From an uncultured bacterium (lineage in GTDB: Bacteria; Krumholzibacteriota; Krumholzibacteriia; Krumholzibacteriales; Krumholzibacteriaceae), in assembly GCA_964457905.1 (NCBI GenBank), contig CAYWGA010000002.1, forward strand, positions 3,475 through 67,474: a stretch of DNA of 64,000 bases. Reading direction: 5' to 3'. A program made the position numbers and the translations under genes. A model generated the notes under the pieces. It did not search any database. It saw nothing but the letters and a program-made list of their open reading frames with translations, and was not told the DNA's origin. Shown here one piece after another: positions 1 to 64,000 of this stretch; within the stretch, counting starts at the first letter, position 1, and each line of letters starts with the position of its first letter.

Positions 1-879
1 ATCGAGAACCCCAACACTGGATCGGGATCGGGAGAACAGATCGCGTTTGTCGACGAGAACGGAACAGTCGCAGGAATAAGGTTTTATGACGACACTGCGG
101 TATCCACATACGCCGGATCGATGGCGATATACAACAACAGGCCTTCAGGCTCTATACTTTTCAGGACCGGCGGCGTGGACAGGATGAAAATACTGGAATC
201 GGGTGTGCTCTCGGTAATAGGGACGGGCGGGAACGCGTCGGTCGGCCTGCCGACCGACGCTGTCTCCGCGCCGGAGATTCTCGATGAACCGGGTACAGCA
301 AGCTCGACATCCAACACCTCCACTCTTATCAGCACTACGGCGACAGTACTTCTCTCGAGGACGATCACCGTCCCGGATGACGGGTATGTCTTCGTCATCG
401 GAACCACGCAGGCCCAGATCGGGCATTCAGTCGGTACCAGCTCGACCCTGAATGTAGGGGTATCCAACAGTGCTTCCGTTCTTCCGGTCAACCAGGATGT
501 CGGCTGGCTGATACCGCCCGGCTCTTCGACAGCTACCTACACCCTGCCGATAACCGTGCAGGGACTTTTCGAGGTTTCGGCCGGCTCCAATTCCTTCTAC
601 CTGCTGGGTTTAAGCGCCACCGCAACCGCTACGATGTACGGCCTGGACAAACAGCTGACGCTCATCTATATCCCGACCAATTACGGCACCGTCATGCCGA
701 CACTGGTCTCTTCCAGTCTGGCGGACAGCGACGTGCCGACGGACAGGGGTATGAGCTCCGGGGATCTCTCGGCAGAAAGAGCGGCATCTGAAGCTGTGAA
801 CAACGACCGCATCGAGCGCGAACTCGCCGCGATGAGGGACCGGATAGCAACTCTTGAAAATGAGCTCGGCAACAAGTAG
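1..879 (+). CDS. Tail-fibre-like repeat surface protein, 5'-partial; paralog of the 874-aa protein at 1889..4513
   Basis: Frame 1 is open from base 1. The translated N-terminal segment (IENPNTGSGSGEQIAFVDENGTVAGIRFYDD...MAIYNNRPSGSILFRTGGVD) is near-identical to residues ~495-560 of the downstream 874-aa protein. The C-terminal ~200 aa are also shared and end in a heptad coiled coil (RIERELAAMRDRIATLENELGNK). Confidence 0.6.
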   Translation: MENPNTGSGSGEQIAFVDENGTVAGIRFYDDTAVSTYAGSMAIYNNRPSGSILFRTGGVDRMKILESGVLSVIGTGGNASVGLPTDAVSAPEILDEPGTASSTSNTSTLISTTATVLLSRTITVPDDGYVFVIGTTQAQIGHSVGTSSTLNVGVSNSASVLPVNQDVGWLIPPGSSTATYTLPITVQGLFEVSAGSNSFYLLGLSATATATMYGLDKQLTLIYIPTNYGTVMPTLVSSSLADSDVPTDRGMSSGDLSAERAASEAVNNDRIERELAAMRDRIATLENELGNK

Positions 880-903
880 AAACAAACTGCGGATTCGAAA
901 TAA

Positions 904-939
904 AGGGGGCGGGGCATCAGGTCCGCCCCCTTTGTGTTT
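904..939 (+). terminator. Rho-independent terminator-like hairpin (GGGGGCGG...CCGCCCCC followed by TTTGTGTTT)
   Basis: 8-bp GC stem with ~10-nt loop followed by a T-rich run, directly after the stop at 879. Confidence 0.45.
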
Positions 940-1064
940 GACCTTGCACGGGAAGTTAGATTGTGAGAATGTACGTTCGAACGGGGTAATATTCTATAAA
1001 ATTTCGGGAAGCCGCCTGACAAGCCGGCATTTTCAATTTCAGAGATCGATCACAGGAGGTCTCG

Positions 1065-1865
1065 ATGAGAGAGATGAGACGGGCACTGCTCGTACTGGTC
1101 CCCCTTATTGTGCTATGTCCGGTCGTCGCGTCGGCACAGTACATGGTGCTGCACGACGTGCAGGGAAGCGCGGGGGGAACAGCGAGCGGGAGTCACATAG
1201 TATTGTTCACTGCGGGCGAAACGCAGATCTTCTACAAGACGGGACCGGACAACACTGTCTTCCCCGGATTCTGGCAGATCGCGGGATTGTCCTCATCGGT
1301 AGAAGTCGCAATCGCGTCATTCTTCGGGGAACTGAGTCACGGAGTGGTCGAACTGACCTGGGTCGCATCCACGACAGGGTCACTCGACGGCTTCAACATC
1401 TACAGGGGTGAAGGTGAAAGCCCCGAACAATTCGAGAGACTAAACGACAAACCGTTCGGCACTTCGGGCACAAACATCTACCACGATGAGACGGCTTTGC
1501 CCGGTAAAACATACACATACCAGGTCGGAGGCTTACAGAGCGACAGGGAGTTCCTCTCCTTCACACTGACCCTCGATGTGCCCGAGATACCTCTGACCCT
1601 CTATCAGAACTATCCGAATCCGTTCAACCCTTCGACTTCGATCTCGTTCTACATACCCGGCCCCGAAAGGGTCCGCCTGGAGATCTTCGACGTTCAGGGA
1701 AGAAGGATCAGGACACTTGCCGACCGCCAGATGGAAGGCGGCAGGCATACGTTCCACTGGAACGGCATGAACGACGCCGGGAGCAATGTCTCTTCCGGGG
1801 TATATCTCTACCGCCTCGTGTGCGGCAAGAAGGTACTGACACGTAAACTCGTGATGATGAGATAG
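1065..1865 (+). CDS. Secreted FN3-like protein with type IX secretion (Por) C-terminal sorting domain
   Basis: N-terminal signal peptide (LLVLVPLIVLCPVVASAQ). C-terminal LYQNYPNPFNPSTSISFYIP...GVYLYRL motif is typical of T9SS CTD (TIGR04183-like). AGGAGG RBS 8 nt upstream. Confidence 0.6.
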   Translation: MREMRRALLVLVPLIVLCPVVASAQYMVLHDVQGSAGGTASGSHIVLFTAGETQIFYKTGPDNTVFPGFWQIAGLSSSVEVAIASFFGELSHGVVELTWVASTTGSLDGFNIYRGEGESPEQFERLNDKPFGTSGTNIYHDETALPGKTYTYQVGGLQSDREFLSFTLTLDVPEIPLTLYQNYPNPFNPSTSISFYIPGPERVRLEIFDVQGRRIRTLADRQMEGGRHTFHWNGMNDAGSNVSSGVYLYRLVCGKKVLTRKLVMMR

Positions 1866-1888
1866 AACGAGACGAAAGGAAGACGGAG

Positions 1889-4513
1889 ATGAAGACAATA
1901 CTGATAATTCTGGCAGTCATCATACTTGCCACTCTCCCCACCTCAGCACAGATCCCGCGGCTGATAAACTACCAGGGCGTACTGACGGACGACATGGGCG
2001 TTGTTGTGGCGGACGACTCGTACAGCATGACATTCAGGCTCTACGACACACCTTCCGGAGGAACACAGCTCTGGGAGGAGACGATCGCTGTCAACGTCAG
2101 CAAGGGAATCTTCAACACGACCCTCGGGCATGATGTTGTCATTACGGAGTTCTTCGACAAACCCCTCTATCTCTCGATCGAGATCGATGGAGGCGGCGAG
2201 CTTTCTCCGAGGAGGATCTTTACTGCGAACGCATACGCGTTCAGCACACGGGCGGTCTATGGAGTCAGCAATGTATTCCCGGCGGAGGGAAATGTCGGGA
2301 TCGGGATCATTAACCCGGCCCCGGAAGCGCCGCTGCACCTGTACACGAACATATCTGACAGCAATCAGCCGTCCCTGCTTATCCAGAACGTCGGCGGTCA
2401 GAGCTCTATCGATTTCAGGATGGCGCTGGTGACCGAGGCAAGGATCAGGAAGTCCGGCGGAGGGGACCTCTTCATTGGAACACTGACCGGGCAGGGCATT
2501 ACGTTCCAGCTGGGCGGTTCATACCTGCACCGCATGCTCCCCGACGGCAGTTTCGGTATAGACAATATCGCTCCGCTGGAGAAACTCGATGTCGGCGGCG
2601 CCATCAGGCTCGGCACCACGGCGAACAGCAACGCCGGAACGCTCAGATGGACCGGGTCGGATTTCGAGGGATATGACGGATCGCTCTGGCAGTCGCTGAC
2701 AAGCGGCGGCGGGAGCAGCTTGCCTACGGGCGGTTCGACAAATACTCTTCGCCACAACGGAGCGGACTGGGTCGCGGCGACAAACCTGTCCAACGACGGA
2801 ACTAACATAGGTATAAACACTGCTTCACCGTCCGTCCCCCTTCATATCGTTCAGCCTTCAGGCCAGGTCGCGCTTCGTGTCGATGGATACAACGCATCCT
2901 ACGCGTCGATCTATGTAAACGCCGCCACGGCTCCCGCCGATCCTGTGTATGGATACCTTAGAGGAAGTACGATCTACGGCTACCACTACCTTGAATCGGA
3001 CTACAGCTGGAACCTCAATCTGAATAGTGGCCTGGCCCTGCATGTGGAGCCGAACGGGTGGACCTCGTTCGGTAACGTCGGGCTTTCCGAATCTCTGAAC
3101 ATCCCCGGAGCACTGAGGCTGGGAAACACGACAGGCAACACTGCCGGCTCGATCCGCTACACCGGCACCGATTTCGAGGGATACGTCGGCGGGATGTGGA
3201 ACTCCCTGACCGCCGGAAGCCTCCCTGCTGGAACTTCCGGCCAGACTCTCCGCTATAGCGGCGGATGGATCGCCGACGGCTCCCTGTACAACAACGGCAG
3301 CTACATCGGTCTCGGAACGACCTCGCCTGATGAGAACCTACATATCTACGAAGACGTCGACGCCTGGATGGGCATCACGATCGAGAACCCGAACACGGGC
3401 TCCGGTTCGGGAGAGCAAATCACATTCATCGACGAGAATGGAACACTCGCGGGAATCCGTCTTTACGACGACCTGTTCGCCGGCGCCTATGCCGGAGCGA
3501 TGGCGATATATAACAACAGGCCTTCCGGCTCCCTCCTGTTCAGGACAGGCGGAGTAAATCAGATGAGGATAACGGATTCGGGGGAGCTCGAGACCTATGG
3601 CACAACGGGTAACAGGTCATTGTACGGCTGGAACAACCCGGTCGGGGGCAACTTCGCAGTCTACAATGAAACAGGCTCCTACACAACGGTCAGCCTCGAG
3701 GGCGACGGCAGCGGTGAAGGCGGATTCATCTGGGTGAGGAGAGATAACACTAACGCCGGATTTACCGTCGACGGCAATCACAATGGAACCAGGGACACAA
3801 AAGTAGGGATCTACGGAGCTCTCAGATCGGCCGAGTTCAACATGAATGAATCGGGAGACGATTCGGTCGACCTGCCCTCAAGCTCGGTATCAGCGTCTGA
3901 GATACTCGACGAGCCAGGGATCGCAAGCGCGACGGAAGGCACGTCAGCCGTGCTCATTCTGGTGACTCCGACTACCATCAACTTTCGTTCGTTTGATGCT
4001 CCGGCGGCCGGATACGCCCTTGTCATCGCCTCAGGGCAGGGACAGATGATTCATACGAACGGAGCCACATCGTATATAAACTTCGGCGTATCCGACGATT
4101 CCGGGTCACTACCCGGCAACCAGGATATAGCGTGGCAGATCGACCAGGCGGGCGCGACGGGAACGTATTCGACACCGGTGACGGTCCATGGCCTGTTTGA
4201 GGTCACGGCCGGCGTGAACACCTTCTATTTCCTTGGTACTAAAGGAGCAGCGAACGGAAACTCGTACTGCTTCGATGTACAGTTCACCGTCATGTTCATC
4301 CCGACATCGTACGGCACCGTAGTTCCGACGCTGGCTGGAGGCATGGACATCCCCGACACTGAAGCGCCTCTCTCCAGCAGGTCCACTGCGGATGTCTCGA
4401 GCGAACGAGCGGCCTCCATAGAGGCGAACAACACCCGTATTGAAGCGGAGCTGTCCAGGATGCAGGCGCAGATCGAAAAGCTCCAGGCCGAGCTGGATAA
4501 TCCAAACCGGTAG
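1889..4513 (+). CDS. Large secreted tail-fibre-like repeat protein (874 aa) with C-terminal coiled coil
   Basis: Signal peptide MKTILIILAVIILATLPTSAQ. Recurring motifs NVGIGIINPAPEAPLHLY / NIGINTASPSVPLHIV / YIGLGTTSPDENLHIY and GTLRWTGSDFEGYDGSLWQSLT / GSIRYTGTDFEGYVGGMWNSLT. C-terminal heptad coiled coil RIEAELSRMQAQIEKLQAELD. Confidence 0.6.
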   Translation: MKTILIILAVIILATLPTSAQIPRLINYQGVLTDDMGVVVADDSYSMTFRLYDTPSGGTQLWEETIAVNVSKGIFNTTLGHDVVITEFFDKPLYLSIEIDGGGELSPRRIFTANAYAFSTRAVYGVSNVFPAEGNVGIGIINPAPEAPLHLYTNISDSNQPSLLIQNVGGQSSIDFRMALVTEARIRKSGGGDLFIGTLTGQGITFQLGGSYLHRMLPDGSFGIDNIAPLEKLDVGGAIRLGTTANSNAGTLRWTGSDFEGYDGSLWQSLTSGGGSSLPTGGSTNTLRHNGADWVAATNLSNDGTNIGINTASPSVPLHIVQPSGQVALRVDGYNASYASIYVNAATAPADPVYGYLRGSTIYGYHYLESDYSWNLNLNSGLALHVEPNGWTSFGNVGLSESLNIPGALRLGNTTGNTAGSIRYTGTDFEGYVGGMWNSLTAGSLPAGTSGQTLRYSGGWIADGSLYNNGSYIGLGTTSPDENLHIYEDVDAWMGITIENPNTGSGSGEQITFIDENGTLAGIRLYDDLFAGAYAGAMAIYNNRPSGSLLFRTGGVNQMRITDSGELETYGTTGNRSLYGWNNPVGGNFAVYNETGSYTTVSLEGDGSGEGGFIWVRRDNTNAGFTVDGNHNGTRDTKVGIYGALRSAEFNMNESGDDSVDLPSSSVSASEILDEPGIASATEGTSAVLILVTPTTINFRSFDAPAAGYALVIASGQGQMIHTNGATSYINFGVSDDSGSLPGNQDIAWQIDQAGATGTYSTPVTVHGLFEVTAGVNTFYFLGTKGAANGNSYCFDVQFTVMFIPTSYGTVVPTLAGGMDIPDTEAPLSSRSTADVSSERAASIEANNTRIEAELSRMQAQIEKLQAELDNPNR

Positions 4514-4547
4514 TCTGCTGGTGAATGAATCCTGGTTTCAATCGCAC

Positions 4548-4584
4548 AAAAAAAGGGCGGGCCGTATGGCCCGCCCTTCTGTCT
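4548..4584. terminator. Bidirectional rho-independent terminator (AAAAAAA-GGGCGGGCC-GTAT-GGCCCGCCC-TTCTGTCT)
   Basis: Perfect 9-bp GC stem with 4-nt loop. A-run on one side and T-rich run on the other. Sits between convergent genes (1889..4513 + and gdhA 4606..5946 -). Confidence 0.6.
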
Positions 4585-4605
4585 GCATAGTACAGAGGAT
4601 CGTTG

Positions 4606-5973
<1,368 letters not shown>

Positions 5974-6214
5974 TCACGCACTTTGCCCCAGAGGGGCACT
6001 TCTTGAACGGTATGACCCCGGCTGCCGGAAGCGACCGGGAAAGGTACGATACTAGGATGGGTAGCCCCTTGTCAACCCCCTTGAAAAATTATTTTTCTAT
6101 ATCTGAATCCGGGGAGTGCATAAAGGTATATCATGTTCACTGACAATAACTTGCGATTGCAATTATTATGGGTGGATATTGGCGTTTGAGGTGTCTGGCG
6201 ACTGGAGCCCCGGA

Positions 6215-6634
6215 TCAGGATGCGACTCTCGGGATAAGTACCTTGCTCAGTCCGTCCCGCAACTCGTCAGAAGTGTATGGTTTGGGAATCACGCCACGGA
6301 AACCGAACTCGCGGTAGTTCTGCAGCACCGTATCGCCGACAAAACCGCTCGAGACGAGAGCGATCACGTCCGGATCGTACTCTACGAGCTTCTCTGCCGC
6401 TTCCCGGCCGCCCATTCCATCGTTCACACTCAGGTCGAGGATGACAGCGTCAAAACGTGAACCGTTCTCCGCAGCCTCAATATAGAGCCGCAGCGCCTCA
6501 TCGCCGTCAGCGGCAGCTACGACATCGTATCCCATGATCTCAAGCATCCTGGATACAACGCTGCGAAGCATCTCTTCGTCATCCATGAACAGGATTCGTT
6601 TGCGTCCCTCAGAAATTTCCCCTGGACCGGTCAT
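6215..6634 (-). CDS. Stand-alone response regulator receiver (CheY-like REC) protein
   Basis: ILFMDDEEMLRSVV...DGDEAL...FDAVILDLSVNDGMGG...VIALVSSGFV has acidic pocket, phospho-Asp and conserved Ser/Lys positions. No output domain. Confidence 0.75.
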   Translation of the reverse strand: MTGPGEISEGRKRILFMDDEEMLRSVVSRMLEIMGYDVVAAADGDEALRLYIEAAENGSRFDAVILDLSVNDGMGGREAAEKLVEYDPDVIALVSSGFVGDTVLQNYREFGFRGVIPKPYTSDELRDGLSKVLIPRVAS

Positions 6635-6758
6635 GCTTATCCCTCCCAGATACCCGGAAAGTCTTGATTGTTCCTGAACCAGTCGTCCGCTTATAACCCC
6701 TACTTATATTATTCCATATATTTCGGTGGATGTCTACCGTCAAATCCGCCGCCGGCCG

Positions 6759-7346
6759 TCAGGAACCCTCCGCGATCTCTTCCATGGTCCGTCCCGACGA
6801 GACCGATGTGTCGAAACTGCCGACGGGGTCGGCAGGGATACCTAACAGCTCGTCTTTTTTCTTTAAAAGGAGCCACCTCGCCTTCTCGCCCTTCCCGGTC
6901 CTGATAAGGGCCCAGGCGCCGCGGAGCCGCTCTCCATCGAGAAGGACCTCGACCTTTCCCTCCTCGAGCGATCTCTCCATATCGGCCCCGTCCCCCTCCT
7001 TCTCCGCCCTGACGTTCCCGTAGGTGCCTCTGTCCCAGATCATTACGGTGCCGCCGCCATACTCTCCCTCAGGGATCGTCCCCTCGAATCCGGCGTAGTC
7101 GTAAGGATGGTCCTCGGTCGGGACGGCAAGCCGCCTGTCGGCAGATACAGTCGACGGGCCCTTTGGAACGGCCCACGACTTGAGCACCCCTCCGACCTCG
7201 ATCCTGAAATCAAAGTGCAGCGTGCTTGCCGCATGTTTCTGGATAACGAAGATCGGACGGCCGCCCGGGCTCTCTCCCCCGCCAGGTTCGTGCGTCAGAT
7301 CGAAATCTCTCTTTTCCCTGTACCTGTCCAGTGGTTCTTCACTCAT
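6759..7346 (-). CDS. DNA ligase D 3'-phosphoesterase (PE) domain protein, stand-alone
   Basis: KRDFDLTHEPGG...PIFVIQKHAASTLHFDFRIEVGGVLKSWAVPKGPS matches LigD N-terminal PE domain signature. Confidence 0.7.
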   Translation of the reverse strand: MSEEPLDRYREKRDFDLTHEPGGGESPGGRPIFVIQKHAASTLHFDFRIEVGGVLKSWAVPKGPSTVSADRRLAVPTEDHPYDYAGFEGTIPEGEYGGGTVMIWDRGTYGNVRAEKEGDGADMERSLEEGKVEVLLDGERLRGAWALIRTGKGEKARWLLLKKKDELLGIPADPVGSFDTSVSSGRTMEEIAEGS

Positions 7347-7403
7347 GCTGCCTCCCTTCGGGAAACATTATAAGATATCTTGAGGACTTTTAACTATTTT
7401 TCG

Positions 7404-7432
7404 TTGACTCACTATAAGCACCCCCTATATAT
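7404..7432 (+). promoter_or_regulatory. Sigma-70-type promoter (TTGACT-N17-ATATAT) upstream of riboswitch/nrdD
   Basis: TTGACT at 7404-7409, 17-nt spacer, A/T hexamer 7427-7432. Lies immediately 5' of the riboswitch aptamer. Confidence 0.4.
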
Positions 7433-7444
7433 TGTGCCTTGCCG

Positions 7445-7625
7445 CCGGTAACCACTCCATATATAGGAGTGCTTACAGGAACCCGGTGAGACTCCGGGAC
7501 TGCCCCGCAGCGGTGAGCAGGAACGAAAGCCGCACGATGGCACTGGCCCCCGCCAGGGAGCCGGGAAGCCGCGGCCGGTAGGCAGGTACCGATACCAGCC
7601 TGCGAGTCCGAAGACCTGCCGGTGG
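7445..7625 (+). promoter_or_regulatory. Cobalamin (B12) riboswitch in the 5' leader of nrdD
   Basis: Contains GGAACCCGGTGAGACTCCGGGACTGCCCCGCAGCGGTGA (the conserved AGGGAA-CGGTGnAAnTCCG-GC-G-CCCGC-AC-GTnA core), the B12-box-like GGCACTGGCC, GGGAAGCC, and the 3' AGTCCGAAGACCTGCC element. About 200 nt of expression platform precede the AAGGA RBS of nrdD. Confidence 0.75.
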
Positions 7626-7827
7626 CCCGCGAAGACAATCGCGGATATATGGGCCGAACCCTTCGAGGGAAGGACCGGCCTGACAGGCAGATTTTATGGC
7701 GCATATGCTTCTCGAATGACACGATGCCTCTCTGCCGCCAGGCGAACTTTTTCTCTCATATCGAAGGAAGCGAACGGGACCCGAGGGCATGGGGCCCCGG
7801 TAGCTTTCTGCGGACGAAAGGACATTC

Positions 7828-9972
7828 ATGCAGACCACCTCTACCAGGGGCAAGACGGATTCTGTCCGCGGCAGCTCGACGGTATCGTTTACTTCGATCC
7901 GTAAAAGAGACGGACGCATCGCCGACTTCGACGCCGACAAGATCACCAGGGCGATCCTCAAGGCGGGACGTGCCTCGGGAGAGTTCACCGAGGATATGGC
8001 GCGCAAGCTGACGATCCGTGTACTCGGCCTCACGCAGGTGATGGCGCAGAGCGAGGTCCCGACGGTCGAGGAGATCCAGGACATTGTCGAGGATGTGCTC
8101 CTTACATCCCCCTTCAAGAGGACGGCAAAGGCCTACATCCTCTACCGCGACCAGCACTCACGGATCAGAGAGATGATAAAGCAGGCCGACGTCGACCTGA
8201 TCGACAACTACCTCGAGAAGCTCGACTGGAAGGTCAAAGAGAACAGCAACATGGCCTACTCCCTTCAGGGCCTCAACAACTACATATCGAGCGAGGTCAG
8301 CAAGACATACTGGCTCAACAAGATCTACACGGCGGAGGTCCGGGAGGCGCATTCGTCCGGCGCGCTCCACATACACGACCTCGGCCTCCTCTCAGTCTAC
8401 TGCGTCGGGTGGGACCTTCACGACCTTCTCCGAAGCGGTTTCCGCGGAGCAGCGGGCAAAGCTGAAAGCTCGCCGGCGAAACACTTCAGCACCGCTCTCG
8501 GACAGATCGTCAATTTCTTCTACACGCTGCAGGGCGAGGCTGCCGGCGCGCAGGCATTCTCTAACTTCGACACCCTGCTGGCGCCGTTCATCAGATATGA
8601 CAAGCTTACATACAAGCAGGTAAAGCAGGCGCTGCAGGCATTCGTCTTCAACGTGAACGTCCCGACGAGGGTCGGCTTCCAGACCCCCTTTACAAATCTC
8701 ACCCTCGACCTCCAGCCTCCATCCGCTCTGGCGAAGGAGCCTGCCATCATCGGCGGCAAGCCTATGAAGGAAACGTACAGTGAATTCGGCAAGGAAATGG
8801 TGACGCTCAACCGCGCATTCCTCGAGGTACTCTCGGAGGGAGACGCCCGCGGCCGGGTCTTCACCTTCCCCATCCCGACCTACAACATATCGTCCGATTT
8901 CGACTGGGACGCTCCGGGCCTCGAGCGGCTCTGGGAAGTAACCGGCAAATACGGGATCCCCTACTTCGCCAACTTCGTGAACTCCGACCTCTCCCCCGAC
9001 GACGCACGGTCGATGTGCTGCAGGCTGCGGCTCGACATCAGGGCGCTCGAGAAGAGAGGCGGCGGCCTTTTCGGCGCCAACCCACTGACCGGTTCGATCG
9101 GCGTGGTGACGATCAACATGCCACGGATCGGGCATCTTTCCGAGACAGAGGAGGAATTCTTCGGCCGCCTCGGCCACCTGATGGAGATCGCTCGTACCAG
9201 TCTCGAGACAAAACGCAAGGTCCTCGAGGGATTCACAGAAAAGAACCTCTATCCCTACACGAAGTACTATCTGCGCAACATGCGCGAGAGGCACGACTGC
9301 TACTGGTTCAATCATTTCTCGACGATCGGACTGGTCGGCCTCAACGAGGCATGCCTCAACTTCCACGGTGTTACTATCGGCGACCCGAAGGGCGCCGAGT
9401 TCGCATGCAGGACCCTCGACTTCATGAGGGAAAAGCTGAGCGTGTTCCAGGAGGAAACGGGTAACTTCTACAACCTCGAGGCGACTCCAGCCGAGGGCAC
9501 CGCCTACCGTCTTGCGAGGATAGACCGCGAGAAGTTCCCCACCATCATGTGCGCCAACGACAAAGGTCCGGATAAAAACATCGAGCCGTTTTACACCAAC
9601 TCGAGCCAGCTTCCCGTCGATTTCACCGACGACATCTTCGAGCTGCTCGACCTGCAGGATGAGATCCAGTCGAAGTACACGGGCGGAACAGTCCTTCACG
9701 TCTTCCTCGGCGAATCCGTGGCTGACCCTGACGCGATAAAGAATTTCGTGCGCAAGGTGTGCAATGACTACAGGCTCCCCTACTTCACTATTTCCCCGAC
9801 CTTCTCAGTGTGCCCCGAACACGGATACATCCGGGGAGAGGTGGCCCGATGCCCCGACTGCGCGAGAGAGACTGAGATATATTCGCGCGTCGTCGGCTAC
9901 CTCAGGCCGGTCGACCAGTGGAACGAGGGGAAACAGGCCGAGTTCGAGATGAGGAAGAGGTATTCGATCTGA
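7828..9972 (+). CDS. nrdD: Anaerobic ribonucleoside-triphosphate reductase (class III RNR)
   Basis: N-terminal ATP-cone. C-terminal Zn-ribbon CPEHGY...CPDC and glycyl-radical motif SRVVGYLRP. Length 714 aa. Confidence 0.9.
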   Translation: MQTTSTRGKTDSVRGSSTVSFTSIRKRDGRIADFDADKITRAILKAGRASGEFTEDMARKLTIRVLGLTQVMAQSEVPTVEEIQDIVEDVLLTSPFKRTAKAYILYRDQHSRIREMIKQADVDLIDNYLEKLDWKVKENSNMAYSLQGLNNYISSEVSKTYWLNKIYTAEVREAHSSGALHIHDLGLLSVYCVGWDLHDLLRSGFRGAAGKAESSPAKHFSTALGQIVNFFYTLQGEAAGAQAFSNFDTLLAPFIRYDKLTYKQVKQALQAFVFNVNVPTRVGFQTPFTNLTLDLQPPSALAKEPAIIGGKPMKETYSEFGKEMVTLNRAFLEVLSEGDARGRVFTFPIPTYNISSDFDWDAPGLERLWEVTGKYGIPYFANFVNSDLSPDDARSMCCRLRLDIRALEKRGGGLFGANPLTGSIGVVTINMPRIGHLSETEEEFFGRLGHLMEIARTSLETKRKVLEGFTEKNLYPYTKYYLRNMRERHDCYWFNHFSTIGLVGLNEACLNFHGVTIGDPKGAEFACRTLDFMREKLSVFQEETGNFYNLEATPAEGTAYRLARIDREKFPTIMCANDKGPDKNIEPFYTNSSQLPVDFTDDIFELLDLQDEIQSKYTGGTVLHVFLGESVADPDAIKNFVRKVCNDYRLPYFTISPTFSVCPEHGYIRGEVARCPDCARETEIYSRVVGYLRPVDQWNEGKQAEFEMRKRYSI

Positions 9973-10604
9973 TGAGGATCGGCGGATTCCAGAAATTCAG
10001 CCTCAGCGATTTTCCGGGTCACCCGGCGGCGATAGTCTTCACACAGGGATGCAACTTCCGCTGCCCATTCTGCCACAACGGCGACCTGATTCCGGAGACG
10101 CCTAACGACGGACTTCTCATCCCCGAGGATTTTGTGCTATCCTACCTCCGTTCCAGAGCGGGAAAGCTGGACGGCCTGGTCGTGACTGGTGGCGAACCGA
10201 CACTGCAGACGGACCTGGCCTCTTTTCTGAGCAAGGTCCGGAAGATCGGGTACAGGATCAAGGTCGACACAAACGGCAGCAGGCCGGATGTGCTCGAGCT
10301 TCTGATATCCGGGGGTCTCGTAGACTTCATATCGATGGACGTAAAGGCCCCTGCCCGGTCGTACGACAGGTTGACAGGCGTGAACGCCCCGATCGATGAG
10401 ATCACCCGGTCGATCGACCTGCTTTCCTGCTGCGGTATAGAGCACGAGTTCAGAACGACGCGCGTGTCCCCGCTCCTCTCCGATGACGAATTGGATGGAG
10501 TGGCCGGGATGATACCGGATGGTTCGACGTTCAGGCTGCAGACCTTCAATCCCTCTCGGGCTTTCGACAGGTCACTGAGGCCAACGGACGAGACGAGTCG
10601 CTGA
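9972..10604 (+). CDS. nrdG: Anaerobic RNR activating protein (radical SAM)
   Basis: CNFRCPFCHN radical-SAM CxxxCxxC cluster. Start ATG overlaps the nrdD stop (TGATG), indicating translational coupling. The longer track ORF from 9918 was trimmed to the NrdG-like N-terminus MRIGGFQKFSLSDFPG. Confidence 0.8.
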   Translation: MRIGGFQKFSLSDFPGHPAAIVFTQGCNFRCPFCHNGDLIPETPNDGLLIPEDFVLSYLRSRAGKLDGLVVTGGEPTLQTDLASFLSKVRKIGYRIKVDTNGSRPDVLELLISGGLVDFISMDVKAPARSYDRLTGVNAPIDEITRSIDLLSCCGIEHEFRTTRVSPLLSDDELDGVAGMIPDGSTFRLQTFNPSRAFDRSLRPTDETSR

Positions 10605-10642
10605 CAAGAGATACAAATCGGAAATTCAAACGGAGACTTGTA

Positions 10643-13177
10643 ATGACGATAAGCAGGAATGAGATGTTCAGAAAGTGGGGGATCTTCCACAAGTCATACG
10701 ACGCAGCGGGGATCCTCAATGATTTCGCCAACCACATCGAATATTCCCGGTCAAAGGACCAGTTCACAGCCACACTCAAGGACCTCTATTTCTCCCTGGC
10801 CCTGACAGCCCGCGACAGGCTCGTCGAACAATGGATCAAGACGCAGCAGGTATACCACCAGAAAAACGTCAAGCGGGTCTATTACCTCTCCGCTGAATAC
10901 CTTATGGGCAGGGCGCTGGTAAACAACCTGATCAATCTCGACATCTACGGGCCCACGTGCGAGGCGATGGACAAGATCGATCTGGACATAGAAAGGCTGA
11001 TCGACCAGGAGCCCGATGCCGGCCTCGGCAACGGGGGCCTCGGACGGCTCGCCGCCTGCTTCCTCGATTCGCTGGCAACCCTGATGATTCCGGCTGTCGG
11101 ATACGGCATCCGCTACGAATACGGCATCTTCGAGCAGGAGATCAGGGACAACGCCCAACACGAGTGTCCCGACGAGTGGCTCAAGTACGGCAACCCGTGG
11201 GAGATCGAGCGGCCCGAGTATTCATTCGTAGTCAAGTTTTTCGGAAGGGTCGACGAGGAATGGGGGCCGGGCGGAAAAACGCTCAGGGAGTGGACCGACA
11301 CACAGGACATCATCGGAGTCGCGTACGATACACCTATCACCGGGTACGGAAATATCACCGTCAACACTCTGAGACTCTGGGCGGCGACCGCGACAACAGA
11401 GTTCAATCTCGACTATTTCCAGAACGGCGACTACCTCAAGGCTGTGGAGGAGAAAAACCTGTCGGAGAATATTTCGAAGGTCCTCTATCCAAACGACAGC
11501 ACGTTCGAAGGCCGGGAGCTGAGACTGATGCAGCAGTACTTCTTCGTCTCATGCTCGATCCAGGACATCATCAGAAGGTACCTGATCGATCACAAGAACT
11601 TCGACGAATTTCCCGACAAGGCGGCCATTCAGCTCAACGACACTCATCCCTCTCTCGCGATCGCCGAGCTGATGAGGCTGCTGATAGACGAACACAGGGT
11701 GAGCTGGGACAAGGCCTGGGACATCACGACAAAATCGTGCGCCTACACGAACCACACCCTGCTGCCAGAGGCACTCGAGGAATGGCCGGTGTCGATGTTC
11801 GAAAAGCTGCTCCCCCGCCACCTCCAGATCATACGCAGGATAGACGTGATGTTCCGCAAACGGGTCTCCCTGCGATACCCGGGCGACACCGCCAGGCTCG
11901 GGCGTGTATCGATAGTCACGGGCGACCCGAACGCCAAGGTGAGGATGGCCCATCTCGCAGTAGTGGGCACCCACTCGACTAATGGCGTCGCCGAACTGCA
12001 CACTAAGCTCCTGAAGAAATTCCTCCTCAAGGATTTCAATGAGATCTTTCCGGGCAGGATCAACAACAAGACTAACGGGATCACACCGAGACGATGGCTG
12101 CTGGCGGCAAACCCCGGACTCGCCTCACTGATAACAGAGAAGATCGGCAGCGGCTGGGTAACCGCCCTCGAACAACTGCGAAACATCGAGGAATACGCCG
12201 GCGACGAGGAATTCATGGAGAGATACGCCGCCGTCAAGAGCGCCAACAAGGAAAAGCTGACAAAACTCACCGGCAGTCTGACCGATTACACGATCGACCC
12301 CTCATCGATCTTCGACGTACAGATCAAACGTTTCCATGAGTACAAGAGACAGCTCCTCAACATCCTCCATGTCATGTACTCGTGGCTCAGGCTCAAGGAG
12401 GATCCCGCGTACACTCCATGCTCACGGACCTATATCTTTGCCGGAAAGGCCGCGCCGGACTATCTCATCTCAAAACTTGTGATCAGCCTCGTAAACCATG
12501 TCGCCGCGATGATAAACGACGACAGGGAAACGGGCGACCTGTTGAAAGTGATCTTTCTGCCGAACTACCGCGTGACGCTGGCAGAGGCGATCATTCCCGC
12601 GGCCGATGTTTCCGAGCAGATCTCGACAGCGGGGTACGAAGCGTCGGGAACGGGCAACATGAAGCTTGCTCTCAACGGGGCCCTGACCGTCGGTACTCTC
12701 GACGGAGCCAACATAGAGATCATGGAGGAAGTCGGAGAAGAAAATATCTTTATCTTCGGGATGAACGCCCAGGAGGCAAGAATAGCCGCGGCGGATTATG
12801 ATGCCCGGAAGTACCTCGCAAAAGATCCGATCCTGAAGAAAACACTGGAGCTTCTGCGAAACGGATTCTTCTCTCCGAAGCAGAAGGATCTCTTCCGCCC
12901 GCTGGTCGACGCAATAACGGGGGTCGACCGGTTCCTCGTCCTCGCCGATTTCGACTCGTACCGGCTGGCGCAGGAGCAGGTGTGCAGGGAGCACTCGGAC
13001 CCTGAGATGTGGAACAGGAAATCTCTTATCAATGTGGCACGATCAGGAAGGTTCTCCTCTGACAGGACGATCCTCGAGTACAACAAGGAGATCTGGGAGG
13101 CTGAACGCCTGATCATCCCCGCCGAGAAGATGGTGGCGACTTCGGCCGATCCGGCCTTCATCGACCGGGAGGACTGA
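10643..13177 (+). CDS. glgP: Glycogen/alpha-glucan phosphorylase
   Basis: 844 aa. PLP-lysine motif EASGTGNMKLALNGALTVGTLDGANIE. N-terminal LYFSLA...YYLSAEYLMGRAL typical of GT35. Confidence 0.9.
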   Translation: MTISRNEMFRKWGIFHKSYDAAGILNDFANHIEYSRSKDQFTATLKDLYFSLALTARDRLVEQWIKTQQVYHQKNVKRVYYLSAEYLMGRALVNNLINLDIYGPTCEAMDKIDLDIERLIDQEPDAGLGNGGLGRLAACFLDSLATLMIPAVGYGIRYEYGIFEQEIRDNAQHECPDEWLKYGNPWEIERPEYSFVVKFFGRVDEEWGPGGKTLREWTDTQDIIGVAYDTPITGYGNITVNTLRLWAATATTEFNLDYFQNGDYLKAVEEKNLSENISKVLYPNDSTFEGRELRLMQQYFFVSCSIQDIIRRYLIDHKNFDEFPDKAAIQLNDTHPSLAIAELMRLLIDEHRVSWDKAWDITTKSCAYTNHTLLPEALEEWPVSMFEKLLPRHLQIIRRIDVMFRKRVSLRYPGDTARLGRVSIVTGDPNAKVRMAHLAVVGTHSTNGVAELHTKLLKKFLLKDFNEIFPGRINNKTNGITPRRWLLAANPGLASLITEKIGSGWVTALEQLRNIEEYAGDEEFMERYAAVKSANKEKLTKLTGSLTDYTIDPSSIFDVQIKRFHEYKRQLLNILHVMYSWLRLKEDPAYTPCSRTYIFAGKAAPDYLISKLVISLVNHVAAMINDDRETGDLLKVIFLPNYRVTLAEAIIPAADVSEQISTAGYEASGTGNMKLALNGALTVGTLDGANIEIMEEVGEENIFIFGMNAQEARIAAADYDARKYLAKDPILKKTLELLRNGFFSPKQKDLFRPLVDAITGVDRFLVLADFDSYRLAQEQVCREHSDPEMWNRKSLINVARSGRFSSDRTILEYNKEIWEAERLIIPAEKMVATSADPAFIDRED

Positions 13178-14309
13178 CGACCCGGCCGTATAGAACAGGA
13201 TCGGTAATACCTTCCGTTGAAATCAGCAGCACATCAGGATCAGGTCCGAGACCCATCGATGCCAGGATGCTCCGCGTCTCCTCATCGCGCATAAGCGCGC
13301 CGACTCCCGCCAGTCCGGCCGATCCGGATTCGCCTGAGACGATCCCGTCAGCGGCGAGCATCCTCATCGCCTCGAACGCATCCTCGTTCTTAACCGATAC
13401 CATGCAATCTGCGCCGCCTCTTATCACCGGCCAGGCAAGACTCGAAAGGGTTCCGCAGTTAAGGCCGGCCATCACCGACCTGTGCGGCCCCGGAACCGTG
13501 ACGATCTCCCCCGCCCTGACCGATTCAAAACCACATGCAGCCTCGTCAGGCTCTACTCCGGATATCAGGGGCTGCCGTCCACACGGCTTCGACCGGAAAT
13601 GTTCTATGACAGCGGCGGCGAGACTCCCCACTCCGATCTGCACTGCCACGAGGCCGGGAGCATCTCCACCCGTGGAACCGAGCTGTTCTTCCATCTCCTC
13701 CATGATAGTCGCGTACCCGTCGACGATCCATGCCGGGATACGCTCGTATCCCGGCCACGACGTATCCTGGATGAGCCAGGTATCCTTAGCGGCCCGCGAT
13801 GCCGCTGCCTCGACCGCGTCATCGTAGTCGCCTCCGATCACTGTCACCCCGGCTCCCTCCGATTCCATTCCCTCGATCCGTGCAGCAGCGGTTCCCTCGG
13901 GAACGAAGACCTCCGCCTCTACTCCGAACCACGCGGCGACCCTGGCAACCCCTCTTCCGTGATTCCCGTCTGTCGCGGTTACGAGGCCGCGTGGAAGAAT
14001 GTCTCGACAGAGGTCCGCGAGTCGATCCAGGTCGTTCCACTCATCCTCGGCGAATCCTCGCCTGCGCTTCAGTTCCATGTAGAAAGCGAACGACGAGCCG
14101 AGGATCTTGAACGAGGGAAGCCCGAACCTGTCCGATTCGTCTTTCAGAAGGATGCTCCGGCAGCCAAGCATCTTAGCCGCGCTGACGGCGGACCTGAGAG
14201 GCGAAGGAGCGTATCCGGGGAGTTTGCGGTGGAACGAGATAGAAGAAGAGCCGGGGGACCGGATAATCTCCGGAACCCCGGCTCTGTCATTGACAATAAA
14301 TGCACTCAT
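13158..14309 (-). CDS. PLP-dependent fold-type II enzyme, diaminopropionate ammonia-lyase-like
   Basis: LKDESDRFGLPSFKILGSSFA resembles the DpaL/YgeX lysine motif (KDES-RFGL-AFK-LGG). Tryptophan-synthase-beta-like length (383 aa). Confidence 0.5.
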   Translation of the reverse strand: MSAFIVNDRAGVPEIIRSPGSSSISFHRKLPGYAPSPLRSAVSAAKMLGCRSILLKDESDRFGLPSFKILGSSFAFYMELKRRRGFAEDEWNDLDRLADLCRDILPRGLVTATDGNHGRGVARVAAWFGVEAEVFVPEGTAAARIEGMESEGAGVTVIGGDYDDAVEAAASRAAKDTWLIQDTSWPGYERIPAWIVDGYATIMEEMEEQLGSTGGDAPGLVAVQIGVGSLAAAVIEHFRSKPCGRQPLISGVEPDEAACGFESVRAGEIVTVPGPHRSVMAGLNCGTLSSLAWPVIRGGADCMVSVKNEDAFEAMRMLAADGIVSGESGSAGLAGVGALMRDEETRSILASMGLGPDPDVLLISTEGITDPVLYGRVVSPPGR

Positions 14310-14333
14310 CGTGCTCCCGCCGCGCGGGCCTGC

Positions 14334-15362
14334 CTACATACTCGGAGCGAAAGCCGAATCGGCATACTCGATCGAGGAGGCATCGCGCAGTGAGGTCATA
14401 TACGTGTTCATCTCGTCCTGCTTCTTCATGTCGGCGAGATAATCGATGATGCTGGCTTCCACTTCAGAGAAATCCGTGGTGCCGGCTTTTTCCTTTTCCG
14501 TGACCCTGATCACGTGATATCCGAACCTCGTCTCAACGACGGGACTGATCTGACCCACGTCGAGGGCGTATGCGGCATCTTCGAACGGCTTGACCATCTG
14601 GCCCCTGCCGAAGAAACCAAGGTCCCCACCCTTGTCTTTGCTCGGACAGTCTGAATTCGCCATGGCCAGCGCGGCCAAATCGGCGCCCGCTACGAGCTGG
14701 GCGTGAAGATCGTCGATCTTCGCCTTCTTCTGTTCGCGGGTGATCTCTGTATCTGTTTCCGCTACGGTGATCAGGATATGCGAGGCACGGACCCTCTCGG
14801 GTGTCGTGAATCTATCGGAATTCGAAGCATAGAATTCCTTCGCCTCTACCGCGGTCGGAGCGGTGATATCAGCGGTCTTGATATTGACCAGTTCCTCGAG
14901 CTTCATGCCGCGCTCGACTTCCACACGGAACTCGTCGACAGTCATGTTGCTCCTGCTCAGCTGAGCGATGAATGTCTCCTCATCGGGGAAGTTGGCCCTG
15001 ATCTCTTCGTACTTCGCGTCGACCTGATCGTCCGAAATCGCGATGTTTTCATTCTTCGCGGCCTCTGTGAGCAGAGCCCTGTTCACGAGGTTGGCAACGG
15101 CCTGCTGCTTGAGCATCGGCTCCATCGAGCCAAGCTGCTCTGCGCTGACTCTGCCGGCCATCTGCTGCTTGAGCATCGCCAGTTCCTGGGAGAGTTCCTT
15201 TTCTCCGATGACGACACCGTTTACCTTAGCTATGTAACCTGCCCCGTCTCCCATGGGAGTGTCCATGCTTTCACTGCTCTCTTTCTTCTCGTCGCCCCCG
15301 CACCCGGCAATGGCAGCCACCATGACAAAAAGCAGGATAAACGCGATCTTCGTTCTTAACAT
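14334..15362 (-). CDS. Parvulin-type peptidyl-prolyl isomerase lipoprotein (SurA/PrsA-like)
   Basis: Lipobox AIAGCGG after signal peptide. C-terminal parvulin motif FGYHVIRV. Start moved to the ATG (MLRTKIAF...) preceded by GGAGG; the upstream extension in the track lacks an RBS. Confidence 0.7.
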   Translation of the reverse strand: MLRTKIAFILLFVMVAAIAGCGGDEKKESSESMDTPMGDGAGYIAKVNGVVIGEKELSQELAMLKQQMAGRVSAEQLGSMEPMLKQQAVANLVNRALLTEAAKNENIAISDDQVDAKYEEIRANFPDEETFIAQLSRSNMTVDEFRVEVERGMKLEELVNIKTADITAPTAVEAKEFYASNSDRFTTPERVRASHILITVAETDTEITREQKKAKIDDLHAQLVAGADLAALAMANSDCPSKDKGGDLGFFGRGQMVKPFEDAAYALDVGQISPVVETRFGYHVIRVTEKEKAGTTDFSEVEASIIDYLADMKKQDEMNTYMTSLRDASSIEYADSAFAPSM

Positions 15363-15596
15363 CGGATGGTTCCTCCCTCCGATAGAATAAATGCGGCGGT
15401 CCTCCCCGGCAGCAAGGCCGGGCGCTCGACACGAGAGCTCAACAGCCTGTACGGGAATTTTTTCTGGGTACCGCCTGATGCCCTTCCCCGCCATTCTTGC
15501 TGCGGAGCGGGCTGGTTCCCTGCAAATTAGCACCTGAACGGTCAAAAATCAATCACTGTGATTGAATCGGCCCGTCATTTGTAGGAATATGGGGAT

Positions 15597-15875
15597 ATGG
15601 AGGATGAATTCGGCCCTGTAGAACTGCCCATCGACGGAATCCTGGACCTTCATGCGTTCGATCCGTCCGATGCGAAGGAGCTCGTTACGCATTACCTCGA
15701 GGAATGCCGGGCCCGCGGCATATTCGAGGTGAGGATAATCCACGGAAAAGGAACCGGAGCGATGCGTGAGACCGTTCACGCCCTTCTGGCAAAACTCCCC
15801 TTCGTTATGTCATACAGGCTCGCTGGCGAGGATGAAGGCGGCTGGGGAGCGACACTCGCCTCTCTCAATCCCTGA
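15597..15875 (+). CDS. Smr domain protein
   Basis: LDLHAF...ELVTHYLEECRARGIFEVRIIHGKGTGAMRETV is the Smr (MutS2 C-terminal) nicking-domain signature. Confidence 0.65.
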   Translation: MEDEFGPVELPIDGILDLHAFDPSDAKELVTHYLEECRARGIFEVRIIHGKGTGAMRETVHALLAKLPFVMSYRLAGEDEGGWGATLASLNP

Positions 15876-16359
15876 AATCAGATGCTCCTTCGAGTTCCAG
15901 CAGCTTTCTCTTCAGTCCGATTCCACCCCCGAAACCGGTCAGCCTGCCGTCTGCCCCGATGACCCTGTGACATGGCACTATAATAGATATCGGATTCTCG
16001 CCGTTCGCGCCTCCGACGGCCCTGGAAGCCTTTGAATTGCCTATCCTCCGCGCCTGCTCCCCGTACGATATAGTCTTTCCGTAAGGGATGCGCCGAAGCT
16101 GCCGCCATGCGGCAAGCTGGAAAGGAGTGCCCTCCGGCGATAGCTTCAGGTCGAATTTCTTTCTCTTCCCGCTGAAATACTCCTTCAGCTGTTTCTTCAC
16201 CTCAACGAACTGCTTGTCCGACTTCTCCCACAACGGACCGGGAAATCCCTTCCGCGGCCTGCGGAAAAGGACGTCGGTCAGCTTCCCGTCCCATCCGGCG
16301 ATAAAGAGTTCTCCGAAGGGGGTCTTCATCGTGGTCCAGTATTTTTTCTTTTCTTTCAT
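15865..16359 (-). CDS. ogt: Methylated-DNA-protein-cysteine methyltransferase
   Basis: Active-site IIVPCHRVIGADG and the helix-turn-helix preceding it. 164 aa. Confidence 0.85.
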   Translation of the reverse strand: MKEKKKYWTTMKTPFGELFIAGWDGKLTDVLFRRPRKGFPGPLWEKSDKQFVEVKKQLKEYFSGKRKKFDLKLSPEGTPFQLAAWRQLRRIPYGKTISYGEQARRIGNSKASRAVGGANGENPISIIVPCHRVIGADGRLTGFGGGIGLKRKLLELEGASDFRD

Positions 16360-16464
16360 GGTCCTCTCCGTTCCTGATATGTCAGCATCTCTCCCGGTAT
16401 TGTATACCCCCTACCTTTCAAAATCACTTCTTTAACAGCGGTTCGGCGGTTACAATCGCCTGAT

Positions 16465-18291
16465 ATGAAACTCAGGACCGGCATATACACTTTCGTGATC
16501 CTTTTCCTCCTGACAGGAACGGCCGCGGGCCAGTTCACAAAGGAGATACCGGACACGATTTCGTCTTCAAGCAACGAGAAGATGGATTCGCTGCAGAGCC
16601 AGGTCGCGAGAAACTCACTCGGCAAGCTTCTTAACGACTATGTATTTGTAACGAGGATGGATACGGCAAGCGTCGGCCGTGGAGCGGAAAAGAGTGAGGA
16701 TCCATTCGTTCCGTTCGTAGGCCGGTTCATCCGCCATGTCGAGATATACAGGTTCAACATCTTCAGTGACATCGAAGCCACAACGGACAATTCCGATTCC
16801 CCGGGATTTGTCAGGGCGCTCGAGTGGATCCATGTCGATACAAGGATCAACAAGATCGCCGGGTTCCTCCTCTTCGAGGAAGGCGATCCCGTCGATCCGT
16901 ACGCCTTGTCTGACTCGGAACGCCTACTCAGGGAGACCTCGTTTATTCAGGATGCACGAGTCAATATCATCCCCGTTGAGGGGAGCCCCGACTCGGTCGA
17001 CGTCCGGGTCCTGACAAGGGATGTCTGGTCGATAGGCGCAAGCTACACCTGGATCACCGAGGACCGGCACAGGGTCAAGTTTTACGAGAGAAACCTGGGT
17101 GGATACGGTCAGACCATCCAGTGGGAAGGTTCGCTCGACTTCAGCAGGACGAGGTACATCGACCATAGTCTCTACTACGGCGCTCCAAATATATATGGAA
17201 CATTCATCGACGGGTCGGCGAGGTGGGTCGACGCTGTTGCCTACAGGTACAACGAATGGGCACTCAGGCGAGGATATGTCTCACCTGAGATCAAATGGAT
17301 AGGCGCAGTATCGATAGAAGGAATGGACGACGTCGACGAGAATCCAGGGAAGATAAAGAAATGGGACCGCGAGGATTTCTGGATCGGCCGGTCCATCCGC
17401 ATCGGCAAGGGTTATACCGAAGAGGGAAGCAGAAGGAGGGTGATCCCGGCCATCAGGGTCCAGAGGACGGACTATCATGTGCGTCCCACAGTCAGCGCTG
17501 ACCTGAACCGCAGTTATCATGACAGGGTGTTGTATCTTGCCAGCCTTTCGTTTACCGAACGCTCTTTCCGGAAGATGAGGATGGTCTTCAGCTTCGGAAG
17601 GACGGAGGATATACCTTACGGGGCACTCGCCACAGTCACAGGTGGAACGAGTGATTCCGAGTTCTACAACAGGCCTTATCTCTCATTCGACCTCGCATAT
17701 TCCAGTTTCGTTGGAAGTTCGGGGTACCTTGCCGCGAGGGGAGCCCTTGGCAGCTACAAGAGGAACGGCCGGACCGAGGACGGGACACTTTCCCTGAACT
17801 TCGGCGGTTTTACCAGCCTGCTGCCCGCCTGGCGCGCGATGGCGAGGCATTTCTTTGTCATAGACTACATCTACGGGTATAACAGGCTCCCGAACAACGA
17901 TGTCGCTCTGGAATGGCCGAGAGGGGAACTGAGGGGGCTGTCCAACACGGGTGTCGAGGGCCATCAGCGGCTTACGATCAGCTGGGAGGGCATCCTCTTC
18001 GCCGACTGGGACTGGTACGGGTTCAGGTTCGCCTCGTTCGGATATGCTGAAGCTGGACAGTGCGGCCCGAACTGGGACTCGTTCCTCGACGCGAAGTATT
18101 ACTTCAGCCTCGGCGGCGGATTCAGGGTGCATAACGAAAGGCTGATCTTCGACGCCTACGAGGTGCGGTTCATGTACCATCCTGTCGTACCCGAAGGAGC
18201 GGACACGCAGGTTTTCAGGTTTGAGGCGGTCAAAAACCTCAGGATCCCCTTCCTCTCCCCCGGCGCTCCGAGGGTCCTCAAGTACGAATAA
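16465..18291 (+). CDS. Hypothetical secreted protein (608 aa)
   Basis: Signal peptide MKLRTGIYTFVILFLLTGTAAGQ. No recognisable catalytic motifs. Confidence 0.4.
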   Translation: MKLRTGIYTFVILFLLTGTAAGQFTKEIPDTISSSSNEKMDSLQSQVARNSLGKLLNDYVFVTRMDTASVGRGAEKSEDPFVPFVGRFIRHVEIYRFNIFSDIEATTDNSDSPGFVRALEWIHVDTRINKIAGFLLFEEGDPVDPYALSDSERLLRETSFIQDARVNIIPVEGSPDSVDVRVLTRDVWSIGASYTWITEDRHRVKFYERNLGGYGQTIQWEGSLDFSRTRYIDHSLYYGAPNIYGTFIDGSARWVDAVAYRYNEWALRRGYVSPEIKWIGAVSIEGMDDVDENPGKIKKWDREDFWIGRSIRIGKGYTEEGSRRRVIPAIRVQRTDYHVRPTVSADLNRSYHDRVLYLASLSFTERSFRKMRMVFSFGRTEDIPYGALATVTGGTSDSEFYNRPYLSFDLAYSSFVGSSGYLAARGALGSYKRNGRTEDGTLSLNFGGFTSLLPAWRAMARHFFVIDYIYGYNRLPNNDVALEWPRGELRGLSNTGVEGHQRLTISWEGILFADWDWYGFRFASFGYAEAGQCGPNWDSFLDAKYYFSLGGGFRVHNERLIFDAYEVRFMYHPVVPEGADTQVFRFEAVKNLRIPFLSPGAPRVLKYE

Positions 18292-18323
18292 TGCCGGAAT
18301 CTGACCCCGCATAAAATTTTTTC

Positions 18324-18352
18324 TTGACTTACTGTGCAACACACAGTATTAT
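18324..18352 (+). promoter_or_regulatory. Sigma-70 promoter TTGACT-N17-TATTAT with embedded inverted repeat TACTGTG-N5-CACAGTA (candidate PadR operator)
   Basis: Exact consensus -35 and near-consensus -10 with 17-nt spacer, 13 nt upstream of padR start. The 7-bp inverted-repeat arms occupy the spacer. Confidence 0.5.
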
Positions 18353-18364
18353 GTATCACACAAT

Positions 18365-18703
18365 ATGACGAAGAAAGACGGCATAACCGCGGGAAGCATC
18401 ACACATGAGCTCAGAAGAGGGGCTCTCGTGCTTGCGATCCTCAGCCAGCTTGCAGAGGAACACTACGGATATTCCCTGAGGGAAAGTCTCGCGGCAAAAG
18501 GACTGGATATCAACGAGGGGACTCTTTACCCCCTCCTTCGCCGTCTCGAAGCACAGGGGCTGCTGAAAAGCAACTGGAAGGTCGAAGGCAGCAGGCCGCG
18601 GCGGTATTACGTTATATCCGCAAAGGGCCGGAAGACACTCGCCGAGGTCACAAAGGAATGGAACGAGCTAGGCGACGTGATGAAGCGCCTGCTGTCAAAG
18701 TAA
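18365..18703 (+). CDS. PadR-family transcriptional regulator
   Basis: HYGYSLRESL...GTLYPLLRRLEAQGLLKSNW...RRYYVISAKG is a winged-helix PadR signature. Confidence 0.8.
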   Translation: MTKKDGITAGSITHELRRGALVLAILSQLAEEHYGYSLRESLAAKGLDINEGTLYPLLRRLEAQGLLKSNWKVEGSRPRRYYVISAKGRKTLAEVTKEWNELGDVMKRLLSK

Positions 18704-18715
18704 AAGGAGAATGAG

Positions 18716-19717
18716 ATGGAACTGGTAGACAGGTATGTACTCGAAGTCAGGCGGCACCTCCCCCGCGACATCAGGGACGACGTCGCAAGGGAGATAGGCT
18801 CATCGATAGATGACGCGATTGATGCGAGGATAAAGGAAACTGGCTGTTCGCCAGACGAAGCGGCCTCGGAAGTACTGAAGGAATTCGGGCCGCCGAAAGA
18901 GATCGCCGGTTCATACCTCTCCCCTGGCCTCTGCCTGATAGGCCCCCGGCTCTACAGGCCCTATCTCAGGACGCTGAAGATCGCGATCATCGGTGCCTAC
19001 TCGATAATGATCGTCTTTATCCTGACCTACCTGATCTCGGGAAACGTCGGCCCCGAGCTGTTCCTCAAGTCCGTACTCAGCGCTACAGGGCGGTTCCCGT
19101 TCAGGGCCCTGATCATATTCGGGCTCGTCACGGCAGTTTTCGCGCTTGTCGAACGCTTCGGCTCACCGCGAGCTTCAGCGGAAAAAGAATGGGATCCCGA
19201 AAACCTGCCCCTTGCCGCGGATGTAAAGCGGGTCAACAGGGCCGGACTGATCGTCCACAGTTTCATCCTCGCCGGGCTCCTTCTTCTCTTCAATTTCGCA
19301 TGGCAGTGGATCGGCGTGATCAACAACTACGGCGGCCAGTGGATATTCGTGCCGCTCGCCGGCGGAGGCTTCCTGAGGATGCTCGTATGGATCGACTTCT
19401 ACCTGATCCTGGCCCTCGCGCTCAACTTCATCGTCCTGCGAAGCAACACATGGCACATCGCGGCGAGAATATTCCGCCTCGCCCTGACCGTGATACTCGG
19501 AATCCTGCTCTACCGGCTCGCCACGACACCTGATCTCACCGGGATGTTGCCCGGATGGCATGCTGGCCCAATCGTTCCACGCGAGTACCCCGAACTGTTC
19601 GAGACAGCCGTCTACCCCATGGTTGCGAAAGGGGTCAGGGCACTCCTGCTGGTAGCGATAATCCCTGTCATAGTCAACGTGGTCCGTCAGACCGTCAAGC
19701 TGCTGAGGAACCGCTGA
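18716..19717 (+). CDS. PadR-associated membrane protein (DUF1700/HAAS-like N-terminus plus multiple TM helices)
   Basis: N-terminal YVLEVRRHLPRDIRDDVAREIGSSIDDAIDARIKE helix typical of partners of PadR regulators, followed by 5-6 hydrophobic segments. Confidence 0.5.
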   Translation: MELVDRYVLEVRRHLPRDIRDDVAREIGSSIDDAIDARIKETGCSPDEAASEVLKEFGPPKEIAGSYLSPGLCLIGPRLYRPYLRTLKIAIIGAYSIMIVFILTYLISGNVGPELFLKSVLSATGRFPFRALIIFGLVTAVFALVERFGSPRASAEKEWDPENLPLAADVKRVNRAGLIVHSFILAGLLLLFNFAWQWIGVINNYGGQWIFVPLAGGGFLRMLVWIDFYLILALALNFIVLRSNTWHIAARIFRLALTVILGILLYRLATTPDLTGMLPGWHAGPIVPREYPELFETAVYPMVAKGVRALLLVAIIPVIVNVVRQTVKLLRNR

Positions 19718-19768
19718 ACGCAGTCGAAACAGGTGGATTTCAGGCCCGTTTTCGATTAACATTCTCCA

Positions 19769-21484
19769 ATGAATGAAAACAATGCAAATACGCCGGAGAC
19801 CGGCGGAGGGGAAACCCGCTCCGTCGATTTTATCAGAGCGATAATCGAGGATGATATCAGGACCGGGGAGCATGACGGACGGGTACATACAAGGTTCCCG
19901 CCCGAGCCGAACGGGTACCTGCACATAGGACACGCCAAATCGATATGCCTCAACTTCGGCATCGCCCAGCAGTACAAGGGCCTCTGCAACCTGAGGTTCG
20001 ACGACACGAACCCGAGCAAAGAGGACGTCGAATATGTCGACTCGATAAAAGAGGACGTCAAATGGCTCGGCTTCTCCTGGGACGACCGCGAGTACTACGC
20101 ATCGGATTACTTCGAGCAGCTCTACGAGTTCGCGATCCAGCTGATAAATGACGGCAAGGCGTTCGTCTGCGACCTGACCGCCGAAGAGGTCCGCAAAACG
20201 CGCGGAACACTGACCGAGCCGGGCACCGAGAGTCCTTTCCGCAAACGCGGCATCGAGGAAAATCTCGACCTGTTCAAACGGATGCGCGCCGGCGAATTCG
20301 AGAACGGATCGAGGACCCTCCGCGCGAAGATCGACATGGCGTCGGGGAACATCAACATGCGCGACCCGGTGATGTACCGCATCCTGCGCGCGACTCATCA
20401 CCGCACAGGCGACGACTGGTGCATCTACCCGATGTACGACTGGGCCCATGGATGCAGCGACTCGATCGAGAAGATCACCTATTCGATCTGCACACTCGAG
20501 TTCGAGGCTCACCGCCCCCTCTATGACTGGTACCTCCGCGAGCTCGGGATATTCCCCTCGCGTCAGATAGAATTCGCCAGGCTCAACCTGACATATACGA
20601 TCATGAGCAAGCGCAAGCTCCTGATGCTCGTCGAAGAAGGCAAGGTCTCCGGTTGGAACGATCCCCTGATGCCTACGATCTCGGGGCTTCGCCGCCGTGG
20701 ATATACGCCGGAGGCGATAAGGAACTTCGCCGCCACGATAGGCGTCGCCAAGAAAGACAACAGAGTCTCGATCGACCTTCTCGACCACTGCCTCCGTGAG
20801 GATCTAAACAAGAGGGCCCCGCGATTCATGGGAGTGCTGAATCCGCTCAAGGTCGTCATCGAGAACTACCCCGAGGGTCAGGAAGAAGCGCTCGAGGCGA
20901 TAAACAACCCCGAGGACGAGACGATGGGCACGAGGATGCTCCCCTTCTCCCGCGAGATCTATATCGAGCGCGAGGATTTCATGGAGGATCCGCCCCGCAA
21001 GTTCTTCCGCCTCGCCCCCGGCCGCGAGGTAAGACTCAAACATGCCTACTTCATCACCTGCAACGAGGCGATAAAGGACGAAAAAGGCGAGGTCACCGAG
21101 CTGCGCTGCACATACGACCCCGAAACGAAGGGCGGCGACGCCCCCGACGGAAGAAAGGTCAAGGGGACCCTCCACTGGGTCTCGGCCCGCCACGCCGCCG
21201 ACGCGACGATACGCCTCTACGGCCGGCTCTTCACGCAGGAGAATCCCGACGACACGGCGGAGGGTGAGACTTTCATGGATCACATCAATCCCGACGCCCT
21301 CGAGGAGCTGACAGGCTGCAAGGTCGAGCCTTCGCTGAAGGAATCGGTCCCCGGCAAGCACTTCCAGTTCTTCAGGCACGGTTATTTCTGCGAGGATATT
21401 GATTCGACGGCAGGCACCCTCATCTTCAACCGCACCGTCCCTCTACGGGACAGATGGGCGAAGATCAAGAAGAAGCAGGGGTGA
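19769..21484 (+). CDS. glnS: Glutaminyl-tRNA synthetase
   Basis: HIGH motif ([14 protein letters not shown]), KMSKS-like IMSKRKL, 571 aa class I architecture. Confidence 0.9.
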
Positions 21485-21494
21485 TCCCGTAGTC

Positions 21495-22343
21495 ATGACC
21501 GAGTGCTTTTTTGTCTCAGATCTTCACGGCAAGACCAACCGGTACGAAAAGTTGTTCGGTGCGATCAGCAGGGAAAAGCCGGCGGCGGTATTCATCGGCG
21601 GAGATATACTTCCCTCAATCGGATCTACTGCGCCCTTTCACGATTTTCTGTCCGATTTTCTTTACGCAGGCCTGGACCGTCTTCGCTCTTCATTGGGCGA
21701 TAGCTACCCCGCGATCTTCATCATACCGGGCAATGACGACTACCACTCCATAGTGGAAGAGATTGATGCCCTCGCCGATACGGGTCTCCTGTTCAGTATG
21801 CATGGCAGGGTGGAACCTTTCGGCTTATGGAAGATATTCGGATATTCATTTACTCCACCCAGTCCATTCATGCTGAAGGACTGGGAGAAGTACGACGTCT
21901 CCCGCTTCACCGACCCGGGCTGTGTCTCTCCCGAGGAAGGCCGCTATACATTCGAAATCCCGGACTCGGAGAAACGCTACGCGACGATCGCCGCCGATCT
22001 CGAGTCACTTGCCGGCTCTGAGGATCTGGAGAGTGCCGTTTTCCTTTTCCATGCCCCTCCATACAAGACAAATCTGGACCGAGCCGATCTCGACGGCAGG
22101 TATGTCGACAGCATCCCGATGGATGTCAACGTAGGAAGCATAGCGATACGCAGGTTCATCGAGGAGCGTCAGCCCCTCTTGACGCTTCATGGGCATATAC
22201 ATGAATCGGCAAGATTAACGGGAGAATGGAAAGACACAATAGGCGAAACGGTGATGTTCTCGGGAGCCCATGACGGACCGGAACTCGCGCTGGTCAGGTT
22301 CAGGCTGGAAAATCCGGGGAAGGCAGAAAGAGAACTCCTCTAG
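21495..22343 (+). CDS. Calcineurin-like metallophosphoesterase
   Basis: FFVSDLHGK...AVFIGGDILP...IIPGNDD...LTLHGHIHE matches phosphoesterase motifs I-V. Start trimmed to the first ATG after the glnS stop. Confidence 0.6.
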   Translation: MTECFFVSDLHGKTNRYEKLFGAISREKPAAVFIGGDILPSIGSTAPFHDFLSDFLYAGLDRLRSSLGDSYPAIFIIPGNDDYHSIVEEIDALADTGLLFSMHGRVEPFGLWKIFGYSFTPPSPFMLKDWEKYDVSRFTDPGCVSPEEGRYTFEIPDSEKRYATIAADLESLAGSEDLESAVFLFHAPPYKTNLDRADLDGRYVDSIPMDVNVGSIAIRRFIEERQPLLTLHGHIHESARLTGEWKDTIGETVMFSGAHDGPELALVRFRLENPGKAERELL

Positions 22344-25300
22344 CCTTCGCCCGGATCTTTCAGCTTCAAGGGACGGGCGGGGTCCGTCACTGCGCCTATT
22401 TTTACCGCATAACTTGTCTTGTTCTCAATATCCTCATCTGTCACAACGTGTACATCGAGCAGCCCCCCGGAGCGATATCCGGTCCGGTTATAGTTGATCT
22501 CGTCGAGACACAGGCTCCACGCTTCAAGCCAGGTCATCAGATCATTACGCTGATCCTGTGTTCCGCGGAAGTGGACGAGAAGGTCGATATCGCTGGCTAG
22601 CCCGGCAGTTGCGTTCTTCGTGCTTCCAAAGACGTAGAAACCAACTACTCCGAAACGTTCGGGATCGAGTCGGGAGGCGATGTGCTCAGCCATCCTCAGG
22701 CGCCACATCCAGAGATGGTCGGTCGGTTTTTTTGCCTCTGCCTCCATCTCGGTGATCTCTTCCCTGTCCTCTGTCGGATCGGCAAGGATACCAAGTGCCT
22801 CACCCAGATCGGCGTTCATCAGTACCCTCAGGACCCTGCCCTTTGTCGCTTTGGGCACATCGATCAGTTTTATCGTATCGGCCAGCCCGGCATACTCGGG
22901 AAGCACGTCGGGAAGAAGATTTTTCGAGATTGAAAAGAACCTGTCGTTGAAAACGGTTCCCTCATCATCGGGATACAGCGGAAGGTATCTTATCTGTCCT
23001 TCCACGAGATCCTGGAAAAAATGTGTCCCAAACGAAAGATCCGGCTTATAGCCACCTTTGCTGCGTGCGATCTCCATCAGGACCGCTGTATTGTTGATGT
23101 CGGAATATGTCACGCTCACACCGAGTCGTATATCGCCCCTGCTCCCCCATCTGCCCGGTCCCATGAGTACGAACTGGCGCTTGGGCAGGATCTTGTTCAG
23201 CCGGCTGACTGCCCGTCCTACCTCCAGAAGTTCCTCACGGGAGGATATTTCGCCGTATTTCACCGGGTCCACGTATACCACGTGCGTGATATCCGGCACG
23301 CGCCCGTTGGATACATACCTGTCCGCTGAAAATACGATATCCTTCTCGGAGACATCCTTGGGGATGGGAGACGGCGCGATATCTTCCGAATAGCTCTGGG
23401 GCCTGCACTGGAGAAGATAGAAATCGTTGCCGTCATGAGCGAATTCGATGTCGACGGGATTACCGATAGTCTCTTCCAGGGTCTCAAGGATCGCCCGTAC
23501 TTTCCTTACGAATGGCGTATCGCTCAGGAGCCCCTCACACGTCATCAACAGGTCGTCCTTTTCGAAATCGATGCTCATCGGCATCGGCTTGTGCATATGA
23601 CCACCCTTATTGACCAGTACCATCTTTTCAATATTCGGATAGTCGTCGCCATGTGTCCTGAGCAGTTCGCTGATCTCGACCGTTTCGAATGTATTGCTCC
23701 GGAGGTTGATCACATCGATCATCTTCGGGGAATAATGCGCGATCTCTTCGGGAGCCACGTTGACGCGAAGACCGGGTTGTCCCGGCGCCACCAGGATGGG
23801 ATAATCGTCGCTTACCCTGTCGACTGCCCGCGTGCCAAGGCCCGGGACGAGCCTTATCAATCCGTCCTCCCTCTTTATCCTGGGAGACCACCTGAATTCG
23901 TTTCTGCTGAACGCCACCCCGGCGAATGCCGGCAGGAAGTAATCACCCATCCTCGTCCCGATGACCTCCTGGATGAGAATTCCCATCTCCTCGGCAAAAT
24001 CGAGGAGCCCCCTCTCAGCCCTGTATTCGATCGGATCCGGCCCGAAGGAGGAGGCATAGACCTCGGCGATGGCATCCATGAGGGCCTCGAGACACTCCCG
24101 CTTGGATCCCTGGTTGGCAAGAAACAGGCTTTTGTATTTACCGGAAAAAGACGCACCGAGGCTGTCCTCAAGCAGGCTCGAGCTACGGATGATAAGCGGC
24201 TTCCCCTCGCATTCATCGAGGACCATGGACAGCCCCTGAACGACCTCAGGAGGGAACCGTCCATTTTTGAACGATCTTATGACATTCGGATATTCGACTC
24301 TGACCTGATTGATGCTCTTGTACTTTTGCTCCACGACTTCATCCATGTTGTTATACTTCAGGAATCCAAGCAGGATGTCGGAAGTCATGTACCAGCTGTT
24401 GGGGACCTTGATGCTTGAAAGCTCCTCGTCTTCCGCGAAACTTTTTCTGATTATCTGTTTCGCCATGACCAGGCCGGCGCATTTACCCCCGAGCCGTCCA
24501 TGGCTTCCAGTCATATAGATCGTCTTGTCGAGAAACTCGAAGAAATCCGCGATCTCAAAATAATTCTTGGCGATGTTTATATAGTCGAGCTGCGAAGAGA
24601 GGAATCTTCTGACCAGAGATACTATGACTCCGAGCTTGGCGCTCGGAGAGAGATCTATGTTCTCGGAGACCGCATCCCTGTACTGCCTCAACGCTGCAAT
24701 CACATCGGGAAGAGTAAGGTTCCTGTTAGCGATATGTATCAGGTATTTCAGCCTGTCATCCTGGATCCATTTCTGCAGGTATGCATATATCTGGTCACCG
24801 GTGAACTGACTTGTAGCAATCCGGAATATCTCGAAACTCATATCTTCCGTCAGCCTGAGATTACCACTTCTCATCGGCCGGTTCTCGTCCTCCTGGCCCC
24901 TCGCTCCATTCTCATAATAATCCGGCACTATCTTCTGCTGCAGTTTTTCAGCGGCTGAGACACCTTCCCAGCACAGATGATTGAGCATCCTCTCGGTCAC
25001 ATTGTAATAAAGGTCCTTGTCTGTGAACCGCAGAAGGTTCAGGATGACTTTCCAGTCTTCCTTGCCGGAACTGTCCGCCGGCTCGCCCGATAATCCGGCC
25101 TTCACCTTCATATCATCCTGCTGGAGAAGACTGCCGATCCTATCGGCGATGGTCGAAAGCAGCTTTTTCTCCTGCCTCAGAAAGGGACCATCGTCCGCTT
25201 CCGGCATCTCTCGGCTGTAGAAGACAGACAGCTTCCCGGCCTGTCTCTTGCCGACAATGATATCCGCGCTCTGCATCCATGAGGTTTCGGTGAATCCATA

Positions 25301-25519
25301 TTCGCTGTAACTGTCAGGTCCCAGTTCGATTCTCACGCGGCAGTATTTTGGATACTGCCATCCGGACGGAATCGCTGAGACAATCTTCATGCACGTATCC
25401 CCGATATTCCCCTCATGATCCCTTACGATCTCCTCGATGCGGTACAGGCACTCAAGTTCCTTCTCTCTTTCAACAAAGAAACGCATGAGATCATCCGGAT
25501 TATCTTTTTGGTCATGCAT
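22340..25519 (-). CDS. Multidomain protein: N-terminal unknown region, PEP/pyruvate-binding (PPDK_N, ATP-grasp-like) domain, C-terminal Pol-beta-type nucleotidyltransferase
   Basis: RLGGKCAGLVMAKQII and IIRSSSLLEDSLGASFSGKYKSLF are PPDK_N hallmarks. C-terminus FYVFGSTKNATAGLASDIDLLVHF is the G[SG]x9-13Dh[DE]h minimal NTase motif. Its 5' end overlaps the upstream paralog by 8 nt. Confidence 0.6.
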   Translation of the reverse strand: MHDQKDNPDDLMRFFVEREKELECLYRIEEIVRDHEGNIGDTCMKIVSAIPSGWQYPKYCRVRIELGPDSYSEYGFTETSWMQSADIIVGKRQAGKLSVFYSREMPEADDGPFLRQEKKLLSTIADRIGSLLQQDDMKVKAGLSGEPADSSGKEDWKVILNLLRFTDKDLYYNVTERMLNHLCWEGVSAAEKLQQKIVPDYYENGARGQEDENRPMRSGNLRLTEDMSFEIFRIATSQFTGDQIYAYLQKWIQDDRLKYLIHIANRNLTLPDVIAALRQYRDAVSENIDLSPSAKLGVIVSLVRRFLSSQLDYINIAKNYFEIADFFEFLDKTIYMTGSHGRLGGKCAGLVMAKQIIRKSFAEDEELSSIKVPNSWYMTSDILLGFLKYNNMDEVVEQKYKSINQVRVEYPNVIRSFKNGRFPPEVVQGLSMVLDECEGKPLIIRSSSLLEDSLGASFSGKYKSLFLANQGSKRECLEALMDAIAEVYASSFGPDPIEYRAERGLLDFAEEMGILIQEVIGTRMGDYFLPAFAGVAFSRNEFRWSPRIKREDGLIRLVPGLGTRAVDRVSDDYPILVAPGQPGLRVNVAPEEIAHYSPKMIDVINLRSNTFETVEISELLRTHGDDYPNIEKMVLVNKGGHMHKPMPMSIDFEKDDLLMTCEGLLSDTPFVRKVRAILETLEETIGNPVDIEFAHDGNDFYLLQCRPQSYSEDIAPSPIPKDVSEKDIVFSADRYVSNGRVPDITHVVYVDPVKYGEISSREELLEVGRAVSRLNKILPKRQFVLMGPGRWGSRGDIRLGVSVTYSDINNTAVLMEIARSKGGYKPDLSFGTHFFQDLVEGQIRYLPLYPDDEGTVFNDRFFSISKNLLPDVLPEYAGLADTIKLIDVPKATKGRVLRVLMNADLGEALGILADPTEDREEITEMEAEAKKPTDHLWMWRLRMAEHIASRLDPERFGVVGFYVFGSTKNATAGLASDIDLLVHFRGTQDQRNDLMTWLEAWSLCLDEINYNRTGYRSGGLLDVHVVTDEDIENKTSYAVKIGAVTDPARPLKLKDPGEG

Positions 25520-27269
25520 GGAGGATCACCCCCCGGCCGCTCTTTCCGTCGACCTTTACAGTCAGCGGACTGTCGAGTCTGATATGCCGGACATGTTTTG
25601 TCTCGAAACAGGATTCTTTGGTTTTCAGCCATTTCCAGTCTATCGAACGATCGTCGTCATGTCGCATGGAAAAATAGAAGACCTTGAAGCTGGTCAGGTT
25701 GTGGAAGAAATGCGAACCCTGGCTCATCATGTACCCGAAGTTGGAAAGAGAGATCTCCACTATAACCTTCGCTCCGGATATCTGGCCGAAATCGACTGGG
25801 ATCCCGCCCATCTGGTCCGTCGTCCCCCAGCGTCCGAAGCCTACCAGAATGTATTTCCTGCCCTCTCCGACCAGCCTTTCGTTTATCGTCTCTATTTCAG
25901 AAGCGATCTCCCGGGACCTCATTATGTCGAATGTGTCGGGATCGATATATACCAGGTCGGAGATCGAATCATCGGCCCCGTTTCCCAGAACCGTGGTAGA
26001 AGAGATCAGCACTCCCGGATCGTCAAGCTCCTCCTCCGCAACGGTCACTTCAGACTTCGAAACGACCATCGGACGGGCCTGAAGAAATCCGAAATCGGCA
26101 GGTTCACCGAGCGTGCTTCCAAGTCTCATCGCGAACTCGATCTCCACCTTCGCTCCGAGCCGTTCCTCGCATTCCCTCATGACTGTCTTGAGGAGCTCGC
26201 TGAAATGGAAATCCCTGCCTCGAAGGATCGGCGAGAAATCAATGACCCTCGGCCCGTCACGAAAGATTCCGCTCTCGAGACGGTCATCCCTGTGATTATA
26301 TGTCGAGGCGATCAGGCCAAGGGACCCGTCATACTCGCAGTCCTTCAAATCGAATCGATCAAGGTACTCCATCTCTTCAACAGGACTGTATGTATGCAGC
26401 TTCCCCATATTCACTGCCCAGAACCCGGTCTGAGTATGCTTGAGCATATCACCGGTCGACTTGAACGGAGGACCGACAGCGGGCCATTCGGGCGAAAAGG
26501 CCCATGAGATCCCGTCATCGACAATCGTCCTCCCGAGACCGAGTGCCAGCTCGACTACCCCCTCCTCCGGTTCTGCCCTGCCGAAAGGATAAAAATTGAA
26601 CGATCTCATCACGCCTGATACGTGAGGGTAATACCTGTCCCCGAATCTCGTGCCGATGATATCCTGAATTATCACAGCCATCTTTTCATCCTCGATCGAA
26701 TGGCTCACGACCTTCATGTAGTCCCCTGCAGACTTGAAGAATGTAGAGGCATAGATGAATTTTACCGCCTCGGCCAGCTTCTGAAATCTGGAATCCGTAT
26801 CGGGAAGATTGTTGGGGACCATCTTTGTCGCGTAGACACTGGCGAAAGGCTCGAACATGGCATCCTCCAGCAGGCTCGAGGACCTTACCGCCAGAGGTGT
26901 GTGGACCTGCTGCGCGATAGCTCTCAGATCGCCGGCAAGCCCGACAGGAAGGGAAGCTCGCAGAAAAGCGTGGGCCTTGATCTCATCGCGCCTGTCGGAG
27001 AGCGCGATATCGTAGAGGTCGTTCTCCCGCATGAAGAGATCGAAAAACTCCGTTGTAATAACGGTCAGCCTTGGAATAGCGACCGATATAGCCGGTTCGA
27101 ACAGAGGCTTTACCTTATTTCCCAGCGCTTCACCCATCTTCGCCAATCCGTGAGCCTTGCCACCCAACTCACCGGAACCGATGAAAGTAAACCGCTCTTT
27201 CCCGGTAAAGAACTCCCGTTCGAACCGGCTGACAGTAAATTCATCCCTTATGCCGGATTCTTCAGACAA
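25512..27269 (-). CDS. PEP/pyruvate-binding (PPDK_N) domain protein, paralog of 22340..25519 without NTase
   Basis: ELGGKAHGLAKMGEAL and VRSSSLLEDAMFEPFASVYATKMVPN motifs. Shares the post-PPDK_N module (ILVGFGRWGTTD vs VLMGPGRWGSRGD) with the neighbour. Apparent TTG start 6 nt after the gdh stop. Confidence 0.55.
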   Translation of the reverse strand: MSEESGIRDEFTVSRFEREFFTGKERFTFIGSGELGGKAHGLAKMGEALGNKVKPLFEPAISVAIPRLTVITTEFFDLFMRENDLYDIALSDRRDEIKAHAFLRASLPVGLAGDLRAIAQQVHTPLAVRSSSLLEDAMFEPFASVYATKMVPNNLPDTDSRFQKLAEAVKFIYASTFFKSAGDYMKVVSHSIEDEKMAVIIQDIIGTRFGDRYYPHVSGVMRSFNFYPFGRAEPEEGVVELALGLGRTIVDDGISWAFSPEWPAVGPPFKSTGDMLKHTQTGFWAVNMGKLHTYSPVEEMEYLDRFDLKDCEYDGSLGLIASTYNHRDDRLESGIFRDGPRVIDFSPILRGRDFHFSELLKTVMRECEERLGAKVEIEFAMRLGSTLGEPADFGFLQARPMVVSKSEVTVAEEELDDPGVLISSTTVLGNGADDSISDLVYIDPDTFDIMRSREIASEIETINERLVGEGRKYILVGFGRWGTTDQMGGIPVDFGQISGAKVIVEISLSNFGYMMSQGSHFFHNLTSFKVFYFSMRHDDDRSIDWKWLKTKESCFETKHVRHIRLDSPLTVKVDGKSGRGVILHA

Positions 27270-27275
27270 CCGTTA

Positions 27276-28562
27276 TCACACCCATCCCCGGTCCTTGCAT
27301 GCCTGGGCCACACGGCCTACAGCGATGACGTAGGCGGCATCCCTCATGTAGATCTTCTTCTTCGCCGCGAGTGTGCTTACTGCCTCGAAGGCCGACGTCA
27401 TCTTCGAATCAAGCTTTCCGAGGACCTCATCCTTTTCCCAGAAGTAGTTCATGTTACACTGCACCTGCTCGAAGTAGCTGCAGGTCACCCCGCCGGCGTT
27501 CGCCAGAAGGTCGGGGATCATGAAAATCCCTCTTTCGTGGATGGTCTTATCGGCCTCGGGGGTGGTAGGGCCGTTCGCGCCCTCAGCGATGATCTTCACC
27601 GAGTCACTGATCAGGCTGACGTTCTCCTTCGTGATCTGGTTCTCGAGCGCGGCCGGGATTAGTATGTCGACCTCCTGCTCAAGCCAGGCACCGCCATCGA
27701 GGGCCTCATACCCGAGCTTTTCCGCTTTATCCTTCTGGATCCCACCGAAACGGTCGGTTATCCCCCTGAGGACTTCGAGGTCGACACCGTCTGATTTCCT
27801 GAAGCTGTACGACTTCTGTTCCTTCTGGTCCCAGCAGGATACGCAGATGACCTTTCCGCCTAGTTGCTGGTAAAGCTCGATCGCGTGCTGAGCCACATTG
27901 CCGAATCCCTGGACGCTTGCCTTCGTCTTCGAGGGCGGTATGCCGAGCTCCTTCAGCGCTTCCCGGACAGTGAATATCACTCCATATCCGGTCGCTTCGG
28001 TGCGTCCGAGTGAGCCGCCCATACCTACAGGCTTGCCCGTGATGAAACCGGGGAGCCTCTCGCCCCTGAGCATCTCGAACTCGTCGAGCATCCACAGCAT
28101 ATGCTGAGGATTGGTCATGACGTCCGGTGCCGGCACGTCGTTGACAGGTCCCATGTCTCTTGACAACTGCCTGACCCACCCCCGGCAGATCTGCTCCTGC
28201 TCGCGGGCGCTGAGGTTATGGGGATCGCAGATGACGCCGCCCTTGGAGCCTCCCAGTGGAATATCTACTACTGAGGTCTTCCAGGTCATCCACATCGAGA
28301 GCGCCCGGACCGTATCGATCGTCTCCATCGGGTGGAACCTTATCCCACCCTTGGCGGGCCCCCTGGCATCGTTGTGCTGGACCCTGAAACCGCGGAACAC
28401 CCTGGAGCTTCCATCATCCATGACGACAGGGATGCTCACATGATATTCCCGCATGTTGGTGCGAAGAAGTTCCCTGGTCCCCTCATCAAGGTCCAGAACA
28501 TCCGCCACATTGTCGAACTGCTCCTGCGCCATCTCGAAGGCGTTATACGAACGGTCCGCCAT
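27276..28562 (-). CDS. gdh: Glutamate dehydrogenase (~420-aa Thermotoga/Pyrococcus-type family)
   Basis: GGIRFHP...DIPLGGSKGGVICDP active-site motif. C-terminal Rossmann domain. AAGGAGG RBS. Confidence 0.85.
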   Translation of the reverse strand: MADRSYNAFEMAQEQFDNVADVLDLDEGTRELLRTNMREYHVSIPVVMDDGSSRVFRGFRVQHNDARGPAKGGIRFHPMETIDTVRALSMWMTWKTSVVDIPLGGSKGGVICDPHNLSAREQEQICRGWVRQLSRDMGPVNDVPAPDVMTNPQHMLWMLDEFEMLRGERLPGFITGKPVGMGGSLGRTEATGYGVIFTVREALKELGIPPSKTKASVQGFGNVAQHAIELYQQLGGKVICVSCWDQKEQKSYSFRKSDGVDLEVLRGITDRFGGIQKDKAEKLGYEALDGGAWLEQEVDILIPAALENQITKENVSLISDSVKIIAEGANGPTTPEADKTIHERGIFMIPDLLANAGGVTCSYFEQVQCNMNYFWEKDEVLGKLDSKMTSAFEAVSTLAAKKKIYMRDAAYVIAVGRVAQACKDRGWV

Positions 28563-28584
28563 GACTGTTCCTCCTTATGAAACA

Positions 28585-30006
28585 TTAGCTGACGCTTGTT
28601 GTGCTCTGCATCGTTCCCGAGGCACCTTTTTTCTCCTGGTCATCCGGTTTCCTGGCACCGGTCATACTTTTCGCAACCATTCCCGCCGCCTTCATGAGCG
28701 GATATGCCGCGGGAGACGCTGTCAATAACGGGTGGGTGCCGATCTGGGATGTCAGGATCGTGTTTATACTCATCCTGCCCTGTATCAGGAATCCGATCAG
28801 ATTAGTCAGCTCTCCTGTGCTCGGTCCTCCGGAGACCTCTCCGCCCAGCAGCACTCCGGATTCCCTGGCGGCAATGAGCTTCACTTTCTGTTTGTGGGCA
28901 CCGGGCAGTGTCCCGGGGTGCTTGTCCACACCCTCGAAGACGCCGGTGACCATATCGAATCCTTCCTCCCTTGCCTTTGTCTCGGTAAGACCGGCAACGC
29001 CGAATCCGTGGTCGCCGAGGGCCGTGGAGAAGATCGAGATCGTCCCGCTGAAAGTCTTCACGGCTGAAAGTCTGAAAAGATTCATACCGGCGGTTCTCGC
29101 TTCGGCGCAGGCGGTCGATGCAAGCATGGCGTTGCATGGTTTTCTCGTTACGAAATCACGCTTCTCCGCGCAATCCCCGACAGCAAATACATCGGAATCT
29201 TCCGTTCTCATATATTCATCGACACGGATAAATCCCTGTTCTGTCAGGGACAGTCCCGTTTTTTCCGCGAGTACTGTATTCGGGCGGTACCCGACCGAGA
29301 GCACGACTGAATCTGCGTCGATGACCTTGTTGTCATCGAGGATGATTCCAGTGACCTTCTTGTCGCCGATTATCTGCTTGACCCCGTTACCGGTTATCAG
29401 CTTGACCCCTCTTTCCTTCAGGATCCCTTCGGCCTCGATCGCTATCTCCTCGTCAAAGGCCAGCCCGAGCACGTGGGGAAGTATCTCCACGAGGGTCACG
29501 TCCTTGCCCGCCTTGTTCAGTTCGTCCGATAGCTCGACGCCGATGAATCCGCCGCCGATGACGACGACCTTTTTCAATACGTTTATCGAAAGCTGGGTGC
29601 TGTCGAGATATACCTTGTCCTTCGGAACGGTAAAGACGTTCTCCAGGTCCGCGCCCTTGAGCCAGCCGGGACTGTTCGGAATCGAACCGCTGGCGATGAT
29701 CAGTTTCTCGTAACCGATCTCGTCGCCATCTTTCGTGGAACATACCTTTTTCTCTCGGTCGATCCCTGTGACCTCCGCGATGAGTTCTCTTATCCCGGCC
29801 CCGGCAAAGACCTTTCCTGCGGGAAGGAGGTCATTCTCTGTGCTCCCGACCGTACCGAAGATATACGGAATACCGCAGGGTATCAAGACCTTACCATCCT
29901 TGTGGATCACGAGGACATCCTTGTCCGGATAGTGAGTCTTGACTGTCGTTGCCGCAACAAAGCCGGCAGCGCTGCCACCGATGATGATTACATCTGCTTT
30001 ATCCAT
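28585..30006 (-). CDS. FAD-dependent pyridine nucleotide-disulfide oxidoreductase, NADH oxidase/CoA-disulfide reductase family, with ~100-aa C-terminal extension
   Basis: N-terminal VIIIGGSAAG FAD fold. Single redox Cys in VLIPCGIPY (Nox/CoADR class). Second Rossmann motif VVVIGGGFIGVE. GGGAGA RBS. Confidence 0.7.
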   Translation of the reverse strand: MDKADVIIIGGSAAGFVAATTVKTHYPDKDVLVIHKDGKVLIPCGIPYIFGTVGSTENDLLPAGKVFAGAGIRELIAEVTGIDREKKVCSTKDGDEIGYEKLIIASGSIPNSPGWLKGADLENVFTVPKDKVYLDSTQLSINVLKKVVVIGGGFIGVELSDELNKAGKDVTLVEILPHVLGLAFDEEIAIEAEGILKERGVKLITGNGVKQIIGDKKVTGIILDDNKVIDADSVVLSVGYRPNTVLAEKTGLSLTEQGFIRVDEYMRTEDSDVFAVGDCAEKRDFVTRKPCNAMLASTACAEARTAGMNLFRLSAVKTFSGTISIFSTALGDHGFGVAGLTETKAREEGFDMVTGVFEGVDKHPGTLPGAHKQKVKLIAARESGVLLGGEVSGGPSTGELTNLIGFLIQGRMSINTILTSQIGTHPLLTASPAAYPLMKAAGMVAKSMTGARKPDDQEKKGASGTMQSTTSVS

Positions 30007-30065
30007 TCCCGTTCTCCCTTCAAAGTCCTTGTCATGATGCGGTGTCCGTGCGAAACACTAGCAGG

Positions 30066-30080
30066 GCAATGGCCGTGCCA
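30066..30080 (-). promoter_or_regulatory. Sigma-54 promoter (-24 TGGCAC / -12 TTGC) reading toward the nox-gdh-PPDK_N operon
   Basis: Minus-strand sequence TGGCACGGCCATTGC matches TGGCAC-N5-TTGC exactly. About 60 nt upstream of the operon start codon at 30006, directly downstream of the sigma-54 activator gene. Confidence 0.6.
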
Positions 30081-30194
30081 TAAGGAAATAATTCTATAAG
30101 TGATTATATAACAATGCGATATGAATCAGGCGGAAGGAAATGGAAACTAAAAACGTTCCATTATGAAACGGCCTTAATACCGAACTGAAACCAC

Positions 30195-31820
30195 TCAGGG
30201 GTCGATGCCCGATTCCTTGAGTTTGCGCCACAGGGTAGTCTTGCCGATGCCGAGGATATCGGCAGCCTTCGAGCGGTTTCCATTCGTTGTCTCGAGGACC
30301 TTTCTGATATATTCCCGCTCCATCTCGGCCATCGTCATAGCTTCACCGTCCGCTCCGAACGCCATCCGGCCCTCAGCTTCCAACAGTTCCCGCGGGAGAT
30401 GTTCCGGCCGTATCCAGCCGTCATCGGTCAGCACCGCCGCCCGCTCCAGAACATTCTCCAGCTCACGGATATTCCCGGGCCAGTAGTATCTTTCCAGGTG
30501 CCTGATCGAGGCGGGCGCCAGTTTCAGCTTTTCGATCTTGAGCTTTCCGGAGAGACGGGACACAAAGAATCGCGCCAGCGGAATGATATCTATCTTGCGG
30601 TCCCGCAGGGGCGGGATCTCTATCTCTACGACCCCCAGCCGGTAGTAAAGGTCCTCCCTGAACCTTTCCTCCCGGATGAACTGCTTGAGAATCCGGTTGG
30701 TGGAGGCGATAACCCTGACGTCCACGGGCCTGTTGCGGTTATCCCCCACGCGGCGGATCTGTCTTTCCTGAAGCACGCGAAGAAGGGCTATCTGAAGGGC
30801 GGGAGAGATGTCGCCTATCTCGTCGAGCAGGATCGTCCCTCCGCTCGCTTCCTCGAAAAGCCCCACACGGTCGCGCACTGCCCCGGTGAATGATCCCGCG
30901 ACATGCCCGAACAGCTCGCTCGTCAGAAGCGTTTCAGGAAGCGCCGCGCAGTTCATCGCGACGAACTGCTTGTGTTTTCTCGGCGAACTGTCGTGGATGA
31001 ATCTCGCGAGCACCTCCTTGCCCACACCACTTTCTCCGGTTATCAGCACCGACGAATCAAAACGCGCCACACGGGAGGCCGTCTCGAGGACCTGCCGGTA
31101 CGGCTTGCTCCTGAGCTCCGGGGTGTTCCCGATGCTGAGGGGCACTATTTGCTGAAGCCTCTTCTGCTTCCGCGCGAGATCCAGGGTCTTCTTTCTCAGC
31201 TCGGTCATCAGGTCCTCTACCTTGCCCTGGATATCCTCCGACGCGAAATCCTCGACGAATTGATCCGCTTCGGCTCCCCACGAGTCGAGATCCTTTCCGA
31301 CGACCTCGCATACCTTGTCACCCCTGCAGCGACAGCTCTCCTCCCTGAAATAGACAGGCTTCTTCAGGCAGTAAGAAGCGTAACCGCTCGCGTAACCCTC
31401 CATTATCCAACACCCGGATTTTTTCGACACCCCTATTTCGATCAGCTGCTCATCGGCCTCGGCAGAATCGAGCCAGAGCACATCCATCTGAAACGTTCCA
31501 TCCTCCCCGACCATCATCTCCACGATCTCAGTCTTCGCCACGCCCTGCAGGGCGTGAAGATGCGGCCCCGCCCTCAACCATTCCTCCCTGCTGTCCCAGT
31601 CGACGATACTCTCCATCGCCGCGGCGTCTGCCTTGCCCCAGTAATAACCGAACCTGGCCAGTATCTTCCTCGTCTGTTCCGTCCCTATGGAGTTGACGAG
31701 GTCCTTTCGAAGCTGGGCCATTGCATGGATGTCATGAAGCACGAGCCTGCGACCTTGAAGACTCAACAGGCCCTCGGAGAAGGAGACGATATCTTCCAGC
31801 TTCAGATCTTCGGCTTTCAT
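30195..31820 (-). CDS. Sigma-54-dependent transcriptional activator with XylR-N/V4R-type sensing domain
   Basis: AAA+ sigma-54 interaction domain (GESGVGKEV, ESELFGHVAGSFTGA). C-terminal Fis-type HTH (AADILGIGKTTLWRKLK). N-terminal ~200 aa resembles the XylR/DmpR effector domain with Cys-rich V4R segment. Confidence 0.85.
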   Translation of the reverse strand: MKAEDLKLEDIVSFSEGLLSLQGRRLVLHDIHAMAQLRKDLVNSIGTEQTRKILARFGYYWGKADAAAMESIVDWDSREEWLRAGPHLHALQGVAKTEIVEMMVGEDGTFQMDVLWLDSAEADEQLIEIGVSKKSGCWIMEGYASGYASYCLKKPVYFREESCRCRGDKVCEVVGKDLDSWGAEADQFVEDFASEDIQGKVEDLMTELRKKTLDLARKQKRLQQIVPLSIGNTPELRSKPYRQVLETASRVARFDSSVLITGESGVGKEVLARFIHDSSPRKHKQFVAMNCAALPETLLTSELFGHVAGSFTGAVRDRVGLFEEASGGTILLDEIGDISPALQIALLRVLQERQIRRVGDNRNRPVDVRVIASTNRILKQFIREERFREDLYYRLGVVEIEIPPLRDRKIDIIPLARFFVSRLSGKLKIEKLKLAPASIRHLERYYWPGNIRELENVLERAAVLTDDGWIRPEHLPRELLEAEGRMAFGADGEAMTMAEMEREYIRKVLETTNGNRSKAADILGIGKTTLWRKLKESGIDP

Positions 31821-31942
31821 CAGACATACCCTTTCATATTGAAATAACTATGTTCCAGTATAGAACGGTGCGCTCACTTTGTCAAATATCCTGTTTTCGT
31901 CCATTTTGTTGCGGCAGTTACAGTTCCAGCATATCGGCCCCA

Positions 31943-31958
31943 TGGCACACAGATTGCC
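31943..31958 (+). promoter_or_regulatory. Sigma-54 promoter (TGGCAC-ACAGA-TTGC) divergent from the activator, reading toward 32013..32606
   Basis: Exact -24/-12 consensus with 5-nt spacer, 55 nt upstream of the ATG at 32013. Confidence 0.6.
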
Positions 31959-32012
31959 ATATAGTTTTTTGAATTGTTATGAATAACTGAGACAGGATTT
32001 CAGGAACGGGCC

Positions 32013-32606
32013 ATGACTTACGACAGGATCTACAGACATGCCGAGTGCCTCCGGACAGAGATGGAGCAATTCGCACATGAACTTGACAGGATAGTGCTGT
32101 CGAGCGGACACGGTGAAGATCCGGCCATCTTTATCGAACGGCATATGTCCACGGAACTCGATTACGACCTTGTCTATCAGGACGCAGCAGGGAACATCAT
32201 CGGCATCCAGGTCGGGGCCGAGGATGGATCTTCCGTCATGCTGAGATCGCACACCGGCGCTGTCGGGATCACTTCCCATATCTACGCGGGGCACATCCTG
32301 GGCGGAACGGGCATCCTGCCGCGAGGAACAGTCGTCGTCGCCTGTTCCTGTCACGAGGGATCACTTATCGAGAAAGGGACAAGGTTCCTGGTTGAGGAAT
32401 CGCTGCCGAGGCTCGGCATCACTGTGGATGCAGCAATACTTGCCGAACAGTCACCTGCCCTCGCCTCCAATATACCTGTAATCGGGAGAGGTCCGGAGCA
32501 TGATAAACAGACAGCCGCTCTCGCAGTCGCGTTGAAACCACAGGGCCTGGTGGAGTCGACATCCAGCACAGCGGCGCTTGCGTATAGATACCTGCTGACC
32601 AGATGA
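32013..32606 (+). CDS. M20-peptidase-like N-terminal fragment (possibly degenerate or truncated)
   Basis: AAGNIIGIQVGAEDGSSVMLRSHTGAVGI aligns with the M20 motif GN-I-...G...L-L-GH-D-V, but the metal-binding Asp is Gly. Only 197 aa versus ~380-400 expected. Confidence 0.35.
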   Translation: MTYDRIYRHAECLRTEMEQFAHELDRIVLSSGHGEDPAIFIERHMSTELDYDLVYQDAAGNIIGIQVGAEDGSSVMLRSHTGAVGITSHIYAGHILGGTGILPRGTVVVACSCHEGSLIEKGTRFLVEESLPRLGITVDAAILAEQSPALASNIPVIGRGPEHDKQTAALAVALKPQGLVESTSSTAALAYRYLLTR

Positions 32607-32855
32607 CATGGGCGGGAAATAATCATTACCGTGATGATACAGCCTATAATAAATGTGAATACTTGAACCCCGTTTTTAAAGACTTCCCTCTTTTTTCAAC
32701 TGAACAAATCCCTTAGTCCTTTGATTATACGATATTTCATCTGAAATTCGCGAGGAAGCCATGGTATTTTTTACTACTAATTTCAGGCGACCCTGTTTAT
32801 TGTTCACCATAGACAGTAGTACTGAGTGATATATCAAGGCTCTGGAGGTCAGATA

Positions 32856-32945
32856 ATGGGAAAAGAAAAAAGCACCAAGAAAGAGACCAAGAAGAAGGCC
32901 ACAAAAAGCCTGAAGGAAAAAAGAAAAGAGAAGAAAGAAAAGTAG
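32856..32945 (+). CDS. Candidate 29-aa lysine-rich micro-protein MGKEKSTKKETKKKATKSLKEKRKEKKEK
   Basis: ATG preceded by GGAGG at -10. 17 of 29 residues are Lys/Arg. Lies in a 354-bp AT-rich convergent intergenic region. Too short for the ORF track. Confidence 0.3.
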   Translation: MGKEKSTKKETKKKATKSLKEKRKEKKEK

Positions 32946-32960
32946 CGGGTACCCGGACGT

Positions 32961-34814
32961 CTACATGGGAACCTGACCATTGCTGGCCAGCGCGTCGGGC
33001 TTGAGGGTCCTTCTGGTCATAGCGGACAGGATAGTCTTCTTCAGTCTGATCGATTTCGGCGTTATCTCCACCATCTCATCGTCGCGGATGAAGTTGATAG
33101 CCGCCTCGATTGTCATAGGTTTGACAGGCGTAAGGACTACGGCGGCATCCTTCCCGGAAGCTCTCATATTCGACAGCTTCTTTTCTTTCGAATGGTTGAC
33201 GTTGAGATCACCGTCCCTGTTACACTCTCCGACGATCATCCCCTCGTATCCCGGGTCCCCTGGCTTGACGAACAGCCGGCCGCGCGCCTCGAGATTGAAT
33301 AGCGCGTAAGCTACTGCCTTGCCTGTCCTGTCCGCGACCATCGAACCGGTCTTCCGGGTAGTGAAATCACCCCTGTACTTCTCGAACCCGGCGAAATACG
33401 AATTCATCACACCGGTACCCTTCGTATCGGTGAGAAATTCGTCCCGGTATCCGATGAGCGCCCTTGATGGGGCGGAGAACTCGACCCTGGCCCTGCCGCT
33501 GTCATCGTGGATGATGTCGGTCATTCGGGCCTTACGCCGCGCAAGCTTCTCGGTGACGACACCGAGGAACTCCTCCTCGCAGTCGACGAAGAGACGCTCT
33601 ATCGGCTCGAGTTTTTTGCCGTCTTTAAACCTGTATATGACATGAGGGCGGCCGACGCAGAACTCGAAGCCTTCCCTTCTCATCGTCTCGATCAGGATGG
33701 CCATCTGGAACTCTCCGCGGCCCTTCACGATAAAGCTGTCACCCTCTGCGCTATCCTCCATCTGGATCGCGACGTTCATCAGGGTCTCCTTGAAGAGACG
33801 CTCGCGGATCTTGGTGGACTGGACGAAACGTCCTTCCTGGCCGCTGAACGGGGAGTTGTTTATCGCAAACCGCATCGAGATGGTAGGCTCATCGATGGTG
33901 ATACGTGGCAGCGCCTTCGGCTGCTCCCTCGTACAGATCGTATCGCCTATCTCGACGTTATCGATTCCGGCGAGGACGGCTATATCGCCCGCTTCGGCCG
34001 ATTCGGCCGGTTTGTACGTCATACCCTCGTATTTCTGGAGCTTCGTTACCTTCAGCGGAACCTGCTCACCTTTTTCATTTATACAGACGAGAAGCTTGTT
34101 CGAGCTGACCGTGCCGTTGATGATCCTGCCCACAGCGAGGCGACCGAGGAAATCCGAATATCCGAGATCAGAGACGAGCATCTGGAACGGCTCCTCAGGA
34201 TCAAATACCGGTGCCGGAATCTCTTCGAGGATCGTATCGAGCAGCTGGTGAATATTGTCGGTCTTTTCCTCGAGTGTCCTCTTGGCGATCCCGTCGCGGC
34301 CTATCGCGTACAGGACGGGAAAATCGATCTGTTTGTCCCCGGCGCCGAGGTCTATGAAAAGGTCGTAAATATCATTGAGTACCTGGCTGATCTGGGCGTC
34401 TTTGCGGTCGATCTTGTTTACAACAACGATGACCTTTAGCCCTGCCTCAAGTGTCTTTTTCAGGACGAAGCGTGTCTGAGGAAGGGGGCCCTCGGAAGCG
34501 TCTACAAGAAGGATGGCGCCGTCGGCCATCGACAGGGCCCTCTCCACCTCGGCTCCGAAGTCGGAGTGCCCGGGTGTGTCGATGATATTGATCTTCACGC
34601 CGTGCCAGGAGACCGAGCAGTTCTTGGCGGCGATAGTGATCCCGCGCTCCCGCTCGAGGTCCATAGTGTCCATCAGACGTTCATCCACGACCTGCCCCTT
34701 GCGGAGCAGCCCACTCTGCCTGAACATCGCGTCGACGAGCGTAGTCTTGCCATGATCAACGTGGGCGATTATGGCGATATTCCTGATATCCTTGTTTTCA
34801 ACACTTCTGCTCAT
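32961..34814 (-). CDS. typA: Translational GTPase TypA/BipA
   Basis: AIIAHVDHGKTTLVD, DTPGH, NKID G-motifs and EF-G-like domain order. Start trimmed to MSRSVENKD, which has a GGAG RBS. Confidence 0.9.
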   Translation of the reverse strand: MSRSVENKDIRNIAIIAHVDHGKTTLVDAMFRQSGLLRKGQVVDERLMDTMDLERERGITIAAKNCSVSWHGVKINIIDTPGHSDFGAEVERALSMADGAILLVDASEGPLPQTRFVLKKTLEAGLKVIVVVNKIDRKDAQISQVLNDIYDLFIDLGAGDKQIDFPVLYAIGRDGIAKRTLEEKTDNIHQLLDTILEEIPAPVFDPEEPFQMLVSDLGYSDFLGRLAVGRIINGTVSSNKLLVCINEKGEQVPLKVTKLQKYEGMTYKPAESAEAGDIAVLAGIDNVEIGDTICTREQPKALPRITIDEPTISMRFAINNSPFSGQEGRFVQSTKIRERLFKETLMNVAIQMEDSAEGDSFIVKGRGEFQMAILIETMRREGFEFCVGRPHVIYRFKDGKKLEPIERLFVDCEEEFLGVVTEKLARRKARMTDIIHDDSGRARVEFSAPSRALIGYRDEFLTDTKGTGVMNSYFAGFEKYRGDFTTRKTGSMVADRTGKAVAYALFNLEARGRLFVKPGDPGYEGMIVGECNRDGDLNVNHSKEKKLSNMRASGKDAAVVLTPVKPMTIEAAINFIRDDEMVEITPKSIRLKKTILSAMTRRTLKPDALASNGQVPM

Positions 34815-35082
34815 AACAGCTCCGTATATTGACAGCTCCCTGGCAGGCTGTGCCTGGCGAATGGTCGGTCCATGTACCGGGGAGCGCACTGGCCTGAGGG
34901 CCAAGCATGCCAAAAGATAGGTGTTCAGGAGCGATTGTCAACCGATAATGGCAGGAGATGCAAACGACTATTTCCACCGGTATTTTCTTGAATCCGTACT
35001 CATCCCGTCATACTGTCTGTGCAGGGGTTCGTTATCGAGCTGCCTGTTGCTGAGGATTCTGATCTAATGAGGAGGGGTAATC

Positions 35083-36144
35083 ATGAGATTTCGGTCCAGG
35101 GGCGTGGTTTCCGCCATTTTCCTGATGGCCGCCGCATTTCTCGCCATCAATGCGCAATACGTTCGTGCAAGCGGGGTCCTGATCCTGGGTCCCAGTACGC
35201 GGGCTTACGGGATGGGCCTTTCCGGCACTGCCGACGTCTCGGATCCATCCAACGCCTTTTACAACCCGGCTAATATCTCTTTTATCAACGGCGCCTACCT
35301 GACGGGGTTCTACAGCAAGCTTGTCCCGGACCTTGCCGATGACGTCTACACCGGGAACCTCGCAGTTGCCGGCGGCACCAGGTTTCGACTTGGAGAGTCT
35401 TACGAGTTAGGGCTGGGAGGCTGCCTGCGGTACCAGAAGCTCGATTATGGAGAATGGGGAACCTTTTCCGGGGGCACGGCGTCATCCTCAGAATATGTCA
35501 TCAGCTTTTCACTGGCAGGCGGCATCAAGATCAATAAGATCTTCAACCTGGGGATCGGACTCTCTGTCAAACCTGTGAAACTCGATCTTGCACCTGCCTG
35601 GAGCACGCCAGATGGCGAATCGCGCGAATCCGATGGAACCGCGTCAGATTTCGGCATATTGCTCGGGGCAGAGCTGCCGATAGGCGAGGAATTTACATTT
35701 TCAGGGAACATCGGCCTCAGCTACCTGAATATGGGCAGCGACTTCGAATTTCAGAACTGGTTCGGGACCATCTCGATGCCGTCAGCAACGCGCTACGGGA
35801 TCGGTATAAGACTCGAGTCACAGCCGCTTACCGGCAACGAGAAGTTCGGGCCGCTTTTCACGCTGGCCTTTAATGTCGATAAGCTGGACCACACTTCCGA
35901 GGCCGATAAAGGGAAATCCGATGAAAGCAGTTACGGAGCGGAGATCGGATTTCTAAGGATGCTGTTCCTCCGTATCGGACGTTGGAAGTACGAATCGGGG
36001 AATATCGATGACAAGACGTTTGGCGTGGGACTGGGAGTCGAGCTTGAGAGTTTCCTCATAAGGCTTGATTGGGCCAGAGTGCCGCAGGCATCGAATCTGG
36101 ACAACGTCAACAAGTTCGGGCTGATCACCGGGATATCCTTCTGA
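35083..36144 (+). CDS. Putative outer-membrane beta-barrel protein
   Basis: Signal peptide. Alternating hydrophobic strands. C-terminal ...GLITGISF with terminal Phe. GAGGAGGGG RBS. Confidence 0.5.
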   Translation: MRFRSRGVVSAIFLMAAAFLAINAQYVRASGVLILGPSTRAYGMGLSGTADVSDPSNAFYNPANISFINGAYLTGFYSKLVPDLADDVYTGNLAVAGGTRFRLGESYELGLGGCLRYQKLDYGEWGTFSGGTASSSEYVISFSLAGGIKINKIFNLGIGLSVKPVKLDLAPAWSTPDGESRESDGTASDFGILLGAELPIGEEFTFSGNIGLSYLNMGSDFEFQNWFGTISMPSATRYGIGIRLESQPLTGNEKFGPLFTLAFNVDKLDHTSEADKGKSDESSYGAEIGFLRMLFLRIGRWKYESGNIDDKTFGVGLGVELESFLIRLDWARVPQASNLDNVNKFGLITGISF

Positions 36145-36152
36145 GCGAGACG

Positions 36153-36749
36153 ATGAAAAAGAACGAGAATAACGAAAAGATGCTGCAGTTCGACAGAGGC
36201 GTTGAGCAGGGTATGACAGAGCGCGACGACGGCTCCAAAGAGATAAATCCCGGAGAATTCAAGGTTTTCCTCGCTGACGGCAGAATTGCATGCCTGTGGG
36301 GCACAAACAGGGCAACAGCTGTTGAATACAAGAGGGTTTCCGACAAGGGCTTCACTGAAACAGAGATAAGGCGAATCCTCAATAATGGTCCCTTTTCAAA
36401 CGACTCCCGGGCAGACTGCGAGAGAATAATATCCGCGCTGCGCTGGACTGAACACATGATGGTGGATGATCTGAAATACTTCCTGAAACTGCTGCGGGAA
36501 TCGATAATCACCGGGAAAAATATTCCCTTCCCCCCGAAATCGGCGGACGAACTTCTCGAAATCATTCACACGGCATATAACGTTTTCAGACTGCCCATGA
36601 ACCTGGAGATCGCCGAAATGTCAAAGCGCCTGAAACTAACCGGGGACAAAGATGCGGATTCAGCCAAGATCTCATCTTTCCTGGACATTATCGAGGCGGG
36701 AAAAATCAGGAAATTCCCGAAAAATGATCATGAAAAGAATTCGAACTGA
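36153..36749 (+). CDS. Hypothetical protein (198 aa)
   Basis: ORF trimmed to the first ATG after the preceding stop. No recognisable motifs. Confidence 0.35.
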   Translation: MKKNENNEKMLQFDRGVEQGMTERDDGSKEINPGEFKVFLADGRIACLWGTNRATAVEYKRVSDKGFTETEIRRILNNGPFSNDSRADCERIISALRWTEHMMVDDLKYFLKLLRESIITGKNIPFPPKSADELLEIIHTAYNVFRLPMNLEIAEMSKRLKLTGDKDADSAKISSFLDIIEAGKIRKFPKNDHEKNSN

Positions 36750-36939
36750 CGATCTTGGCTGATTATCATGACTTCTCCCCCACCACACATGAGGATATTC
36801 CTCACATAAATCCCCTCATGTCTCCGCAACTCTCAACTTTTCAACATCATACACTTCGTTGTTTCATGCAACTTTTGTCATTTATCCCCGTATATCTGGT
36901 ATAGACAACGCAATTCAATAACCAGGGAGAGAGATCGAA

Positions 36940-38010
36940 ATGAAAAACGGAAGAAAGCTCCTGCCGGCGATTATCGCATTGGCCATCCTGGCGATCGCGT
37001 CGTACGGCTGCGGCGGCGATTCGCAGTCGAAGGAGAATGGCGAAGAAGACAAGGATCCTGTAGTTCCCGTAGAGGTAGGCGCGGTCAAGACCGGCGACAT
37101 CTCTGCCTATTTCACCGGCACAGCTAACATCGAGGCCGAAGAGGAGACCGGAGTAGTCGCCAAGGTGAGCGGTGTAGTCGAAGAGCTCTACGTTGAAGAG
37201 GGCGATTTCGTCAAGGCGGGGGCTGTCCTCGCGAAACTCGACGACGAGATGATCGGTGTACAGCTCGAGCAGGCAAAGGCCGACATGAGAAATCAGGAGA
37301 ACAACTACAAGCGTAACCAGGACCTCCACGAGAAACAGCTCGTCAGCACAGAGGTCTTCCAGCAGGTCAAGTTCGAGTACGAGCGTCAGAAGGCTGCATA
37401 CGACCTCGCCGCGCTGAGCCTCAAGTACACATCGATCAAGACTCCGATCAGCGGCGTCGTTTCCGAGAGGAATGTCAAGGTCGGCAACATGGTCCTGCAG
37501 AACCAGGATATATTCAGGGTCAGCGGGCTCGATCCGATTATCGCGATCCTGTACGTTCCCGAGAGGCAGCTCGAGAGGATGAAGGCAGGACAGAGATCGG
37601 TCCTTCATATAGACGCCCTTGGCGGCACGGACTTCGAAGGCTACATCAAACGTATAAGTCCCATCGTCGACTCAGGAACCGGCACCGTAAAGGTCACAAT
37701 CGAAGTCAATGACCCGACAGGCCGGGTCAGGCCGGGCATGTTCGCCCGGGTCAAGATCGTATACAATGTCCATGAGGGCACGACACTGGCCCCGAAGGAC
37801 GGGATAATGGATGAAGACCGTGAATCGACGGTCTTCGTCGTCCAGGACAGCACCGTTTACAAACGAACTGTTGTCCTCGGCTACACCAACACGACCCATG
37901 TCGAGATCCTCGAAGGGCTCATGCCTGGCGACACAATCGTCACCACGGGCAAGGGCAGCCTGAAGGACAGCACAAAGGTCGAGATCGTCAGGTCGGGCGG
38001 CGATAAATGA
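36940..38010 (+). CDS. RND efflux periplasmic adaptor (membrane fusion protein) lipoprotein
   Basis: Lipobox ASYGCGG. Biotinyl-lipoyl-like hairpin and beta-barrel MFP segments (VKVGNMVLQNQDIFRV...). GGGAGAGAG RBS. Confidence 0.8.
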   Translation: MKNGRKLLPAIIALAILAIASYGCGGDSQSKENGEEDKDPVVPVEVGAVKTGDISAYFTGTANIEAEEETGVVAKVSGVVEELYVEEGDFVKAGAVLAKLDDEMIGVQLEQAKADMRNQENNYKRNQDLHEKQLVSTEVFQQVKFEYERQKAAYDLAALSLKYTSIKTPISGVVSERNVKVGNMVLQNQDIFRVSGLDPIIAILYVPERQLERMKAGQRSVLHIDALGGTDFEGYIKRISPIVDSGTGTVKVTIEVNDPTGRVRPGMFARVKIVYNVHEGTTLAPKDGIMDEDRESTVFVVQDSTVYKRTVVLGYTNTTHVEILEGLMPGDTIVTTGKGSLKDSTKVEIVRSGGDK

Positions 38011-41000
38011 AGATAATCGAGATCTCCATCCGGCGGCGCGTGACGATAGCGATGTTCACGCTGGCAGTAATACTATTCGGGGCGGTCTCTTTCTTCCGGC
38101 TCAAGATCAACCTTCTCCCCGAGCTCACATATCCGACACTGACGGTGCGCACCGAATACGCCGGTGCCGCTCCCGCAGAGATAGAAAATGTCATATCGAA
38201 ACCGATCGAGGAAGTACTCGGCGTCGTCAAGAACGTCAACCGGGTAAGCTCGATCTCACGCTCGGGACAGTCCGACGTCATTCTCGAATTCGCATGGGGA
38301 ACGGACATGGACTACGCAGGCCTCGACGTACGAGAGAAACTCGACGTACTGCAGCTGCCCCTTGAGGTCGAACGGCCTACACTCCTGCGATTCGATCCCT
38401 CGCTGGATCCGGTACTGCGTTTCGGCTTCTATAAGGAAAAAACTGCCGATGCGGACAGCGCCGGTGTGGACGATGACTGGTTCGACGAAGAGGAACTGAA
38501 GTTCCTCCGCCGGTTTGCCGAGGAAGAGATAAAAAAGGAGCTCGAGTCTTCACTCGGAGTCGCTGCTGTAAAGGTAAGCGGCGGCCTCGAGGATGAGATC
38601 CAGATATTCATAGATCAGCAGCTCACCGCCCAGCTCGACCTGCCTATCAGCACCCTGGCCGCGCAGATAGGCGCGGAGAACGTCAACCTGTCTGGCGGCA
38701 GGCTCGAGGAAGGCACGCAGCAGTACCTCGTCAGGACGCTTAACGAGTTCGAATCGATCGAGGAGATCGGAGATGTGGTCGTATCCACGAAGGACGGCAA
38801 GCCGATATACCTCCGTGATATCGCCACAGTAAGGCATGGATACAAGGAACGGGAAGCGATTACGAGGCTCAACGGACGCGAGGCTGTCGAGATCGCTATA
38901 TACAAGGAAGGCGACGCCAATACGGTCGCTGTGGCCCGCGATGTCGAGAAACATCTCTCACGCGCGAAAAGGGTTCTCCCGGAAGGATACCGGCTGGTCA
39001 AGGTCTACGACCAGTCGACCTTTATCAGGCAGGCGATAAACGAGGTCATCACGGCAGCCGTTATCGGTGGAATCCTCGCGATTATCATCCTCTACCTCTT
39101 CCTTCAGAATTTCTGGGCAACGGTCATCATATCACTTTCGATACCGGTATCCGTCATCGCGACCTTCAACATGATGTACGGCGCCGACCTTTCCCTCAAC
39201 ATAATGTCTCTGGGAGGAATAGCGCTCGGAATCGGGATGCTCCTGGATAACTCGATCGTCGTACTGGAAAACATATCCCGGCACCGGGCGATGGGGAAGA
39301 ATATCTCCGATTCCGCCAGGGATGGAGCGAGCGAGGTCGGGAAAGCAGTGACAGCTTCTACACTGACCACTGTCGCGGTCTTCCTGCCTCTCGTATTCGT
39401 ATCGGGGATCTCCGGGCAGCTCTTCAGGGACCAGGCCCTTACCGTCACCTTCGCGCTGATTGCGTCTCTCATTGTAGCGCTGACACTGATTCCGATGCTG
39501 GCCTCCCTGCAGGCCAACAAAGTGCCGCCTCCCCCTCCCACTCCGAAAAAGGAGCCGAAGAGGCGTGTCGGCCGATGGTTCACGACTGTCGGAAGATTCA
39601 TATTCAGTACTGTTCCTGTCTTTTTCACTAAAATCATCCTGGGAATCTGCAGTGGGCTTTCAAGGATCTTTTCATTCCTGCTGAGGCCTCTGCTGAAGCT
39701 TTTCACAAGGGTATACGACACCGTCGCCGGATGGTATGACGGCATGCTCGCCTGGTCCCTGGATCACAGGGGCAGGATCATATTTATAGCGTTTGTCATG
39801 TTCGCCGGCACGATGCTGATGGCCACCAACCTCGGCGTTGAGTTGATACCGCAGCTTTCGCAGGGAGAGTTCCGCGTCGAGTTCCGCCTCTCTCCCGGCA
39901 CACCTCTCGAAGTGACAGACAGAGCTATCAGAAGCGTTCAGGAATCGACGACCGATATCGCCGGGATCAGCACCGTCTTCGCTGTAGCCGGAACAGGCAA
40001 CAGGATGGACGCCAATCCCGAACAGGGCGGCGAAAACTGGGGCGAACTCAACGTGGTCCTCCAGCCAGGTTCAGAACGGGACGATGAAGAGCGGGTCATG
40101 GCGCAGATGCGCGGCGACCTGCATCGGGTCCCCGACCTTCAGTACAAGTTCTCGAGGCCGACGCTCTTCACCTTCAAGACACCGGTCGAGATCGAGATCG
40201 CCGGATACGACCTGCGCAGCCTCAAGAAGGTCAGCAACGATATCACTGCGAAGCTCGACTCCAATCCGCGTTTCGCTGACGTAAAATCAACGATGAAAGC
40301 GGGACATCCCGAGATACAGATAAGATTCGACAGGGAAAAAGCCGCGGCGCTCGGATTCCAGGTATACGAGGTCGCGGACCGGGTCGTCAGCAAGGTCCGG
40401 GGTGATGTGGCATCCCGCTACTCGTGGCGCGACCGGAAGATCGACATCCTCGTCCGTGCCAAGGAATCGGACAGGAACTCGGTGGACAAGATAAGAAAAT
40501 TGATAATCAATCCGGAGAGTGAGCATCCCGTCACCCTTGAAGCGGTCGCGGACATCACGCTCGACACCGGTCCCGGAGAGATCAGAAGAATCGACCAGGA
40601 AAGGGTCGCCCTGGTCACGGCCAACCTCAACTACGGCGATCTCGGCACCGCCGCCGAAGAGATCAACGGGATGATCCGGGGCATACCGATGCCCGGCGGA
40701 CTCGCGGTAACTGTAGCCGGGCAGAACCAGGAGATGACGAAATCCTTCAAGTCTCTCCAGTTCGCCCTCCTGCTGGCGGTCTTTCTCGTCTACCTGGTGA
40801 TGGCCTCACAGTTCGAGTCGTTCCTTCATCCCTTCGTTATCCTGTTTTCGATCCCGCTGGCACTGATCGGCGCGGTATGGGCATTGTTCCTGACCGGTTC
40901 GACGATAAGCGTGGTCGTATTCATCGGCCTGATACTTCTGGCGGGAATCGTAGTCAACAACGCGATCGTGCTGATCGACCTTATCAATCAGCTGCGAGAT

Positions 41001-41237
41001 GGCGGAATGGACAGACGGTCGGCTATCCTGGAAGGCGGCAAGTCAAGGCTGCGACCGATCCTCATGACGACTCTTACGACCACTCTGGGCCTCCTACCCC
41101 TGGCCCTCGGAGTCGGAGAAGGCGCTGAAGTGAGGGCGCCCATGGCCATCACAGTCATCGGGGGACTGACCGTATCGACTCTGCTTACGCTCATCGTAAT
41201 ACCTGTCGTATATGACCTGTTCGACAGGAGAAGATAG
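38007..41237 (+). CDS. RND multidrug efflux pump, inner-membrane subunit (AcrB/HAE1 family)
   Basis: 1076 aa, 12-TM plus two large periplasmic loops. Conserved TM4 motif ALGIGMLLDNSIVVLENI and C-terminal AxxGxxRLRPILMTTLTT. Start overlaps the MFP stop. Confidence 0.9.
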   Translation: MKIIEISIRRRVTIAMFTLAVILFGAVSFFRLKINLLPELTYPTLTVRTEYAGAAPAEIENVISKPIEEVLGVVKNVNRVSSISRSGQSDVILEFAWGTDMDYAGLDVREKLDVLQLPLEVERPTLLRFDPSLDPVLRFGFYKEKTADADSAGVDDDWFDEEELKFLRRFAEEEIKKELESSLGVAAVKVSGGLEDEIQIFIDQQLTAQLDLPISTLAAQIGAENVNLSGGRLEEGTQQYLVRTLNEFESIEEIGDVVVSTKDGKPIYLRDIATVRHGYKEREAITRLNGREAVEIAIYKEGDANTVAVARDVEKHLSRAKRVLPEGYRLVKVYDQSTFIRQAINEVITAAVIGGILAIIILYLFLQNFWATVIISLSIPVSVIATFNMMYGADLSLNIMSLGGIALGIGMLLDNSIVVLENISRHRAMGKNISDSARDGASEVGKAVTASTLTTVAVFLPLVFVSGISGQLFRDQALTVTFALIASLIVALTLIPMLASLQANKVPPPPPTPKKEPKRRVGRWFTTVGRFIFSTVPVFFTKIILGICSGLSRIFSFLLRPLLKLFTRVYDTVAGWYDGMLAWSLDHRGRIIFIAFVMFAGTMLMATNLGVELIPQLSQGEFRVEFRLSPGTPLEVTDRAIRSVQESTTDIAGISTVFAVAGTGNRMDANPEQGGENWGELNVVLQPGSERDDEERVMAQMRGDLHRVPDLQYKFSRPTLFTFKTPVEIEIAGYDLRSLKKVSNDITAKLDSNPRFADVKSTMKAGHPEIQIRFDREKAAALGFQVYEVADRVVSKVRGDVASRYSWRDRKIDILVRAKESDRNSVDKIRKLIINPESEHPVTLEAVADITLDTGPGEIRRIDQERVALVTANLNYGDLGTAAEEINGMIRGIPMPGGLAVTVAGQNQEMTKSFKSLQFALLLAVFLVYLVMASQFESFLHPFVILFSIPLALIGAVWALFLTGSTISVVVFIGLILLAGIVVNNAIVLIDLINQLRDGGMDRRSAILEGGKSRLRPILMTTLTTTLGLLPLALGVGEGAEVRAPMAITVIGGLTVSTLLTLIVIPVVYDLFDRRR

Positions 41238-44200
41238 ATGAACCTGACGAACGCATCGATCAGGCGACCAGTGACGACATTGATGATCTTCGTCTGCTTC
41301 ATCGTGCTGGGAATTATCTCGGCAAGACTACTGCCGATGGAATACTTTCCCGATCTTGACGCCCCTTTCATTTTCATAGAGATCCCCTACCCCGGCTCCA
41401 CTCCAGAGGAGATAGAACGTCAGATCACGAGGCCAGCCGAGGAAGTCATCGCGACTATAAGCGGCTTCAAGCGTATGGAGTCCAACTCGCACACTAATGG
41501 TGCATGGATCAGGCTGGAGTTCGAATGGGGAGTCGATACCGATGTCAAGGCCCTTGAAGCAAAAGAGAAACTCGAGGGGATCCGGCACCTCTTTCCCGAC
41601 GACCTCGAACGTTTTCATGTCCTCAAATGGTCGACCGCCGACATGGAGATCCTGACCCTGAGGATCTCGAGCAACCGCGACCTGTCGAATTCGTACGACA
41701 TGCTCAACAGGAACGTGAAACGAAGGATCGAGAGGATCGAAGGCGTTTCCAAGGTGGATCTCTACGGAGTTGAAAAGAAGGAAGTCCGTATCAAGCTGTC
41801 GGCTGACAGGATCATCCAGCACGGGATCGATATCGGCCAGCTATCCCGGACACTCCGACGCAGTAATTTCCTCGTGACAGCCGGGAAGATAACCGACCAG
41901 AACCAGAGGTTCGTGGTCAGGCCGGTCGGAGAGTACCAGTCCATAGAAGAGATCGGCCAGGTCATCGTCGGCGAGAACGGCCTCAAGCTGAGCGATATCG
42001 CGACCGTGACATACGAGCAGCCCGAACGCAACTACGGCCGCCATCTCAACCGGAAATACGCGATCGGCCTCAACGTCTTCAAGGAAGGCGGAGCGAACCT
42101 CGTCGAAGTGACGGACAAGATCGTCGAAGAGATCGAAATAATAAAAGATGTCCCCGAGATGGAGGGAATCAGCATATTCTACATGGACAATCTGGCTGAT
42201 GGCGTGACGAGCTCGCTGAACGAGGTCCTGAAAGCCGGCATGATCGGAGGCTCCCTCGCGATCCTGATCCTTTTCTTTTTCCTCAGGCGCCTGGTAACGA
42301 CCTTCATCGTCGCTCTGGCTGTTCCACTGTCCCTGCTGATCACCCTCACCTTCATGTATTTTTCAGGAGTCACCCTCAACATCCTGTCGATGATGGGGCT
42401 GATGCTTGCTGTTGGCATGCTCGTCGACAACGCGGTCGTGGTGACCGAAAGCATACACCGGCATCAGATCGCCGATCCCGGTTCCCCGACTTCGATCTCT
42501 GCCGGCGTCAAAGAGGTCTCAATGGCGATTACAGCGGGAACTGCTACCACAGGGATAGTCTTCCTGCCAAATATCGTCAGCCCGAATGACGATATCTCCA
42601 TATACCTCAAGCATGTCGGAATCACGATCGTCATCGCCCTCGGTGTCTCGCTCCTGCTCGCACAGACGATCGTCCCTCTCCTTTCGTCGAAGATAAAACC
42701 GCCGAAACCGGTGACCAAAAAGACGATCATCGACAAGTTCATAGGTAAATACGCCATCGCCCTCGAATGGACGATGCGCCACAGGAAAGCGACCGCCTGG
42801 ATCATCATCGGCCTCCTCTTGAGCATCGCTGTTCCCATGAAATTCGTTAAAACGGAGATGTTCGACGAACCCGAGGACAGGCGTATCAGGCTCCACTACC
42901 ATATCAATGGCAGCTATACCCTGGAGAAGGTCGAGGCAGCCATTACCGAATACGAGAACTACCTCTTTGAGAACCAGGAGAAGTTCGAGATCGAATCGAT
43001 CTACAGTTACTTCCAGGGCGATTACGCATCTTCAACTATCCTCCTCAATAAAGAGGGGACGAAGAAATCGACCGAAGAAATAAAAGACGAGATAAAGGAA
43101 GGCCTTCCGAAAATGGCCATCGCCAATCCTTCGTTCACCTGGCGAAACCAGGGAGGCGGCGGCTCCTCTATCGACATCAGCCTTATGGGCAAATCCAGCG
43201 AGAAACTTGCGGAGATATCAAAGGATGTCGCATGGACCCTCAGTCAGCTGCCCGGATTCTCCGATGTCCGCTCCGACGCTGAAATAGGCGAAAAGGAGGT
43301 CCAGATAACGGTGGACCGCCAGCGCGCACGGCAGTACGGATTCTCTGCCGGTGAGATCGCACAGGTCATTTCGGCGGCGTTGCGCGGCGTAAACCTGAGG
43401 AAGATGCACGGAGAGTCAGGCGAGATCGATATCCGCCTGGAGTTCCAGGAGGAAGACCGAGAGACTCTCGACCAGTTGAAGGATCTCCCCCTTCATTCCA
43501 GGACAGGCACGACTGTCAAACTCGCATCACTGGCCAATTTTAAAGTAAGGCGAGGCCCCCGGAGCATCCAACGGGAGGACAGGACTACCTCTCTTGGAGT
43601 CTCCGCGAACCTGACAGACGTCACAAAGGGTGACGCGCAGAAAATGATCTCTTTCGTACTGGCAAACTACAACTTTCCCGCCGGATATTCCTGGAACTTC
43701 GGCCAGAGCTTCGACCACGAGCAGGAAGCGATGAACACGATGCTGATAAACCTGCTCCTCGCTCTGGCTCTGATATACTTCGTGATGGCATCGCTGTTCG
43801 AATCGCTCCTCTATCCTACAGCGATATGGACCCAGATATTATTCTCCATCGTCGGTGTCTACTGGTTCTTCCTTATTACCGGGACCACGATGTCGATCAT
43901 GGCGATGATCGGGATCCTGATATTGATAGGCGTAGTAGTAAACAACGGGATCGTACTCGTTGATCATATAAACCATCTGCGTTCGAAGGGAATGAAAAGG
44001 AACGAAGCCATCGTGCAGGCCGGCCGGGACAGATTGAGGCCCATCCTCATGACTGCCGGTACGACCGTACTCAGCCTTGTTCCGCTTTGCGTCGTCACGA
44101 CACAGATAGGCGGCAACGGACCGCCGTATTTCCCTATGGCAAGAGCGATAGTCGGTGGGTTAACATTCTCTACAGCAATCACCCTTCTCGTCCTGCCTAC

Positions 44201-44312
44201 GATTTACGCACAGCTGGACGATTTAAGAAACTGGTCACGAAGGGTTATCGCAAAAGCAAAGGGCGCGCAACCTGCTGCGCCAGCCGAACCTGAACGGAGG
44301 TTGTCGATATGA
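41238..44312 (+). CDS. Second RND efflux pump subunit (AcrB-like paralog)
   Basis: 1024 aa. Motifs AVGMLVDNAVVVTESI and RLRPILMTAGTTVLSLVP. Start codon abuts the stop of the first pump (TAGATG). Confidence 0.9.
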   Translation: MNLTNASIRRPVTTLMIFVCFIVLGIISARLLPMEYFPDLDAPFIFIEIPYPGSTPEEIERQITRPAEEVIATISGFKRMESNSHTNGAWIRLEFEWGVDTDVKALEAKEKLEGIRHLFPDDLERFHVLKWSTADMEILTLRISSNRDLSNSYDMLNRNVKRRIERIEGVSKVDLYGVEKKEVRIKLSADRIIQHGIDIGQLSRTLRRSNFLVTAGKITDQNQRFVVRPVGEYQSIEEIGQVIVGENGLKLSDIATVTYEQPERNYGRHLNRKYAIGLNVFKEGGANLVEVTDKIVEEIEIIKDVPEMEGISIFYMDNLADGVTSSLNEVLKAGMIGGSLAILILFFFLRRLVTTFIVALAVPLSLLITLTFMYFSGVTLNILSMMGLMLAVGMLVDNAVVVTESIHRHQIADPGSPTSISAGVKEVSMAITAGTATTGIVFLPNIVSPNDDISIYLKHVGITIVIALGVSLLLAQTIVPLLSSKIKPPKPVTKKTIIDKFIGKYAIALEWTMRHRKATAWIIIGLLLSIAVPMKFVKTEMFDEPEDRRIRLHYHINGSYTLEKVEAAITEYENYLFENQEKFEIESIYSYFQGDYASSTILLNKEGTKKSTEEIKDEIKEGLPKMAIANPSFTWRNQGGGGSSIDISLMGKSSEKLAEISKDVAWTLSQLPGFSDVRSDAEIGEKEVQITVDRQRARQYGFSAGEIAQVISAALRGVNLRKMHGESGEIDIRLEFQEEDRETLDQLKDLPLHSRTGTTVKLASLANFKVRRGPRSIQREDRTTSLGVSANLTDVTKGDAQKMISFVLANYNFPAGYSWNFGQSFDHEQEAMNTMLINLLLALALIYFVMASLFESLLYPTAIWTQILFSIVGVYWFFLITGTTMSIMAMIGILILIGVVVNNGIVLVDHINHLRSKGMKRNEAIVQAGRDRLRPILMTAGTTVLSLVPLCVVTTQIGGNGPPYFPMARAIVGGLTFSTAITLLVLPTIYAQLDDLRNWSRRVIAKAKGAQPAAPAEPERRLSI

Positions 44313-45535
44313 AGAAGTTCCTCACGATAGGTATGGTCCTTTTACTCGCCGCCGCGGCGGCTGCCCCATCGTTTGCCGATGGGCGCGGCAGGATCCACGG
44401 ACGTGTGATCACCACTGACGGGGAAAAATACGAGGGCCTTATCAGGTGGGACAAGAATGAGACCTCGTGGGTAGATATGATCGACTGTTCAAAGGAGCTC
44501 GAGCTTGTCAGACGCAAGGACAAAGACGGCGAGAATGTCAAATCGATATATGTATTCGGCATCAGGATCGGAAAGGTGAAGCACAAGGGCGAGTACAACA
44601 TGTCGGCCCAGTGCGCCGTCGCCTTCGGCCACCTCGAGGCTATCGAGTTCATCGAAGACGATGAAGCCCGTCTCATATTCAAATCGGGAGAGGAACTGGA
44701 AGTCAAAGCCAGCTCGACCGATATCGGCGACAACATCCGCGGAATCATCGTCGAAGACGAGGACGAGGGTGAGATAGAGTTCGATTGGATGGACATTGAC
44801 AGGGTCGAATTCAGCCAGGCTTCGCACGAAGTCTATTCGGACCTTGGCGACAGACTGTACGGCACACTTACTACGCGGTCGAACGACACCTTCACAGGCT
44901 GGATCGTATGGGATGCCGATGAGGCCCTGACTGATGACCTCCTGGACGGAGAGCAGCGAAACCGTGACCGCGAGATCCCCTTCGGGAAGATCAGGTCCAT
45001 AGAGCGCCGCAGCTCGAGCAGCGCGCGCATCACCCTCAAGAACGGCGACGAGATAACCCTCAAGGGCACTAACGACGTGAACAGCTCCAACAGGGGCATC
45101 TCGATATTCGTCGAAAACTTCGGCGTGGTCAAGGTAGGCTGGGACGAATTCGACCGTATCGATTTTGAGGAAGCCGCGGCTCCTGTGGAATACAGCCGTT
45201 TCGATGGAGGCAAGCTGCTCAAGGGAACCGTTTATACCGATTCAGGAGAATCGTACTCGGGACATATCCGTTGGGACGACGACGAGGAGTACACGTGGGA
45301 GGTCATCGACACCGAGCTCAAAGGTGTCGAGATGGATATAGAACTCAGTAATATCAGCACCATCCGGCGCAAGGGATGCTGTTCTTCGATCATCACCCTC
45401 TGGGACGGAAGCGAATTCAAGGTCAAGGGCTCAAACGATGTCGATGATGAAAACAAGGGGATATTCGTGATCCTCTCCTCGGGCGAGGAGATCGAAATCG
45501 ACTGGGACGATTTCGATTACATAAAATTCAAATAG
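44309..45535 (+). CDS. Secreted protein with 3.5 internal ~100-130-aa repeats, translationally coupled to the RND pump
   Basis: Signal peptide LLLAAAAAAPSFA. Repeat ends GEIEFDWMDIDRVEF / GVVKVGWDEFDRIDF / GEEIEIDWDDFDYIKF and repeat starts GRVITTDGEKYEGLIRWD / GTLTTRSNDTFTGWIVWD / GTVYTDSGESYSGHIRWD. ATGA overlap with the upstream pump. Confidence 0.5.
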   Translation: MKKFLTIGMVLLLAAAAAAPSFADGRGRIHGRVITTDGEKYEGLIRWDKNETSWVDMIDCSKELELVRRKDKDGENVKSIYVFGIRIGKVKHKGEYNMSAQCAVAFGHLEAIEFIEDDEARLIFKSGEELEVKASSTDIGDNIRGIIVEDEDEGEIEFDWMDIDRVEFSQASHEVYSDLGDRLYGTLTTRSNDTFTGWIVWDADEALTDDLLDGEQRNRDREIPFGKIRSIERRSSSSARITLKNGDEITLKGTNDVNSSNRGISIFVENFGVVKVGWDEFDRIDFEEAAAPVEYSRFDGGKLLKGTVYTDSGESYSGHIRWDDDEEYTWEVIDTELKGVEMDIELSNISTIRRKGCCSSIITLWDGSEFKVKGSNDVDDENKGIFVILSSGEEIEIDWDDFDYIKFK

Positions 45536-45559
45536 GAACCGTACTTGATAAGCAACTTC

Positions 45560-45590
45560 AACGCGCGGGGCTCTGTCCCGCGCGTTTTCT
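45560..45590 (+). terminator. Rho-independent terminator (AACGCGCGGG-GCTCTGT-CCCGCGCGTT-TTCT)
   Basis: 10-bp perfect stem with 7-nt loop and T-rich tail, 25 nt after the stop at 45535. Ends the efflux operon. Confidence 0.55.
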
Positions 45591-45695
45591 ATTAACTGTC
45601 TCCATATCGCTTGACATATAACTGCCTTACAATGGAGAATCTACCCGATAGTCAAATGGCGTACTGTCTAAAACTGAACGGAAGGTGGAGGAACC

Positions 45696-46262
45696 ATGAG
45701 CAGAGCACGTTGCCTTACAGTTTTCGGATTGATCCTTGTCATGGCCGCGATGAGTGTGCCAGTCAACGCACAGTCATCCTCAAGCGATGCACCGCCTAAC
45801 AATCACCTGCTAACGACCAACCCCTTCCTCATCCTCTTCAGCTGGTGGAACGTCGAGTACGAGTACAGGATCGCAAAAACCACGACTATCGGGATCGCAG
45901 GTTCATACAATACATTCGAAGATGATGATGAAGACGACTATGGGGAATCAGCAAAATATCTCAGCGCGTACGGGATCTTCAGATATTATCCCTCTGGAAA
46001 AGCGCATTCAGGATTCTACTTCGGCGGCAGGCTCGGGGTAACGTCCGTTGAGATAGAATACTACGACGGCGAGCCCACCGAAAAGGGCACCGCCTACGGT
46101 TTCGGCCTTGACGTCGGATATACCTGGCTCCTGGGCGACAACCAGAATTTTGCCGTAAGTGTCGGCGGCGGCGCAACGAGGCTCTTCGGCGGCGATCTCG
46201 AGGACGACCAGGCTGCGTTCCTACCGATCATCAGGCTGGTCAACGTCGGTATCGCGTTCTAG
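45696..46262 (+). CDS. Small outer-membrane beta-barrel protein (OmpW/OmpA-TM-like)
   Basis: Signal peptide ending VNAQ. 188 aa with amphipathic strands. C-terminal VNVGIAF. Confidence 0.5.
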   Translation: MSRARCLTVFGLILVMAAMSVPVNAQSSSSDAPPNNHLLTTNPFLILFSWWNVEYEYRIAKTTTIGIAGSYNTFEDDDEDDYGESAKYLSAYGIFRYYPSGKAHSGFYFGGRLGVTSVEIEYYDGEPTEKGTAYGFGLDVGYTWLLGDNQNFAVSVGGGATRLFGGDLEDDQAAFLPIIRLVNVGIAF

Positions 46263-46286
46263 GCAGAAAGACTCTGCAGAGAAAAT

Positions 46287-47380
46287 TTATTCGAGCCGGC
46301 CCGGCTCTGGGTGTGTGCCTGCAGAGGCCCATACTCTCAAGATGTCAAATGCCTGGCCGGTTATCCCCGGTGTGAAATTACAGTGTCCGTCCGCCTCCGC
46401 ATACATCTGCACAAACCATTTCCCGTTCTCCAGCGCACCGGTAATAGTATTGTATACATCGGGCAGAGTTGGCGGAACGCCCGGATCATAAGTCGTATGA
46501 AGGGCAAGTACCGGTCTTCCGGGATTACCGGTAGGCGTGTAGTTGCCGCGAAGATAATAGAGGGCGCCGGCGTCGGCGTCATATCGCGGCACGGCGGAGT
46601 TCATGTCGACAGATGCGATGATATCGGAATAGACCTTGTTGCGGTTCCCGATCGGGTTCCCGCCGGCCCTTTCGACCAGCTCACTGTAGATCATATGATA
46701 GCTGGAGATGATCGCCGCCAGATTCTCCCTTCTGATCCCGCGGCTTGCCGCATAAACGGCCGCCATATCAGGCTTGGAATTCAGCGCGGCCTCTATATCC
46801 TGAGCCTTGAACGCGGCCGACCCGATTACCGGCACCGAACCTTCCGGCAGTCCCTCGCCGAACAGCGCTTCAAATGTAACGAGCATATCGAATATGTAAT
46901 CTCCGAAAAAATGCAGGGCCGGAGCCAGCGGGCCGCACATGGGTAGCGCCCCGTTGTATGAGTCGGAATACGTCTCTATCGTGGCAAGGGTGATGAGCCC
47001 ACCCATCGAATGCCCCGCCACGAATGTCGAATCAGGCTTCCCGTGTAGTTCCGTGAAACGTTTTCGCACTGCCTCGGTCTCGACGACAGCCTCCTCCAGA
47101 GCCCATCCCTGTTTCGAATACCCCGACTCGGCCACGGCAAATCCCCGGTCGAGAAATACCGACGCTATCGAATAGTGCAGCGGGTTCCAGTTCGCGCCAT
47201 TCGGCTTATACCCGTGCGCGTACATGACCAGGTTGCCGTTCCACTCGGCGGGAATACGGATACTGTAAGGCGCCCCGTCTATCTCGCCCTTTTCGCTGAC
47301 GATCTTGCCGTCCTGGGCGGAAACGGCTGACGCGGAAACCATCAAAGCAACAACGAGGATGATACAACCGAAACGGTTCA
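46287..47380 (-). CDS. Secreted alpha/beta-hydrolase (esterase/lipase-type)
   Basis: Nucleophile elbow VAGHSMGG. Signal peptide. Start trimmed to MNRFGCIIL, which has an AGGAGG RBS. Confidence 0.65.
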
Positions 47381-47638
47381 TTCTGCCCCTCCTGAATTGG
47401 TTTGTGAATAGCCTTCTGATATTCTGCCACAATTATGTAACCCATTCAAACACTTTGGTTCCCGGCTGTTCAACACCCGGGGAAAGGGCATGTTGACAGT
47501 CAGGTATTACTTCAATATTATCTCCCTGTACGACAGACCCGGGGAGCCCCTCACCAGATAATGCCGGGGCTGAGAACCTGGAGGAGATCCAGGGACCCGT
47601 CGAACCTGATCAGGCCAGCACCTGCGGAGGGAGCGAAG

Positions 47639-48679
47639 ATGGAACACGAGAAACTTCCCGAATTAGGCAAGATCCACCCCCAGTTCTTCGATCGTGTGAT
47701 ATACCCGCGACTCGGCGTGGATGACGACAGCATCGTCATCGGCCCCCGCCACGGCGTCGATTACGGAGTGATCCGTGTCGGCGGCCAGGCCATCGCGATG
47801 TCGACCGACCCTTTCTTCATCGTCCCCTCTTTCGGGTTTGCCAGGGCCGCCTGGTTCGGCTTCCACATAATATTCTGCGATGTAGCGGTCTCTGGCCTTC
47901 CTCCGAAACATCTCGCAATCGACCTGAACCTTCCGCCGGAGATGACCGAGCAGCAGATAGAAGAGATGTGGGAGACGGTCCATGAAGAATCGGTCAAGTA
48001 CGGCATAAGCATCGTCACCGGGCATACAGCGAGGTACACAGGCTGCAACTACCCGATGGTCGGCGGAGCCACGGCGATCGCTATCGGCGATGAACCCGAC
48101 CTCAGGGGACCCCATAGGGCCGCCGTCGGAGACAAGGTCGTGATAACGAAAGGTCCTGCGATCGAGGCAACCGGCCTGCTCGCCGTACTCTTCCCCGACA
48201 GGTTCGTCGCCGCTGGCGGCGAGGATTTCCAGAAAGAAGCGGCAGGAGTCTTCGACCAGATGTCGGTCCTTGATGAATGCGCTATCGCCAGAAAGTTCCC
48301 CGGGGTTCACGTCATGCATGACGCGACTGAATGCGGGATACTGGGCGGACTTTACGAGATGGCCAGGGCCGGTTCATACGGCCTGAGGATAGAACAGGAC
48401 CTGATTCCGGTTCAGCCGGTGATACAGAAGACAGCGGATCTGTTCGACTTCGACATGTACAGCGCCATAAGCGAAGGTACGCTTCTCGCTATCGTCGCGC
48501 CTGATACTGCTGACGAACTGGTAACTGTGCTGGGTGAGAACGGCATCGAGGGAGCAGTATGCGGAGAGATCGTCCCTGAGAAGGACGGCCTGACACTGGT
48601 CAGCAACGGCGAGGAGTCCGCCCTCGAGCACCCAGTCACTGATCCGTACTGGGCGCTCGCCGCGGAATTTTCCAGCTGA
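47639..48679 (+). CDS. AIR-synthase-related (PurM-like superfamily) protein
   Basis: PurM N- and C-domain pattern: GDDSIVIG...GQAIAMSTDPF and later VTGHTARYTG...AAVGDKVVITKG. No HypE C-terminal Cys motif. Start trimmed to MEHEKLPEL. Confidence 0.55.
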   Translation: MEHEKLPELGKIHPQFFDRVIYPRLGVDDDSIVIGPRHGVDYGVIRVGGQAIAMSTDPFFIVPSFGFARAAWFGFHIIFCDVAVSGLPPKHLAIDLNLPPEMTEQQIEEMWETVHEESVKYGISIVTGHTARYTGCNYPMVGGATAIAIGDEPDLRGPHRAAVGDKVVITKGPAIEATGLLAVLFPDRFVAAGGEDFQKEAAGVFDQMSVLDECAIARKFPGVHVMHDATECGILGGLYEMARAGSYGLRIEQDLIPVQPVIQKTADLFDFDMYSAISEGTLLAIVAPDTADELVTVLGENGIEGAVCGEIVPEKDGLTLVSNGEESALEHPVTDPYWALAAEFSS

Positions 48680-48696
48680 GTTCAGCCTGAGCAACG

Positions 48697-49041
48697 TCAC
48701 ACTTTTTTCAAAACGACCAGCAGCGCTCCATCGGTGGCGCTTGTCTTGACTACCGTAAGCTGAAGCGGAAGCTTTGACTCGCTCTTCGTCCTGAAGTATG
48801 CGGTGTAAGCGGCCGGCACATCGGTATCACCGTGCACTCTTCTTCTGATGAAATCCTGGATCATCTCCATCGATTCCTCGTGGAGAAGACCGATGATGGG
48901 CAGCCCTTTGCATTTCTCCTGCTCGATCTCCAGAAGCTCAGCGAAACGCCTGTTAGCCAGCACGACTTTCTTCCCCTTATAGAAAATCGCCGCTTCACCG
49001 CAATCATCCATGGCATCGAGAAGCTTTTCCATGTTAGTCAT
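48697..49041 (-). CDS. Hypothetical small protein (PAS-like fold possible)
   Basis: 114-aa ORF with no overlaps. Confidence 0.35.
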   Translation of the reverse strand: MTNMEKLLDAMDDCGEAAIFYKGKKVVLANRRFAELLEIEQEKCKGLPIIGLLHEESMEMIQDFIRRRVHGDTDVPAAYTAYFRTKSESKLPLQLTVVKTSATDGALLVVLKKV

Positions 49042-49055
49042 CGGGTCTCCTTTCT

Positions 49056-49694
49056 CTACTGAACCTCGACATCAACGATGTCGAGCTGAACAAACTGTCC
49101 GTCAAAAGGGTCAGGGTATGGCGAGACGCCACTCACTACTATCGGTTCGCCATTGCCGTCCATGTTCAGCGTGCCTAAATTGTCTCCACCTGAACCGGCA
49201 AACAGCGTCAGTGTGGCGCCATGCTCCATCACGATCGTTTTCTGAATATTCAGTTCATAGCATTCATCATACCCGGATGCCCCGGAGTTCATGTAATAGG
49301 TCTGCGCTGGTGCGGATACCTCAAGCCTGAAGATATTCCATGTGCCTCCGTCAGGAGTGCCACCGACTATCCACATCCCGTCACTGTTGGAATAATCAGT
49401 ATATGTCTTCTGCTCCACCACTCCACGCAATCTTATTGTAACTATGTATGTCGTCCCGGCATCGCCGCTGATAGTCGTCGTTTCATCGTCCGCATCGGGT
49501 ATGTAGCAATTCTCACTTGAGCTACCGGACCCTATGCACTGCAGCTCGACTCGAAGTCCATCGATAACCGCAACGGGGTCCTCTCCGGCTATCGTTTCAT
49601 CGGAGCCGCACCCGGCCGCCACCAAAACAAACGCTGCAATCACAAAGCCGAAAAGCCTTCGCATTCCGCTCTCCCCGAGTTCAACTGTTGCCAT
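49056..49694 (-). CDS. Hypothetical lipoprotein
   Basis: Signal peptide with lipobox VAAGCGSD. Confidence 0.4.
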   Translation of the reverse strand: MATVELGESGMRRLFGFVIAAFVLVAAGCGSDETIAGEDPVAVIDGLRVELQCIGSGSSSENCYIPDADDETTTISGDAGTTYIVTIRLRGVVEQKTYTDYSNSDGMWIVGGTPDGGTWNIFRLEVSAPAQTYYMNSGASGYDECYELNIQKTIVMEHGATLTLFAGSGGDNLGTLNMDGNGEPIVVSGVSPYPDPFDGQFVQLDIVDVEVQ

Positions 49695-49816
49695 TCAGGC
49701 GCCTGCAATCCACTGTACAGGACACGCCACAATATCGTCAATTATTCCAGAAACATCAACAGGATGGTTCGTCACTTTTCAGAAAGAAAAGGAAGCCTCC
49801 AAACAGGCCCCTGGCG

Positions 49817-50656
49817 TTATATACCGGCGTAGGCAACCAGATGCCCGCCCATGAGTGTTCTGCGGTAAAGAGCGTTTGCCAGGTTATCGCACGGGCCCTT
49901 CTCCCCCCACTGCTTCGCGGGAGCGCTTATCGAAAGAGGAGAAAGCCCAGCGGCCTCGAGAGTGGCTTTCAGCGTACGCGGAGTGAAGAACCAGAAGTGG
50001 TGATCAGGAGAATAATGTTTCCACCGGTTTTTCTTCAACCCGAAGCGACTCTGGAAGTTCTTGCCCCTGTTGGAAAAGCTCCCGAGGTTCGGCACTTCGA
50101 TCCTGACAACACCGCCCGGGCTGAGCAGCTCCGCTATCTTCTCGAGTGTCATTCGGGGATCGCTGACATGCTCCAGCACGTGATTCATGATAATCGCATC
50201 GAATGAATGCGGAGGCAGATCAAGATCCTCGAGGACCCCCTGGTGAACGGTCAGCCCGAACTTTTCGCGGATATGATGGACCATTACCGATGCTATCTCG
50301 GTCCCCTCGGCCTCCCATCCCCTCTCTACGGCGGCAAGAAGAAGCGTCCCCTCCCCGCAGCCGACATCTAGAAGGCGCCCCTTTCTCCCGACGACAGATT
50401 CGACCTCTGCGACAAGCTGGTCGAAGATCCTCATCCTCCGCTCCTGCTCCTCGAGCGACGCCCTGAAATAGCCTTCGCCGTATATCTCTGCATCGGCATT
50501 ATCGATCTCGGGGTAATCCTCGGCAAACTGCAGACCGCATCGCGAGCACTGCACGATCCTTCCACCGGTGGGTGCGATAAAGACCTGTCTGACCGGACTG
50601 TCAGGACAGTTCGGGCATCTCTGAAGATCACTCATGCCGCGCCACACTCCATCCAA
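49817..50656 (-). CDS. Class I SAM-dependent methyltransferase with N-terminal Zn-ribbon
   Basis: CPNCPDS...CSRCG Zn-ribbon. Motif I LLDVGCGEGTLL. Post-I acidic TEI. Confidence 0.7.
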   Translation of the reverse strand: MDGVWRGMSDLQRCPNCPDSPVRQVFIAPTGGRIVQCSRCGLQFAEDYPEIDNADAEIYGEGYFRASLEEQERRMRIFDQLVAEVESVVGRKGRLLDVGCGEGTLLLAAVERGWEAEGTEIASVMVHHIREKFGLTVHQGVLEDLDLPPHSFDAIIMNHVLEHVSDPRMTLEKIAELLSPGGVVRIEVPNLGSFSNRGKNFQSRFGLKKNRWKHYSPDHHFWFFTPRTLKATLEAAGLSPLSISAPAKQWGEKGPCDNLANALYRRTLMGGHLVAYAGI

Positions 50657-51239
50657 GGCCGATCCATCCTGCTCCCAGCACAGTATTGGCCAGCGCCGCG
50701 CCCCATACTCCCATCATTGCCGGCAGCACCATCACCAGGACAAAGCCGGCTATCACTGATATGGACGCCCAGCGTGGAAGGATCCCGGCACGAAGGGTCA
50801 CGGCAGCCAGAGCGAGCCATCCAAGAACTGACAGACCGAGAGCGATTATTGCTCCCGCATCGAAAAGGGCTGAATCCTCCAGCGCCTCCAGCGCCTCAGG
50901 ATCGACCTTCGCTATTTCGTGTATGGTGAAAACCGATGTCCACTCGTTCGCGAAGAGAGCCGCCATCCCCATGAGGGTCAACAGGAACGCGACGAGTCCG
51001 AACATGCCTGTCTTTTCAGCCTGCAGAACGTAAAGGCCGGTGCAGCCGATGAGAACAAGCAGTGCGGCGAAACCGGCCAGCATCAGACGTACGAAAAAGA
51101 GAGATGATCCTGCCATAACGGAGTATGACGATCCGAGATCGAGCTGCGGCGTGAGAAAGATATTGATAAGAGCGGTAAGAAGTCCGCCCAGAATGAGAGC
51201 GGCGCCCGTTATTGTAAAGAACCCTTCGGGAAGACGCAT
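50628..51239 (-). CDS. Hypothetical integral membrane protein
   Basis: Six hydrophobic segments. Confidence 0.4.
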   Translation of the reverse strand: MRLPEGFFTITGAALILGGLLTALINIFLTPQLDLGSSYSVMAGSSLFFVRLMLAGFAALLVLIGCTGLYVLQAEKTGMFGLVAFLLTLMGMAALFANEWTSVFTIHEIAKVDPEALEALEDSALFDAGAIIALGLSVLGWLALAAVTLRAGILPRWASISVIAGFVLVMVLPAMMGVWGAALANTVLGAGWIGLGWSVARHE

Positions 51240-51241
51240 GA

Positions 51242-51970
51242 TCAGCCTCCAAATACCTTCCTCAGCAGTTCGGTAGTACGCGCAGCCGGATCCTCACGTA
51301 TCTTCTGCTCCTCCGTGGCAAGTATCGCAAACAGCCCGTCCAGCGCCTGGTCCGTCACATATTCATCAAGATCGACAAGCCGGGAAGTGCTGGTAAACGG
51401 AAGATTGTTGTACGCGTCTGCTGCCTGGCCGTACACCCGTGAAAGGCCGATCTCGTCGATCTTCTCTTCGATTATCGGATGGAATCGTTTCCTCAGCTCG
51501 TTCCCTGTCTGCCTGCGAAAATATTCGGTAGCCGCAGTATCGTCGCCATTGAGGATCCCGAAGGCATCTGCCACAGTCATCCCCTTGATCGCGTTCCAGA
51601 AGATATCCCTCGCTTCGACCGCCGCCAGCTCCGCCGCCCTGTTCATCCCGACTTCGATCTCGTCGACATAACTGCCGAGTCCTGCGGTCCGCATCGTCGA
51701 CGCCATCGATTCGAGCTGCTCGGGAAGAGCGATCCGAATCAATTCGTTGCCGAGATACCCGTCCACCTTAGAGGTAGAGATCACCGTGTTCCCCGTCCCT
51801 ATACGAAGTGCTTCCTTGATACCGTCGATAACGACTGACTCGGTGAGTTCTCCATCCCCCGAATCCGTGTCCAGGATGTCACCCATGCTCTCTGAAAGCG
51901 TTGCGCACCCTGAAGAAGCAAGGATCAGAGCGACAGGCAAAAGTAGTCCTAGAGCCTTTTTGAATATCAT
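51242..51970 (-). CDS. Hypothetical lipoprotein
   Basis: MIFKKALGLLLPVALILASSGCAT lipobox. Start trimmed to the second Met. Confidence 0.4.
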   Translation of the reverse strand: MIFKKALGLLLPVALILASSGCATLSESMGDILDTDSGDGELTESVVIDGIKEALRIGTGNTVISTSKVDGYLGNELIRIALPEQLESMASTMRTAGLGSYVDEIEVGMNRAAELAAVEARDIFWNAIKGMTVADAFGILNGDDTAATEYFRRQTGNELRKRFHPIIEEKIDEIGLSRVYGQAADAYNNLPFTSTSRLVDLDEYVTDQALDGLFAILATEEQKIREDPAARTTELLRKVFGG

Positions 51971-51995
51971 CGATGCCTCTCCCGGCAAGAAAACC

Positions 51996-52683
51996 TCAAC
52001 CCCCAAGCTTGCTCTTGAGCCATCCTTTGACCCCTGAGCTCGCGATCTCGTCAGTCACTTTTTTTGTCACAGCACTCAGGATAATCCTGGTGATCTCGTC
52101 CGGTGCCGCGCCATCAGTGCCACCAACATCGTATAGCTCTATCTCGGGAAGAGTGACTGTACGCTTCTCCTGACCCAGAGCCGATGCATCGACTTCGATG
52201 CTGCCCTCTTCGAATACGAACTTCCTGATCCTTATTTTCTTGTCCTTACCCTCTGATCCGCCATTATCTCCGCCCGTACTACCGACGGATGCCTCAACGT
52301 TTTTCCTGATCTCATCTATGTTGCTTGCACCGGACTCATTTATCTCTACATTGACCATGGGAGCAATAATACGGATCTCGTCAATAACAATCAGCTCACC
52401 CCTCATGCTCTGAATATCGATATCGAGCGTGATGTCCCCAAGAGAAAAGGCGTCACCTTTATCGAAACCATCCGGACTCTTCACGCGGAGCCCTTTGATT
52501 GATCCACGGCCCTCCTTGAGTGAGAGCTCGACCTTGGAAACGCTGACCTCAGTCTGGGTGACCTTACTTCCATGCTTCTCGATGGCCTTCGCGACTACGG
52601 AATCGAGATTGGCCAGCAGCAGGAACAGGCCGACGATTACCAGCACTACTACACCGGCAAAAACTATGAGTATCTTCTTCATA
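51996..52683 (-). CDS. Hypothetical membrane-anchored protein
   Basis: MKKILIVFAGVVVLVIVGLFLLLA anchor. Start trimmed. Confidence 0.4.
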
Positions 52684-52756
52684 CCATTCCTTTCTGTTTT
52701 GAGACCTGAACCCAATCTACAGGAAAAACAGATCCCCTAACTACACTTTCCTCCTG

Positions 52757-53881
52757 TCACTCCTCTTTTTCGGCGGCAGCCGCCACCACACTTACCAGCC
52801 TGAAAAGAAGTTCGCTGCCGTTTGCCGCGTCATGGTTCAGAATGCAGCCACTGACGGTAAGATCCAGCGAAGGCACATGATAGGCCAGGGTGTTCCAGAA
52901 TCCCTGGTGGCCGAAAGCTTCGAGTCCGTCGCAATCAAGTACTATCAGGCCGAGGCGGTACGGCTTCGTTCCTCCGCTGGTCATCGCCGCAAGCGTGGCA
53001 TCATCGGCAAGGACCTCACCCTTGAGCAGCTTGCGCATGAACATCGCGAGTTCGCGCGAATCAGTGACAATACCGCCCCCACCGTACAGATCGAAGGACG
53101 CGTTCCACGTCGTGACATCCACTTCCCCGAAGTACTGGTGTGCGCGCGGCCCCGCCGCGGCTGGAGGCTCTTCCATATACTCCCAGTACGTCACCTCAAG
53201 GCCCAGCTTTTCAAAATCGAGCAGCTCCCGCACGGAGGACCCCAGGGTCTTTCCGGTCATGCGCGAAATGATCGTACCGAGGATGACGTACCCGGCATCA
53301 GAGTAGATGTATTTCTCCCCCGGCTCCCCCACCGGTTCCCGCCACTCTACGAGGCACCTGATCTGTTCCTCAGGGGTCCATACATGCTGGTTATCCTCAA
53401 AGAGCATTTTTACAAACAAGGTATCGTTCGTGTGGTCCCCGATGCCGGCAGTGTGGCTGAGGACCTGCGCGATCGTTATAGCGTCGGTATCGTAACCGTC
53501 GCTCACCAGCAGTTCGTTTATTTCAGGCGCAATGTGTGTGCTCAACCTGTCATCCAGTCCCAGGCGCCCCATCTCAACAAGCCTCAGGATGGAAGCGGAC
53601 ACGTAGGTCTTGGTGTTGCTCGCTATCCGGAAGGTGTGGGCCGGTGTCATTGGTGCCATATCGTCTTTCGCGGCGGTACCGGCAACGCCGGACCAGTCCA
53701 GCTGCAGAGCCGGGCAGATAACGCACGCGGATATTCCCGGAGCGATACTGTTTTCGGCCAGGAATTCATCGATCACACCCTGCAGTTCCGTTTCCAGAGC
53801 TGGATTCCCTGCCTGCACAGGCACGGCAGCAAGGCACGATAGACATAGTATCAGAATGATTACGGTCAAATAGCGATACAT
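52757..53881 (-). CDS. Beta-lactamase-family serine hydrolase (class C/PBP-like), secreted
   Basis: Signal peptide. SxxK motif FRIASNTKTY. YxN-like YSDAGY. 374 aa. Confidence 0.7.
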   Translation of the reverse strand: MYRYLTVIILILCLSCLAAVPVQAGNPALETELQGVIDEFLAENSIAPGISACVICPALQLDWSGVAGTAAKDDMAPMTPAHTFRIASNTKTYVSASILRLVEMGRLGLDDRLSTHIAPEINELLVSDGYDTDAITIAQVLSHTAGIGDHTNDTLFVKMLFEDNQHVWTPEEQIRCLVEWREPVGEPGEKYIYSDAGYVILGTIISRMTGKTLGSSVRELLDFEKLGLEVTYWEYMEEPPAAAGPRAHQYFGEVDVTTWNASFDLYGGGGIVTDSRELAMFMRKLLKGEVLADDATLAAMTSGGTKPYRLGLIVLDCDGLEAFGHQGFWNTLAYHVPSLDLTVSGCILNHDAANGSELLFRLVSVVAAAAEKEE

Positions 53882-54035
53882 AAGGCCCCCTCAGCAGATG
53901 GTGTTGAGGGCCATTGTACTCAAATTGCAGAATGAAGTCAAAAAGTGAGGCGCTTTGGCCTTGCGTTCTATCAGCCAGCTTCCTATGTTATCTGGACTCA
54001 ATGGAAGCCGTTAATACACAGGGAGATAGAGACAC

Positions 54036-54413
54036 ATGATTCAGAAATTCGTATGGCTGGCAGTAGCAGGAGGACTGGGAACACTGGCGCGCTATGGGCT
54101 GGCGGGATTTGTACATAAGATCAACGGCGAACCCTCTCTATGGGGAACCGCCATTGTAAACCTTACTGGTTGTTTTGTCGCGGGAATGATCTGGATGCTG
54201 TTCGAAAACCGCTGGACCGTCTCGGCAGAGATCAGGATGCTGGTTCTGGTCGGATTCATGGGGGCCTTCACCACTTTTTCAGCTCTCATTATGGAAACCA
54301 GCGAGTTGATGCGAACTGCGGAGTGGATGCGCGCAGGAATGAACCTTGCCATCCAGAACGGAGTCGGGTTCGTAGCCCTCTTCGCCGGAGCCGCAGTAGG
54401 CCGGATGATTTAA
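54036..54413 (+). CDS. crcB: Fluoride ion channel CrcB/Fluc
   Basis: GGLGTLARY and GFMGAFTTFS motifs. 125 aa, 4 TM. Confidence 0.8.
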   Translation: MIQKFVWLAVAGGLGTLARYGLAGFVHKINGEPSLWGTAIVNLTGCFVAGMIWMLFENRWTVSAEIRMLVLVGFMGAFTTFSALIMETSELMRTAEWMRAGMNLAIQNGVGFVALFAGAAVGRMI

Positions 54414-54685
54414 ACGAGGTGAAGTACGATGATCAGGATCGTAACCATAGCGATGGCAATCATCCAGTAATTGATATTTATATACCAGGACTTCTTTTTC
54501 ATCCCCATCAGCCCTCCCCCCATGGCCACCATTAACGCGGGGATGCTCATATAAAGCTTTCTCATCGGCTCGGGGAGCACCCGCTTGGAGACCCAGGCAA
54601 GGGCGATGATGCTCGCCCCTGAAACCAGGGCCAACTGAATATACTTTGACTGAAAGAACTCTTTGATAAATATCAGAAACTTCAT
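54410..54685 (-). CDS. Hypothetical small membrane protein
   Basis: 91 aa, three hydrophobic helices. Confidence 0.3.
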   Translation of the reverse strand: MKFLIFIKEFFQSKYIQLALVSGASIIALAWVSKRVLPEPMRKLYMSIPALMVAMGGGLMGMKKKSWYININYWMIAIAMVTILIIVLHLV

Positions 54686-54810
54686 GCCATGGCACCCTGA
54701 CTATGGAAAAACCGGATCAATTTTCTCGTGAGAGCCCTCCCAGCTGAACGTTTCATAATCAATACAACTATTGATAAATATTATTCGAGCACCATTCTGT
54801 CATCTATCAA

Positions 54811-55638
54811 TCAAAAGACGAAGGACATCCCGATCACCGGACCGACAACAGATACTGTGGTCTCCAGCTCATCCTCGCCTTCGCCATCCACTCGTTTATA
54901 CCTGAAAGAACGGAATCCTGCTGTGACCGAGATGAGTTTCGAGACCTTGAATGTATTGATGTAGATGAAATCCCACGAATATTTCGAGGCATCTCCGATC
55001 CCGAACCCTCCTCCACTTAGTGACACGCCGAGCAGCACGGACTTGCTCAGGACGAATCTGGCCTTTGCCCCGATCATCGGGTCCCACCAGTCCTGCTTTT
55101 CTGCGAATGTATCCTCGACCAGTGGAGGCCTGCCTTCCAGCCCGAGGGTATAGTCCAGCGAGATATCATTTCGCCAGTATTTGGCCCCGGCATTCACTTC
55201 CAGGGCCCAACCACGGATCACGTCTGACGTGACCTCATCGTCTATCTGCGTCAGGACAAGGTAACCGAGCCGCAGATCAAGCATGTACTGCTTGACGTCC
55301 AGGTTGACCTGTAACATCCCACTCTCGTCACTCTGCGACCCGAGATTGGCGTATGTACCGTCCGCCGTCAGGACCCATTTCCGGAACATCACAACAGTAT
55401 TCAACATGAATCCGAAATTTGTCAGGGAGGACAAGTCATTGAATGACTGGCGTATCTGCTCGCCCCCGACATCGGTGGCCTGGCTGGCCAGCATCGCGTA
55501 GGGGCTGATGATGAACCGCCAGTCGTCATCCTTGGCTTCATAGTCGTTTTCGATAGCGGCTTTATCCTGCCCGAAAGCGCCTCCAGCCAGCAGAATTACC
55601 AGCAACCCAGTCAGAATAATTAAACGCTTGTTCATCAC
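54811..55638 (-). CDS. Putative outer-membrane beta-barrel protein
   Basis: Signal peptide ending GAFGQ. C-terminal GMSFVF with terminal Phe. Confidence 0.5.
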   Translation of the reverse strand: MMNKRLIILTGLLVILLAGGAFGQDKAAIENDYEAKDDDWRFIISPYAMLASQATDVGGEQIRQSFNDLSSLTNFGFMLNTVVMFRKWVLTADGTYANLGSQSDESGMLQVNLDVKQYMLDLRLGYLVLTQIDDEVTSDVIRGWALEVNAGAKYWRNDISLDYTLGLEGRPPLVEDTFAEKQDWWDPMIGAKARFVLSKSVLLGVSLSGGGFGIGDASKYSWDFIYINTFKVSKLISVTAGFRSFRYKRVDGEGEDELETTVSVVGPVIGMSFVF

Positions 55639-55835
55639 TCATCCTCCTCATGGTAAGCCGAATATTCCCGAGTGAAATGATACGCCATTCTCCCTTATTG
55701 ACGAAGAAAATAGTCCACGGCAAAGAAGTAATTCAATGCGGGCAACCCGAAGTCTTGACAATTAATTGATCTTTAGATTATGTTCCTCGAATTATGAATC
55801 GCATCAGTGTCAGCATCTTTGTCAAAGGAGACACC

Positions 55836-56840
55836 ATGTTTAAGTCGCTGCTTCGCTCGCTGCTCGTACTCACCATGCTCGGATTTTTCAGCGGTTGTGG
55901 TGATGACAATAGTCCAACCGAGGTCGATGACGGACTGACCGGTACTTTTTACATTAACGATGATGAAGAAATGACAGCAAGCGTCGATGTCAGCCTGGAC
56001 TTCAACGTTACCGAGGCAGACTCGATGCGTTTCAGTAATGAAGGGGGCGACTGGTCGGACTGGGAGGTGATTCCGGCCGGAGCAACGTCTGCTCCGTGGA
56101 CGATTCCCCCGGGTGACGGCGTAAAGACGGTCCTCGCCCAGTTCAAAACGACAGGTGGATTGTCCCTTTCTCTCGAAGACGACATAGAGCTCGATACCGT
56201 TCGGACCCGCGTCCTGATCCTCGAAGACGGTGGAACCGAGAATAGTGTGGAGACGATACTCGACAACGCCGGATATACGGTCACGATGGGTGGCCCTTAT
56301 GATGAATATGACGGTACCGATTTTAGCGCCTTTGACCTGGTCCTCCTGCTCAATGGTTACTACTACGGCGACACGCTCCAGGCCGGCGTACAGCAGGGCC
56401 TGAAGGACTTCGTCTCCGCCGGCGGAGTGCTCATGACTACAGAGTGGTTGACCTATGAGGGCACGGGTGTCGATTATTGGGATACGCTTATGGGCATTCT
56501 TCCGCTGACCTACAACGACGACTACTGTGACGCTGGTGCAGGCGTTTGTCCTGAGACCTACACCAAGATGGTGGATCATCCGATCACCGAGGGCCTGCCC
56601 GCGTCATTCCTCACCCCCCCTGACTGGACCTACAGTTTCCAGGCAGTCAACAGTTCCTCATTGGCCACCAATATCAAGGTGCTATTCGAGGGCTCGAACA
56701 GTGGAAGCGCAATCGGTGTCGGAGACTTCGGTCTGGGACACACCATCCACTGGAGCATGGCTGGAGTCTACGGCGGTACCGATATCTGGTCGACGGAGAC
56801 CACACGGATCCTGACCAACATCGCTGCTTTCGCCGACTAG
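55836..56840 (+). CDS. Hypothetical secreted lipoprotein
   Basis: MFKSLLRSLLVLTMLGFFSGCGDD lipobox. Start trimmed to this Met. Confidence 0.45.
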   Translation: MFKSLLRSLLVLTMLGFFSGCGDDNSPTEVDDGLTGTFYINDDEEMTASVDVSLDFNVTEADSMRFSNEGGDWSDWEVIPAGATSAPWTIPPGDGVKTVLAQFKTTGGLSLSLEDDIELDTVRTRVLILEDGGTENSVETILDNAGYTVTMGGPYDEYDGTDFSAFDLVLLLNGYYYGDTLQAGVQQGLKDFVSAGGVLMTTEWLTYEGTGVDYWDTLMGILPLTYNDDYCDAGAGVCPETYTKMVDHPITEGLPASFLTPPDWTYSFQAVNSSSLATNIKVLFEGSNSGSAIGVGDFGLGHTIHWSMAGVYGGTDIWSTETTRILTNIAAFAD

Positions 56841-56861
56841 GTTTTTTTCGATGAAATGATA

Positions 56862-56890
56862 CGGGCGCCCCGTCTGACGGGGCGCCCGTC
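56862..56890. terminator. Perfect 12-bp GC hairpin (ACGGGCGCCCCG-TCTGA-CGGGGCGCCCGT), terminator-like but without U-tail
   Basis: Perfect 12-bp GC stem with 5-nt loop, 22 nt after the stop at 56840. A T7 run precedes rather than follows the stem. Confidence 0.4.
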
Positions 56891-57025
56891 CACCCCCCAA
56901 AGCAGCGTCCGCCATATCCTGCCAATGTTCCTTGCGTCGCTTCGAACCAATCGGGTTCTTGACCACCGCCGGTCTGTAATCTAGGATATCCGGCAAGGAA
57001 CACCTGCCCTTCCCTTCGGACAAGG

Positions 57026-58114
57026 ATGCCTGTCGTGCGTCGATACCTTATTATTTTCCTCCTGCTGGCCGTGGGATGCGGCTTAAATGATTCCGGAGAC
57101 ACCTGGGAAATCATCGAACTGGGAACGGATGCCGAATTCCGGGACATCTTTTTTCTCGATTCACAGAACGGCTGGATGGTCGGCGCCGTAGGCGTCTCGG
57201 TCCCCGGGGGCATCGTCGCCCGTACTACCGACGGAGGCCTGACCTGGAAGTACAGGACCGGCGTGACGAGGAAAAGGTACCGCAGCCATTCGGTCGACCT
57301 GAACGCGGTCCACTTCACCGATCTCCAGCATGGTGTCATCGCTGCCGAGGCGGGCACTATCCTGCGCACCATCAACGGCGGCGAAACCTGGAAGGCGATT
57401 CTGCCATCGGGACCGGTCTACGCCCAGAACAGAGACATCTGTTTCGTGGACGACCTCAACGGCTGGATTATCGGACGCGAGGGCGTGCGGCGTACCGAAG
57501 ACGGGGGGGAGTCCTGGCAGCGCATCGACGAAGCGGGGAAAATGACTGGAAACGCGCTCCAGTTCCTCGACCTGGAGCGAGGCTGGGTGGTCGGCAAGTT
57601 CGGTGACGTCCATCGCAGCGAAGATGGCGGAGTGACATGGGAAAAGGTCGAGGCCGCGGGCAATCTAGAGGACAAATCAGGCGACGACAAGCCCAATTTC
57701 CAGGCGGTCCATTTCGTCGACGACAGTCACGGCTGGCTGGCCGGGTACCGGCGCGAGATGCCTGCCCTTGACCAGTTCGATTATGGACTCATCTATCATA
57801 CCGGCGATGGGGGCCAGACCTGGCAAAAGCAGCTGGACCAGCTGGATATACTGCTGCGGGACATCCGGTTCGCCGACCCGCAAAACGGCTGGGCCGTGGG
57901 CTACAATGTAAAGGACGGCACATCGAGCGTGCTGGCCACAACAAATGGCGGCACAACCTGGGAAATCCAGAAGACGGTCTACGGAGAGGAACTGGTCGCC
58001 CTGTTCGAGCGTGACGGAACTGTCTGGGCGGCGGGTGACCGGGTCAGCGAAGAACCGCAGAAACTGTTACGGCTGGTTCCCGCCGAGAACGAGGGTGTCG
58101 ACAATGGCGAGTGA
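57026..58114 (+). CDS. BNR/Asp-box beta-propeller lipoprotein (Ycf48-like)
   Basis: Lipobox LAVGCG. Six TxDGGxTW motifs (TTDGGLTWK, INGGETWK, TEDGGESWQ, SEDGGVTWE, TGDGGQTWQ, TNGGTTWE). Confidence 0.65.
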   Translation: MPVVRRYLIIFLLLAVGCGLNDSGDTWEIIELGTDAEFRDIFFLDSQNGWMVGAVGVSVPGGIVARTTDGGLTWKYRTGVTRKRYRSHSVDLNAVHFTDLQHGVIAAEAGTILRTINGGETWKAILPSGPVYAQNRDICFVDDLNGWIIGREGVRRTEDGGESWQRIDEAGKMTGNALQFLDLERGWVVGKFGDVHRSEDGGVTWEKVEAAGNLEDKSGDDKPNFQAVHFVDDSHGWLAGYRREMPALDQFDYGLIYHTGDGGQTWQKQLDQLDILLRDIRFADPQNGWAVGYNVKDGTSSVLATTNGGTTWEIQKTVYGEELVALFERDGTVWAAGDRVSEEPQKLLRLVPAENEGVDNGE

Positions 58115-58567
58115 GTTTGCCATTTCGGTGAACGCCGGCTCCATCAATTCGAATCGGCCCTGCATCGTGTAGAGAACCAGCAGTTTTTTCTGGTTGAGCA
58201 CGAAAAGATAGCGCTTCCGATACTGGTGGCTGACGTGGTCCCAGGTATCGATCATCCGGGCGTCGCGGCCGCTGACCTGCATGGTGTCCCTCGAGGCGAC
58301 CTCCCTCCTTCCATCCTCCCGAAGCTTTATCATGGCGCGCTCGATGGCCAGTTCGATTTTGCTGCCCAGCCTATCATAATCCTGGATCGCTATACGCTGG
58401 AAATCCTGCCGCCACTGGTGCTGCTGGCCGTAGTCTAAATGTTCCCAGTCGGAGGGAAAGATGACGGTGATGTCATGGGCGCCAACCTGCAGAGGGACGG
58501 GCTCTGGTTCCCCGCAACCTGTCATCAGGAGCACCAGGAACATATACAGAAAACCTGCGCGGCTCAT
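58067..58567 (-). CDS. Hypothetical lipoprotein
   Basis: LMTGCGEPEP lipobox. Confidence 0.4.
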   Translation of the reverse strand: MSRAGFLYMFLVLLMTGCGEPEPVPLQVGAHDITVIFPSDWEHLDYGQQHQWRQDFQRIAIQDYDRLGSKIELAIERAMIKLREDGRREVASRDTMQVSGRDARMIDTWDHVSHQYRKRYLFVLNQKKLLVLYTMQGRFELMEPAFTEMANSLAIVDTLVLGGNQP

Positions 58568-59145
58568 CAGGGCACCTCCAGCGGCGGGAAGGAAATCGTA
58601 TCGACGACCCGCTCAAACAGGGGAAGATTCACCGGCAGGCCCAGGAAGGCTGCCTCGAACAGGCGGTTCTTCTTGAGGACATAGTATTCACGGCCGACCA
58701 GTGACCTCTCGGGCAAGTTCAGGGTGAATTCCAGACGGTAGGCAGGAAGACCAGCGATAGTGTCGGCCACCATAGGCCCGATGATGAAACTGTCAGGATG
58801 GACCGGCCACCCCTCGGTGGTGAACCGGGTTTCTTCAACGACATCGTCCAGGGAAAAGTCCCAGCGATGGCCCGGTTTCAGGCTGTGCTTTCCAATTTTA
58901 ACCAGTTCGGCGATATAGATTCGTTCTCCGACCGACCCCTTGTGGGTGAACCAGACCCCCAGCAGGCCGCCCTGGTTGTGTTTCTGGCGCTCCCAGTCCA
59001 CCGGCGGCGGCTGAAAGGCGATCGGGATGATGCTCCAGTGGAAGGTCTCCGCGGGAAGGAGATGTTCATTGAGGGCCCGTTTTTCCGGCGAATCACAAGC
59101 CAGGAATACGACCAGGACCAAAAGAAGTCTAAACGTCTGTTTCAA
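58567..59145 (-). CDS. Hypothetical lipoprotein
   Basis: VVFLACDSPE lipobox. Confidence 0.4.
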   Translation of the reverse strand: MKQTFRLLLVLVVFLACDSPEKRALNEHLLPAETFHWSIIPIAFQPPPVDWERQKHNQGGLLGVWFTHKGSVGERIYIAELVKIGKHSLKPGHRWDFSLDDVVEETRFTTEGWPVHPDSFIIGPMVADTIAGLPAYRLEFTLNLPERSLVGREYYVLKKNRLFEAAFLGLPVNLPLFERVVDTISFPPLEVP

Positions 59146-59205
59146 GCTGGTTCCTTCCGATCATTCCGCGAGACAAAAACCCTGCACCCGGCCCCAAGGG
59201 CACCA

Positions 59206-59544
59206 TTTATAGTGAGTAACGTTACTGTACACGAGGGTCGCTCTGAAAGTGTAAAGATTTTATTTGAAATGTCCCTGCCCGAAGACCGGGTTGAGGAAGC
59301 CCTTGAAGCCTGGCGCGCAGTGGGCCGATATATGGAAACGCAGGATGGTTTCCTGGGTTCTATGCTCTATCGCAACCGTCGCGATCCGCTCATGTTGATC
59401 AACCACGGCCGCTACACCAGCGTGGAAGCTTTCCTCAAGAGCGTCAAGTCGGACGAGTTCCAAGCCCTGTCACAACGGCTTACCGATCTTGGCGTGGAGC
59501 GTGTCGTCGGCCTGTATGACGAGGTACAAGCTTTCGGGGGCTGA
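59206..59544 (+). CDS. Antibiotic-biosynthesis-monooxygenase (ABM) domain protein; start codon uncertain
   Basis: FIVSNVTVHEGRSE...WRAVGRYMETQDGFLGSMLYRNRRDPLMLINHGRYTSVEAF fits the ABM ferredoxin-like fold. The upstream ATG of the track ORF overlaps opposite-strand lipoprotein genes, so a non-ATG start near 59206-59212 is more likely. Confidence 0.4.
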   Translation, partial: FIVSNVTVHEGRSESVKILFEMSLPEDRVEEALEAWRAVGRYMETQDGFLGSMLYRNRRDPLMLINHGRYTSVEAFLKSVKSDEFQALSQRLTDLGVERVVGLYDEVQAFGG

Positions 59545-59818
59545 TTCCTCGATAGGAGATCGGTGCTTCTTCCGCGCATAGAAGAAGTACTCGATCACGG
59601 CATTGCTTGCTGCAGATCATGCACCAGCCACACGGGGACCGCTGGTACTGGATAAAGAGGTGTTTCTTTGAAGGGAATATTTGGCTCCCCGGATGCAACC
59701 CTATTCATGAACACTCTCAGCTTTAAGGCTACATCACTAGCTTCAGGGGAATCCGCTAAGTGTAATAATAATGGGGACGGAATAAATGAAAGGCACGGCC
59801 GAAATACGCCGTCCAAAC

Positions 59819-60811
59819 TTAATTTCCTGCTTCCTCAAGATAGATTTTCAATCCACTCAGTGAACCGGGTAAGATTCCAATACGATTTTTAGAGACTTCA
59901 CCAAGCATTGATTTTGTTTTAAGATGATTGGCTGCTTCCTCAAGGGAATTGACTTCAAGAGTTATCGAAACTACCGCATCAAAATCACCTTGAACAATCC
60001 GGAGGCACTGATCATCGGCAAAATTGAACGTTACTTCTCCATCTACTGGTTTTCCGAACACAAGAGGAAACTCACCGAGGCAATCCTCCATATCCGATAT
60101 CCCAAGCGTGAGTTCCTTCATCCTTATTACAGAGAGCGGGCCTCCATTATCAGCCTCAAGTTGTTGATTCAGCGATTGTCTCATTTCAGCGTGAGTCCTC
60201 ATAACCATTTTATCGCCTTCCATAACTGGCATCGGCTGGTAATCGCATATAAACATCTTCAGGAGATCTCCATCAAACTGTGTGAGATAAACCAGATTCC
60301 ATAGCAGGGCGTTGCTCCCATCAGGTGTCGGAATAGACCAAGGCTCAACATCGCTGTGTTTTATCCCCCTGTCGTCAAGCTTTTGTATTGCATCCTCGAG
60401 TGCTACCGGCTCGAATGCGACACCGATATATCCGCAGTCGACGGGTGGTTTTTCGGCAATCTCATTTCCTGCCCAGGTCTCGAACTCCAGCGTGACATTC
60501 CCCAGGAAGATACCGCCAGTGTATCCATGTACAGACTTCAATTCCTTTCCTTTCAGGACATTCATCCCTTCCGGTCCCCAGAAAACTGGAAGTTGAAAAT
60601 CATCCCTAAAAATACGCATGAGTTCATCTATCTTCTCCTGTGAAGAAGCGAAGACGACTACATGATCCATGCGCCTCAGGATTATTTCTTCTTCATTTGC
60701 CGCAACAGAAGATGCATGACACCTCCCAATGACCGGAACTGTTACCATGATTATCGCTATCAATACATAGAGTGCATTTACAGACCGCCGACACATGCAT
60801 GAAATTCTCAC
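59819..60811 (-). CDS. Secreted two-module VOC (glyoxalase/bleomycin-resistance/dioxygenase-fold) protein
   Basis: Signal peptide. Two beta-alpha-beta-beta-beta-like modules (MDHVVVFASSQEKIDELMRIF... and LSVIRMKELTLGISDMEDCLGEF...). Region GC ~42%. Confidence 0.4.
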   Translation of the reverse strand: MRISCMCRRSVNALYVLIAIIMVTVPVIGRCHASSVAANEEEIILRRMDHVVVFASSQEKIDELMRIFRDDFQLPVFWGPEGMNVLKGKELKSVHGYTGGIFLGNVTLEFETWAGNEIAEKPPVDCGYIGVAFEPVALEDAIQKLDDRGIKHSDVEPWSIPTPDGSNALLWNLVYLTQFDGDLLKMFICDYQPMPVMEGDKMVMRTHAEMRQSLNQQLEADNGGPLSVIRMKELTLGISDMEDCLGEFPLVFGKPVDGEVTFNFADDQCLRIVQGDFDAVVSITLEVNSLEEAANHLKTKSMLGEVSKNRIGILPGSLSGLKIYLEEAGN

Positions 60812-60989
60812 AATTGTCTCCTTAATGTCAAAAGGGTGATTTCTCTCTTTTCGGTTTCTTTTTACGGTAAATAGTGTGTTTAGGTTACGTCCGTGCCAAT
60901 ATTTATGTTTCAGCTATTCTGTTTCTTCTGTCATTAAAATTCCAGTCGCTGATAAACAGGCCTACACGTGAAACGATGTTTGTTACTGG

Positions 60990-61376
60990 TCAAGTCCAGT
61001 CGTCGGTCATGCAACCGTTGATTGTACCCTCCGGTAGGGGCCCTAATGCTTTTTCCGCCATACTGACCTGCACTCCGTCGCCGGCGAACTTAAAACTTCT
61101 CTTCCAGAAGTTAATGTTTCCGACTTCATTAAGCGTCAGCTGAAACATGTCCTCGAATATCCAGCCCCCCTGAGCAACTGCCGGAATACCGTATTGGCCA
61201 GCACTGGCAAGCGGCAGATCTGCCAGGCCAATAGTGTAACGCCCCGAGTATCCCATGAAGTCGATGCTCAGTTCGGCGGTCACCGGATTCGGAAACGACA
61301 GTGTCATTTCCCTCAACCAGTATGAGTTCGGGTCGAAGACATAACGTTGGTTGGCTATTCGGTTCGCAAGAGCCAT
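60990..61376 (-). CDS. Hypothetical protein (128 aa)
   Basis: Non-overlapped ORF, co-oriented with neighbours. Confidence 0.3.
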   Translation of the reverse strand: MALANRIANQRYVFDPNSYWLREMTLSFPNPVTAELSIDFMGYSGRYTIGLADLPLASAGQYGIPAVAQGGWIFEDMFQLTLNEVGNINFWKRSFKFAGDGVQVSMAEKALGPLPEGTINGCMTDDWT

Positions 61377-61467
61377 AACAGAAAGATTAACTCTTGTCGT
61401 GGATCAGTTTAGTGGGGAAAGGTCAAAAATGCGTTAACCAAAAAGTCGTCAGTTCCGACCAATTATA

Positions 61468-61500
61468 ATTTGGCTCCGCATAGTGGACAGCTTTAGAACA
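61468..61500. repeat. Intergenic repeat copy (AATTTGGCTCCGCATAGTGGACAGCTTTAGAACA)
   Basis: 21 nt (CATAGTGGACAGCTTTAGAAC) are identical to the copy at 62778-62798. The TTGGCTCC head also occurs at 59683, 62720 and 62808, with a variant TTGTCTCC at 62768 and 60812. Confidence 0.55.
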
Positions 61501-61674
61501 GGACCTGTATTTGTCCGGATGGCGGCGGAGCAGGATGTGAATACGGCTACTATAAAGCAGAGGGATACGCTGAGTAGACAGCCGAATCCAGGGAAGACAT
61601 TGTTGAGGAATCCATGCTGATATAAAGATATTATTTGGCTGGATCAGGTCGATTTCGATAGCTTGCGTGCCAGC

Positions 61675-62574
61675 TCACCGCGAAGATGCCGGGGATGAGC
61701 TGGCGGAATTCGAACCGAGCTTCTTGAGCCCTTCTTTCAGCATCTTTTCCGCCTCTTTATCTCTTATTCTCTGGCTTTTCGCCCCGAGCACGACTGCGAT
61801 GACCCTGTGATCTTCATCGACCGCGGTAGCCGCGATGGAAAATCCGGCTGCCCAGAAAAATCCGGTCTTGAGCCCGTCACATCCCTCCATCGTTTTGAGC
61901 AGATTGTTGTGGTTCTCCATGAGGAAGGGCTCGGCCGCCTCTGTCCTGAAGGGACGCCGCCAGGTGGATGTATATCTCAACGCATCGGGCTTCTTCAGAA
62001 GCTCACGGCACAGCTTCGCGATATCACGCGGAGAAGAGACGTCGGGCAGCTGCCCCCTGCCCGGGGGGAGACCGTGCACCGAGTGGAAGACCGTATCCTT
62101 CATCCCTATCCTTTGCGCGCGCTTGTTCATCAGATCTACGAACACCTCTTTGCTGCCCATATAATGTATCGCAAGCGCCACAGCCGCATCATTCGCAGAC
62201 TGGACCATCAGCGCATACAACATCTCATCGACGGGAAACACTTCATTATCCTTTAGGTATACTTGGGATCCACCGATCGTGGATGACTTTGCCGTCACCC
62301 TGACCGGGTCATGGAGAGTCAGATGGTCGGCGTCGACCGCATCAAGGATCAGGAGCAGCACCATCAGTTTCGTGACGCTTGCCGGGTAAGCCCTGGCATC
62401 GGGCTCATCCTCGAAAAGCACATCTCCGGACGCCGCATCGATCACTATGGCGCCCGCATAAGGATCCCTTGACATAATATCCATTGATGCCGCTGAGCCT
62501 GAAACACATGCCAGCACCAGGATGACACCTGTAGTGAGCAGGGTCTTGTTAAGTTTCATATATCTTTCCATCAT
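61675..62574 (-). CDS. D-alanyl-D-alanine carboxypeptidase (S11, PBP5/6-like)
   Basis: SxxK ASVTK, SxN SANDAA, signal peptide, 299 aa. Confidence 0.75.
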   Translation of the reverse strand: MMERYMKLNKTLLTTGVILVLACVSGSAASMDIMSRDPYAGAIVIDAASGDVLFEDEPDARAYPASVTKLMVLLLILDAVDADHLTLHDPVRVTAKSSTIGGSQVYLKDNEVFPVDEMLYALMVQSANDAAVALAIHYMGSKEVFVDLMNKRAQRIGMKDTVFHSVHGLPPGRGQLPDVSSPRDIAKLCRELLKKPDALRYTSTWRRPFRTEAAEPFLMENHNNLLKTMEGCDGLKTGFFWAAGFSIAATAVDEDHRVIAVVLGAKSQRIRDKEAEKMLKEGLKKLGSNSASSSPASSR

Positions 62575-62700
62575 TCCTCTGTCCGGCGTACTGTAAAGCG
62601 GCGAAAGTATATGATACGGCCTCGTCGAGCGTCAATGATTAGCTCTGTGCCGGGGATGATAACGAGGGCAGCCTGCAGATACCGGATCACTGCTGGGGGG

Positions 62701-62860
62701 CGCTGTTCAAAGGTTCCATATATAGAATTGGCTCCCCATAGTAAACTTTATTAGAACTGCCTGAATATAGAGTTGTCTCCCATAGTGGACAGCTTTAGAA
62801 CTGCTCGAGTATAATATTGGCTCCCGATTATGCTCTGGGAAGGGTTCCATCAACTATTTT
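62701..62860. repeat. Tandem array of ~2.5 imperfect ~50-bp units carrying TTGGCTCC(C)CATAGT...TTAGAACTGC
   Basis: Units begin near 62701 (GGTTCCATATATAGAATTGGCTCCCCATAGTAAACTTTATTAGAACTGCC), 62752 (...TTGTCTCCCATAGTGGACAGCTTTAGAACTGC) and 62806 (TTGGCTCCCGATTATGC...GGTTCCATCAAC). Confidence 0.55.
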
Positions 62861-62989
62861 TAGAAGCATTTTAGACACCAGAGTCTCAACTTTCAAAGTG
62901 TCCTGATTACAGCAAAGCTTGCGCACCCATATAGATTCGTACATCGCTGTTCCAGTCAGGTTGATTAATTGTTAGGGGATTAGCCTGAC

Positions 62990-63976
62990 TTATTCTACTT
63001 TTGATGGAGTTAGATTTCTTTCTGTTCTGTTAAGTGCAATTTCAGCTATTCTATGTATTGTTTCCTGATAAGTAATATTAGTATTGATAAAACATGTCCT
63101 TGTAAAATAACTGCAATCTATATCTCTGGGACGCTGTGTCATTCCGGGAACCAGATTTGCTTCAAGAAAATACGGGCATTTATGATCATCCATTAGAATA
63201 TCAATTCTGCCGTAATCTCTCGCACCTAAAGCGATAAAAGCATTTTTAGCGATTGCAACAACACTTTCATATATATCTTTATCATCTATTGCAATTACCT
63301 TTTCTTTATTTTCACTTTTTGTTTTATAGCCAAGAATATTATTGGCTGATTTATTATCCGAAACAATTATTTCTACTGGCATGGTTATTGGTTCACCATT
63401 CGAATCTGAACCTAGTATTGAAACTGTAAATTCTCTCCCACTTATATAATTTTCCACTAAAGCTGATTGTTTAAATAAAGTGCAAATATTATGAATTTTC
63501 TCTTGATAACTTTCAAAATCATAAACCACGGAATCACTTCCAATGCCTTTACTATCACCTTCACGCAGGGGTTTGATAAATAAAGGAAATTTGACAGGAA
63601 GTTCATTAGCACTTTTGTACATGCCGGGGTTGGCAACAAAAAAGGAAGGTGTGTTTATTCCAAATTCTTTTACTCGCATTTTCGCTTCATTTTTACTGAA
63701 TTCTAATTCAATGGCATCTTTGCCTGAACCAGTATAATTTATATCAGCTTCTTCCATATATTCTGATATCCATATTTTATCTTCTCGGTTTTTATTTATT
63801 TCACCTCCATTAAATATTACATATTTAATTCCGGTGAATATTAAATCAGGTTTCCTAAAAACAATATTATTCAGATCTGATATTGTTCTAACGATATTAA
63901 AATTGACATGAGTATATTTTTCAATTAAAGCATTGTAAACACTTCTACAGTTTTCTACAGAACCGAACCCCATCAT
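62990..63976 (-). CDS. D-alanine-D-alanine-ligase-family ATP-grasp enzyme in ~33% GC DNA; may extend 5' beyond the window
   Basis: DINYTGSG...AKMRVKEFGINTPSF, ENYISGREFTVSILG and GARDYGRIDILMDD...YFLEANLVPGMT align with Ddl ATP-grasp motifs. The reading frame is still open upstream of the ATG at the window edge. Confidence 0.6.
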   Translation of the reverse strand: MMGFGSVENCRSVYNALIEKYTHVNFNIVRTISDLNNIVFRKPDLIFTGIKYVIFNGGEINKNREDKIWISEYMEEADINYTGSGKDAIELEFSKNEAKMRVKEFGINTPSFFVANPGMYKSANELPVKFPLFIKPLREGDSKGIGSDSVVYDFESYQEKIHNICTLFKQSALVENYISGREFTVSILGSDSNGEPITMPVEIIVSDNKSANNILGYKTKSENKEKVIAIDDKDIYESVVAIAKNAFIALGARDYGRIDILMDDHKCPYFLEANLVPGMTQRPRDIDCSYFTRTCFINTNITYQETIHRIAEIALNRTERNLTPSKVE

Positions 63977-64000
63977 GGCTAAATCAGCAATATCGGTTGC

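What the first reader, a model, noticed from the sequence alone, without database searches (positions are those of the whole stretch)
22340..27269. Tandem paralogous PEP/pyruvate-binding (PPDK_N) proteins lacking phosphohistidine and PEP-utiliser domains; one is fused to a Pol-beta nucleotidyltransferase
Both proteins carry the ATP-grasp-like PPDK_N signatures (GGK..GL, SSSLLED..F...Y..K). Both lack the His-swivel and TIM-barrel domains of PEP synthase, PPDK, or rifampin phosphotransferase. Instead they share a distinct ~200-aa C-terminal module (G[FP]GRWG[ST]). The distal paralog (1059 aa) adds a ~330-aa N-terminal region and a C-terminal minimal nucleotidyltransferase (GSx9-DIDLLV). An ATP-dependent phospho/pyrophospho-transfer module coupled to an NMP-transferase suggests a two-step small-molecule or macromolecule modification enzyme. 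Examples would be antibiotic-like inactivation or nucleotide-signal synthesis. I cannot place this architecture in any described family.
Basis: partly seen in the sequence, partly recalled or inferred. Interest (0 to 1): 0.75.

Follow-up and report, generated by a model that had tools for sequence, protein, structure and literature searches.

The report
Glutamate-dehydrogenase-linked ATP-grasp/nucleotidyltransferase enzyme pair
Two related, uncharacterised ATP-using enzymes, one carrying a sensor domain and a nucleotide-transferring domain, sit in one operon with glutamate dehydrogenase in hundreds of bacterial species from more than a dozen phyla, so they are probably an unrecognised control or ATP-coupling device for a central enzyme of nitrogen metabolism.

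Summary
Window 25512-27269(-) encodes B (585 aa) and 22340-25519(-) encodes A (1059 aa). Both have a PPDK_N ATP-grasp domain followed by a shared ~190-aa C-module that Pfam does not hold. A also has a GAF-like sensor fold, a helical domain and an MNT-type nucleotidyltransferase.

The pair lies in a tight operon behind a canonical glutamate dehydrogenase (GDH). GDH-(B)-A is conserved in most of 82 loci from more than a dozen phyla, often with a convergent metallophosphoesterase that co-varies with B. Natural B-A fusions exist. Distant family members also lie next to GDH or glutamate synthase.

The C-module has a swivelling beta/beta/alpha-like fold with one His invariant across the superfamily. 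No sequence homology to the canonical phosphohistidine domain was found.

My best reading, inferred and not shown, is a dikinase-type phosphotransfer core plus an AMPylase that modifies GDH, with the phosphoesterase reversing it. An ATP-coupled metabolic role at the glutamate/2-oxoglutarate node is the main rival.

Curated libraries and the literature searches gave no characterised member. It is common but unstudied: a new variant of the dikinase kind. Interest 0.66.

The parts
27276..28562 (-). Glutamate dehydrogenase, 428 aa. It is the first conserved gene of the module. Its stop codon lies 6 nt before the start of B.
   Evidence: Pfam ELFV_dehydrog_N plus ELFV_dehydrog. E 2e-123 to Thermococcus GDH 1euz. 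The GGSKGG and GFGNVA motifs are intact. It lies upstream on the same strand in 61 of 66 evaluable loci.
25512..27269 (-). Protein B, 585 aa: ATP-grasp plus C-module, with no other domain.
   Evidence: Present directly upstream of A in 60 of 76 evaluable loci. Fused to A in P0241 and P0244.
26034..27170 (-). PPDK_N ATP-grasp domain of B (residues 34-412).
   Evidence: Pfam E 3e-31. K37, R128, E375/E377, Q396 and R398 are invariant in 76 homologues.
25515..26033 (-). C-module of B plus its C-terminal tail (residues 413-584). It contains GFGRWGT and SQGSH519FF.
   Evidence: It aligns to the C-module of A. The invariant residues are listed.
22340..25519 (-). Protein A, 1059 aa, with five structural regions: GAF-like, helical, ATP-grasp, C-module and NTase.
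   Evidence: AF2 model with pLDDT 83.4 and pTM 0.71.
25094..25501 (-). GAF-like sensor fold of A (residues 7-142), with the invariant ERxKELxCLY and GWQ(Y/H)P..C motifs.
   Evidence: Foldseek matches the NifA GAF domain 8jrc_B and phytochrome GAF domains (prob 1.0, E about 0.04). Invariant C23, C59, W53 and Q54. There is no Pfam hit.
24530..25069 (-). All-helical domain of A (residues 151-330). Function unknown.
   Evidence: AF2 secondary structure. No Pfam hit.
23402..24502 (-). PPDK_N ATP-grasp domain of A (residues 340-706).
   Evidence: Pfam E 9e-60. Foldseek matches RPH 5hv3 (E 8e-14), PEPS 2ols and HpeI 9goj. K345, R444, E450/D451, E691, Q703 and R705 are conserved.
22784..23341 (-). C-module of A (residues 727-912). 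It contains GPGRWGS (786-792), E815 and SFGTH832FF.
23024..23026 (-). Codon of His832, the candidate phospho-carrier residue.
   Evidence: Invariant in alignments A1, A2 and A5. It sits at the N-terminus of helix 831-839, after strand 812-816 and a Gly-containing loop.
22346..22717 (-). MNT-type nucleotidyltransferase domain of A (residues 935-1058).
   Evidence: PF01909 scores above its cut-off. G964-S965-x10-D976-x-D978 and D1021 are invariant. Foldseek matches MNT 2rff, 8xeh_E, 7ae9_G and AadA.
21495..22343 (+). Metallophosphoesterase, 282 aa from Met33 of the ORF. It converges on A with a 4-nt overlap.
   Evidence: Pfam Metallophos. A 282-aa gene call on other contigs. The ligand motifs DxH, GD, GNDD, H and GHxH are conserved. 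Present downstream in 38 of 63 evaluable loci: 36 of 48 loci with B against 2 of 14 without B.
28585..30006 (-). Pyridine nucleotide-disulphide oxidoreductase, the first gene of the operon in this window only.
   Evidence: Pfam and NCBIfam. Not found next to the module in any of the 82 related loci.
30066..30080 (-). Sigma-54 promoter-like site TGGCACGGCCATTGC, 60 nt upstream of the operon's first gene.
   Evidence: Not conserved elsewhere: a strict match lies upstream of GDH in 1 of 64 loci.
30195..31820 (-). Sigma-54 activator (XylR_N/V4R, AAA+, HTH), probably the local regulator of the operon.
   Evidence: Pfam. A 54%-identical homologue lies upstream of GDH in L018.

Best explanation
A and B are the catalytic parts of a module dedicated to glutamate dehydrogenase.

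Shown:
- Each has an intact PEPS/PPDK-type ATP-grasp domain followed by a shared C-module.
- They are co-transcribed with GDH, with a 6-nt gap and an 8-nt overlap between the genes.
- They occur as natural B-A fusions.
- The GDH-(B)-A order is conserved across more than a dozen phyla.

Inferred mechanism:
1. As in all characterised PPDK_N enzymes, the ATP-grasp domain splits ATP and loads a phosphoryl group onto a histidine of the adjacent mobile domain. Here that would be His832 of A and His519 of B, in a swivelling-fold C-module.
2. Neither protein has a small-molecule acceptor domain, so the phosphoryl group would pass to a partner protein. The best candidate is GDH, or A itself in the case of B.
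3. A adds a GAF-like sensor fold and an MNT-type nucleotidyltransferase. MNT enzymes AMPylate proteins. A would therefore integrate a metabolite signal and add an NMP and/or phosphate mark to GDH, switching its activity.
4. The metallophosphoesterase, which co-varies with B, removes the mark.

Overall the module would be a GlnE-like covalent switch for GDH, built from different parts.
For: Architecture and intact catalytic residues:
-.
- Structure model and fold matches to RPH, PEPS, HpeI, GAF and MNT.

C-module:
- High-confidence model.
- H832 is invariant across 38 sequences sharing only 24-59% identity.
- The C-module follows PPDK_N in every architecture I checked with Pfam.

GDH linkage:
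-.
- 61 of 66 loci have GDH upstream on the same strand.
- It also holds for the B-A fusion, for a minimal 605-aa core and for a 907-aa NTase-less relative that lies between glutamate synthase genes and GDH.

B and the phosphoesterase co-vary: 36 of 48 loci with B against 2 of 14 without.

Precedents:
- Dikinases use a swivel His, and two-component dikinases exist (PMC12167813).
- Mammalian GDH is inactivated by AMPylation (PMC12375108).
- From my own knowledge, not checked here: MNT antitoxins AMPylate proteins, and GlnE adenylylates glutamine synthetase.
Against: - No biochemical data exist, and no protein-protein contact or modification site on GDH was tested.
- A and B are 50-60% identical across phyla over their whole length, which is unusually strong conservation for a regulator.
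- Minimal core proteins without GAF or NTase are also GDH-linked, so the sensor and AMPylase are not essential to the link.
- Some superfamily members, including an archaeal 764-aa type, are not near GDH.
- The phosphoesterase is absent from about 40% of loci.
Confidence: 0.38

Rival explanations
1. Metabolic role. The ATP-grasp plus C-module core is a small-molecule dikinase acting at the glutamate / 2-oxoglutarate / ammonia node. For example, it could phosphorylate the carbonyl of 2-oxoglutarate, or a GDH-bound intermediate, so that amination becomes ATP-driven. That would make an ATP-coupled, high-affinity GDH, analogous to carbonyl activation by PigC/RedH. The extra ~80 aa of the C-module, or GDH itself, would supply the acceptor site.
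For: - Every characterised PPDK_N enzyme matched here acts on a small molecule: PEPS, PPDK, RPH and HpeHI by fold, and PigC by weak NCBIfam hits. See also PMC12167813.
- Conservation is very high over the full length, as for core enzymes.
- A minimal core without sensor or NTase lies directly behind GDH.
- A relative is embedded between glutamate synthase genes and GDH, and another lies next to asparagine synthase and CN_hydrolase.
- The window and loci L001 and L002 hold a second, E. coli-type GDH. The linked GDH may therefore have a special role.
Against: - There is no 2-oxoacid-binding TIM barrel or other recognisable acceptor domain.
- The GAF-like sensor, the MNT NTase and the accessory phosphoesterase look regulatory.
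- No such chemistry is known for GDH.
Confidence: 0.25
2. A and B act on each other rather than on GDH. B would phosphorylate A or A would AMPylate B, forming a signalling relay whose output (for example, a nucleotide second messenger made by the NTase) controls nitrogen metabolism more broadly. GDH would merely be co-expressed.
For: - B-A fusions exist.
- Of the gene pairs compared, A and B have the most strongly correlated pairwise distances, r = 0.59.
- A has a GAF-like sensor fold.
Against: - A occurs without B in about 20% of loci, yet still sits next to GDH.
- MNT-type NTases are not known as second-messenger synthases (my own knowledge).
- No receptor or effector gene is conserved nearby.
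Confidence: 0.12
3. Xenobiotic or antibiotic inactivation of the rifampin-phosphotransferase or aminoglycoside-nucleotidyltransferase kind, or an anti-phage defence system.
For: The closest solved structures of the ATP-grasp domain are RPH, and NTase matches include AadA and AAD(9). There are weak PADLOC hits to the PDC-S09 NTase models.
Against: - NF041857 (RPH) scores 35.6 bits against a cut-off of 999, and there is no rifampin-binding domain.
- PADLOC finds nothing for B and matches only the NTase motif of A.
- The conserved neighbour is a housekeeping GDH in a chromosomal context beside GlnRS. No mobile-element or variable-island signature was seen.
Confidence: 0.03

Closest known systems
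PEP synthase / pyruvate phosphate dikinase (PEP-utilising dikinases)
   Same: They share a homologous N-terminal ATP-grasp domain (PPDK_N) with the same nucleotide-binding residues (GGK, RSS..ED, E-x-E/D-F, Q-x-R). A mobile-looking alpha/beta domain carrying a conserved [T/S]-H at a helix N-terminus follows immediately.
   Different: There is no PF00391 signature (T/SxxGGxxxH), no sequence-level homology of the C-module, and no PEP/pyruvate TIM barrel. A has extra GAF-like, helical and NTase domains. The genomic link is to GDH, not to gluconeogenesis.
Rifampin phosphotransferase (RPH) and two-component phenolic dikinases HpeHI / PpsAB (PMC12167813)
   Same: These are the best structural matches of the ATP-grasp domain (5hv3 E 8e-14; HpeI 9goj E 2.7e-10). 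They give a precedent for dikinases split over two polypeptides and for acceptors other than pyruvate.
   Different: RPH and HpeH carry a dedicated substrate-binding domain and a canonical swivel domain. A and B each carry their own ATP-grasp domain plus C-module and have no acceptor domain. Both paralogues look catalytically complete.
Glutamine synthetase adenylyltransferase GlnE / uridylyltransferase GlnD
   Same: These are large multidomain NTase-containing enzymes that reversibly modify a central nitrogen-assimilation enzyme or its regulator in response to metabolite signals. This is the functional analogy I propose.
   Different: There is no sequence or domain-architecture relationship beyond the Pol-beta NTase fold, and no GlnE or GlnD Pfam domains. 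The proposed target is GDH, not GS or PII. This is an analogy only and is untested.
MNT (minimal nucleotidyltransferase) antitoxins such as MntA of HEPN-MNT systems
   Same: The C-terminal domain of A has the MNT fold and the G-S-x10-D-x-D motif. MNTs AMPylate proteins.
   Different: No HEPN partner was found. NF047752 scores 17.3 bits against a cut-off of 60. The domain is fused to a dikinase-like core and is not a stand-alone antitoxin.
SelO-mediated AMPylation of mitochondrial GDH (PMC12375108)
   Same: It shows that GDH activity can be switched off by AMPylation.
   Different: The enzyme fold (pseudokinase), the organism and the GDH type (with antenna) all differ. It is a conceptual precedent only.

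Membership tests
PEP synthase / PPDK (PEP-utilising dikinases) | N-terminal PPDK_N ATP-grasp nucleotide-binding domain | tested here: met
   PF01326 E 9e-60 for A and 3e-31 for B. Foldseek matches to 2ols, 1kbl and 5jvl.
PEP synthase / PPDK (PEP-utilising dikinases) | Canonical phosphohistidine swivel domain (PF00391, T/SxxGGxxxH) | tested here: not met
PEP synthase / PPDK (PEP-utilising dikinases) | C-terminal PEP/pyruvate-binding TIM barrel (PF02896) | tested here: not met
   No hit. TIGR01418 scores 51 bits against a cut-off of 739.75, and NF005057 scores 52 against 598.
Rifampin phosphotransferase | Whole-protein equivalog score, including the rifampin-binding domain | tested here: not met
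   NF041857 scores 35.6 bits against a cut-off of 999, and only the ATP-grasp N-lobe aligns.
PigC / RedH prodigiosin ligases | Whole-protein equivalog score | tested here: not met
   NF052631 scores 43.7 bits (B) and 34.1 bits (A) against a cut-off of 1300.
Two-component dikinases (HpeHI, PpsAB, CreHI) | A stand-alone ATP-grasp subunit plus a partner with a substrate-binding domain and a canonical swivel His domain | tested here: not met
   The ATP-grasp domain resembles HpeI (9goj). However, B carries its own C-module, and no HpeH-like gene is among the conserved neighbours.
Pol-beta superfamily NTase, MNT/NTP_transf_2 type | hG[GS]x9-13Dh[DE]h motif with a third acidic residue, and the PF01909 score | tested here: met
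   PF01909 scores 26.3 bits against a cut-off of 21. G964, S965, D976, D978 and D1021 are invariant in 20 homologues. Foldseek matches to 2rff, 8xeh_E and 7ae9_G.
HEPN-MNT toxin-antitoxin | An adjacent HEPN toxin partner and the MntA equivalog score | tested here: not met
   NF047752 scores 17.3 bits against a cut-off of 60. No HEPN domain appears in A or in the flanking genes.
GAF sensor domains | GAF fold and family HMM | tested here: inconclusive
   Foldseek matches the NifA GAF domain 8jrc_B and phytochrome GAF domains with prob 1.0 but E about 0.04. No Pfam GAF hit. The ligand is unknown.
GlnE/GlnD-type nitrogen-regulatory nucleotidyltransferases | GlnE or GlnD family domains | tested here: not met
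   No GlnE or GlnD Pfam or NCBIfam hit for A. The resemblance is functional analogy only.
Known anti-phage defence systems (PADLOC) | A match to a defence-system protein model | tested here: not met
   B gives no hit. A gives only weak NTase-motif hits to PDC-S09 (E about 1e-6 over 40 aa).
Protein-modifying regulator of GDH (proposed) | Covalent modification of GDH by A or B, reversed by the phosphoesterase | not testable with these tools
   Only genomic linkage is available.

The most novel reading that the evidence does not exclude
The GDH-(B)-A(-phosphoesterase) module is a previously unrecognised way of controlling, or energetically driving, glutamate dehydrogenase, and it is widespread. 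Either it is a histidine-phosphotransfer plus AMPylation switch on GDH, or it is an ATP-coupled GDH reaction. It is built on a new kind of phospho-carrier domain (the GRWG...G[T/S]HFF C-module) that replaces the canonical swivel domain of dikinases.
Probability: 0.3. Interest if true: 0.85.

Novelty: new variant of a known kind. Interest (0 to 1): 0.66.

Why it matters
GDH is the gateway between amino-acid carbon and nitrogen in the protein-degrading, mostly uncultivated phyla that carry this module. These include Krumholzibacteriota, Aminicenantes and other Acidobacteriota, Zixibacteria, Ignavibacteria, Calditrichota, Planctomycetota and Cloacimonadota.

A dedicated ATP-dependent modifier or coupling enzyme for GDH would add a new regulatory layer to bacterial nitrogen metabolism, comparable in rank to GlnE/GlnD for glutamine synthetase.

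It would also define a new branch of the dikinase superfamily, with a non-canonical carrier domain that Pfam does not hold.

Finally, it would correct the misleading names 'pyruvate, water dikinase', 'pyruvate, phosphate dikinase' and 'PEP/pyruvate-binding domain-containing protein' that many public copies of these proteins carry.

Tried and rejected
1. Curated libraries. Pfam, NCBIfam and PADLOC give no family for the whole proteins or for the C-module.
2. Canonical swivel domain by sequence. I fetched E. coli PpsA, PtsI, PtsP, FryA and PtsA, aligned their His domains and ran hhalign against the A+B C-module profile. The probability was 0.15%. The B-family profile against full PpsA aligns only the ATP-grasp N-lobe.
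3. Foldseek of the isolated C-module against PDB gave nothing significant, best E 0.05. The afdb50 library was unavailable.
4. A regex scan of the window and all loci for a genuine GG.T[SC]H swivel motif found none.
5. Literature. The eight full-text searches I ran (one further query was rejected for syntax) found no paper on a PPDK_N+NTase protein or on its link with GDH.
6. Sigma-54 control as a conserved feature is rejected. A strict promoter match lies upstream of GDH in 1 of 64 loci.
7. The pyridine-nucleotide oxidoreductase, the sigma-54 activator and GlnRS are not conserved partners. The oxidoreductase and GlnRS are absent from all 82 related loci, and the activator recurs upstream of GDH only in L018.
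8. A profile of the metallophosphoesterase against PDB hit only the hypothetical protein aq_1956 (E 0.004) and, weakly, YfcE. No functional assignment follows.
9. Mantel (mirror-tree) correlations are positive for most pairs (A-B 0.59, A-GDH 0.36), as expected for co-inherited genes. They are not discriminating.
10. A defence-island or antibiotic-resistance reading is rejected on context and scores.
Full report
**Observation**

The two ORFs exist exactly as described. A is 22340-25519(-), 1059 aa. B is 25512-27269(-), 585 aa with a TTG start, and overlaps A by 8 nt.

- Pfam places PPDK_N at A342-725 (E 9e-60) and B34-412 (E 3e-31). It places NTP_transf_2 at A954-990, above its gathering score.
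- Neither protein has PEP-utilizers (PF00391) or the PEP-binding TIM barrel.
- BLASTP shows the two are paralogues over the ATP-grasp domain and a further ~150-190 aa: 26% identity, E 7e-38.
- The quoted motifs are present.
- NCBIfam models for PEPS, RPH and PigC/RedH match only the ATP-grasp N-lobe, at 20-55 bits against cut-offs of 600-1350.
- PADLOC finds nothing apart from weak NTase-motif hits.

**Anatomy**

An AlphaFold2 model of A, built from 91 sequences, has pLDDT 83.4 and pTM 0.71. It resolves five regions:

| Residues | Region | Evidence |
|---|---|---|
| 7-142 | alpha/beta domain matching GAF domains (NifA, phytochromes) | Foldseek prob 1.0, E about 0.04 |
| 151-330 | all-helical domain | |
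| 340-706 | ATP-grasp domain | best matches RPH 5hv3 (E 8e-14), PEPS 2ols, HpeI 9goj |
| 727-912 | C-module | see below |
| 935-1058 | MNT-type NTase, after a disordered linker | matches 2rff, HEPN-MNT complexes, AadA |

The canonical ATP-grasp residues are invariant or nearly so in both families and in remote relatives. These are GGK345, R444-SSS-x-L-E450-D451, E691-F-A, Q703 and R705. The equivalents in B are K37, R128, E375/E377, Q396 and R398. The NTase motif G964-S965-x10-D976-x-D978 plus D1021 is invariant. Both catalytic centres of A, and that of B, therefore look active.

**The C-module**

- It has no Pfam match even at E<=10.
- Folded alone, it gives a confident model: pLDDT 91, pTM 0.90.
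- Foldseek finds nothing significant.
- A local hhalign of the C-module profile against five E. coli swivel domains is negative, with probability 0.15%.
- Homology to PF00391 is therefore not demonstrated.

Three observations still point to the same job:
1. The module immediately follows PPDK_N in every architecture I checked with Pfam.
2. One histidine (H832 in A, H519 in B) is invariant across 38 sequences that share only 24-59% identity. G786-x-G-R-W-G791, E815 and S828-x-G830 are conserved alongside it.
3. That His lies in a [T/S]-H dipeptide at the N-terminus of a helix, between two strands. As I recall it, this is the topology around the catalytic His of PPDK and PEPS. I could not superpose coordinates to check.

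**Context**

- In two complete Aminicenantes-like chromosomes the order is GDH (428 aa), B (585 aa), A (1063 aa), then a convergent metallophosphoesterase. This matches the window, where GDH ends 6 nt before B.
- The 80 loci returned come from Krumholzibacteriota, Zixibacteria, Aminicenantes and other Acidobacteriota, Planctomycetota, Ignavibacteria/Melioribacter, Calditrichota, Eisenbacteria, Cloacimonadota, Myxococcales, Spirochaetes, Bacteroidota, Fermentibacteria and Fibrobacterota.

tblastn over 82 loci gives these counts:

| Feature | Count |
|---|---|
| GDH upstream on the same strand | 61 of 66 evaluable loci (64 of 66 anywhere in the locus) |
| B directly upstream of A | 60 of 76 |
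| Phosphoesterase downstream of A | 38 of 63 (34 convergent) |
| Phosphoesterase present, loci with B | 36 of 48 |
| Phosphoesterase present, loci without B | 2 of 14 |

An unbiased clustering of all ORFs in the loci found no other conserved neighbour. The window's oxidoreductase, sigma-54 activator and GlnRS are lineage-specific. The clean sigma-54 promoter at 30066-30080 is not conserved elsewhere.

**Wider family**

A phmmer scan of 1.84 billion cluster representatives with the C-module finds 1547 representatives at E<=1e-3.

- Four proteins of 1484-1654 aa have two C-module matches (P0241, P0244, P0246, P0279). Pfam finds two PPDK_N domains in the three I scanned, P0241, P0244 and P0279.
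- P0241 is a B-A fusion. Its N-half matches all of B at 39% identity, and it again lies behind a GDH gene.
- A minimal 605-aa core lies directly downstream of GDH.
- A 907-aa A-like protein without an NTase lies between glutamate synthase genes (GltB-like, NuoF/GltD-like) and GDH.
- A 589-aa member lies beside asparagine synthase and a CN_hydrolase.
- A ~765-790-aa type, one example of which is on an archaeal contig, is not GDH-linked.

The link to the glutamate / 2-oxoglutarate / ammonia node is therefore deep in the family, but it is not universal.

**GDH**

The linked GDH is canonical and looks active, with GGSKGG and GFGNVA intact and E 2e-123 to archaeal and Thermotoga-type GDH structures. 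It is unusually conserved, at 70-84% identity to the window copy across phyla. The window has a second, E. coli-type GDH at 4606-5946. L001 and L002 have one too, immediately upstream.

**Interpretation**

Shown:
- two catalytically intact dikinase-type ATP-grasp paralogues that share a new His-bearing module;
- a GAF-like fold and an MNT NTase on the long paralogue;
- operonic, fusion-supported association of A and B with each other, and of both with GDH;
- an accessory phosphoesterase that tracks B.

Inferred:
- The ATP-grasp domain phosphorylates His832 and His519. All characterised PPDK_N enzymes work through a swivel His (PMC12167813).
- With no acceptor-binding domain present, the acceptor is a protein. 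GDH is the obvious candidate.
- The NTase AMPylates a protein. MNT enzymes provide the precedent, and mammalian GDH is switched off by AMPylation (PMC12375108).
- The phosphoesterase reverses the mark.

I rate this regulatory reading at about 0.38.

The main rival, at about 0.25, is a metabolic one: an ATP-driven small-molecule step coupled to GDH. It is favoured by the enzyme-like conservation and by the GDH-linked minimal cores. A self-contained A/B signalling relay gets about 0.12. Resistance or defence functions get about 0.03.

**Known or new**

I found no curated family, solved structure of a member, or paper (eight full-text searches ran and one further query was rejected). Public names are generic or wrong ('pyruvate, water dikinase'). 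The architecture is common, so it is not a rarity of this window. It is a new variant of the dikinase kind, with an undescribed carrier module and an undescribed, strongly conserved partnership with GDH.

Noticed in passing
window 4606-5946 (-): There is a second glutamate dehydrogenase (446 aa, E. coli-like long type) about 21 kb from the module. L001 and L002 also carry a second, 453-aa GDH, divergently adjacent to the module's GDH. Carriers may keep one 'free' GDH and one module-linked GDH.
   Followed up: partly
window 7429-7637 (+), upstream of 7828-9972 (+): A cobalamin riboswitch (Rfam RF00174, 95.5 bits) lies directly upstream of an anaerobic ribonucleotide reductase NrdD gene with an ATP-cone.
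   Followed up: no
window 30066-30080 (-) and 30195-31820 (-): A perfect sigma-54 promoter consensus (TGGCAC-N5-TTGC) lies 60 nt before the oxidoreductase-GDH-B-A operon, next to a XylR_N/V4R-type sigma-54 activator. This arrangement is lineage-specific: a homologous activator lies upstream of GDH only in L018, and a strict promoter match occurs in 1 of 64 other loci.
   Followed up: yes
L090 347-1831 (-): A SelO (protein AMPylase) gene lies about 2.4 kb upstream of the GDH that precedes the B-A fusion protein P0241. SelO AMPylates mitochondrial GDH in mammals, but here the proximity may be coincidence.
   Followed up: no
L095 1-8875: A distant A-like protein (907 aa, no NTase) is embedded in an apparent operon: NuoF/GltD-like oxidoreductase, Fe-S protein, GltB-like glutamate synthase, A-like protein, GDH. 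The A-like gene and the GDH gene overlap by 4 nt.
   Followed up: partly
L093 3497-5791: A ~765-aa branch of the superfamily (unknown ~195-aa N-terminal region, then PPDK_N, then C-module) lies on a contig that also carries GatD/GatE-type genes, which I take to be archaeal. It has no GDH nearby.
   Followed up: partly
window 1889-4513 (+) and 16465-18291 (+): Two long ORFs (874 aa and 608 aa) have no significant Pfam match.
   Followed up: no
window 60001-64000: G+C content drops from about 0.55 to 0.41-0.48 at the end of the window. Genes there include an S11 D-Ala-D-Ala carboxypeptidase (61675-62574) and a D-Ala-D-Ala ligase-like ATP-grasp protein (62990-63976), so this may be acquired DNA.
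   Followed up: no
window 38007-41237 (+): An AcrB-type RND efflux transporter gene (1076 aa) is followed directly by a 1024-aa ORF at 41238-44312. I did not scan the second ORF, but it may be a tandem paralogue.
   Followed up: no
window 25094-25501 (-) (A residues 7-142): The GAF-like domain has two invariant cysteines (C23, C59) and an invariant GWQ(Y/H)P motif, which hints at a redox, metal or cofactor ligand. Nothing was tested.
   Followed up: no

What the first reader, a model, noticed from the sequence alone, without database searches (positions are those of the whole stretch)
44309..45535. Internally repeated secreted protein translationally coupled to the RND pumps
The fourth gene of the efflux operon encodes a secreted protein built from ~3.5 copies of a ~100-130-aa module. 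Each copy starts G[RT][VL]xT[TD].G..[YF].G.I.WD.[DN]E and ends [DE][IW]D[DR][IV][DEK]F. It overlaps the second pump by ATGA. This position is normally held by an OMF or a periplasmic accessory factor, so the protein may be a novel periplasmic or outer-membrane partner of the pump.
Basis: partly seen in the sequence, partly recalled or inferred. Interest (0 to 1): 0.5.

Follow-up and report, generated by a model that had tools for sequence, protein, structure and literature searches.

The report
Exported triple-barrel protein ending pump operon
The fourth gene of this efflux-pump operon is a real, strongly conserved, exported protein made of three copies of a small beta-barrel module, but its relatives in most other genomes sit nowhere near a pump, so it is probably a general cell-envelope protein of unknown function and not a dedicated pump part.

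Summary
ORF 44309-45535 (+, 408 aa) is a real gene: dN/dS is 0.07-0.09 and it has over 1000 full-length homologs. It has a Sec signal peptide and overlaps the second RND gene by ATGA. It contains exactly three repeats, not about 3.5. Repeat 1 is split by a conserved, basic insertion of about 43 aa.

AlphaFold2 models are confident (pLDDT 86 for the whole protein, 92 for a single repeat). [quoted passage not shown] No Pfam, NCBIfam or PDB sequence match passes threshold. The protein is not an outer-membrane factor or a membrane-fusion protein.

The family has a fixed three-module architecture and gives 763 clusters at 50% identity. It is found in Krumholzibacteria, Zixibacteria and related uncultured phyla. 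RND linkage is confined to one Krumholzibacteria subclade, 5 of 72 species loci. Of 22 orthologous MFP-RND-RND operons, 19 lack the gene downstream.

The 'pump partner' reading is therefore weakly supported. The protein is most likely a soluble, acidic periplasmic binding or scaffold protein that this lineage recruited as the last cistron of an MdtABC-like operon. Its biochemical function remains unknown.

The parts
36940..38010 (+). Gene 1 of the operon: RND periplasmic adaptor (membrane-fusion protein), 356 aa
   Evidence: Pfam HlyD_D23 E 5e-32; NCBIfam TIGR01730 RND_mfp E 3e-74, above cutoff
38007..41237 (+). Gene 2: RND permease 1 (1076 aa); overlaps the MFP gene by 4 nt
   Evidence: Pfam ACR_tran E 4e-265. 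Best NCBIfam matches are the RND_permease_2 subfamily and MdtC/MdtB-like models, all below the equivalog cutoffs
41238..44312 (+). Gene 3: RND permease 2 (1024 aa), 29% identical to permease 1. This gives an MdtABC/MuxABC-like operon with paired permeases
   Evidence: Pfam ACR_tran E 9e-197; blastp RND1 vs RND2 29% identity
44296..44300 (+). Shine-Dalgarno GGAGG inside the 3' end of RND2, 8 nt before the ATG of the target
   Evidence: Sequence GGAGGTTGTCGATATGA read
44309..45535 (+). Gene 4, the finding: exported 408-aa triple-repeat protein; ATGA overlap with RND2
   Evidence: ORF; more than 1000 homologs; dN/dS 0.07-0.09; AF2 pLDDT 86.4, pTM 0.82
44309..44377 (+). Sec signal peptide (aa 1-23, predicted cleavage SFA|DG). 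No lipobox
   Evidence: Read from the sequence; the same n-h-c organisation is seen in all 39 aligned homologs. No signal-peptide predictor was available
44378..44821 (+). Repeat 1 (aa 24-171), interrupted by an insertion
   Evidence: hhalign vs R2 E 9e-23 and vs R3 E 6e-20; the HMM match is split at profile positions 40/43
44486..44611 (+). Family-wide basic insertion in repeat 1 (aa ~60-101). An Arg/Lys-rich segment surrounds a conserved hydrophobic I-x-[IV]-F-G-I-x-I-G hairpin. This is the only low-confidence part of the model
   Evidence: pLDDT below 50 at aa 68-97. Median length 43 aa; median net charge +6 against -41 for the rest of the protein
44837..45175 (+). Repeat 2 (aa 177-289)
   Evidence: hhalign vs R3 probability 99.9%, E 1e-36
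45200..45532 (+). Repeat 3 (aa 298-408). Modelled alone it has 10 strands and an ImpE-fold-like barrel
45560..45596 (+). Intrinsic-terminator-like hairpin (12-bp stem, 9 G-C pairs, loop of 3) plus a T-rich tail, 25 nt after the stop codon. It marks the end of the operon
45611..45640 (+). Promoter-like TTGACA-18-GAGAAT ahead of the next gene (DUF3575, 45696-46262), which is therefore probably a separate transcript
   Evidence: Pfam DUF3575 E 2e-13

Best explanation
Gene 4 encodes a soluble, very acidic protein exported by Sec into the periplasm. It consists of three tandem beta-barrel modules of about 110 aa. Each module has the topology of the barrel in the 'ImpE fold' of T6SS TagJ/HsiE1, that is, two fused Sm/SH3-like small barrels. 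A conserved basic loop with a hydrophobic hairpin is inserted in module 1.

The protein belongs to an unannotated family with a fixed three-module architecture. The family is found across Krumholzibacteria, Zixibacteria and allied uncultured phyla, where it is usually encoded away from any pump.

My reading is that it is a general envelope binding or scaffold protein. The barrels would present conserved acidic and aromatic loops (W-D-x-D-E, N-D-V-D-x-x-N-x-G, W-[DE]-[DE]-F) to a ligand or partner. The basic loop would contact a membrane or another protein. In one Krumholzibacteria subclade the gene came to lie at the 3' end of an MdtABC-like MFP-RND-RND operon. In the window's own lineage it became translationally coupled, so there it is co-expressed with the pump without being an obligate pump subunit.

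Shown: gene reality, export signal, three repeats, fold similarity, operon structure, and the phylogenetic restriction of the linkage.
Inferred: periplasmic solubility, the binding role, and independence from the pump.
For: - Real gene under purifying selection.
- Signal peptide in all members, no lipobox, no T9SS C-terminal domain, pI about 4.5.
- Three repeats.
- Confident models.
- The ImpE-fold barrel borders a peptide-binding groove in HsiE1 (PMC4239648).
- Fixed architecture in 763 clusters at 50% identity. Ten longer-than-usual members scanned against Pfam gave no domain hit above its cutoff.
- RND is upstream in only 5 of 72 species loci, and all of these fall in one clade.
- The target is absent downstream of 19 of 22 orthologous RND operons.
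- Zixibacteria show different conserved synteny.
- A terminator follows the gene directly.
Against: - The ATGA overlap with RND2 is conserved in at least five related genomes.
- Adjacency or near-adjacency to the operon persists to about 52-55% protein identity (L028, L087, L122). This is longer than neutral synteny often lasts and could reflect a functional tie.
- No direct evidence for any ligand or partner exists.
- The binding-module idea rests on fold analogy at 16% identity, with no sequence-level link to ImpE.
- Coordinates of the model could not be inspected, so whether the conserved loops cluster in space is untested.
Confidence: 0.55

Rival explanations
1. Lineage-specific periplasmic accessory subunit of the MFP-RND-RND pump. 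It could be a substrate- or ion-delivery chaperone in the manner of CusF, or a three-module adaptor matching the three-fold symmetry of the pump or its outer-membrane channel.
For: - ATGA coupling and a GGAGG inside RND2.
- The same arrangement in L003/L009, L004/L010, L007, L008, L091 and L124.
- Adjacency, with a gap of about 90 nt (L087) to about 110 nt (L028), in orthologs only about 52% identical.
- No OMF gene was found among the ORFs scanned in the 19.8-50 kb part of the window, so a slot is free.
- Three modules could match a trimeric partner (inference only).
Against: - 19 of 22 orthologous operons lack it.
- 67 of 72 species loci encoding it have no RND gene upstream.
- All linked copies form one clade, so one event suffices to explain them.
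- In L122 three opposite-strand genes separate it from the pump, so co-transcription is not required there.
- There is no Pfam hit to CusF-type or any known RND accessory family.
Confidence: 0.25
2. Outer-membrane component that replaces the missing TolC-like factor, either as an outer-membrane beta-barrel or as a channel.
For: Its position in the operon corresponds to opmB in muxABC-opmB (background knowledge). It has a signal peptide. The C-terminus is aromatic-rich...EF(xx).
Against: - No OEP or OMP Pfam signal.
- The model shows three separate barrels with 10 short strands of 4-8 residues in the single-repeat model, each matching a soluble cytoplasmic domain.
- There is a strong net negative charge and no amphipathic long strands.
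- The last residue is not aromatic in the 13 C-termini inspected.
Confidence: 0.03
3. Divalent-cation (for example Ca2+) binding or buffering periplasmic protein. The conserved Asp/Asn/Glu loops would be metal sites and the protein would act as an envelope cation store or sensor.
For: - pI 4.5, with 88 D/E residues in 385.
- Invariant W-D-x-D-E and N-D-V-D-x-x-N-x-G loops in every repeat, lying outside regular secondary structure yet modelled at high confidence.
Against: The motifs do not fit the canonical EF-hand or DxDxDG spacing (my reading of the sequence). No structural hit to a calcium-binding fold appeared. No metal-site prediction could be run.
Confidence: 0.12
4. Not a real gene: a chance ORF or a frameshifted remnant.
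For: None found.
Against: More than 1000 homologs of constant length. dN/dS 0.07-0.09 with dS above 1. Confident fold.
Confidence: 0.01

Closest known systems
C-terminal 'ImpE fold' beta-barrel of T6SS accessory protein TagJ/HsiE1 (PDB 4UQX) and VPA1032 (1ZBP)
   Different: - Sequence identity is 15-16%, and there is no Pfam or PDB sequence match.
- It has no N-terminal TPR domain.
- The barrel is triplicated in tandem.
- It is exported by a signal peptide instead of being cytoplasmic.
- No T6SS genes were seen in the neighbourhoods examined.
MdtABC (E. coli) / MuxABC-OpmB (Pseudomonas) operons: one adaptor plus two paralogous RND permeases
   Same: Gene order is MFP, RND, RND. The best NCBIfam equivalog-type hits are MdtA/MuxA, MdtB/MuxB and MdtC. 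A fourth gene follows in the operon.
   Different: - The fourth gene here is neither an OMF (OpmB) nor an MFS transporter (MdtD), as recalled from background knowledge.
- All equivalog scores are far below cutoff.
- Both permeases have D-N in TM4 and N-N in TM10. From memory of AcrB I expected D-D and K-N at these positions; the comparison was not aligned or tested.
CusF, the small periplasmic beta-barrel metallochaperone encoded inside cusCFBA
   Same: It is a soluble periplasmic small-barrel protein encoded within an RND operon. It serves as a conceptual model for an accessory factor.
   Different: There is no sequence or fold match to CusF. No conserved Met/His ligands were noted in the alignment consensus (ligand identities recalled from memory). 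The target is three times larger, and the linkage to the pump is not conserved.
Small periplasmic SH3/Sm-like barrel proteins (YgdI/YgdR DUF903 lipoproteins, ExtJ, bacterial PH-like bPH_6/YcxB)
   Different: All hits are below the curated cutoffs. Those proteins are single 50-80-aa domains, not a six-barrel array.

Membership tests
Outer membrane factor (TolC/OprM, Pfam OEP PF02321) | OEP repeats; long alpha-helical periplasmic tunnel plus a 12-strand trimeric barrel | tested here: not met
   No OEP hit at E <= 0.1 in any of 39 members. The model has no helices beyond the signal peptide
RND membrane-fusion/adaptor protein (HlyD family) | Biotin-lipoyl, beta-barrel and alpha-hairpin domains | tested here: not met
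   No HlyD-type Pfam or NCBIfam hit. Gene 1 of the operon already fills this role
ImpE/TagJ family (T6SS accessory) | Sequence match to the ImpE family model | tested here: not met
   No Pfam hit. Profile searches of PDB sequences do not retrieve 4UQX or 1ZBP
ImpE/TagJ family (T6SS accessory) | ImpE-fold beta-barrel | tested here: met
ImpE/TagJ family (T6SS accessory) | N-terminal TPR domain, cytoplasmic location, T6SS gene neighbourhood | tested here: not met
   All-beta model. Signal peptide. No T6SS genes appeared in the contexts listed
Bacterial PH-like domains (bPH_6, YcxB) | Score above the Pfam gathering threshold | tested here: not met
   The window protein's bPH_6 score is 18.8 bits against a cutoff of 22. 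Hits recur in 14-15 of 39 members; those whose scores were listed are below cutoff, and for the others only E-values (best 2.6e-4 for bPH_6, 1.1e-3 for YcxB) were returned
ExtJ (NCBIfam NF040942) | Equivalog score >= 52.5 bits; a protein of about 77 aa | tested here: not met
   21.8 bits, covering only the signal peptide plus the first half-barrel; 13 of 39 members hit weakly
Lipoprotein | Lipobox with an invariant Cys at +1 | tested here: not met
   No Cys in the window's signal peptide, and none conserved across the family
T9SS cargo | C-terminal sorting domain (Por_Secre_tail/CHU_C) | tested here: not met
   No such Pfam hit. The protein ends with repeat 3
MdtABC/MuxABC-type operon (context, not the protein) | One MFP followed by two paralogous RND permease genes | tested here: met
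   Heterotrimer formation itself is not testable here

The most novel reading that the evidence does not exclude
The protein is a previously unrecognised class of periplasmic RND accessory factor. It would be a single chain of three ImpE-fold barrels whose pseudo-three-fold layout docks on the trimeric pump or its outer-membrane exit duct. The conserved basic hairpin loop would anchor it to a membrane or partner. Krumholzibacteria of this subclade would have fixed that partnership in an operon.
Probability: 0.1. Interest if true: 0.7.

Novelty: new variant of a known kind. Interest (0 to 1): 0.35.

Why it matters
The result defines an unannotated, widely conserved exported protein family: about 760 clusters at 50% identity, and 248 species-level genomes in Krumholzibacteria, Zixibacteria and related uncultured phyla. 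The family reuses a fold so far known, from the PDB matches here, only from a cytoplasmic T6SS accessory protein, in a new triplicated, periplasmic form. That is useful for domain databases and for annotating these uncultured phyla.

For efflux biology the main value is cautionary. Tight translational coupling in one lineage looked like a new pump subunit, but comparative genomics shows that the pump and the protein are separable. If the minority reading were right, it would be a new kind of RND accessory factor.

Tried and rejected
1. Pfam, NCBIfam and PDB-sequence searches with the single protein, the full-length profile and the single-repeat profile gave only sub-threshold hits: bPH_6, YcxB, BapA_N, ExtJ and syntenin.
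2. Foldseek against PDB with the whole model gave no hit at E <= 1e-3. The top propeller and sliding-clamp 'hits' have TM-scores of about 0.1 and are meaningless.
3. The afdb50 fold library was unavailable.
4. I looked for a consistent operon partner across 80 loci. The apparent upstream '+' ORFs with ATGA overlap in L018, L025 and L053 are low-complexity antisense artefacts.
5. I looked for an OMF gene in the window. None was found among the ORFs scanned in the 19.8-50 kb part of the window; the 22-30 kb large ORFs are PPDK-like, GDH and a pyridine nucleotide-disulphide oxidoreductase.
6. I looked for extra domains in longer family members. None were found apart from a weak OmpH-like signal in one expanded insertion.
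7. A paralog in the window: none.
8. Literature search for Krumholzibacteria efflux: nothing relevant.
9. EF-hand or DxDxDG reading of the acidic loops: the spacing does not fit, so it is kept only as a low-weight rival.
10. The look-up of encoding contigs failed for P0070 and P0108, which are not on record.
Full report
**1. What is in the sequence**

An ATG-started ORF of 408 codons runs from 44309 to 45535 on the + strand. Its start codon overlaps the TGA of the preceding 1024-aa gene as ATGA. A GGAGG lies 8 nt upstream, inside that gene.

The three upstream genes are as follows:
- An RND adaptor, 36940-38010 (TIGR01730, E 3e-74).
- Two RND permeases, 38007-41237 and 41238-44312 (ACR_tran, E 4e-265 and 9e-197).

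The two permeases are 29% identical to each other. The adaptor and first permease overlap by 4 nt, and the two permeases abut. This is an MdtABC/MuxABC-like layout.

A strong terminator-like hairpin lies at 45560-45586, 25 nt after the stop codon. It has a 12-bp stem with 9 G-C pairs and a T-rich tail. A TTGACA-18-GAGAAT promoter-like site follows, ahead of the next gene, which carries DUF3575.

**2. Is it a real, exported, repeated protein?**

It is a real gene. The protein search returned over 1000 homologs, nearly all 400-415 aa and full-length. Against five orthologs of 77-86% identity, dN/dS is 0.066-0.089 with dS above 1.

It is exported. The N-terminus (MKK-FLTIGMVLLLAAAAAA-PSFA|DG) is a classical Sec signal. 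All 39 aligned homologs have one, and none has a conserved lipobox cysteine. No signal-peptide predictor was available, so this is my reading of the sequence.

It is very acidic. The mature protein has pI 4.46, and the family median is 4.5.

It is repeated. Profile-profile comparison of the three segments gives E 9e-23, 6e-20 and 1e-36. There are exactly three repeats (aa 24-171, 177-289, 298-408), not about 3.5.

Repeat 1 is longer because an insertion splits it. A single-repeat HMM therefore matches it in two pieces. The insertion (aa ~60-101) is a family-wide feature with these properties:
- Median length is 43 aa.
- Median net charge is +6, against -41 for the rest of the protein.
- It has a conserved hydrophobic I-x-[IV]-F-G-I-x-I-G core.
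- It is the only poorly modelled part of the protein.

**3. Fold**

AlphaFold2 with a 39-sequence alignment gives pLDDT 86.4 and pTM 0.82. The model is all-beta, and each repeat has about 10-12 short strands. A single repeat modelled alone gives pLDDT 92.4.

HsiE1 and VPA1032 are ImpE-family T6SS accessory proteins. Their C-terminal 'ImpE fold' contains a 12-stranded barrel that lines the groove binding an extended TssB peptide (PMC4239648).

Foldseek with the whole model finds nothing significant. The three-barrel assembly as a whole therefore has no solved counterpart.

No sequence relationship to ImpE or any other curated family was detected. The only hits are sub-threshold ones to PH-like models (YcxB, bPH_6), BapA_N and ExtJ. 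I could not inspect model coordinates, so the relative packing of the three modules and the spatial clustering of invariant residues are untested.

**4. Distribution and architecture**

A single-repeat profile was searched against 1.84 billion cluster representatives. It finds 763 clusters at E <= 1e-3. The best 150 are almost all 400-430 aa with three repeats. Ten longer-than-usual members scanned against Pfam gave no domain hit above its cutoff. The module therefore seems to exist essentially only in this fixed triplicated form.

In the species-level genome collection, 248 loci encode a relative. Where the records name a taxon, the names are mainly Krumholzibacteria/-ota and Zixibacteria. 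GN15, UBP1 and Calditrichaeota also occur, along with some doubtful MAG labels. The window's nearest named relatives are Krumholzibacteriota MAGs at 84-86% identity.

**5. Is it tied to the pump?**

Three results bear on this.

(a) Most copies of the protein have no pump beside it. Of 72 species loci with at least 1 kb of upstream sequence, only 5 have an RND gene immediately upstream. One more was found separately: L087, at 52% identity and with a 92-nt gap. In a neighbour-joining tree all RND-linked copies form one clade. That clade contains the window group, L028/L087, and L011/L088, whose upstream region is off-contig. One ancestral juxtaposition therefore explains them all.

(b) Most orthologous operons lack the protein. 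Loci retrieved with an RND2 alignment gave 22 with an orthologous RND2 (48-84% identity) and at least 1.3 kb of downstream sequence. The target is adjacent in 1 of these. A truncated second locus also shows adjacency. In 2 it lies about 4.8 kb away, and in 19 it is absent. In L122 the intervening 4.8 kb holds three opposite-strand genes.

(c) The protein sits in unrelated contexts elsewhere. In Zixibacteria it sits in a different conserved block. That block runs SLT/LysM transglycosylase, SppA, HU, often a BACON-repeat protein of about 960 aa with a T9SS sorting domain, then the target. A TPR protein, purE and purD follow on the opposite strand. Other Krumholzibacteria clades show still other neighbours.

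The pump operon and the protein are therefore separable in both directions.

Some evidence remains in favour of a link. The ATGA coupling is conserved in at least five genomes. Proximity is retained to about 52-55% identity.

**6. What it is not**

- It is not an OMF. There is no OEP signal and no helical tunnel.
- It is not an adaptor.
- It is not a lipoprotein.
- It is not T9SS cargo.
- It is not a membrane beta-barrel.

No OMF gene was found among the ORFs scanned in the 19.8-50 kb part of the window. This is common for RND operons such as acrAB and mdtABC (background knowledge).

**7. Most likely mechanism**

I take the protein to be a soluble periplasmic binding or scaffold protein, with confidence about 0.55 for the overall picture. 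Each ImpE-like barrel carries invariant loops: W-D-x-D-E after strand 2, N-D-V-D-x-x-N-x-G between strands 7 and 8, and W-[DE]-[DE]-F near the end. By analogy with the HsiE1 groove, these loops could bind an extended peptide or an envelope polymer. Because of their acidity, they might instead bind divalent cations.

The basic loop with its hydrophobic hairpin in module 1 is a candidate contact for an anionic membrane surface or a partner's beta-sheet. In the window's lineage, expression is slaved to the pump operon by translational coupling. This fits a shared envelope-stress context but does not demonstrate one.

Everything beyond export, fold and genomic distribution is inference.

**8. Rivals**

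- A lineage-specific pump accessory factor, CusF-like in concept or a three-fold adaptor: about 0.25.
- A cation-binding or buffering protein: about 0.12. This overlaps with the main reading.
- An OMF substitute: about 0.03.
- A non-gene: about 0.01.

**9. Novelty and score**

The family is unannotated in Pfam and NCBIfam. It represents a new, exported, triplicated use of a fold known from a cytoplasmic T6SS protein, so I rate it a new variant of a known kind.

The specific claim that made the finding attractive, a new pump partner, is not supported family-wide. Interest is 0.35.

The most novel reading not excluded is a new class of RND accessory factor. I give it a probability of about 0.1 and an interest of about 0.7 if true.

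Noticed in passing
L030-L085 (e.g. L046:3736-7866, L084:5010-7880), immediately upstream of the homolog: In 38 of the 80 species loci (mostly the Zixibacteria/GN15-type clade), a gene for a protein of median 956 aa (complete copies about 760-1376 aa) lies about 80-140 nt (typically ~100 nt) upstream on the same strand. It has six BACON_2 repeats and a T9SS C-terminal sorting domain. A convergent TPR protein then follows, and then purE/purD. Possible co-transcription with a T9SS cargo was not examined.
   Followed up: partly
window 35083-36144 (+): A 353-aa protein just upstream of the operon region matches the PorV/PorQ family (NF033709, 85.1 bits against a cutoff of 90). It gives weak matches to the FadL and OMP_b-brl models. 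It is not conserved upstream in L003 or L004, so it is probably unrelated to the operon.
   Followed up: partly
window 38007-44312, RND1 aa ~410-420 and ~975-985; RND2 aa ~393-403 and ~900-910: Both permeases read L/V-D-N in TM4 and V-V-N-N in TM10. From memory of AcrB I would expect the D407-D408 and K940 proton-relay residues at these positions. This may indicate a non-canonical proton relay or simply be a trait of the RND_permease_2 subfamily. It was not aligned or tested.
   Followed up: no
window 45696-46262 (+); L003, L004, L007, L008, L124; L093:12136-12669: A 188-aa DUF3575 protein follows the target in all close relatives. L093 lacks the target, but the DUF3575 gene is still present about 3 kb downstream of RND2. 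The neighbourhood is therefore older than the target's presence, or the target was lost there.
   Followed up: partly
window 22340-27269 (-): Two adjacent large ORFs (1059 and 585 aa) both carry a PPDK_N (PEP-utilising, ATP-grasp-like) domain. The larger one also has a C-terminal nucleotidyltransferase domain. This is an unusual pair, next to a glutamate dehydrogenase and a pyridine nucleotide-disulphide oxidoreductase.
   Followed up: no
P0205 (535 aa family member), residues 96-188: In this homolog the repeat-1 insertion is expanded to about 100 aa or more. It gives a weak OmpH/Skp-like coiled-coil signal (E 2e-4, below cutoff). The insertion is a variable-length appendage across the family.
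   Followed up: no
window 36069-36749 (+): A 226-aa TTG-started ORF lies between the PorV-like gene and the adaptor gene. It has no Pfam hit. Whether it is a real gene or holds the operon promoter region was not examined.
   Followed up: no

What the first reader, a model, noticed from the sequence alone, without database searches (positions are those of the whole stretch)
59560..64000. Low-GC, cassette-like island: four co-oriented genes separated by a recurring TTGGCTCC...TTAGAAC repeat, with cell-wall and VOC functions
GC falls from ~58% to ~42% (59560-62990) and ~33% (62990-64000). Four minus-strand genes are separated by unusually long spacers (300-415 bp). The genes are a secreted two-module VOC/glyoxalase-like protein, a 128-aa hypothetical, an S11 DD-carboxypeptidase, and a Ddl-family ATP-grasp ligase. 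The spacers carry a repeat family with copies at 59683, 61468-61500, a 2.5-unit tandem array at 62701-62860, and a TTGTCTCC variant at 60812. A 7-bp inverted repeat (AGTCAGG...CCTGACT, 62954-62990) abuts the ligase stop. One gene per unit, recombination-site-like repeats, and foreign base composition resemble an integron or CALIN-type cassette array or another site-specific acquisition hotspot. The cargo (a D-Ala-D-X ligase paralog, a DD-carboxypeptidase, a bleomycin-resistance-fold protein) hints at peptidoglycan-precursor remodelling or antibiotic tolerance.
Basis: partly seen in the sequence, partly recalled or inferred. Interest (0 to 1): 0.65.

Follow-up and report, generated by a model that had tools for sequence, protein, structure and literature searches.

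The report
Serine-recombinase gene-cassette array, not an integron
The low-GC stretch is the end of a tandem array of small, integrase-less mobile gene cassettes, each ending in a 29-base site copied from the 3' end of tRNA-Asn. A family of large serine recombinases uses that same site, so the array behaves like an integron but is built on a different enzyme and site.

Summary
The repeat is real and confined to this island. The 60812 "variant" is only a ribosome-binding site, and the GC figures were overstated.

**What the repeat is.** It is an asymmetric attachment site, GTTCTAAWRNNGTYYACTA + TGGGGAGCCA, not an attC hairpin, promoter or REP element. It ends each cassette.

**Evidence that cassettes move.**
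- The DD-carboxypeptidase cassette occurs at 88-99% identity in at least five contexts. Homology stops inside the 10-nt core.
- A 97%-identical relative has a different cassette order.
- About 80 non-redundant sites in Krumholzibacteriota MAGs and metagenomes form similar one-gene arrays, with per-gene GC of 33-64% and genes in either orientation.

**The likely enzyme.**
- The core equals the acceptor strand plus CCA of tRNA-Asn.
- Six of six related large serine recombinases (58-100% identity) read through this core. One abuts an intact tRNA-Asn. One sits in a complete ~9.2-kb element bounded by the sites.
- The cassette arm is 5 nt longer than the tRNA arm, the attP/attB offset described for serine integrases.

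**Verdict.**
- The integron reading is rejected; "site-specific acquisition hotspot" is supported.
- It is a new variant of tRNA-targeting islands and SCC-like arrays.
- Trans-mobilisation by the recombinase is inferred, not shown.
- No recombinase lies in the window, and the array head lies beyond base 64000.

The parts
59681..59712 (-). Terminal, diverged attachment site (minus strand: GTTCATGAATAGGGTTGCATCC GGGGAGCCAA). It marks the end of the array next to host DNA, where the ABM-domain gene ends at 59544.
   Evidence: Sequence read. The core is detected by the repeat finder D7 and weakly by the repeat HMM. The composition change here is shown. The arm resembles diverged arms in L037 and L012.
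59713..61469 (-). Cassette 1, 45.7% GC, carrying two genes with no site between them
   Evidence: It is bounded by the sites at 61470-61499 and 59681-59712. The same cassette start (CCAAATTATAATTGGTCGGAACTGACGAC) follows a different upstream cassette in L035:1774.
59819..60811 (-). Gene for a 330-aa protein with an N-terminal hydrophobic helix and a two-domain VOC (HPPD / extradiol dioxygenase-like) fold; function unknown
   Evidence: No Pfam, NCBIfam or PDB sequence match. Only 4 homologues were found. AlphaFold model pLDDT 63, pTM 0.65. Foldseek against PDB gives 1sqi_A at E 8.9e-11 and also 1mpy_A.
60990..61376 (-). Gene for a 128-aa protein of unknown function
   Evidence: ORF. No Pfam, NCBIfam or PDB match. 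The identical protein is called on 7 contigs.
61470..61499 (-). Attachment site ending the DD-carboxypeptidase cassette (GTTCTAAAGCTGTCCACTA TGCGGAGCCA A)
   Evidence: The junction alignment A1 shows homology to L017 and L012 ending at ...GGAGCCA. Several short metagenome contigs break here.
61500..62727 (-). Cassette 2, 53.9% GC: the DD-carboxypeptidase cassette
   Evidence: It is about 94% identical to L017:1462-2752 and L012:3334-4474 while the DNA outside differs. Its end is seen in at least five contexts: window, L017, L045, L040 and L024.
61675..62574 (-). Gene for a 299-aa S11 serine DD-carboxypeptidase. It has a signal-peptide-like N-terminus and is shorter than the 389-403-position DacA/DacD models.
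   Evidence: Pfam Peptidase_S11 at E 6.3e-58. NCBIfam DacD and DacA models match at 144 and 124 bits, far below their cut-offs.
62714..62801 (-). Two cargo-less 44-nt units: site 62773-62801 plus right arm, then site 62728-62757 plus right arm
   Evidence: the repeat finder D1 and D3. HMM hits at E 3e-11 and 6e-11. The sequences are shown in register.
62817..62867 (-). Degenerate site at the end of the ligase cassette (core GGGAGCCAA, arm interrupted)
   Evidence: Sequence. The exact TTGGCTCC is found, and there is a weak HMM hit at 62806-62827.
62868..64000 (-). Cassette 3 (partial), about 33% GC: the Ddl-family ATP-grasp ligase cassette. It continues about 460 nt beyond the window to a block of 4-5 sites, then a LysE-family exporter cassette.
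   Evidence: L002 overlaps window 61515-64000 at 99.96% and extends 1422 nt further.
62990..64000 (-). Gene for a D-Ala-D-Ala-ligase-family ATP-grasp enzyme, cut by the window end (354 aa in full). It is a paralogue of unknown specificity.
   Evidence: Pfam Dala_Dala_lig_C at E 3.4e-24. The best PDB Ddl match is E 1.5e-12. The NCBIfam Ddl subfamily model gives 109 bits against a cut-off of 243.

Best explanation
Window 59681-64000 is the distal end of a tandem array of small, integrase-less mobile cassettes. Each cassette carries one or two genes.

**Site.** Each cassette ends in a 29-nt attachment site. A 19-nt arm (GTTCTAAWRNNGTYYACTA) is followed by a 10-nt core (TGGGGAGCCA). The core is the acceptor 3' strand, discriminator and CCA of tRNA-Asn.

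**Proposed mechanism.**
- A family of large serine recombinases (LSRs) is carried on integrative elements with a rolling-circle Rep gene; the one complete example (L029) is about 9.2 kb. These elements integrate at the 3' end of tRNA-Asn, or at stray copies of that end.
- Strand exchange falls inside the core.
- Later arrivals integrate at the same kind of site, so units pile up head to tail.
- Units without a recombinase are excised, reinserted and reshuffled in trans by the same enzyme.

**Cargo in this window.** A Ddl-family ligase, an S11 DD-carboxypeptidase, and a 128-aa protein together with a VOC-fold protein. These are three independent acquisitions of different base composition.

**Shown versus inferred.**
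- Shown: the site, the exact boundaries, the shuffling, the tRNA-Asn origin, and the physical link between the LSR gene and the core.
- Inferred: that this LSR moves the small cassettes, and how it handles hybrid sites.
For: **1. Exact cassette boundaries**
- The DD-carboxypeptidase unit is about 94% identical in the window, L017 and L012, with unrelated DNA outside it.
- Upstream homology starts at TGGGGAG. Downstream homology ends at GGGGAGCCA.

**2. Flank swapping across all sites**
- Twenty-eight site pairs share the downstream flank but not the upstream one. Sixty-four pairs show the reverse. In most pairs homology starts at the first 1-5 bases of the flank next to the site.
- In clean pairs, sequences that share a downstream flank last differ at site position 15. 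Those that share an upstream flank first differ at positions 26-28. This brackets exchange to ACTATGGGGA(G).

**3. Cassette order differs between close relatives**
- L045 is 97% identical to L002 and the window but is ordered ligase, carboxypeptidase, LysE. L002 and the window are ordered LysE, ligase, carboxypeptidase, 128-aa.

**4. Similar arrays elsewhere**
- L011 and L012 have 6-8 co-oriented sites with one gene between neighbours. Gene GC ranges from 34% to 64%, and genes lie in either orientation relative to the site.
- L027, L039, L030, L032, L045 and L046 show the same pattern.
- A genome scan places the site in Krumholzibacteriota-type MAGs. Thirty-two further metagenome loci carry it.

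**5. tRNA-Asn origin**
- An intact tRNA-Asn ends in GGTTCAAGTCCTACCTGAGGAGCCA at the junction in L054.
- An intact tRNA-Asn heads an array in L020.

**6. Link to the LSR**
- L029 holds a ~9.2-kb element bounded by a tRNA-type arm plus core on one side and a cassette-type arm plus core on the other.
- Its 501-aa LSR (Resolvase, Recombinase, Zn_ribbon_recom) abuts the core.
- All six homologues examined (58-100% identity) read through GGGGAGCCA at their 3' ends.
- C-terminal LSR remnants lie right after cores in L030 and L027.

**7. Arm length**
- The cassette arm is 19 nt and the tRNA-type arm is 14 nt. This is the 5-bp inward shift of the zinc-ribbon-domain motif in attB relative to attP reported for serine integrases (PMC3783163).

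**8. Reproducibility**
- The window's arrangement is recovered in independent assemblies from five or more samples.
Against: - No recombinase is encoded in the 64-kb window (tblastn), and none was found in the flanks of L017, L014 or L019. Action in trans is therefore assumed.
- Only the left arm and GGGGAG are conserved over 78 sites. The right half is cassette-specific. Canonical LSR attP and attB sites have two recognisable half-sites.
- Canonical LSRs recombine only attP with attB. Repeated insertion into hybrid sites needs relaxed specificity, or a directionality factor that was not identified.
- Cargo-less 44-nt and 29-nt units are unexplained.
- The terminal site at 59681-59712 is diverged, and its right flank does not match the usual right arm.
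- The head of the window's array, whether tRNA-Asn or a stray fragment, was not reached.
- All data are metagenome assemblies.
- Taxonomy of the window itself is inferred from shared cassettes and sites, not shown.
Confidence: 0.68

Rival explanations
1. Decay plus homologous recombination. The units would be remnants of full-size LSR elements that lost their recombinase. Their reshuffling between arrays and genomes would come from RecA-type recombination across the conserved 29-48-nt repeats, for example after DNA uptake. The serine recombinase would not act on small cassettes.
For: - LSR 3' remnants lie at the start of some cassettes.
- Many cassettes carry an extra CCAATTCTAYATATARGCA copy upstream of the arm, which lengthens the shared homology.
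- No circular intermediate was seen.
- Canonical LSRs do not act on hybrid sites (PMC3783163).
Against: - Breakpoints fall only between site positions 16 and 26, although conserved sequence extends further left.
- In L017 a single cassette sits between a tRNA-type arm and unrelated DNA. The left-hand site there has only the tRNA-type arm and shares no more than the core with a cassette site.
- The full LSR element uses exactly the same junction.
Confidence: 0.2
2. Integron or CALIN. The repeats would be attC sites recombined as folded single strands by an IntI tyrosine recombinase lying beyond the window.
For: One gene per unit, co-oriented repeats and heterogeneous GC.
Against: - The spacers fold no better than shuffles as single-stranded DNA (z -0.84 to +1.09).
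- There is no imperfect palindrome and no RYYYAAC...GTTRRRY pair. The conserved part is 29 nt and one-sided.
- Gene orientation relative to the site varies.
- The site is a tRNA-Asn 3' end, and the linked enzyme is a serine recombinase.
- No Phage_integrase domain was found in the flanks scanned.
Confidence: 0.03
3. Genome-wide REP/MITE-like or regulatory repeat (promoter, operator or terminator) with no role in gene mobility.
For: - The repeat lies in intergenic spacers.
- A TATAAT-like stretch follows some cores. One promoter-like match lies at 62786-62815, but on the strand opposite the genes.
Against: - There are no copies in the other 59.5 kb of the window.
- In other genomes the copies are clustered in arrays.
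- Orientation relative to genes varies.
- Promoter-like matches are at the chance level, 11 found against 8.7 expected.
- No RNA or DNA structure is predicted, and there is no Rfam match.
- Flank swapping occurs exactly at the core.
Confidence: 0.03
4. Assembly artefact. Metagenome assemblers would have joined unrelated fragments at a short shared repeat, creating apparent cassette shuffling.
For: Several short contigs break at the repeat.
Against: - The window's order is recovered in independent assemblies of several samples, on contigs that span two or three sites (L001-L004).
- The alternative contexts lie on long contigs from other assemblies: L017 on a 54-kb contig and L012 on a 21.6-kb contig.
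- The repeat is only 29-44 nt long.
Confidence: 0.03

Closest known systems
SCC / SCCmec composite islands of staphylococci (CcrAB/CcrC large serine recombinases)
   Same: - A large serine recombinase is the linked enzyme. CcrB and CcrA are its best NCBIfam matches.
- Units integrate at the 3' end of a housekeeping gene.
- Units accumulate in tandem, separated by short direct att repeats.
- The arrays include recombinase-less units and defence cargo that can be mobilised in tandem (PMC11470126).
   Different: - The target is tRNA-Asn, not rlmH.
- The LSR scores 104 bits against a CcrB cut-off of 900, so it is not a Ccr orthologue.
- Units here are mostly single genes of 0.4-1.7 kb rather than multi-kilobase elements.
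- The host is an uncultured phylum.
- The autonomous element carries a rolling-circle Rep gene.
Tycheposons and other tRNA-targeting genomic islands
   Same: - Integration occurs at tRNA genes.
- Islands are built by successive integrations, separated by partial tRNA copies.
- Degenerate remnants and flexible cargo are present.
- A minority of tycheposon-type elements use large serine recombinases (10.1101/2020.12.28.424599).
   Different: - Tycheposons are units of several kb with their own integrase and replication modules, and 910 of 937 use tyrosine recombinases.
- Here the bulk of the array is integrase-less one-gene units with a strongly conserved 29-nt site.
- The cassette arm is not a plain tRNA copy. 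It is a 5-nt-longer attP-type variant.
Integrons and CALINs
   Same: Functionally alike: arrays of small, mostly single-gene cassettes of foreign composition, each with one recombination site. Cassettes are reshuffled between genomes.
   Different: - There are no attC hairpins and no IntI.
- The sites are not recombined as folded single strands, as far as structure prediction can tell.
- Cassette genes lie in either orientation, and the spacers could carry their own promoters (not tested).
- The platform is a tRNA 3' end rather than attI.
CIMEs / integrative mobilizable elements with accretion-mobilisation (from my own knowledge of the Streptococcus ICESt3 literature; not checked here)
   Same: Recombinase-less units flanked by att sites depend on a related autonomous element for movement.
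   Different: - Those systems use tyrosine integrases and larger units.
- No arrays of dozens of one-gene cassettes have been described for them.

Membership tests
Integron / CALIN | attC sites: 57-141-nt imperfect palindromes with R''/L''...L'/R' boxes (RYYYAAC...GTTRRRY) that fold as single-stranded hairpins | tested here: not met
   Single-stranded DNA folding of the spacers on both strands gives z -0.84 to +1.09 against shuffles. The repeat finder reports no inverted-repeat pair flanking the sites. The 78-site consensus is one-sided and 29 nt long.
Integron / CALIN | IntI-type tyrosine recombinase next to the array (complete integron) | tested here: not met
   No Phage_integrase domain was found among the window ORFs or flanking genes scanned. 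The array head of the window lies beyond base 64000 and could not be read, so this is strictly 'not found in what was read'. CALINs lack intI by definition.
Integron / CALIN | Cassette ORFs mostly co-oriented with their site and expressed from a common promoter | tested here: not met
   Genes have the same orientation as the sites in the window. Most are opposite in L011 and L012, where the orientations are mixed.
Large-serine-recombinase integrative element | Recombinase with Resolvase, Recombinase and zinc-ribbon domains, encoded next to the attachment site | tested here: met
   This holds for the related autonomous element, not for the window itself. L029:9801-11306 matches Resolvase at 3e-23, Recombinase at 1.5e-17 and Zn_ribbon_recom at 1e-10. 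Six of six homologues read through the core. The window holds no LSR.
Large-serine-recombinase integrative element | attP and attB of about 50 and 40 bp, each with two half-sites around a central dinucleotide; zinc-ribbon motif 5 bp closer to the centre in attB | tested here: inconclusive
   The left arms fit: 19 nt for the cassette type against 14 nt for the tRNA type, both starting GTTC.AA (PMC3783163). The right halves are not conserved, and no inverted copy of the motif was found (and my own inspection).
Large-serine-recombinase integrative element | Recombination activity of the enzyme on these sites | not testable with these tools
   This needs an in vivo or in vitro recombination assay.
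tRNA-targeting genomic island (tycheposon-like) | Integration at the 3' end of a tRNA gene, with units separated by partial copies of that tRNA | tested here: met
   An intact tRNA-Asn lies at the junction in L054 and heads an array in L020. The core equals the acceptor strand plus CCA. Stray 3' fragments occur in L029, L057, L017 and L019. The window itself has no tRNA.
tRNA-targeting genomic island (tycheposon-like) | Shared tycheposon hallmark integration and replication gene set | not tested
   No tycheposon profiles were available. The replication gene here is a rolling-circle Rep (REP_ORF2-G2P).
SCC elements | CcrA/B or CcrC recombinases and integration at rlmH (orfX) | tested here: not met
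   The CcrB model scores 103.8 bits against a cut-off of 900, and CcrA scores 94 against 700. The target is tRNA-Asn.
REP / MITE-type dispersed repeat | Many copies dispersed through the genome, usually palindromic | tested here: not met
   There are no copies in window 1-59600. Copies elsewhere are clustered in arrays. The repeat is not palindromic.

The most novel reading that the evidence does not exclude
Krumholzibacteriota may carry a gene-capture platform that works like an integron but is driven by a large serine recombinase.
- Dozens of different single-gene cassettes would each carry only a one-sided 29-nt site mimicking the tRNA-Asn 3' end.
- A recombinase encoded on a separate small replicon-like element would excise, insert and shuffle them in trans, at tRNA-Asn and at secondary sites.
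- That would require a serine integrase that works routinely on hybrid, asymmetric sites.
Probability: 0.4. Interest if true: 0.75.

Novelty: new variant of a known kind. Interest (0 to 1): 0.6.

Why it matters
- **A third route to cassette arrays.** If the inference holds, this is a way to build arrays of single-gene cassettes that is distinct from integrons (tyrosine recombinase, folded attC). It is also distinct from Xer-dependent dif modules, which I know from the literature and did not test.
- **A departure from known serine-integrase behaviour.** These enzymes are valued in genome engineering for strict attP x attB directionality. A natural system that stacks many units behind one 29-nt portable site suggests relaxed or regulated site choice. 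It could inspire multiplex landing-pad designs.
- **A view of an uncultured phylum.** The arrays show how it acquires accessory genes. Cargo seen includes abortive-infection and restriction genes, sulfatases, cell-wall enzymes and secreted proteins.
- **A caution for annotation.** The ligase, carboxypeptidase and VOC genes here are separate acquisitions and should not be read as an operon.

Tried and rejected
- **tRNA and RNA families at the insertion sites.** ARAGORN finds no tRNA in the window or at the tRNA-like arms of L017, L019 and L029. Rfam finds nothing there. I treat these arms as stray tRNA-Asn 3' fragments, not genes.
- **Promoter reading of the repeat.** Rejected because gene orientation varies and promoter-like matches are at chance level.
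- **CRISPR-like reading.** Rejected on inspection, because only 14 nt separate the tandem copies.
- **Xer/dif-like reading.** I compared the site by eye with dif consensus sequences recalled from memory. The partial resemblance (GTAAACT, TAGAAT) has the wrong architecture and no inverted inner arms. Dropped and not formally tested.
- **IS91-type rolling-circle ends (GTTC target).** Rejected because exchange maps to the core, not to GTTC.
- **Extending the source contig.** Look-ups by the window's proteins listed a 50-200-kb contig but did not return it. P0121 was 'not on record'. Only 1422 nt beyond the window were recovered, through L002.
- **Taxonomy.** Cluster look-up gave no taxon names. 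tblastx of the rest of the window against all loci found only one related contig, L026, at about 78% amino-acid identity.
- **Viral contigs.** The only site match is the Undibacterium locus. LSR relatives there are at most 48% identical over the full length.
- **Distant homologue of the 330-aa protein.** The 44%-identical homologue (L058-L060) has no sites nearby.
- **Literature.** I found no description of such arrays or of serine recombinases in Krumholzibacteriota within the searchable library.

Full report
**1. The observation**

Region 59560-64000 holds four minus-strand ORFs:
- a 330-aa protein at 59819-60811;
- a 128-aa protein at 60990-61376;
- a 299-aa Peptidase_S11 DD-carboxypeptidase at 61675-62574 (E 6e-58);
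- a Ddl-family ATP-grasp ligase from 62990 to the window end (Dala_Dala_lig_C, E 3e-24).

The ligase is cut by the window. Contig L002 overlaps the window at 99.96% identity and extends 1422 nt further. It shows a 354-aa protein.

Composition does shift, but less than stated:

| Segment | GC |
|---|---|
| window 1-59559 | 55.7% |
| 59560-62990 | 48.6% |
| DD-carboxypeptidase gene | 55.0% (host-like) |
| 62990-64000 | 31.7% |

The spacers are 178, 298 and 415 nt.

The repeat is real:
- Full copies lie at 61470-61499, 62728-62757 and 62773-62801.
- A degenerate copy lies at 62817-62867 and a diverged copy at 59681-59712.
- A 30-nt pattern finds 2 matches where 0.00 are expected.
- Nothing credible occurs in the remaining 59.5 kb.

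The "variant at 60812" is a GGAGACAA ribosome-binding site in front of the GTG start of the 330-aa gene.

The 7-bp inverted repeat at 62954-62990 exists but is unremarkable (z -1.42).

The VOC fold of the 330-aa protein cannot be seen by sequence. A moderate model does support it. The model has pLDDT 63 and pTM 0.65. Foldseek's best hits are 4-hydroxyphenylpyruvate dioxygenase at E 9e-11 and catechol 2,3-dioxygenase.

**2. The repeat marks cassette boundaries**

I read the repeat in the orientation of the window's genes. It is GTTCTAAWRNNGTYYACTA, then TGGGGAGCCA, sometimes followed by ATTCTATATAYAGGCA. Tandem copies are 44 nt apart.

A scan of one genome per species found the site almost only in Krumholzibacteriota-type MAGs. 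Two hits fell outside them (L016, L018). A metagenome scan added 32 loci.

The DD-carboxypeptidase gene with its flanks is about 94% identical in the window, in L017 and in L012, while the surrounding DNA is unrelated. Alignment of the junctions shows upstream homology beginning at TGGGGAG. Downstream homology ends at GGGGAGCCA.

Across all sites:
- 28 pairs share the downstream flank but not the upstream one, and 64 pairs show the reverse.
- In most pairs homology starts at the first 1-5 bases of the flank next to the site.
- The end of the carboxypeptidase cassette is followed by five different sequences (window, L017, L045, L040, L024).
- In clean pairs the polymorphisms bracket the exchange to site positions 16-26, ACTATGGGGA(G).

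L045 is 97% identical to the window's strain but has the order ligase, carboxypeptidase, LysE. The window and L002 have LysE, ligase, carboxypeptidase, 128-aa.

L011, L012, L027, L039 and others show 3-8 co-oriented sites with one gene between neighbours. Per-gene GC runs from 33% to 64%, and genes lie in either orientation.

The window's own order is recovered in independent assemblies of several samples. This argues against chimeric assembly.

**3. It is not an integron and not a dispersed repeat**

- The spacers do not fold better than shuffles as single-stranded DNA on either strand (z -0.84 to +1.09).
- No inverted boxes flank the site.
- Over 78 non-redundant sites only the left arm and GGGGAG are conserved.
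- No tyrosine recombinase was seen in the flanks scanned.
- Promoter-like matches are at chance level.
- No Rfam family matches.

**4. Origin of the site and the likely enzyme**

L029 contains a ~9.2-kb low-GC element. One end is CGAGAGTTCAAGTCCTACC|TGGGGAGCCA. The other is GTTCTAAAGCTGTCCACTA|TGGGGAGCCA plus ATTCTGTATATAGGCA.

The element encodes:
- a 501-aa large serine recombinase whose 3' end runs through the core;
- a rolling-circle Rep protein;
- an HTH-helicase;
- a DpnII-type restriction enzyme;
- a GTPase with an 8xMP protein.

I fetched five homologues of this recombinase, 58-74% identical. Together with L029, all six read through GGGGAGCCA at their 3' ends.

In L054 the sequence beyond the core is an intact tRNA-Asn (GTT). 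Its 3' end is GGTTCAAGTCCTACCTGAGGAGCCA. In L020 an intact tRNA-Asn heads an array.

So the core is the acceptor strand, discriminator and CCA of tRNA-Asn. The 14-nt "chromosomal" arm is its T-arm.

L029, L057, L017 and L019 carry only 3' fragments of that tRNA, which act as secondary sites. L019 looks like an unoccupied one.

Remnants of the recombinase C-terminus lie directly after cores in L030 and L027.

The cassette arm places GTTC.AA 19 nt from the core. The tRNA arm places it 14 nt away. A 5-bp inward shift of the zinc-ribbon-domain motif in attB relative to attP is the published model for serine integrases (PMC3783163). Counting about 24-25 nt from the outer end of the cassette arm puts the centre at GGA/GAG, inside the interval mapped. 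This last step is my inference.

**5. Mechanism proposed**

- *Shown:* the site, its tRNA-Asn origin, the exact and reshuffled boundaries, and the physical coupling of an LSR gene to the core.
- *Inferred:* LSR-bearing elements integrate at tRNA-Asn or at stray copies of its 3' end. Further units integrate at the sites so created. Recombinase-less units are moved in trans.

Points against or still open:
- No recombinase is in the window.
- Right half-sites are not conserved.
- Canonical LSRs do not use hybrid sites. CcrAB in SCCmec is a precedent for tandem units moved by large serine recombinases (PMC11470126).
- The cargo-less 44-nt and 29-nt units are unexplained.

The main rival is that the units are decayed elements reshuffled by homologous recombination across the repeats. 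The narrow breakpoint interval speaks against it. So does the single insertion in L017, where the left-hand site shares only the core with a cassette site. It is not excluded.

**6. Cargo**

- The ligase is a distant Ddl paralogue: 109 bits against a cut-off of 243, with the best PDB Ddl match at E 1.5e-12.
- The carboxypeptidase is a short S11 enzyme, below the equivalog cut-offs.
- They sit on separate cassettes, and the carboxypeptidase cassette travels without the ligase. A joint peptidoglycan-remodelling role is therefore speculative.
- Cargo elsewhere is varied. It includes AIPR, AbiTii, a MORC-like ATPase, a DpnII enzyme, a sulfatase, GPP34, a methyltransferase, FG-GAP and T9SS-tail proteins, and a dermatopontin-domain protein.

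**7. Comparison and novelty**

The closest known systems:
- *SCC composite islands.* They share a large serine recombinase, tandem units and recombinase-less members. They differ in target and unit size, and the enzyme here is not a Ccr orthologue.
- *Tycheposon-type tRNA islands.* They share partial tRNA repeats between successive integrations. Most use tyrosine recombinases, and their units carry their own integrase.

In function the array resembles an integron, but it fails both defining tests for one.

I found no description of such arrays in the searchable literature. That library is incomplete.

I rate this a new variant of a known kind, with interest 0.6. The strongest novel reading is a serine-recombinase-driven integron analogue. 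I give it a probability of about 0.4.

Noticed in passing
window 7429-7637 (+): Cobalamin riboswitch, 95.5 bits against a gathering score of 31.5. It lies upstream of a 714-aa ORF at 7828-9972.
   Followed up: no
L018 3305-3333 (Undibacterium umbellatum NZ_JACOFX010000020); same DNA in L033 and L061: A betaproteobacterial isolate carries GTTCTAAAAGTGTTCACTATGGGGAGCCA, which matches the site 5 nt beyond the search pattern. It lies between a prophage (terminase, portal) and a MASE1-CHASE histidine kinase gene. There is no LSR and no second copy within 8 kb. It could be chance or a distant relative of the system.
   Followed up: partly
L029 11290-11320; L054 2000-2020; L057 2455-2475: The recombinase ORF reads through the attachment core: its last codons TGG CTC CCC are the core, and the TAG stop lies in the tRNA-derived arm. 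Integration therefore changes the enzyme's C-terminus depending on what lies beyond the core.
   Followed up: partly
window 62714-62801; L002 794-960; L022 498-630; L046 4452-4541; L045 3384-3486: There are runs of cargo-less units of 44 nt (arm, core, right arm) and 29 nt (arm, core ending GCA). These are too short to be recombination circles. Many cassettes also carry CCAATTCTAYATATARGCA just upstream of their arm.
   Followed up: partly
L029 2110-11310: The ~9.2-kb recombinase element also carries a DpnII/MboI-type restriction enzyme with no methylase identified among the ORFs scanned. It also has an Arf/Roc-like GTPase next to an 8xMP membrane protein, an HTH_17-ResIII helicase and a rolling-circle Rep. 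The Rep, 115-aa ORF and LSR module recurs in L053, L054, L055 and L057.
   Followed up: partly
L017 2614-3100, L014 2573-3019, L036 54-110: A conserved non-coding stretch (GGCGRACCGRTGGTGCAGG..., with a 7-bp GC hairpin) lies just upstream of the tRNA-like arm at a chromosomal insertion site. That site sits between a TPR gene and a diacylglycerol-kinase-family gene. There is no Rfam match and no tRNA call.
   Followed up: partly
window 61444-61460 (-): A small hairpin followed by a T-run (GGTCGGAACTGACGACT TTTTGG) lies right after the core at the start of the 128-aa cassette. A similar sequence lies next to the recombinase gene in L053.
   Followed up: no
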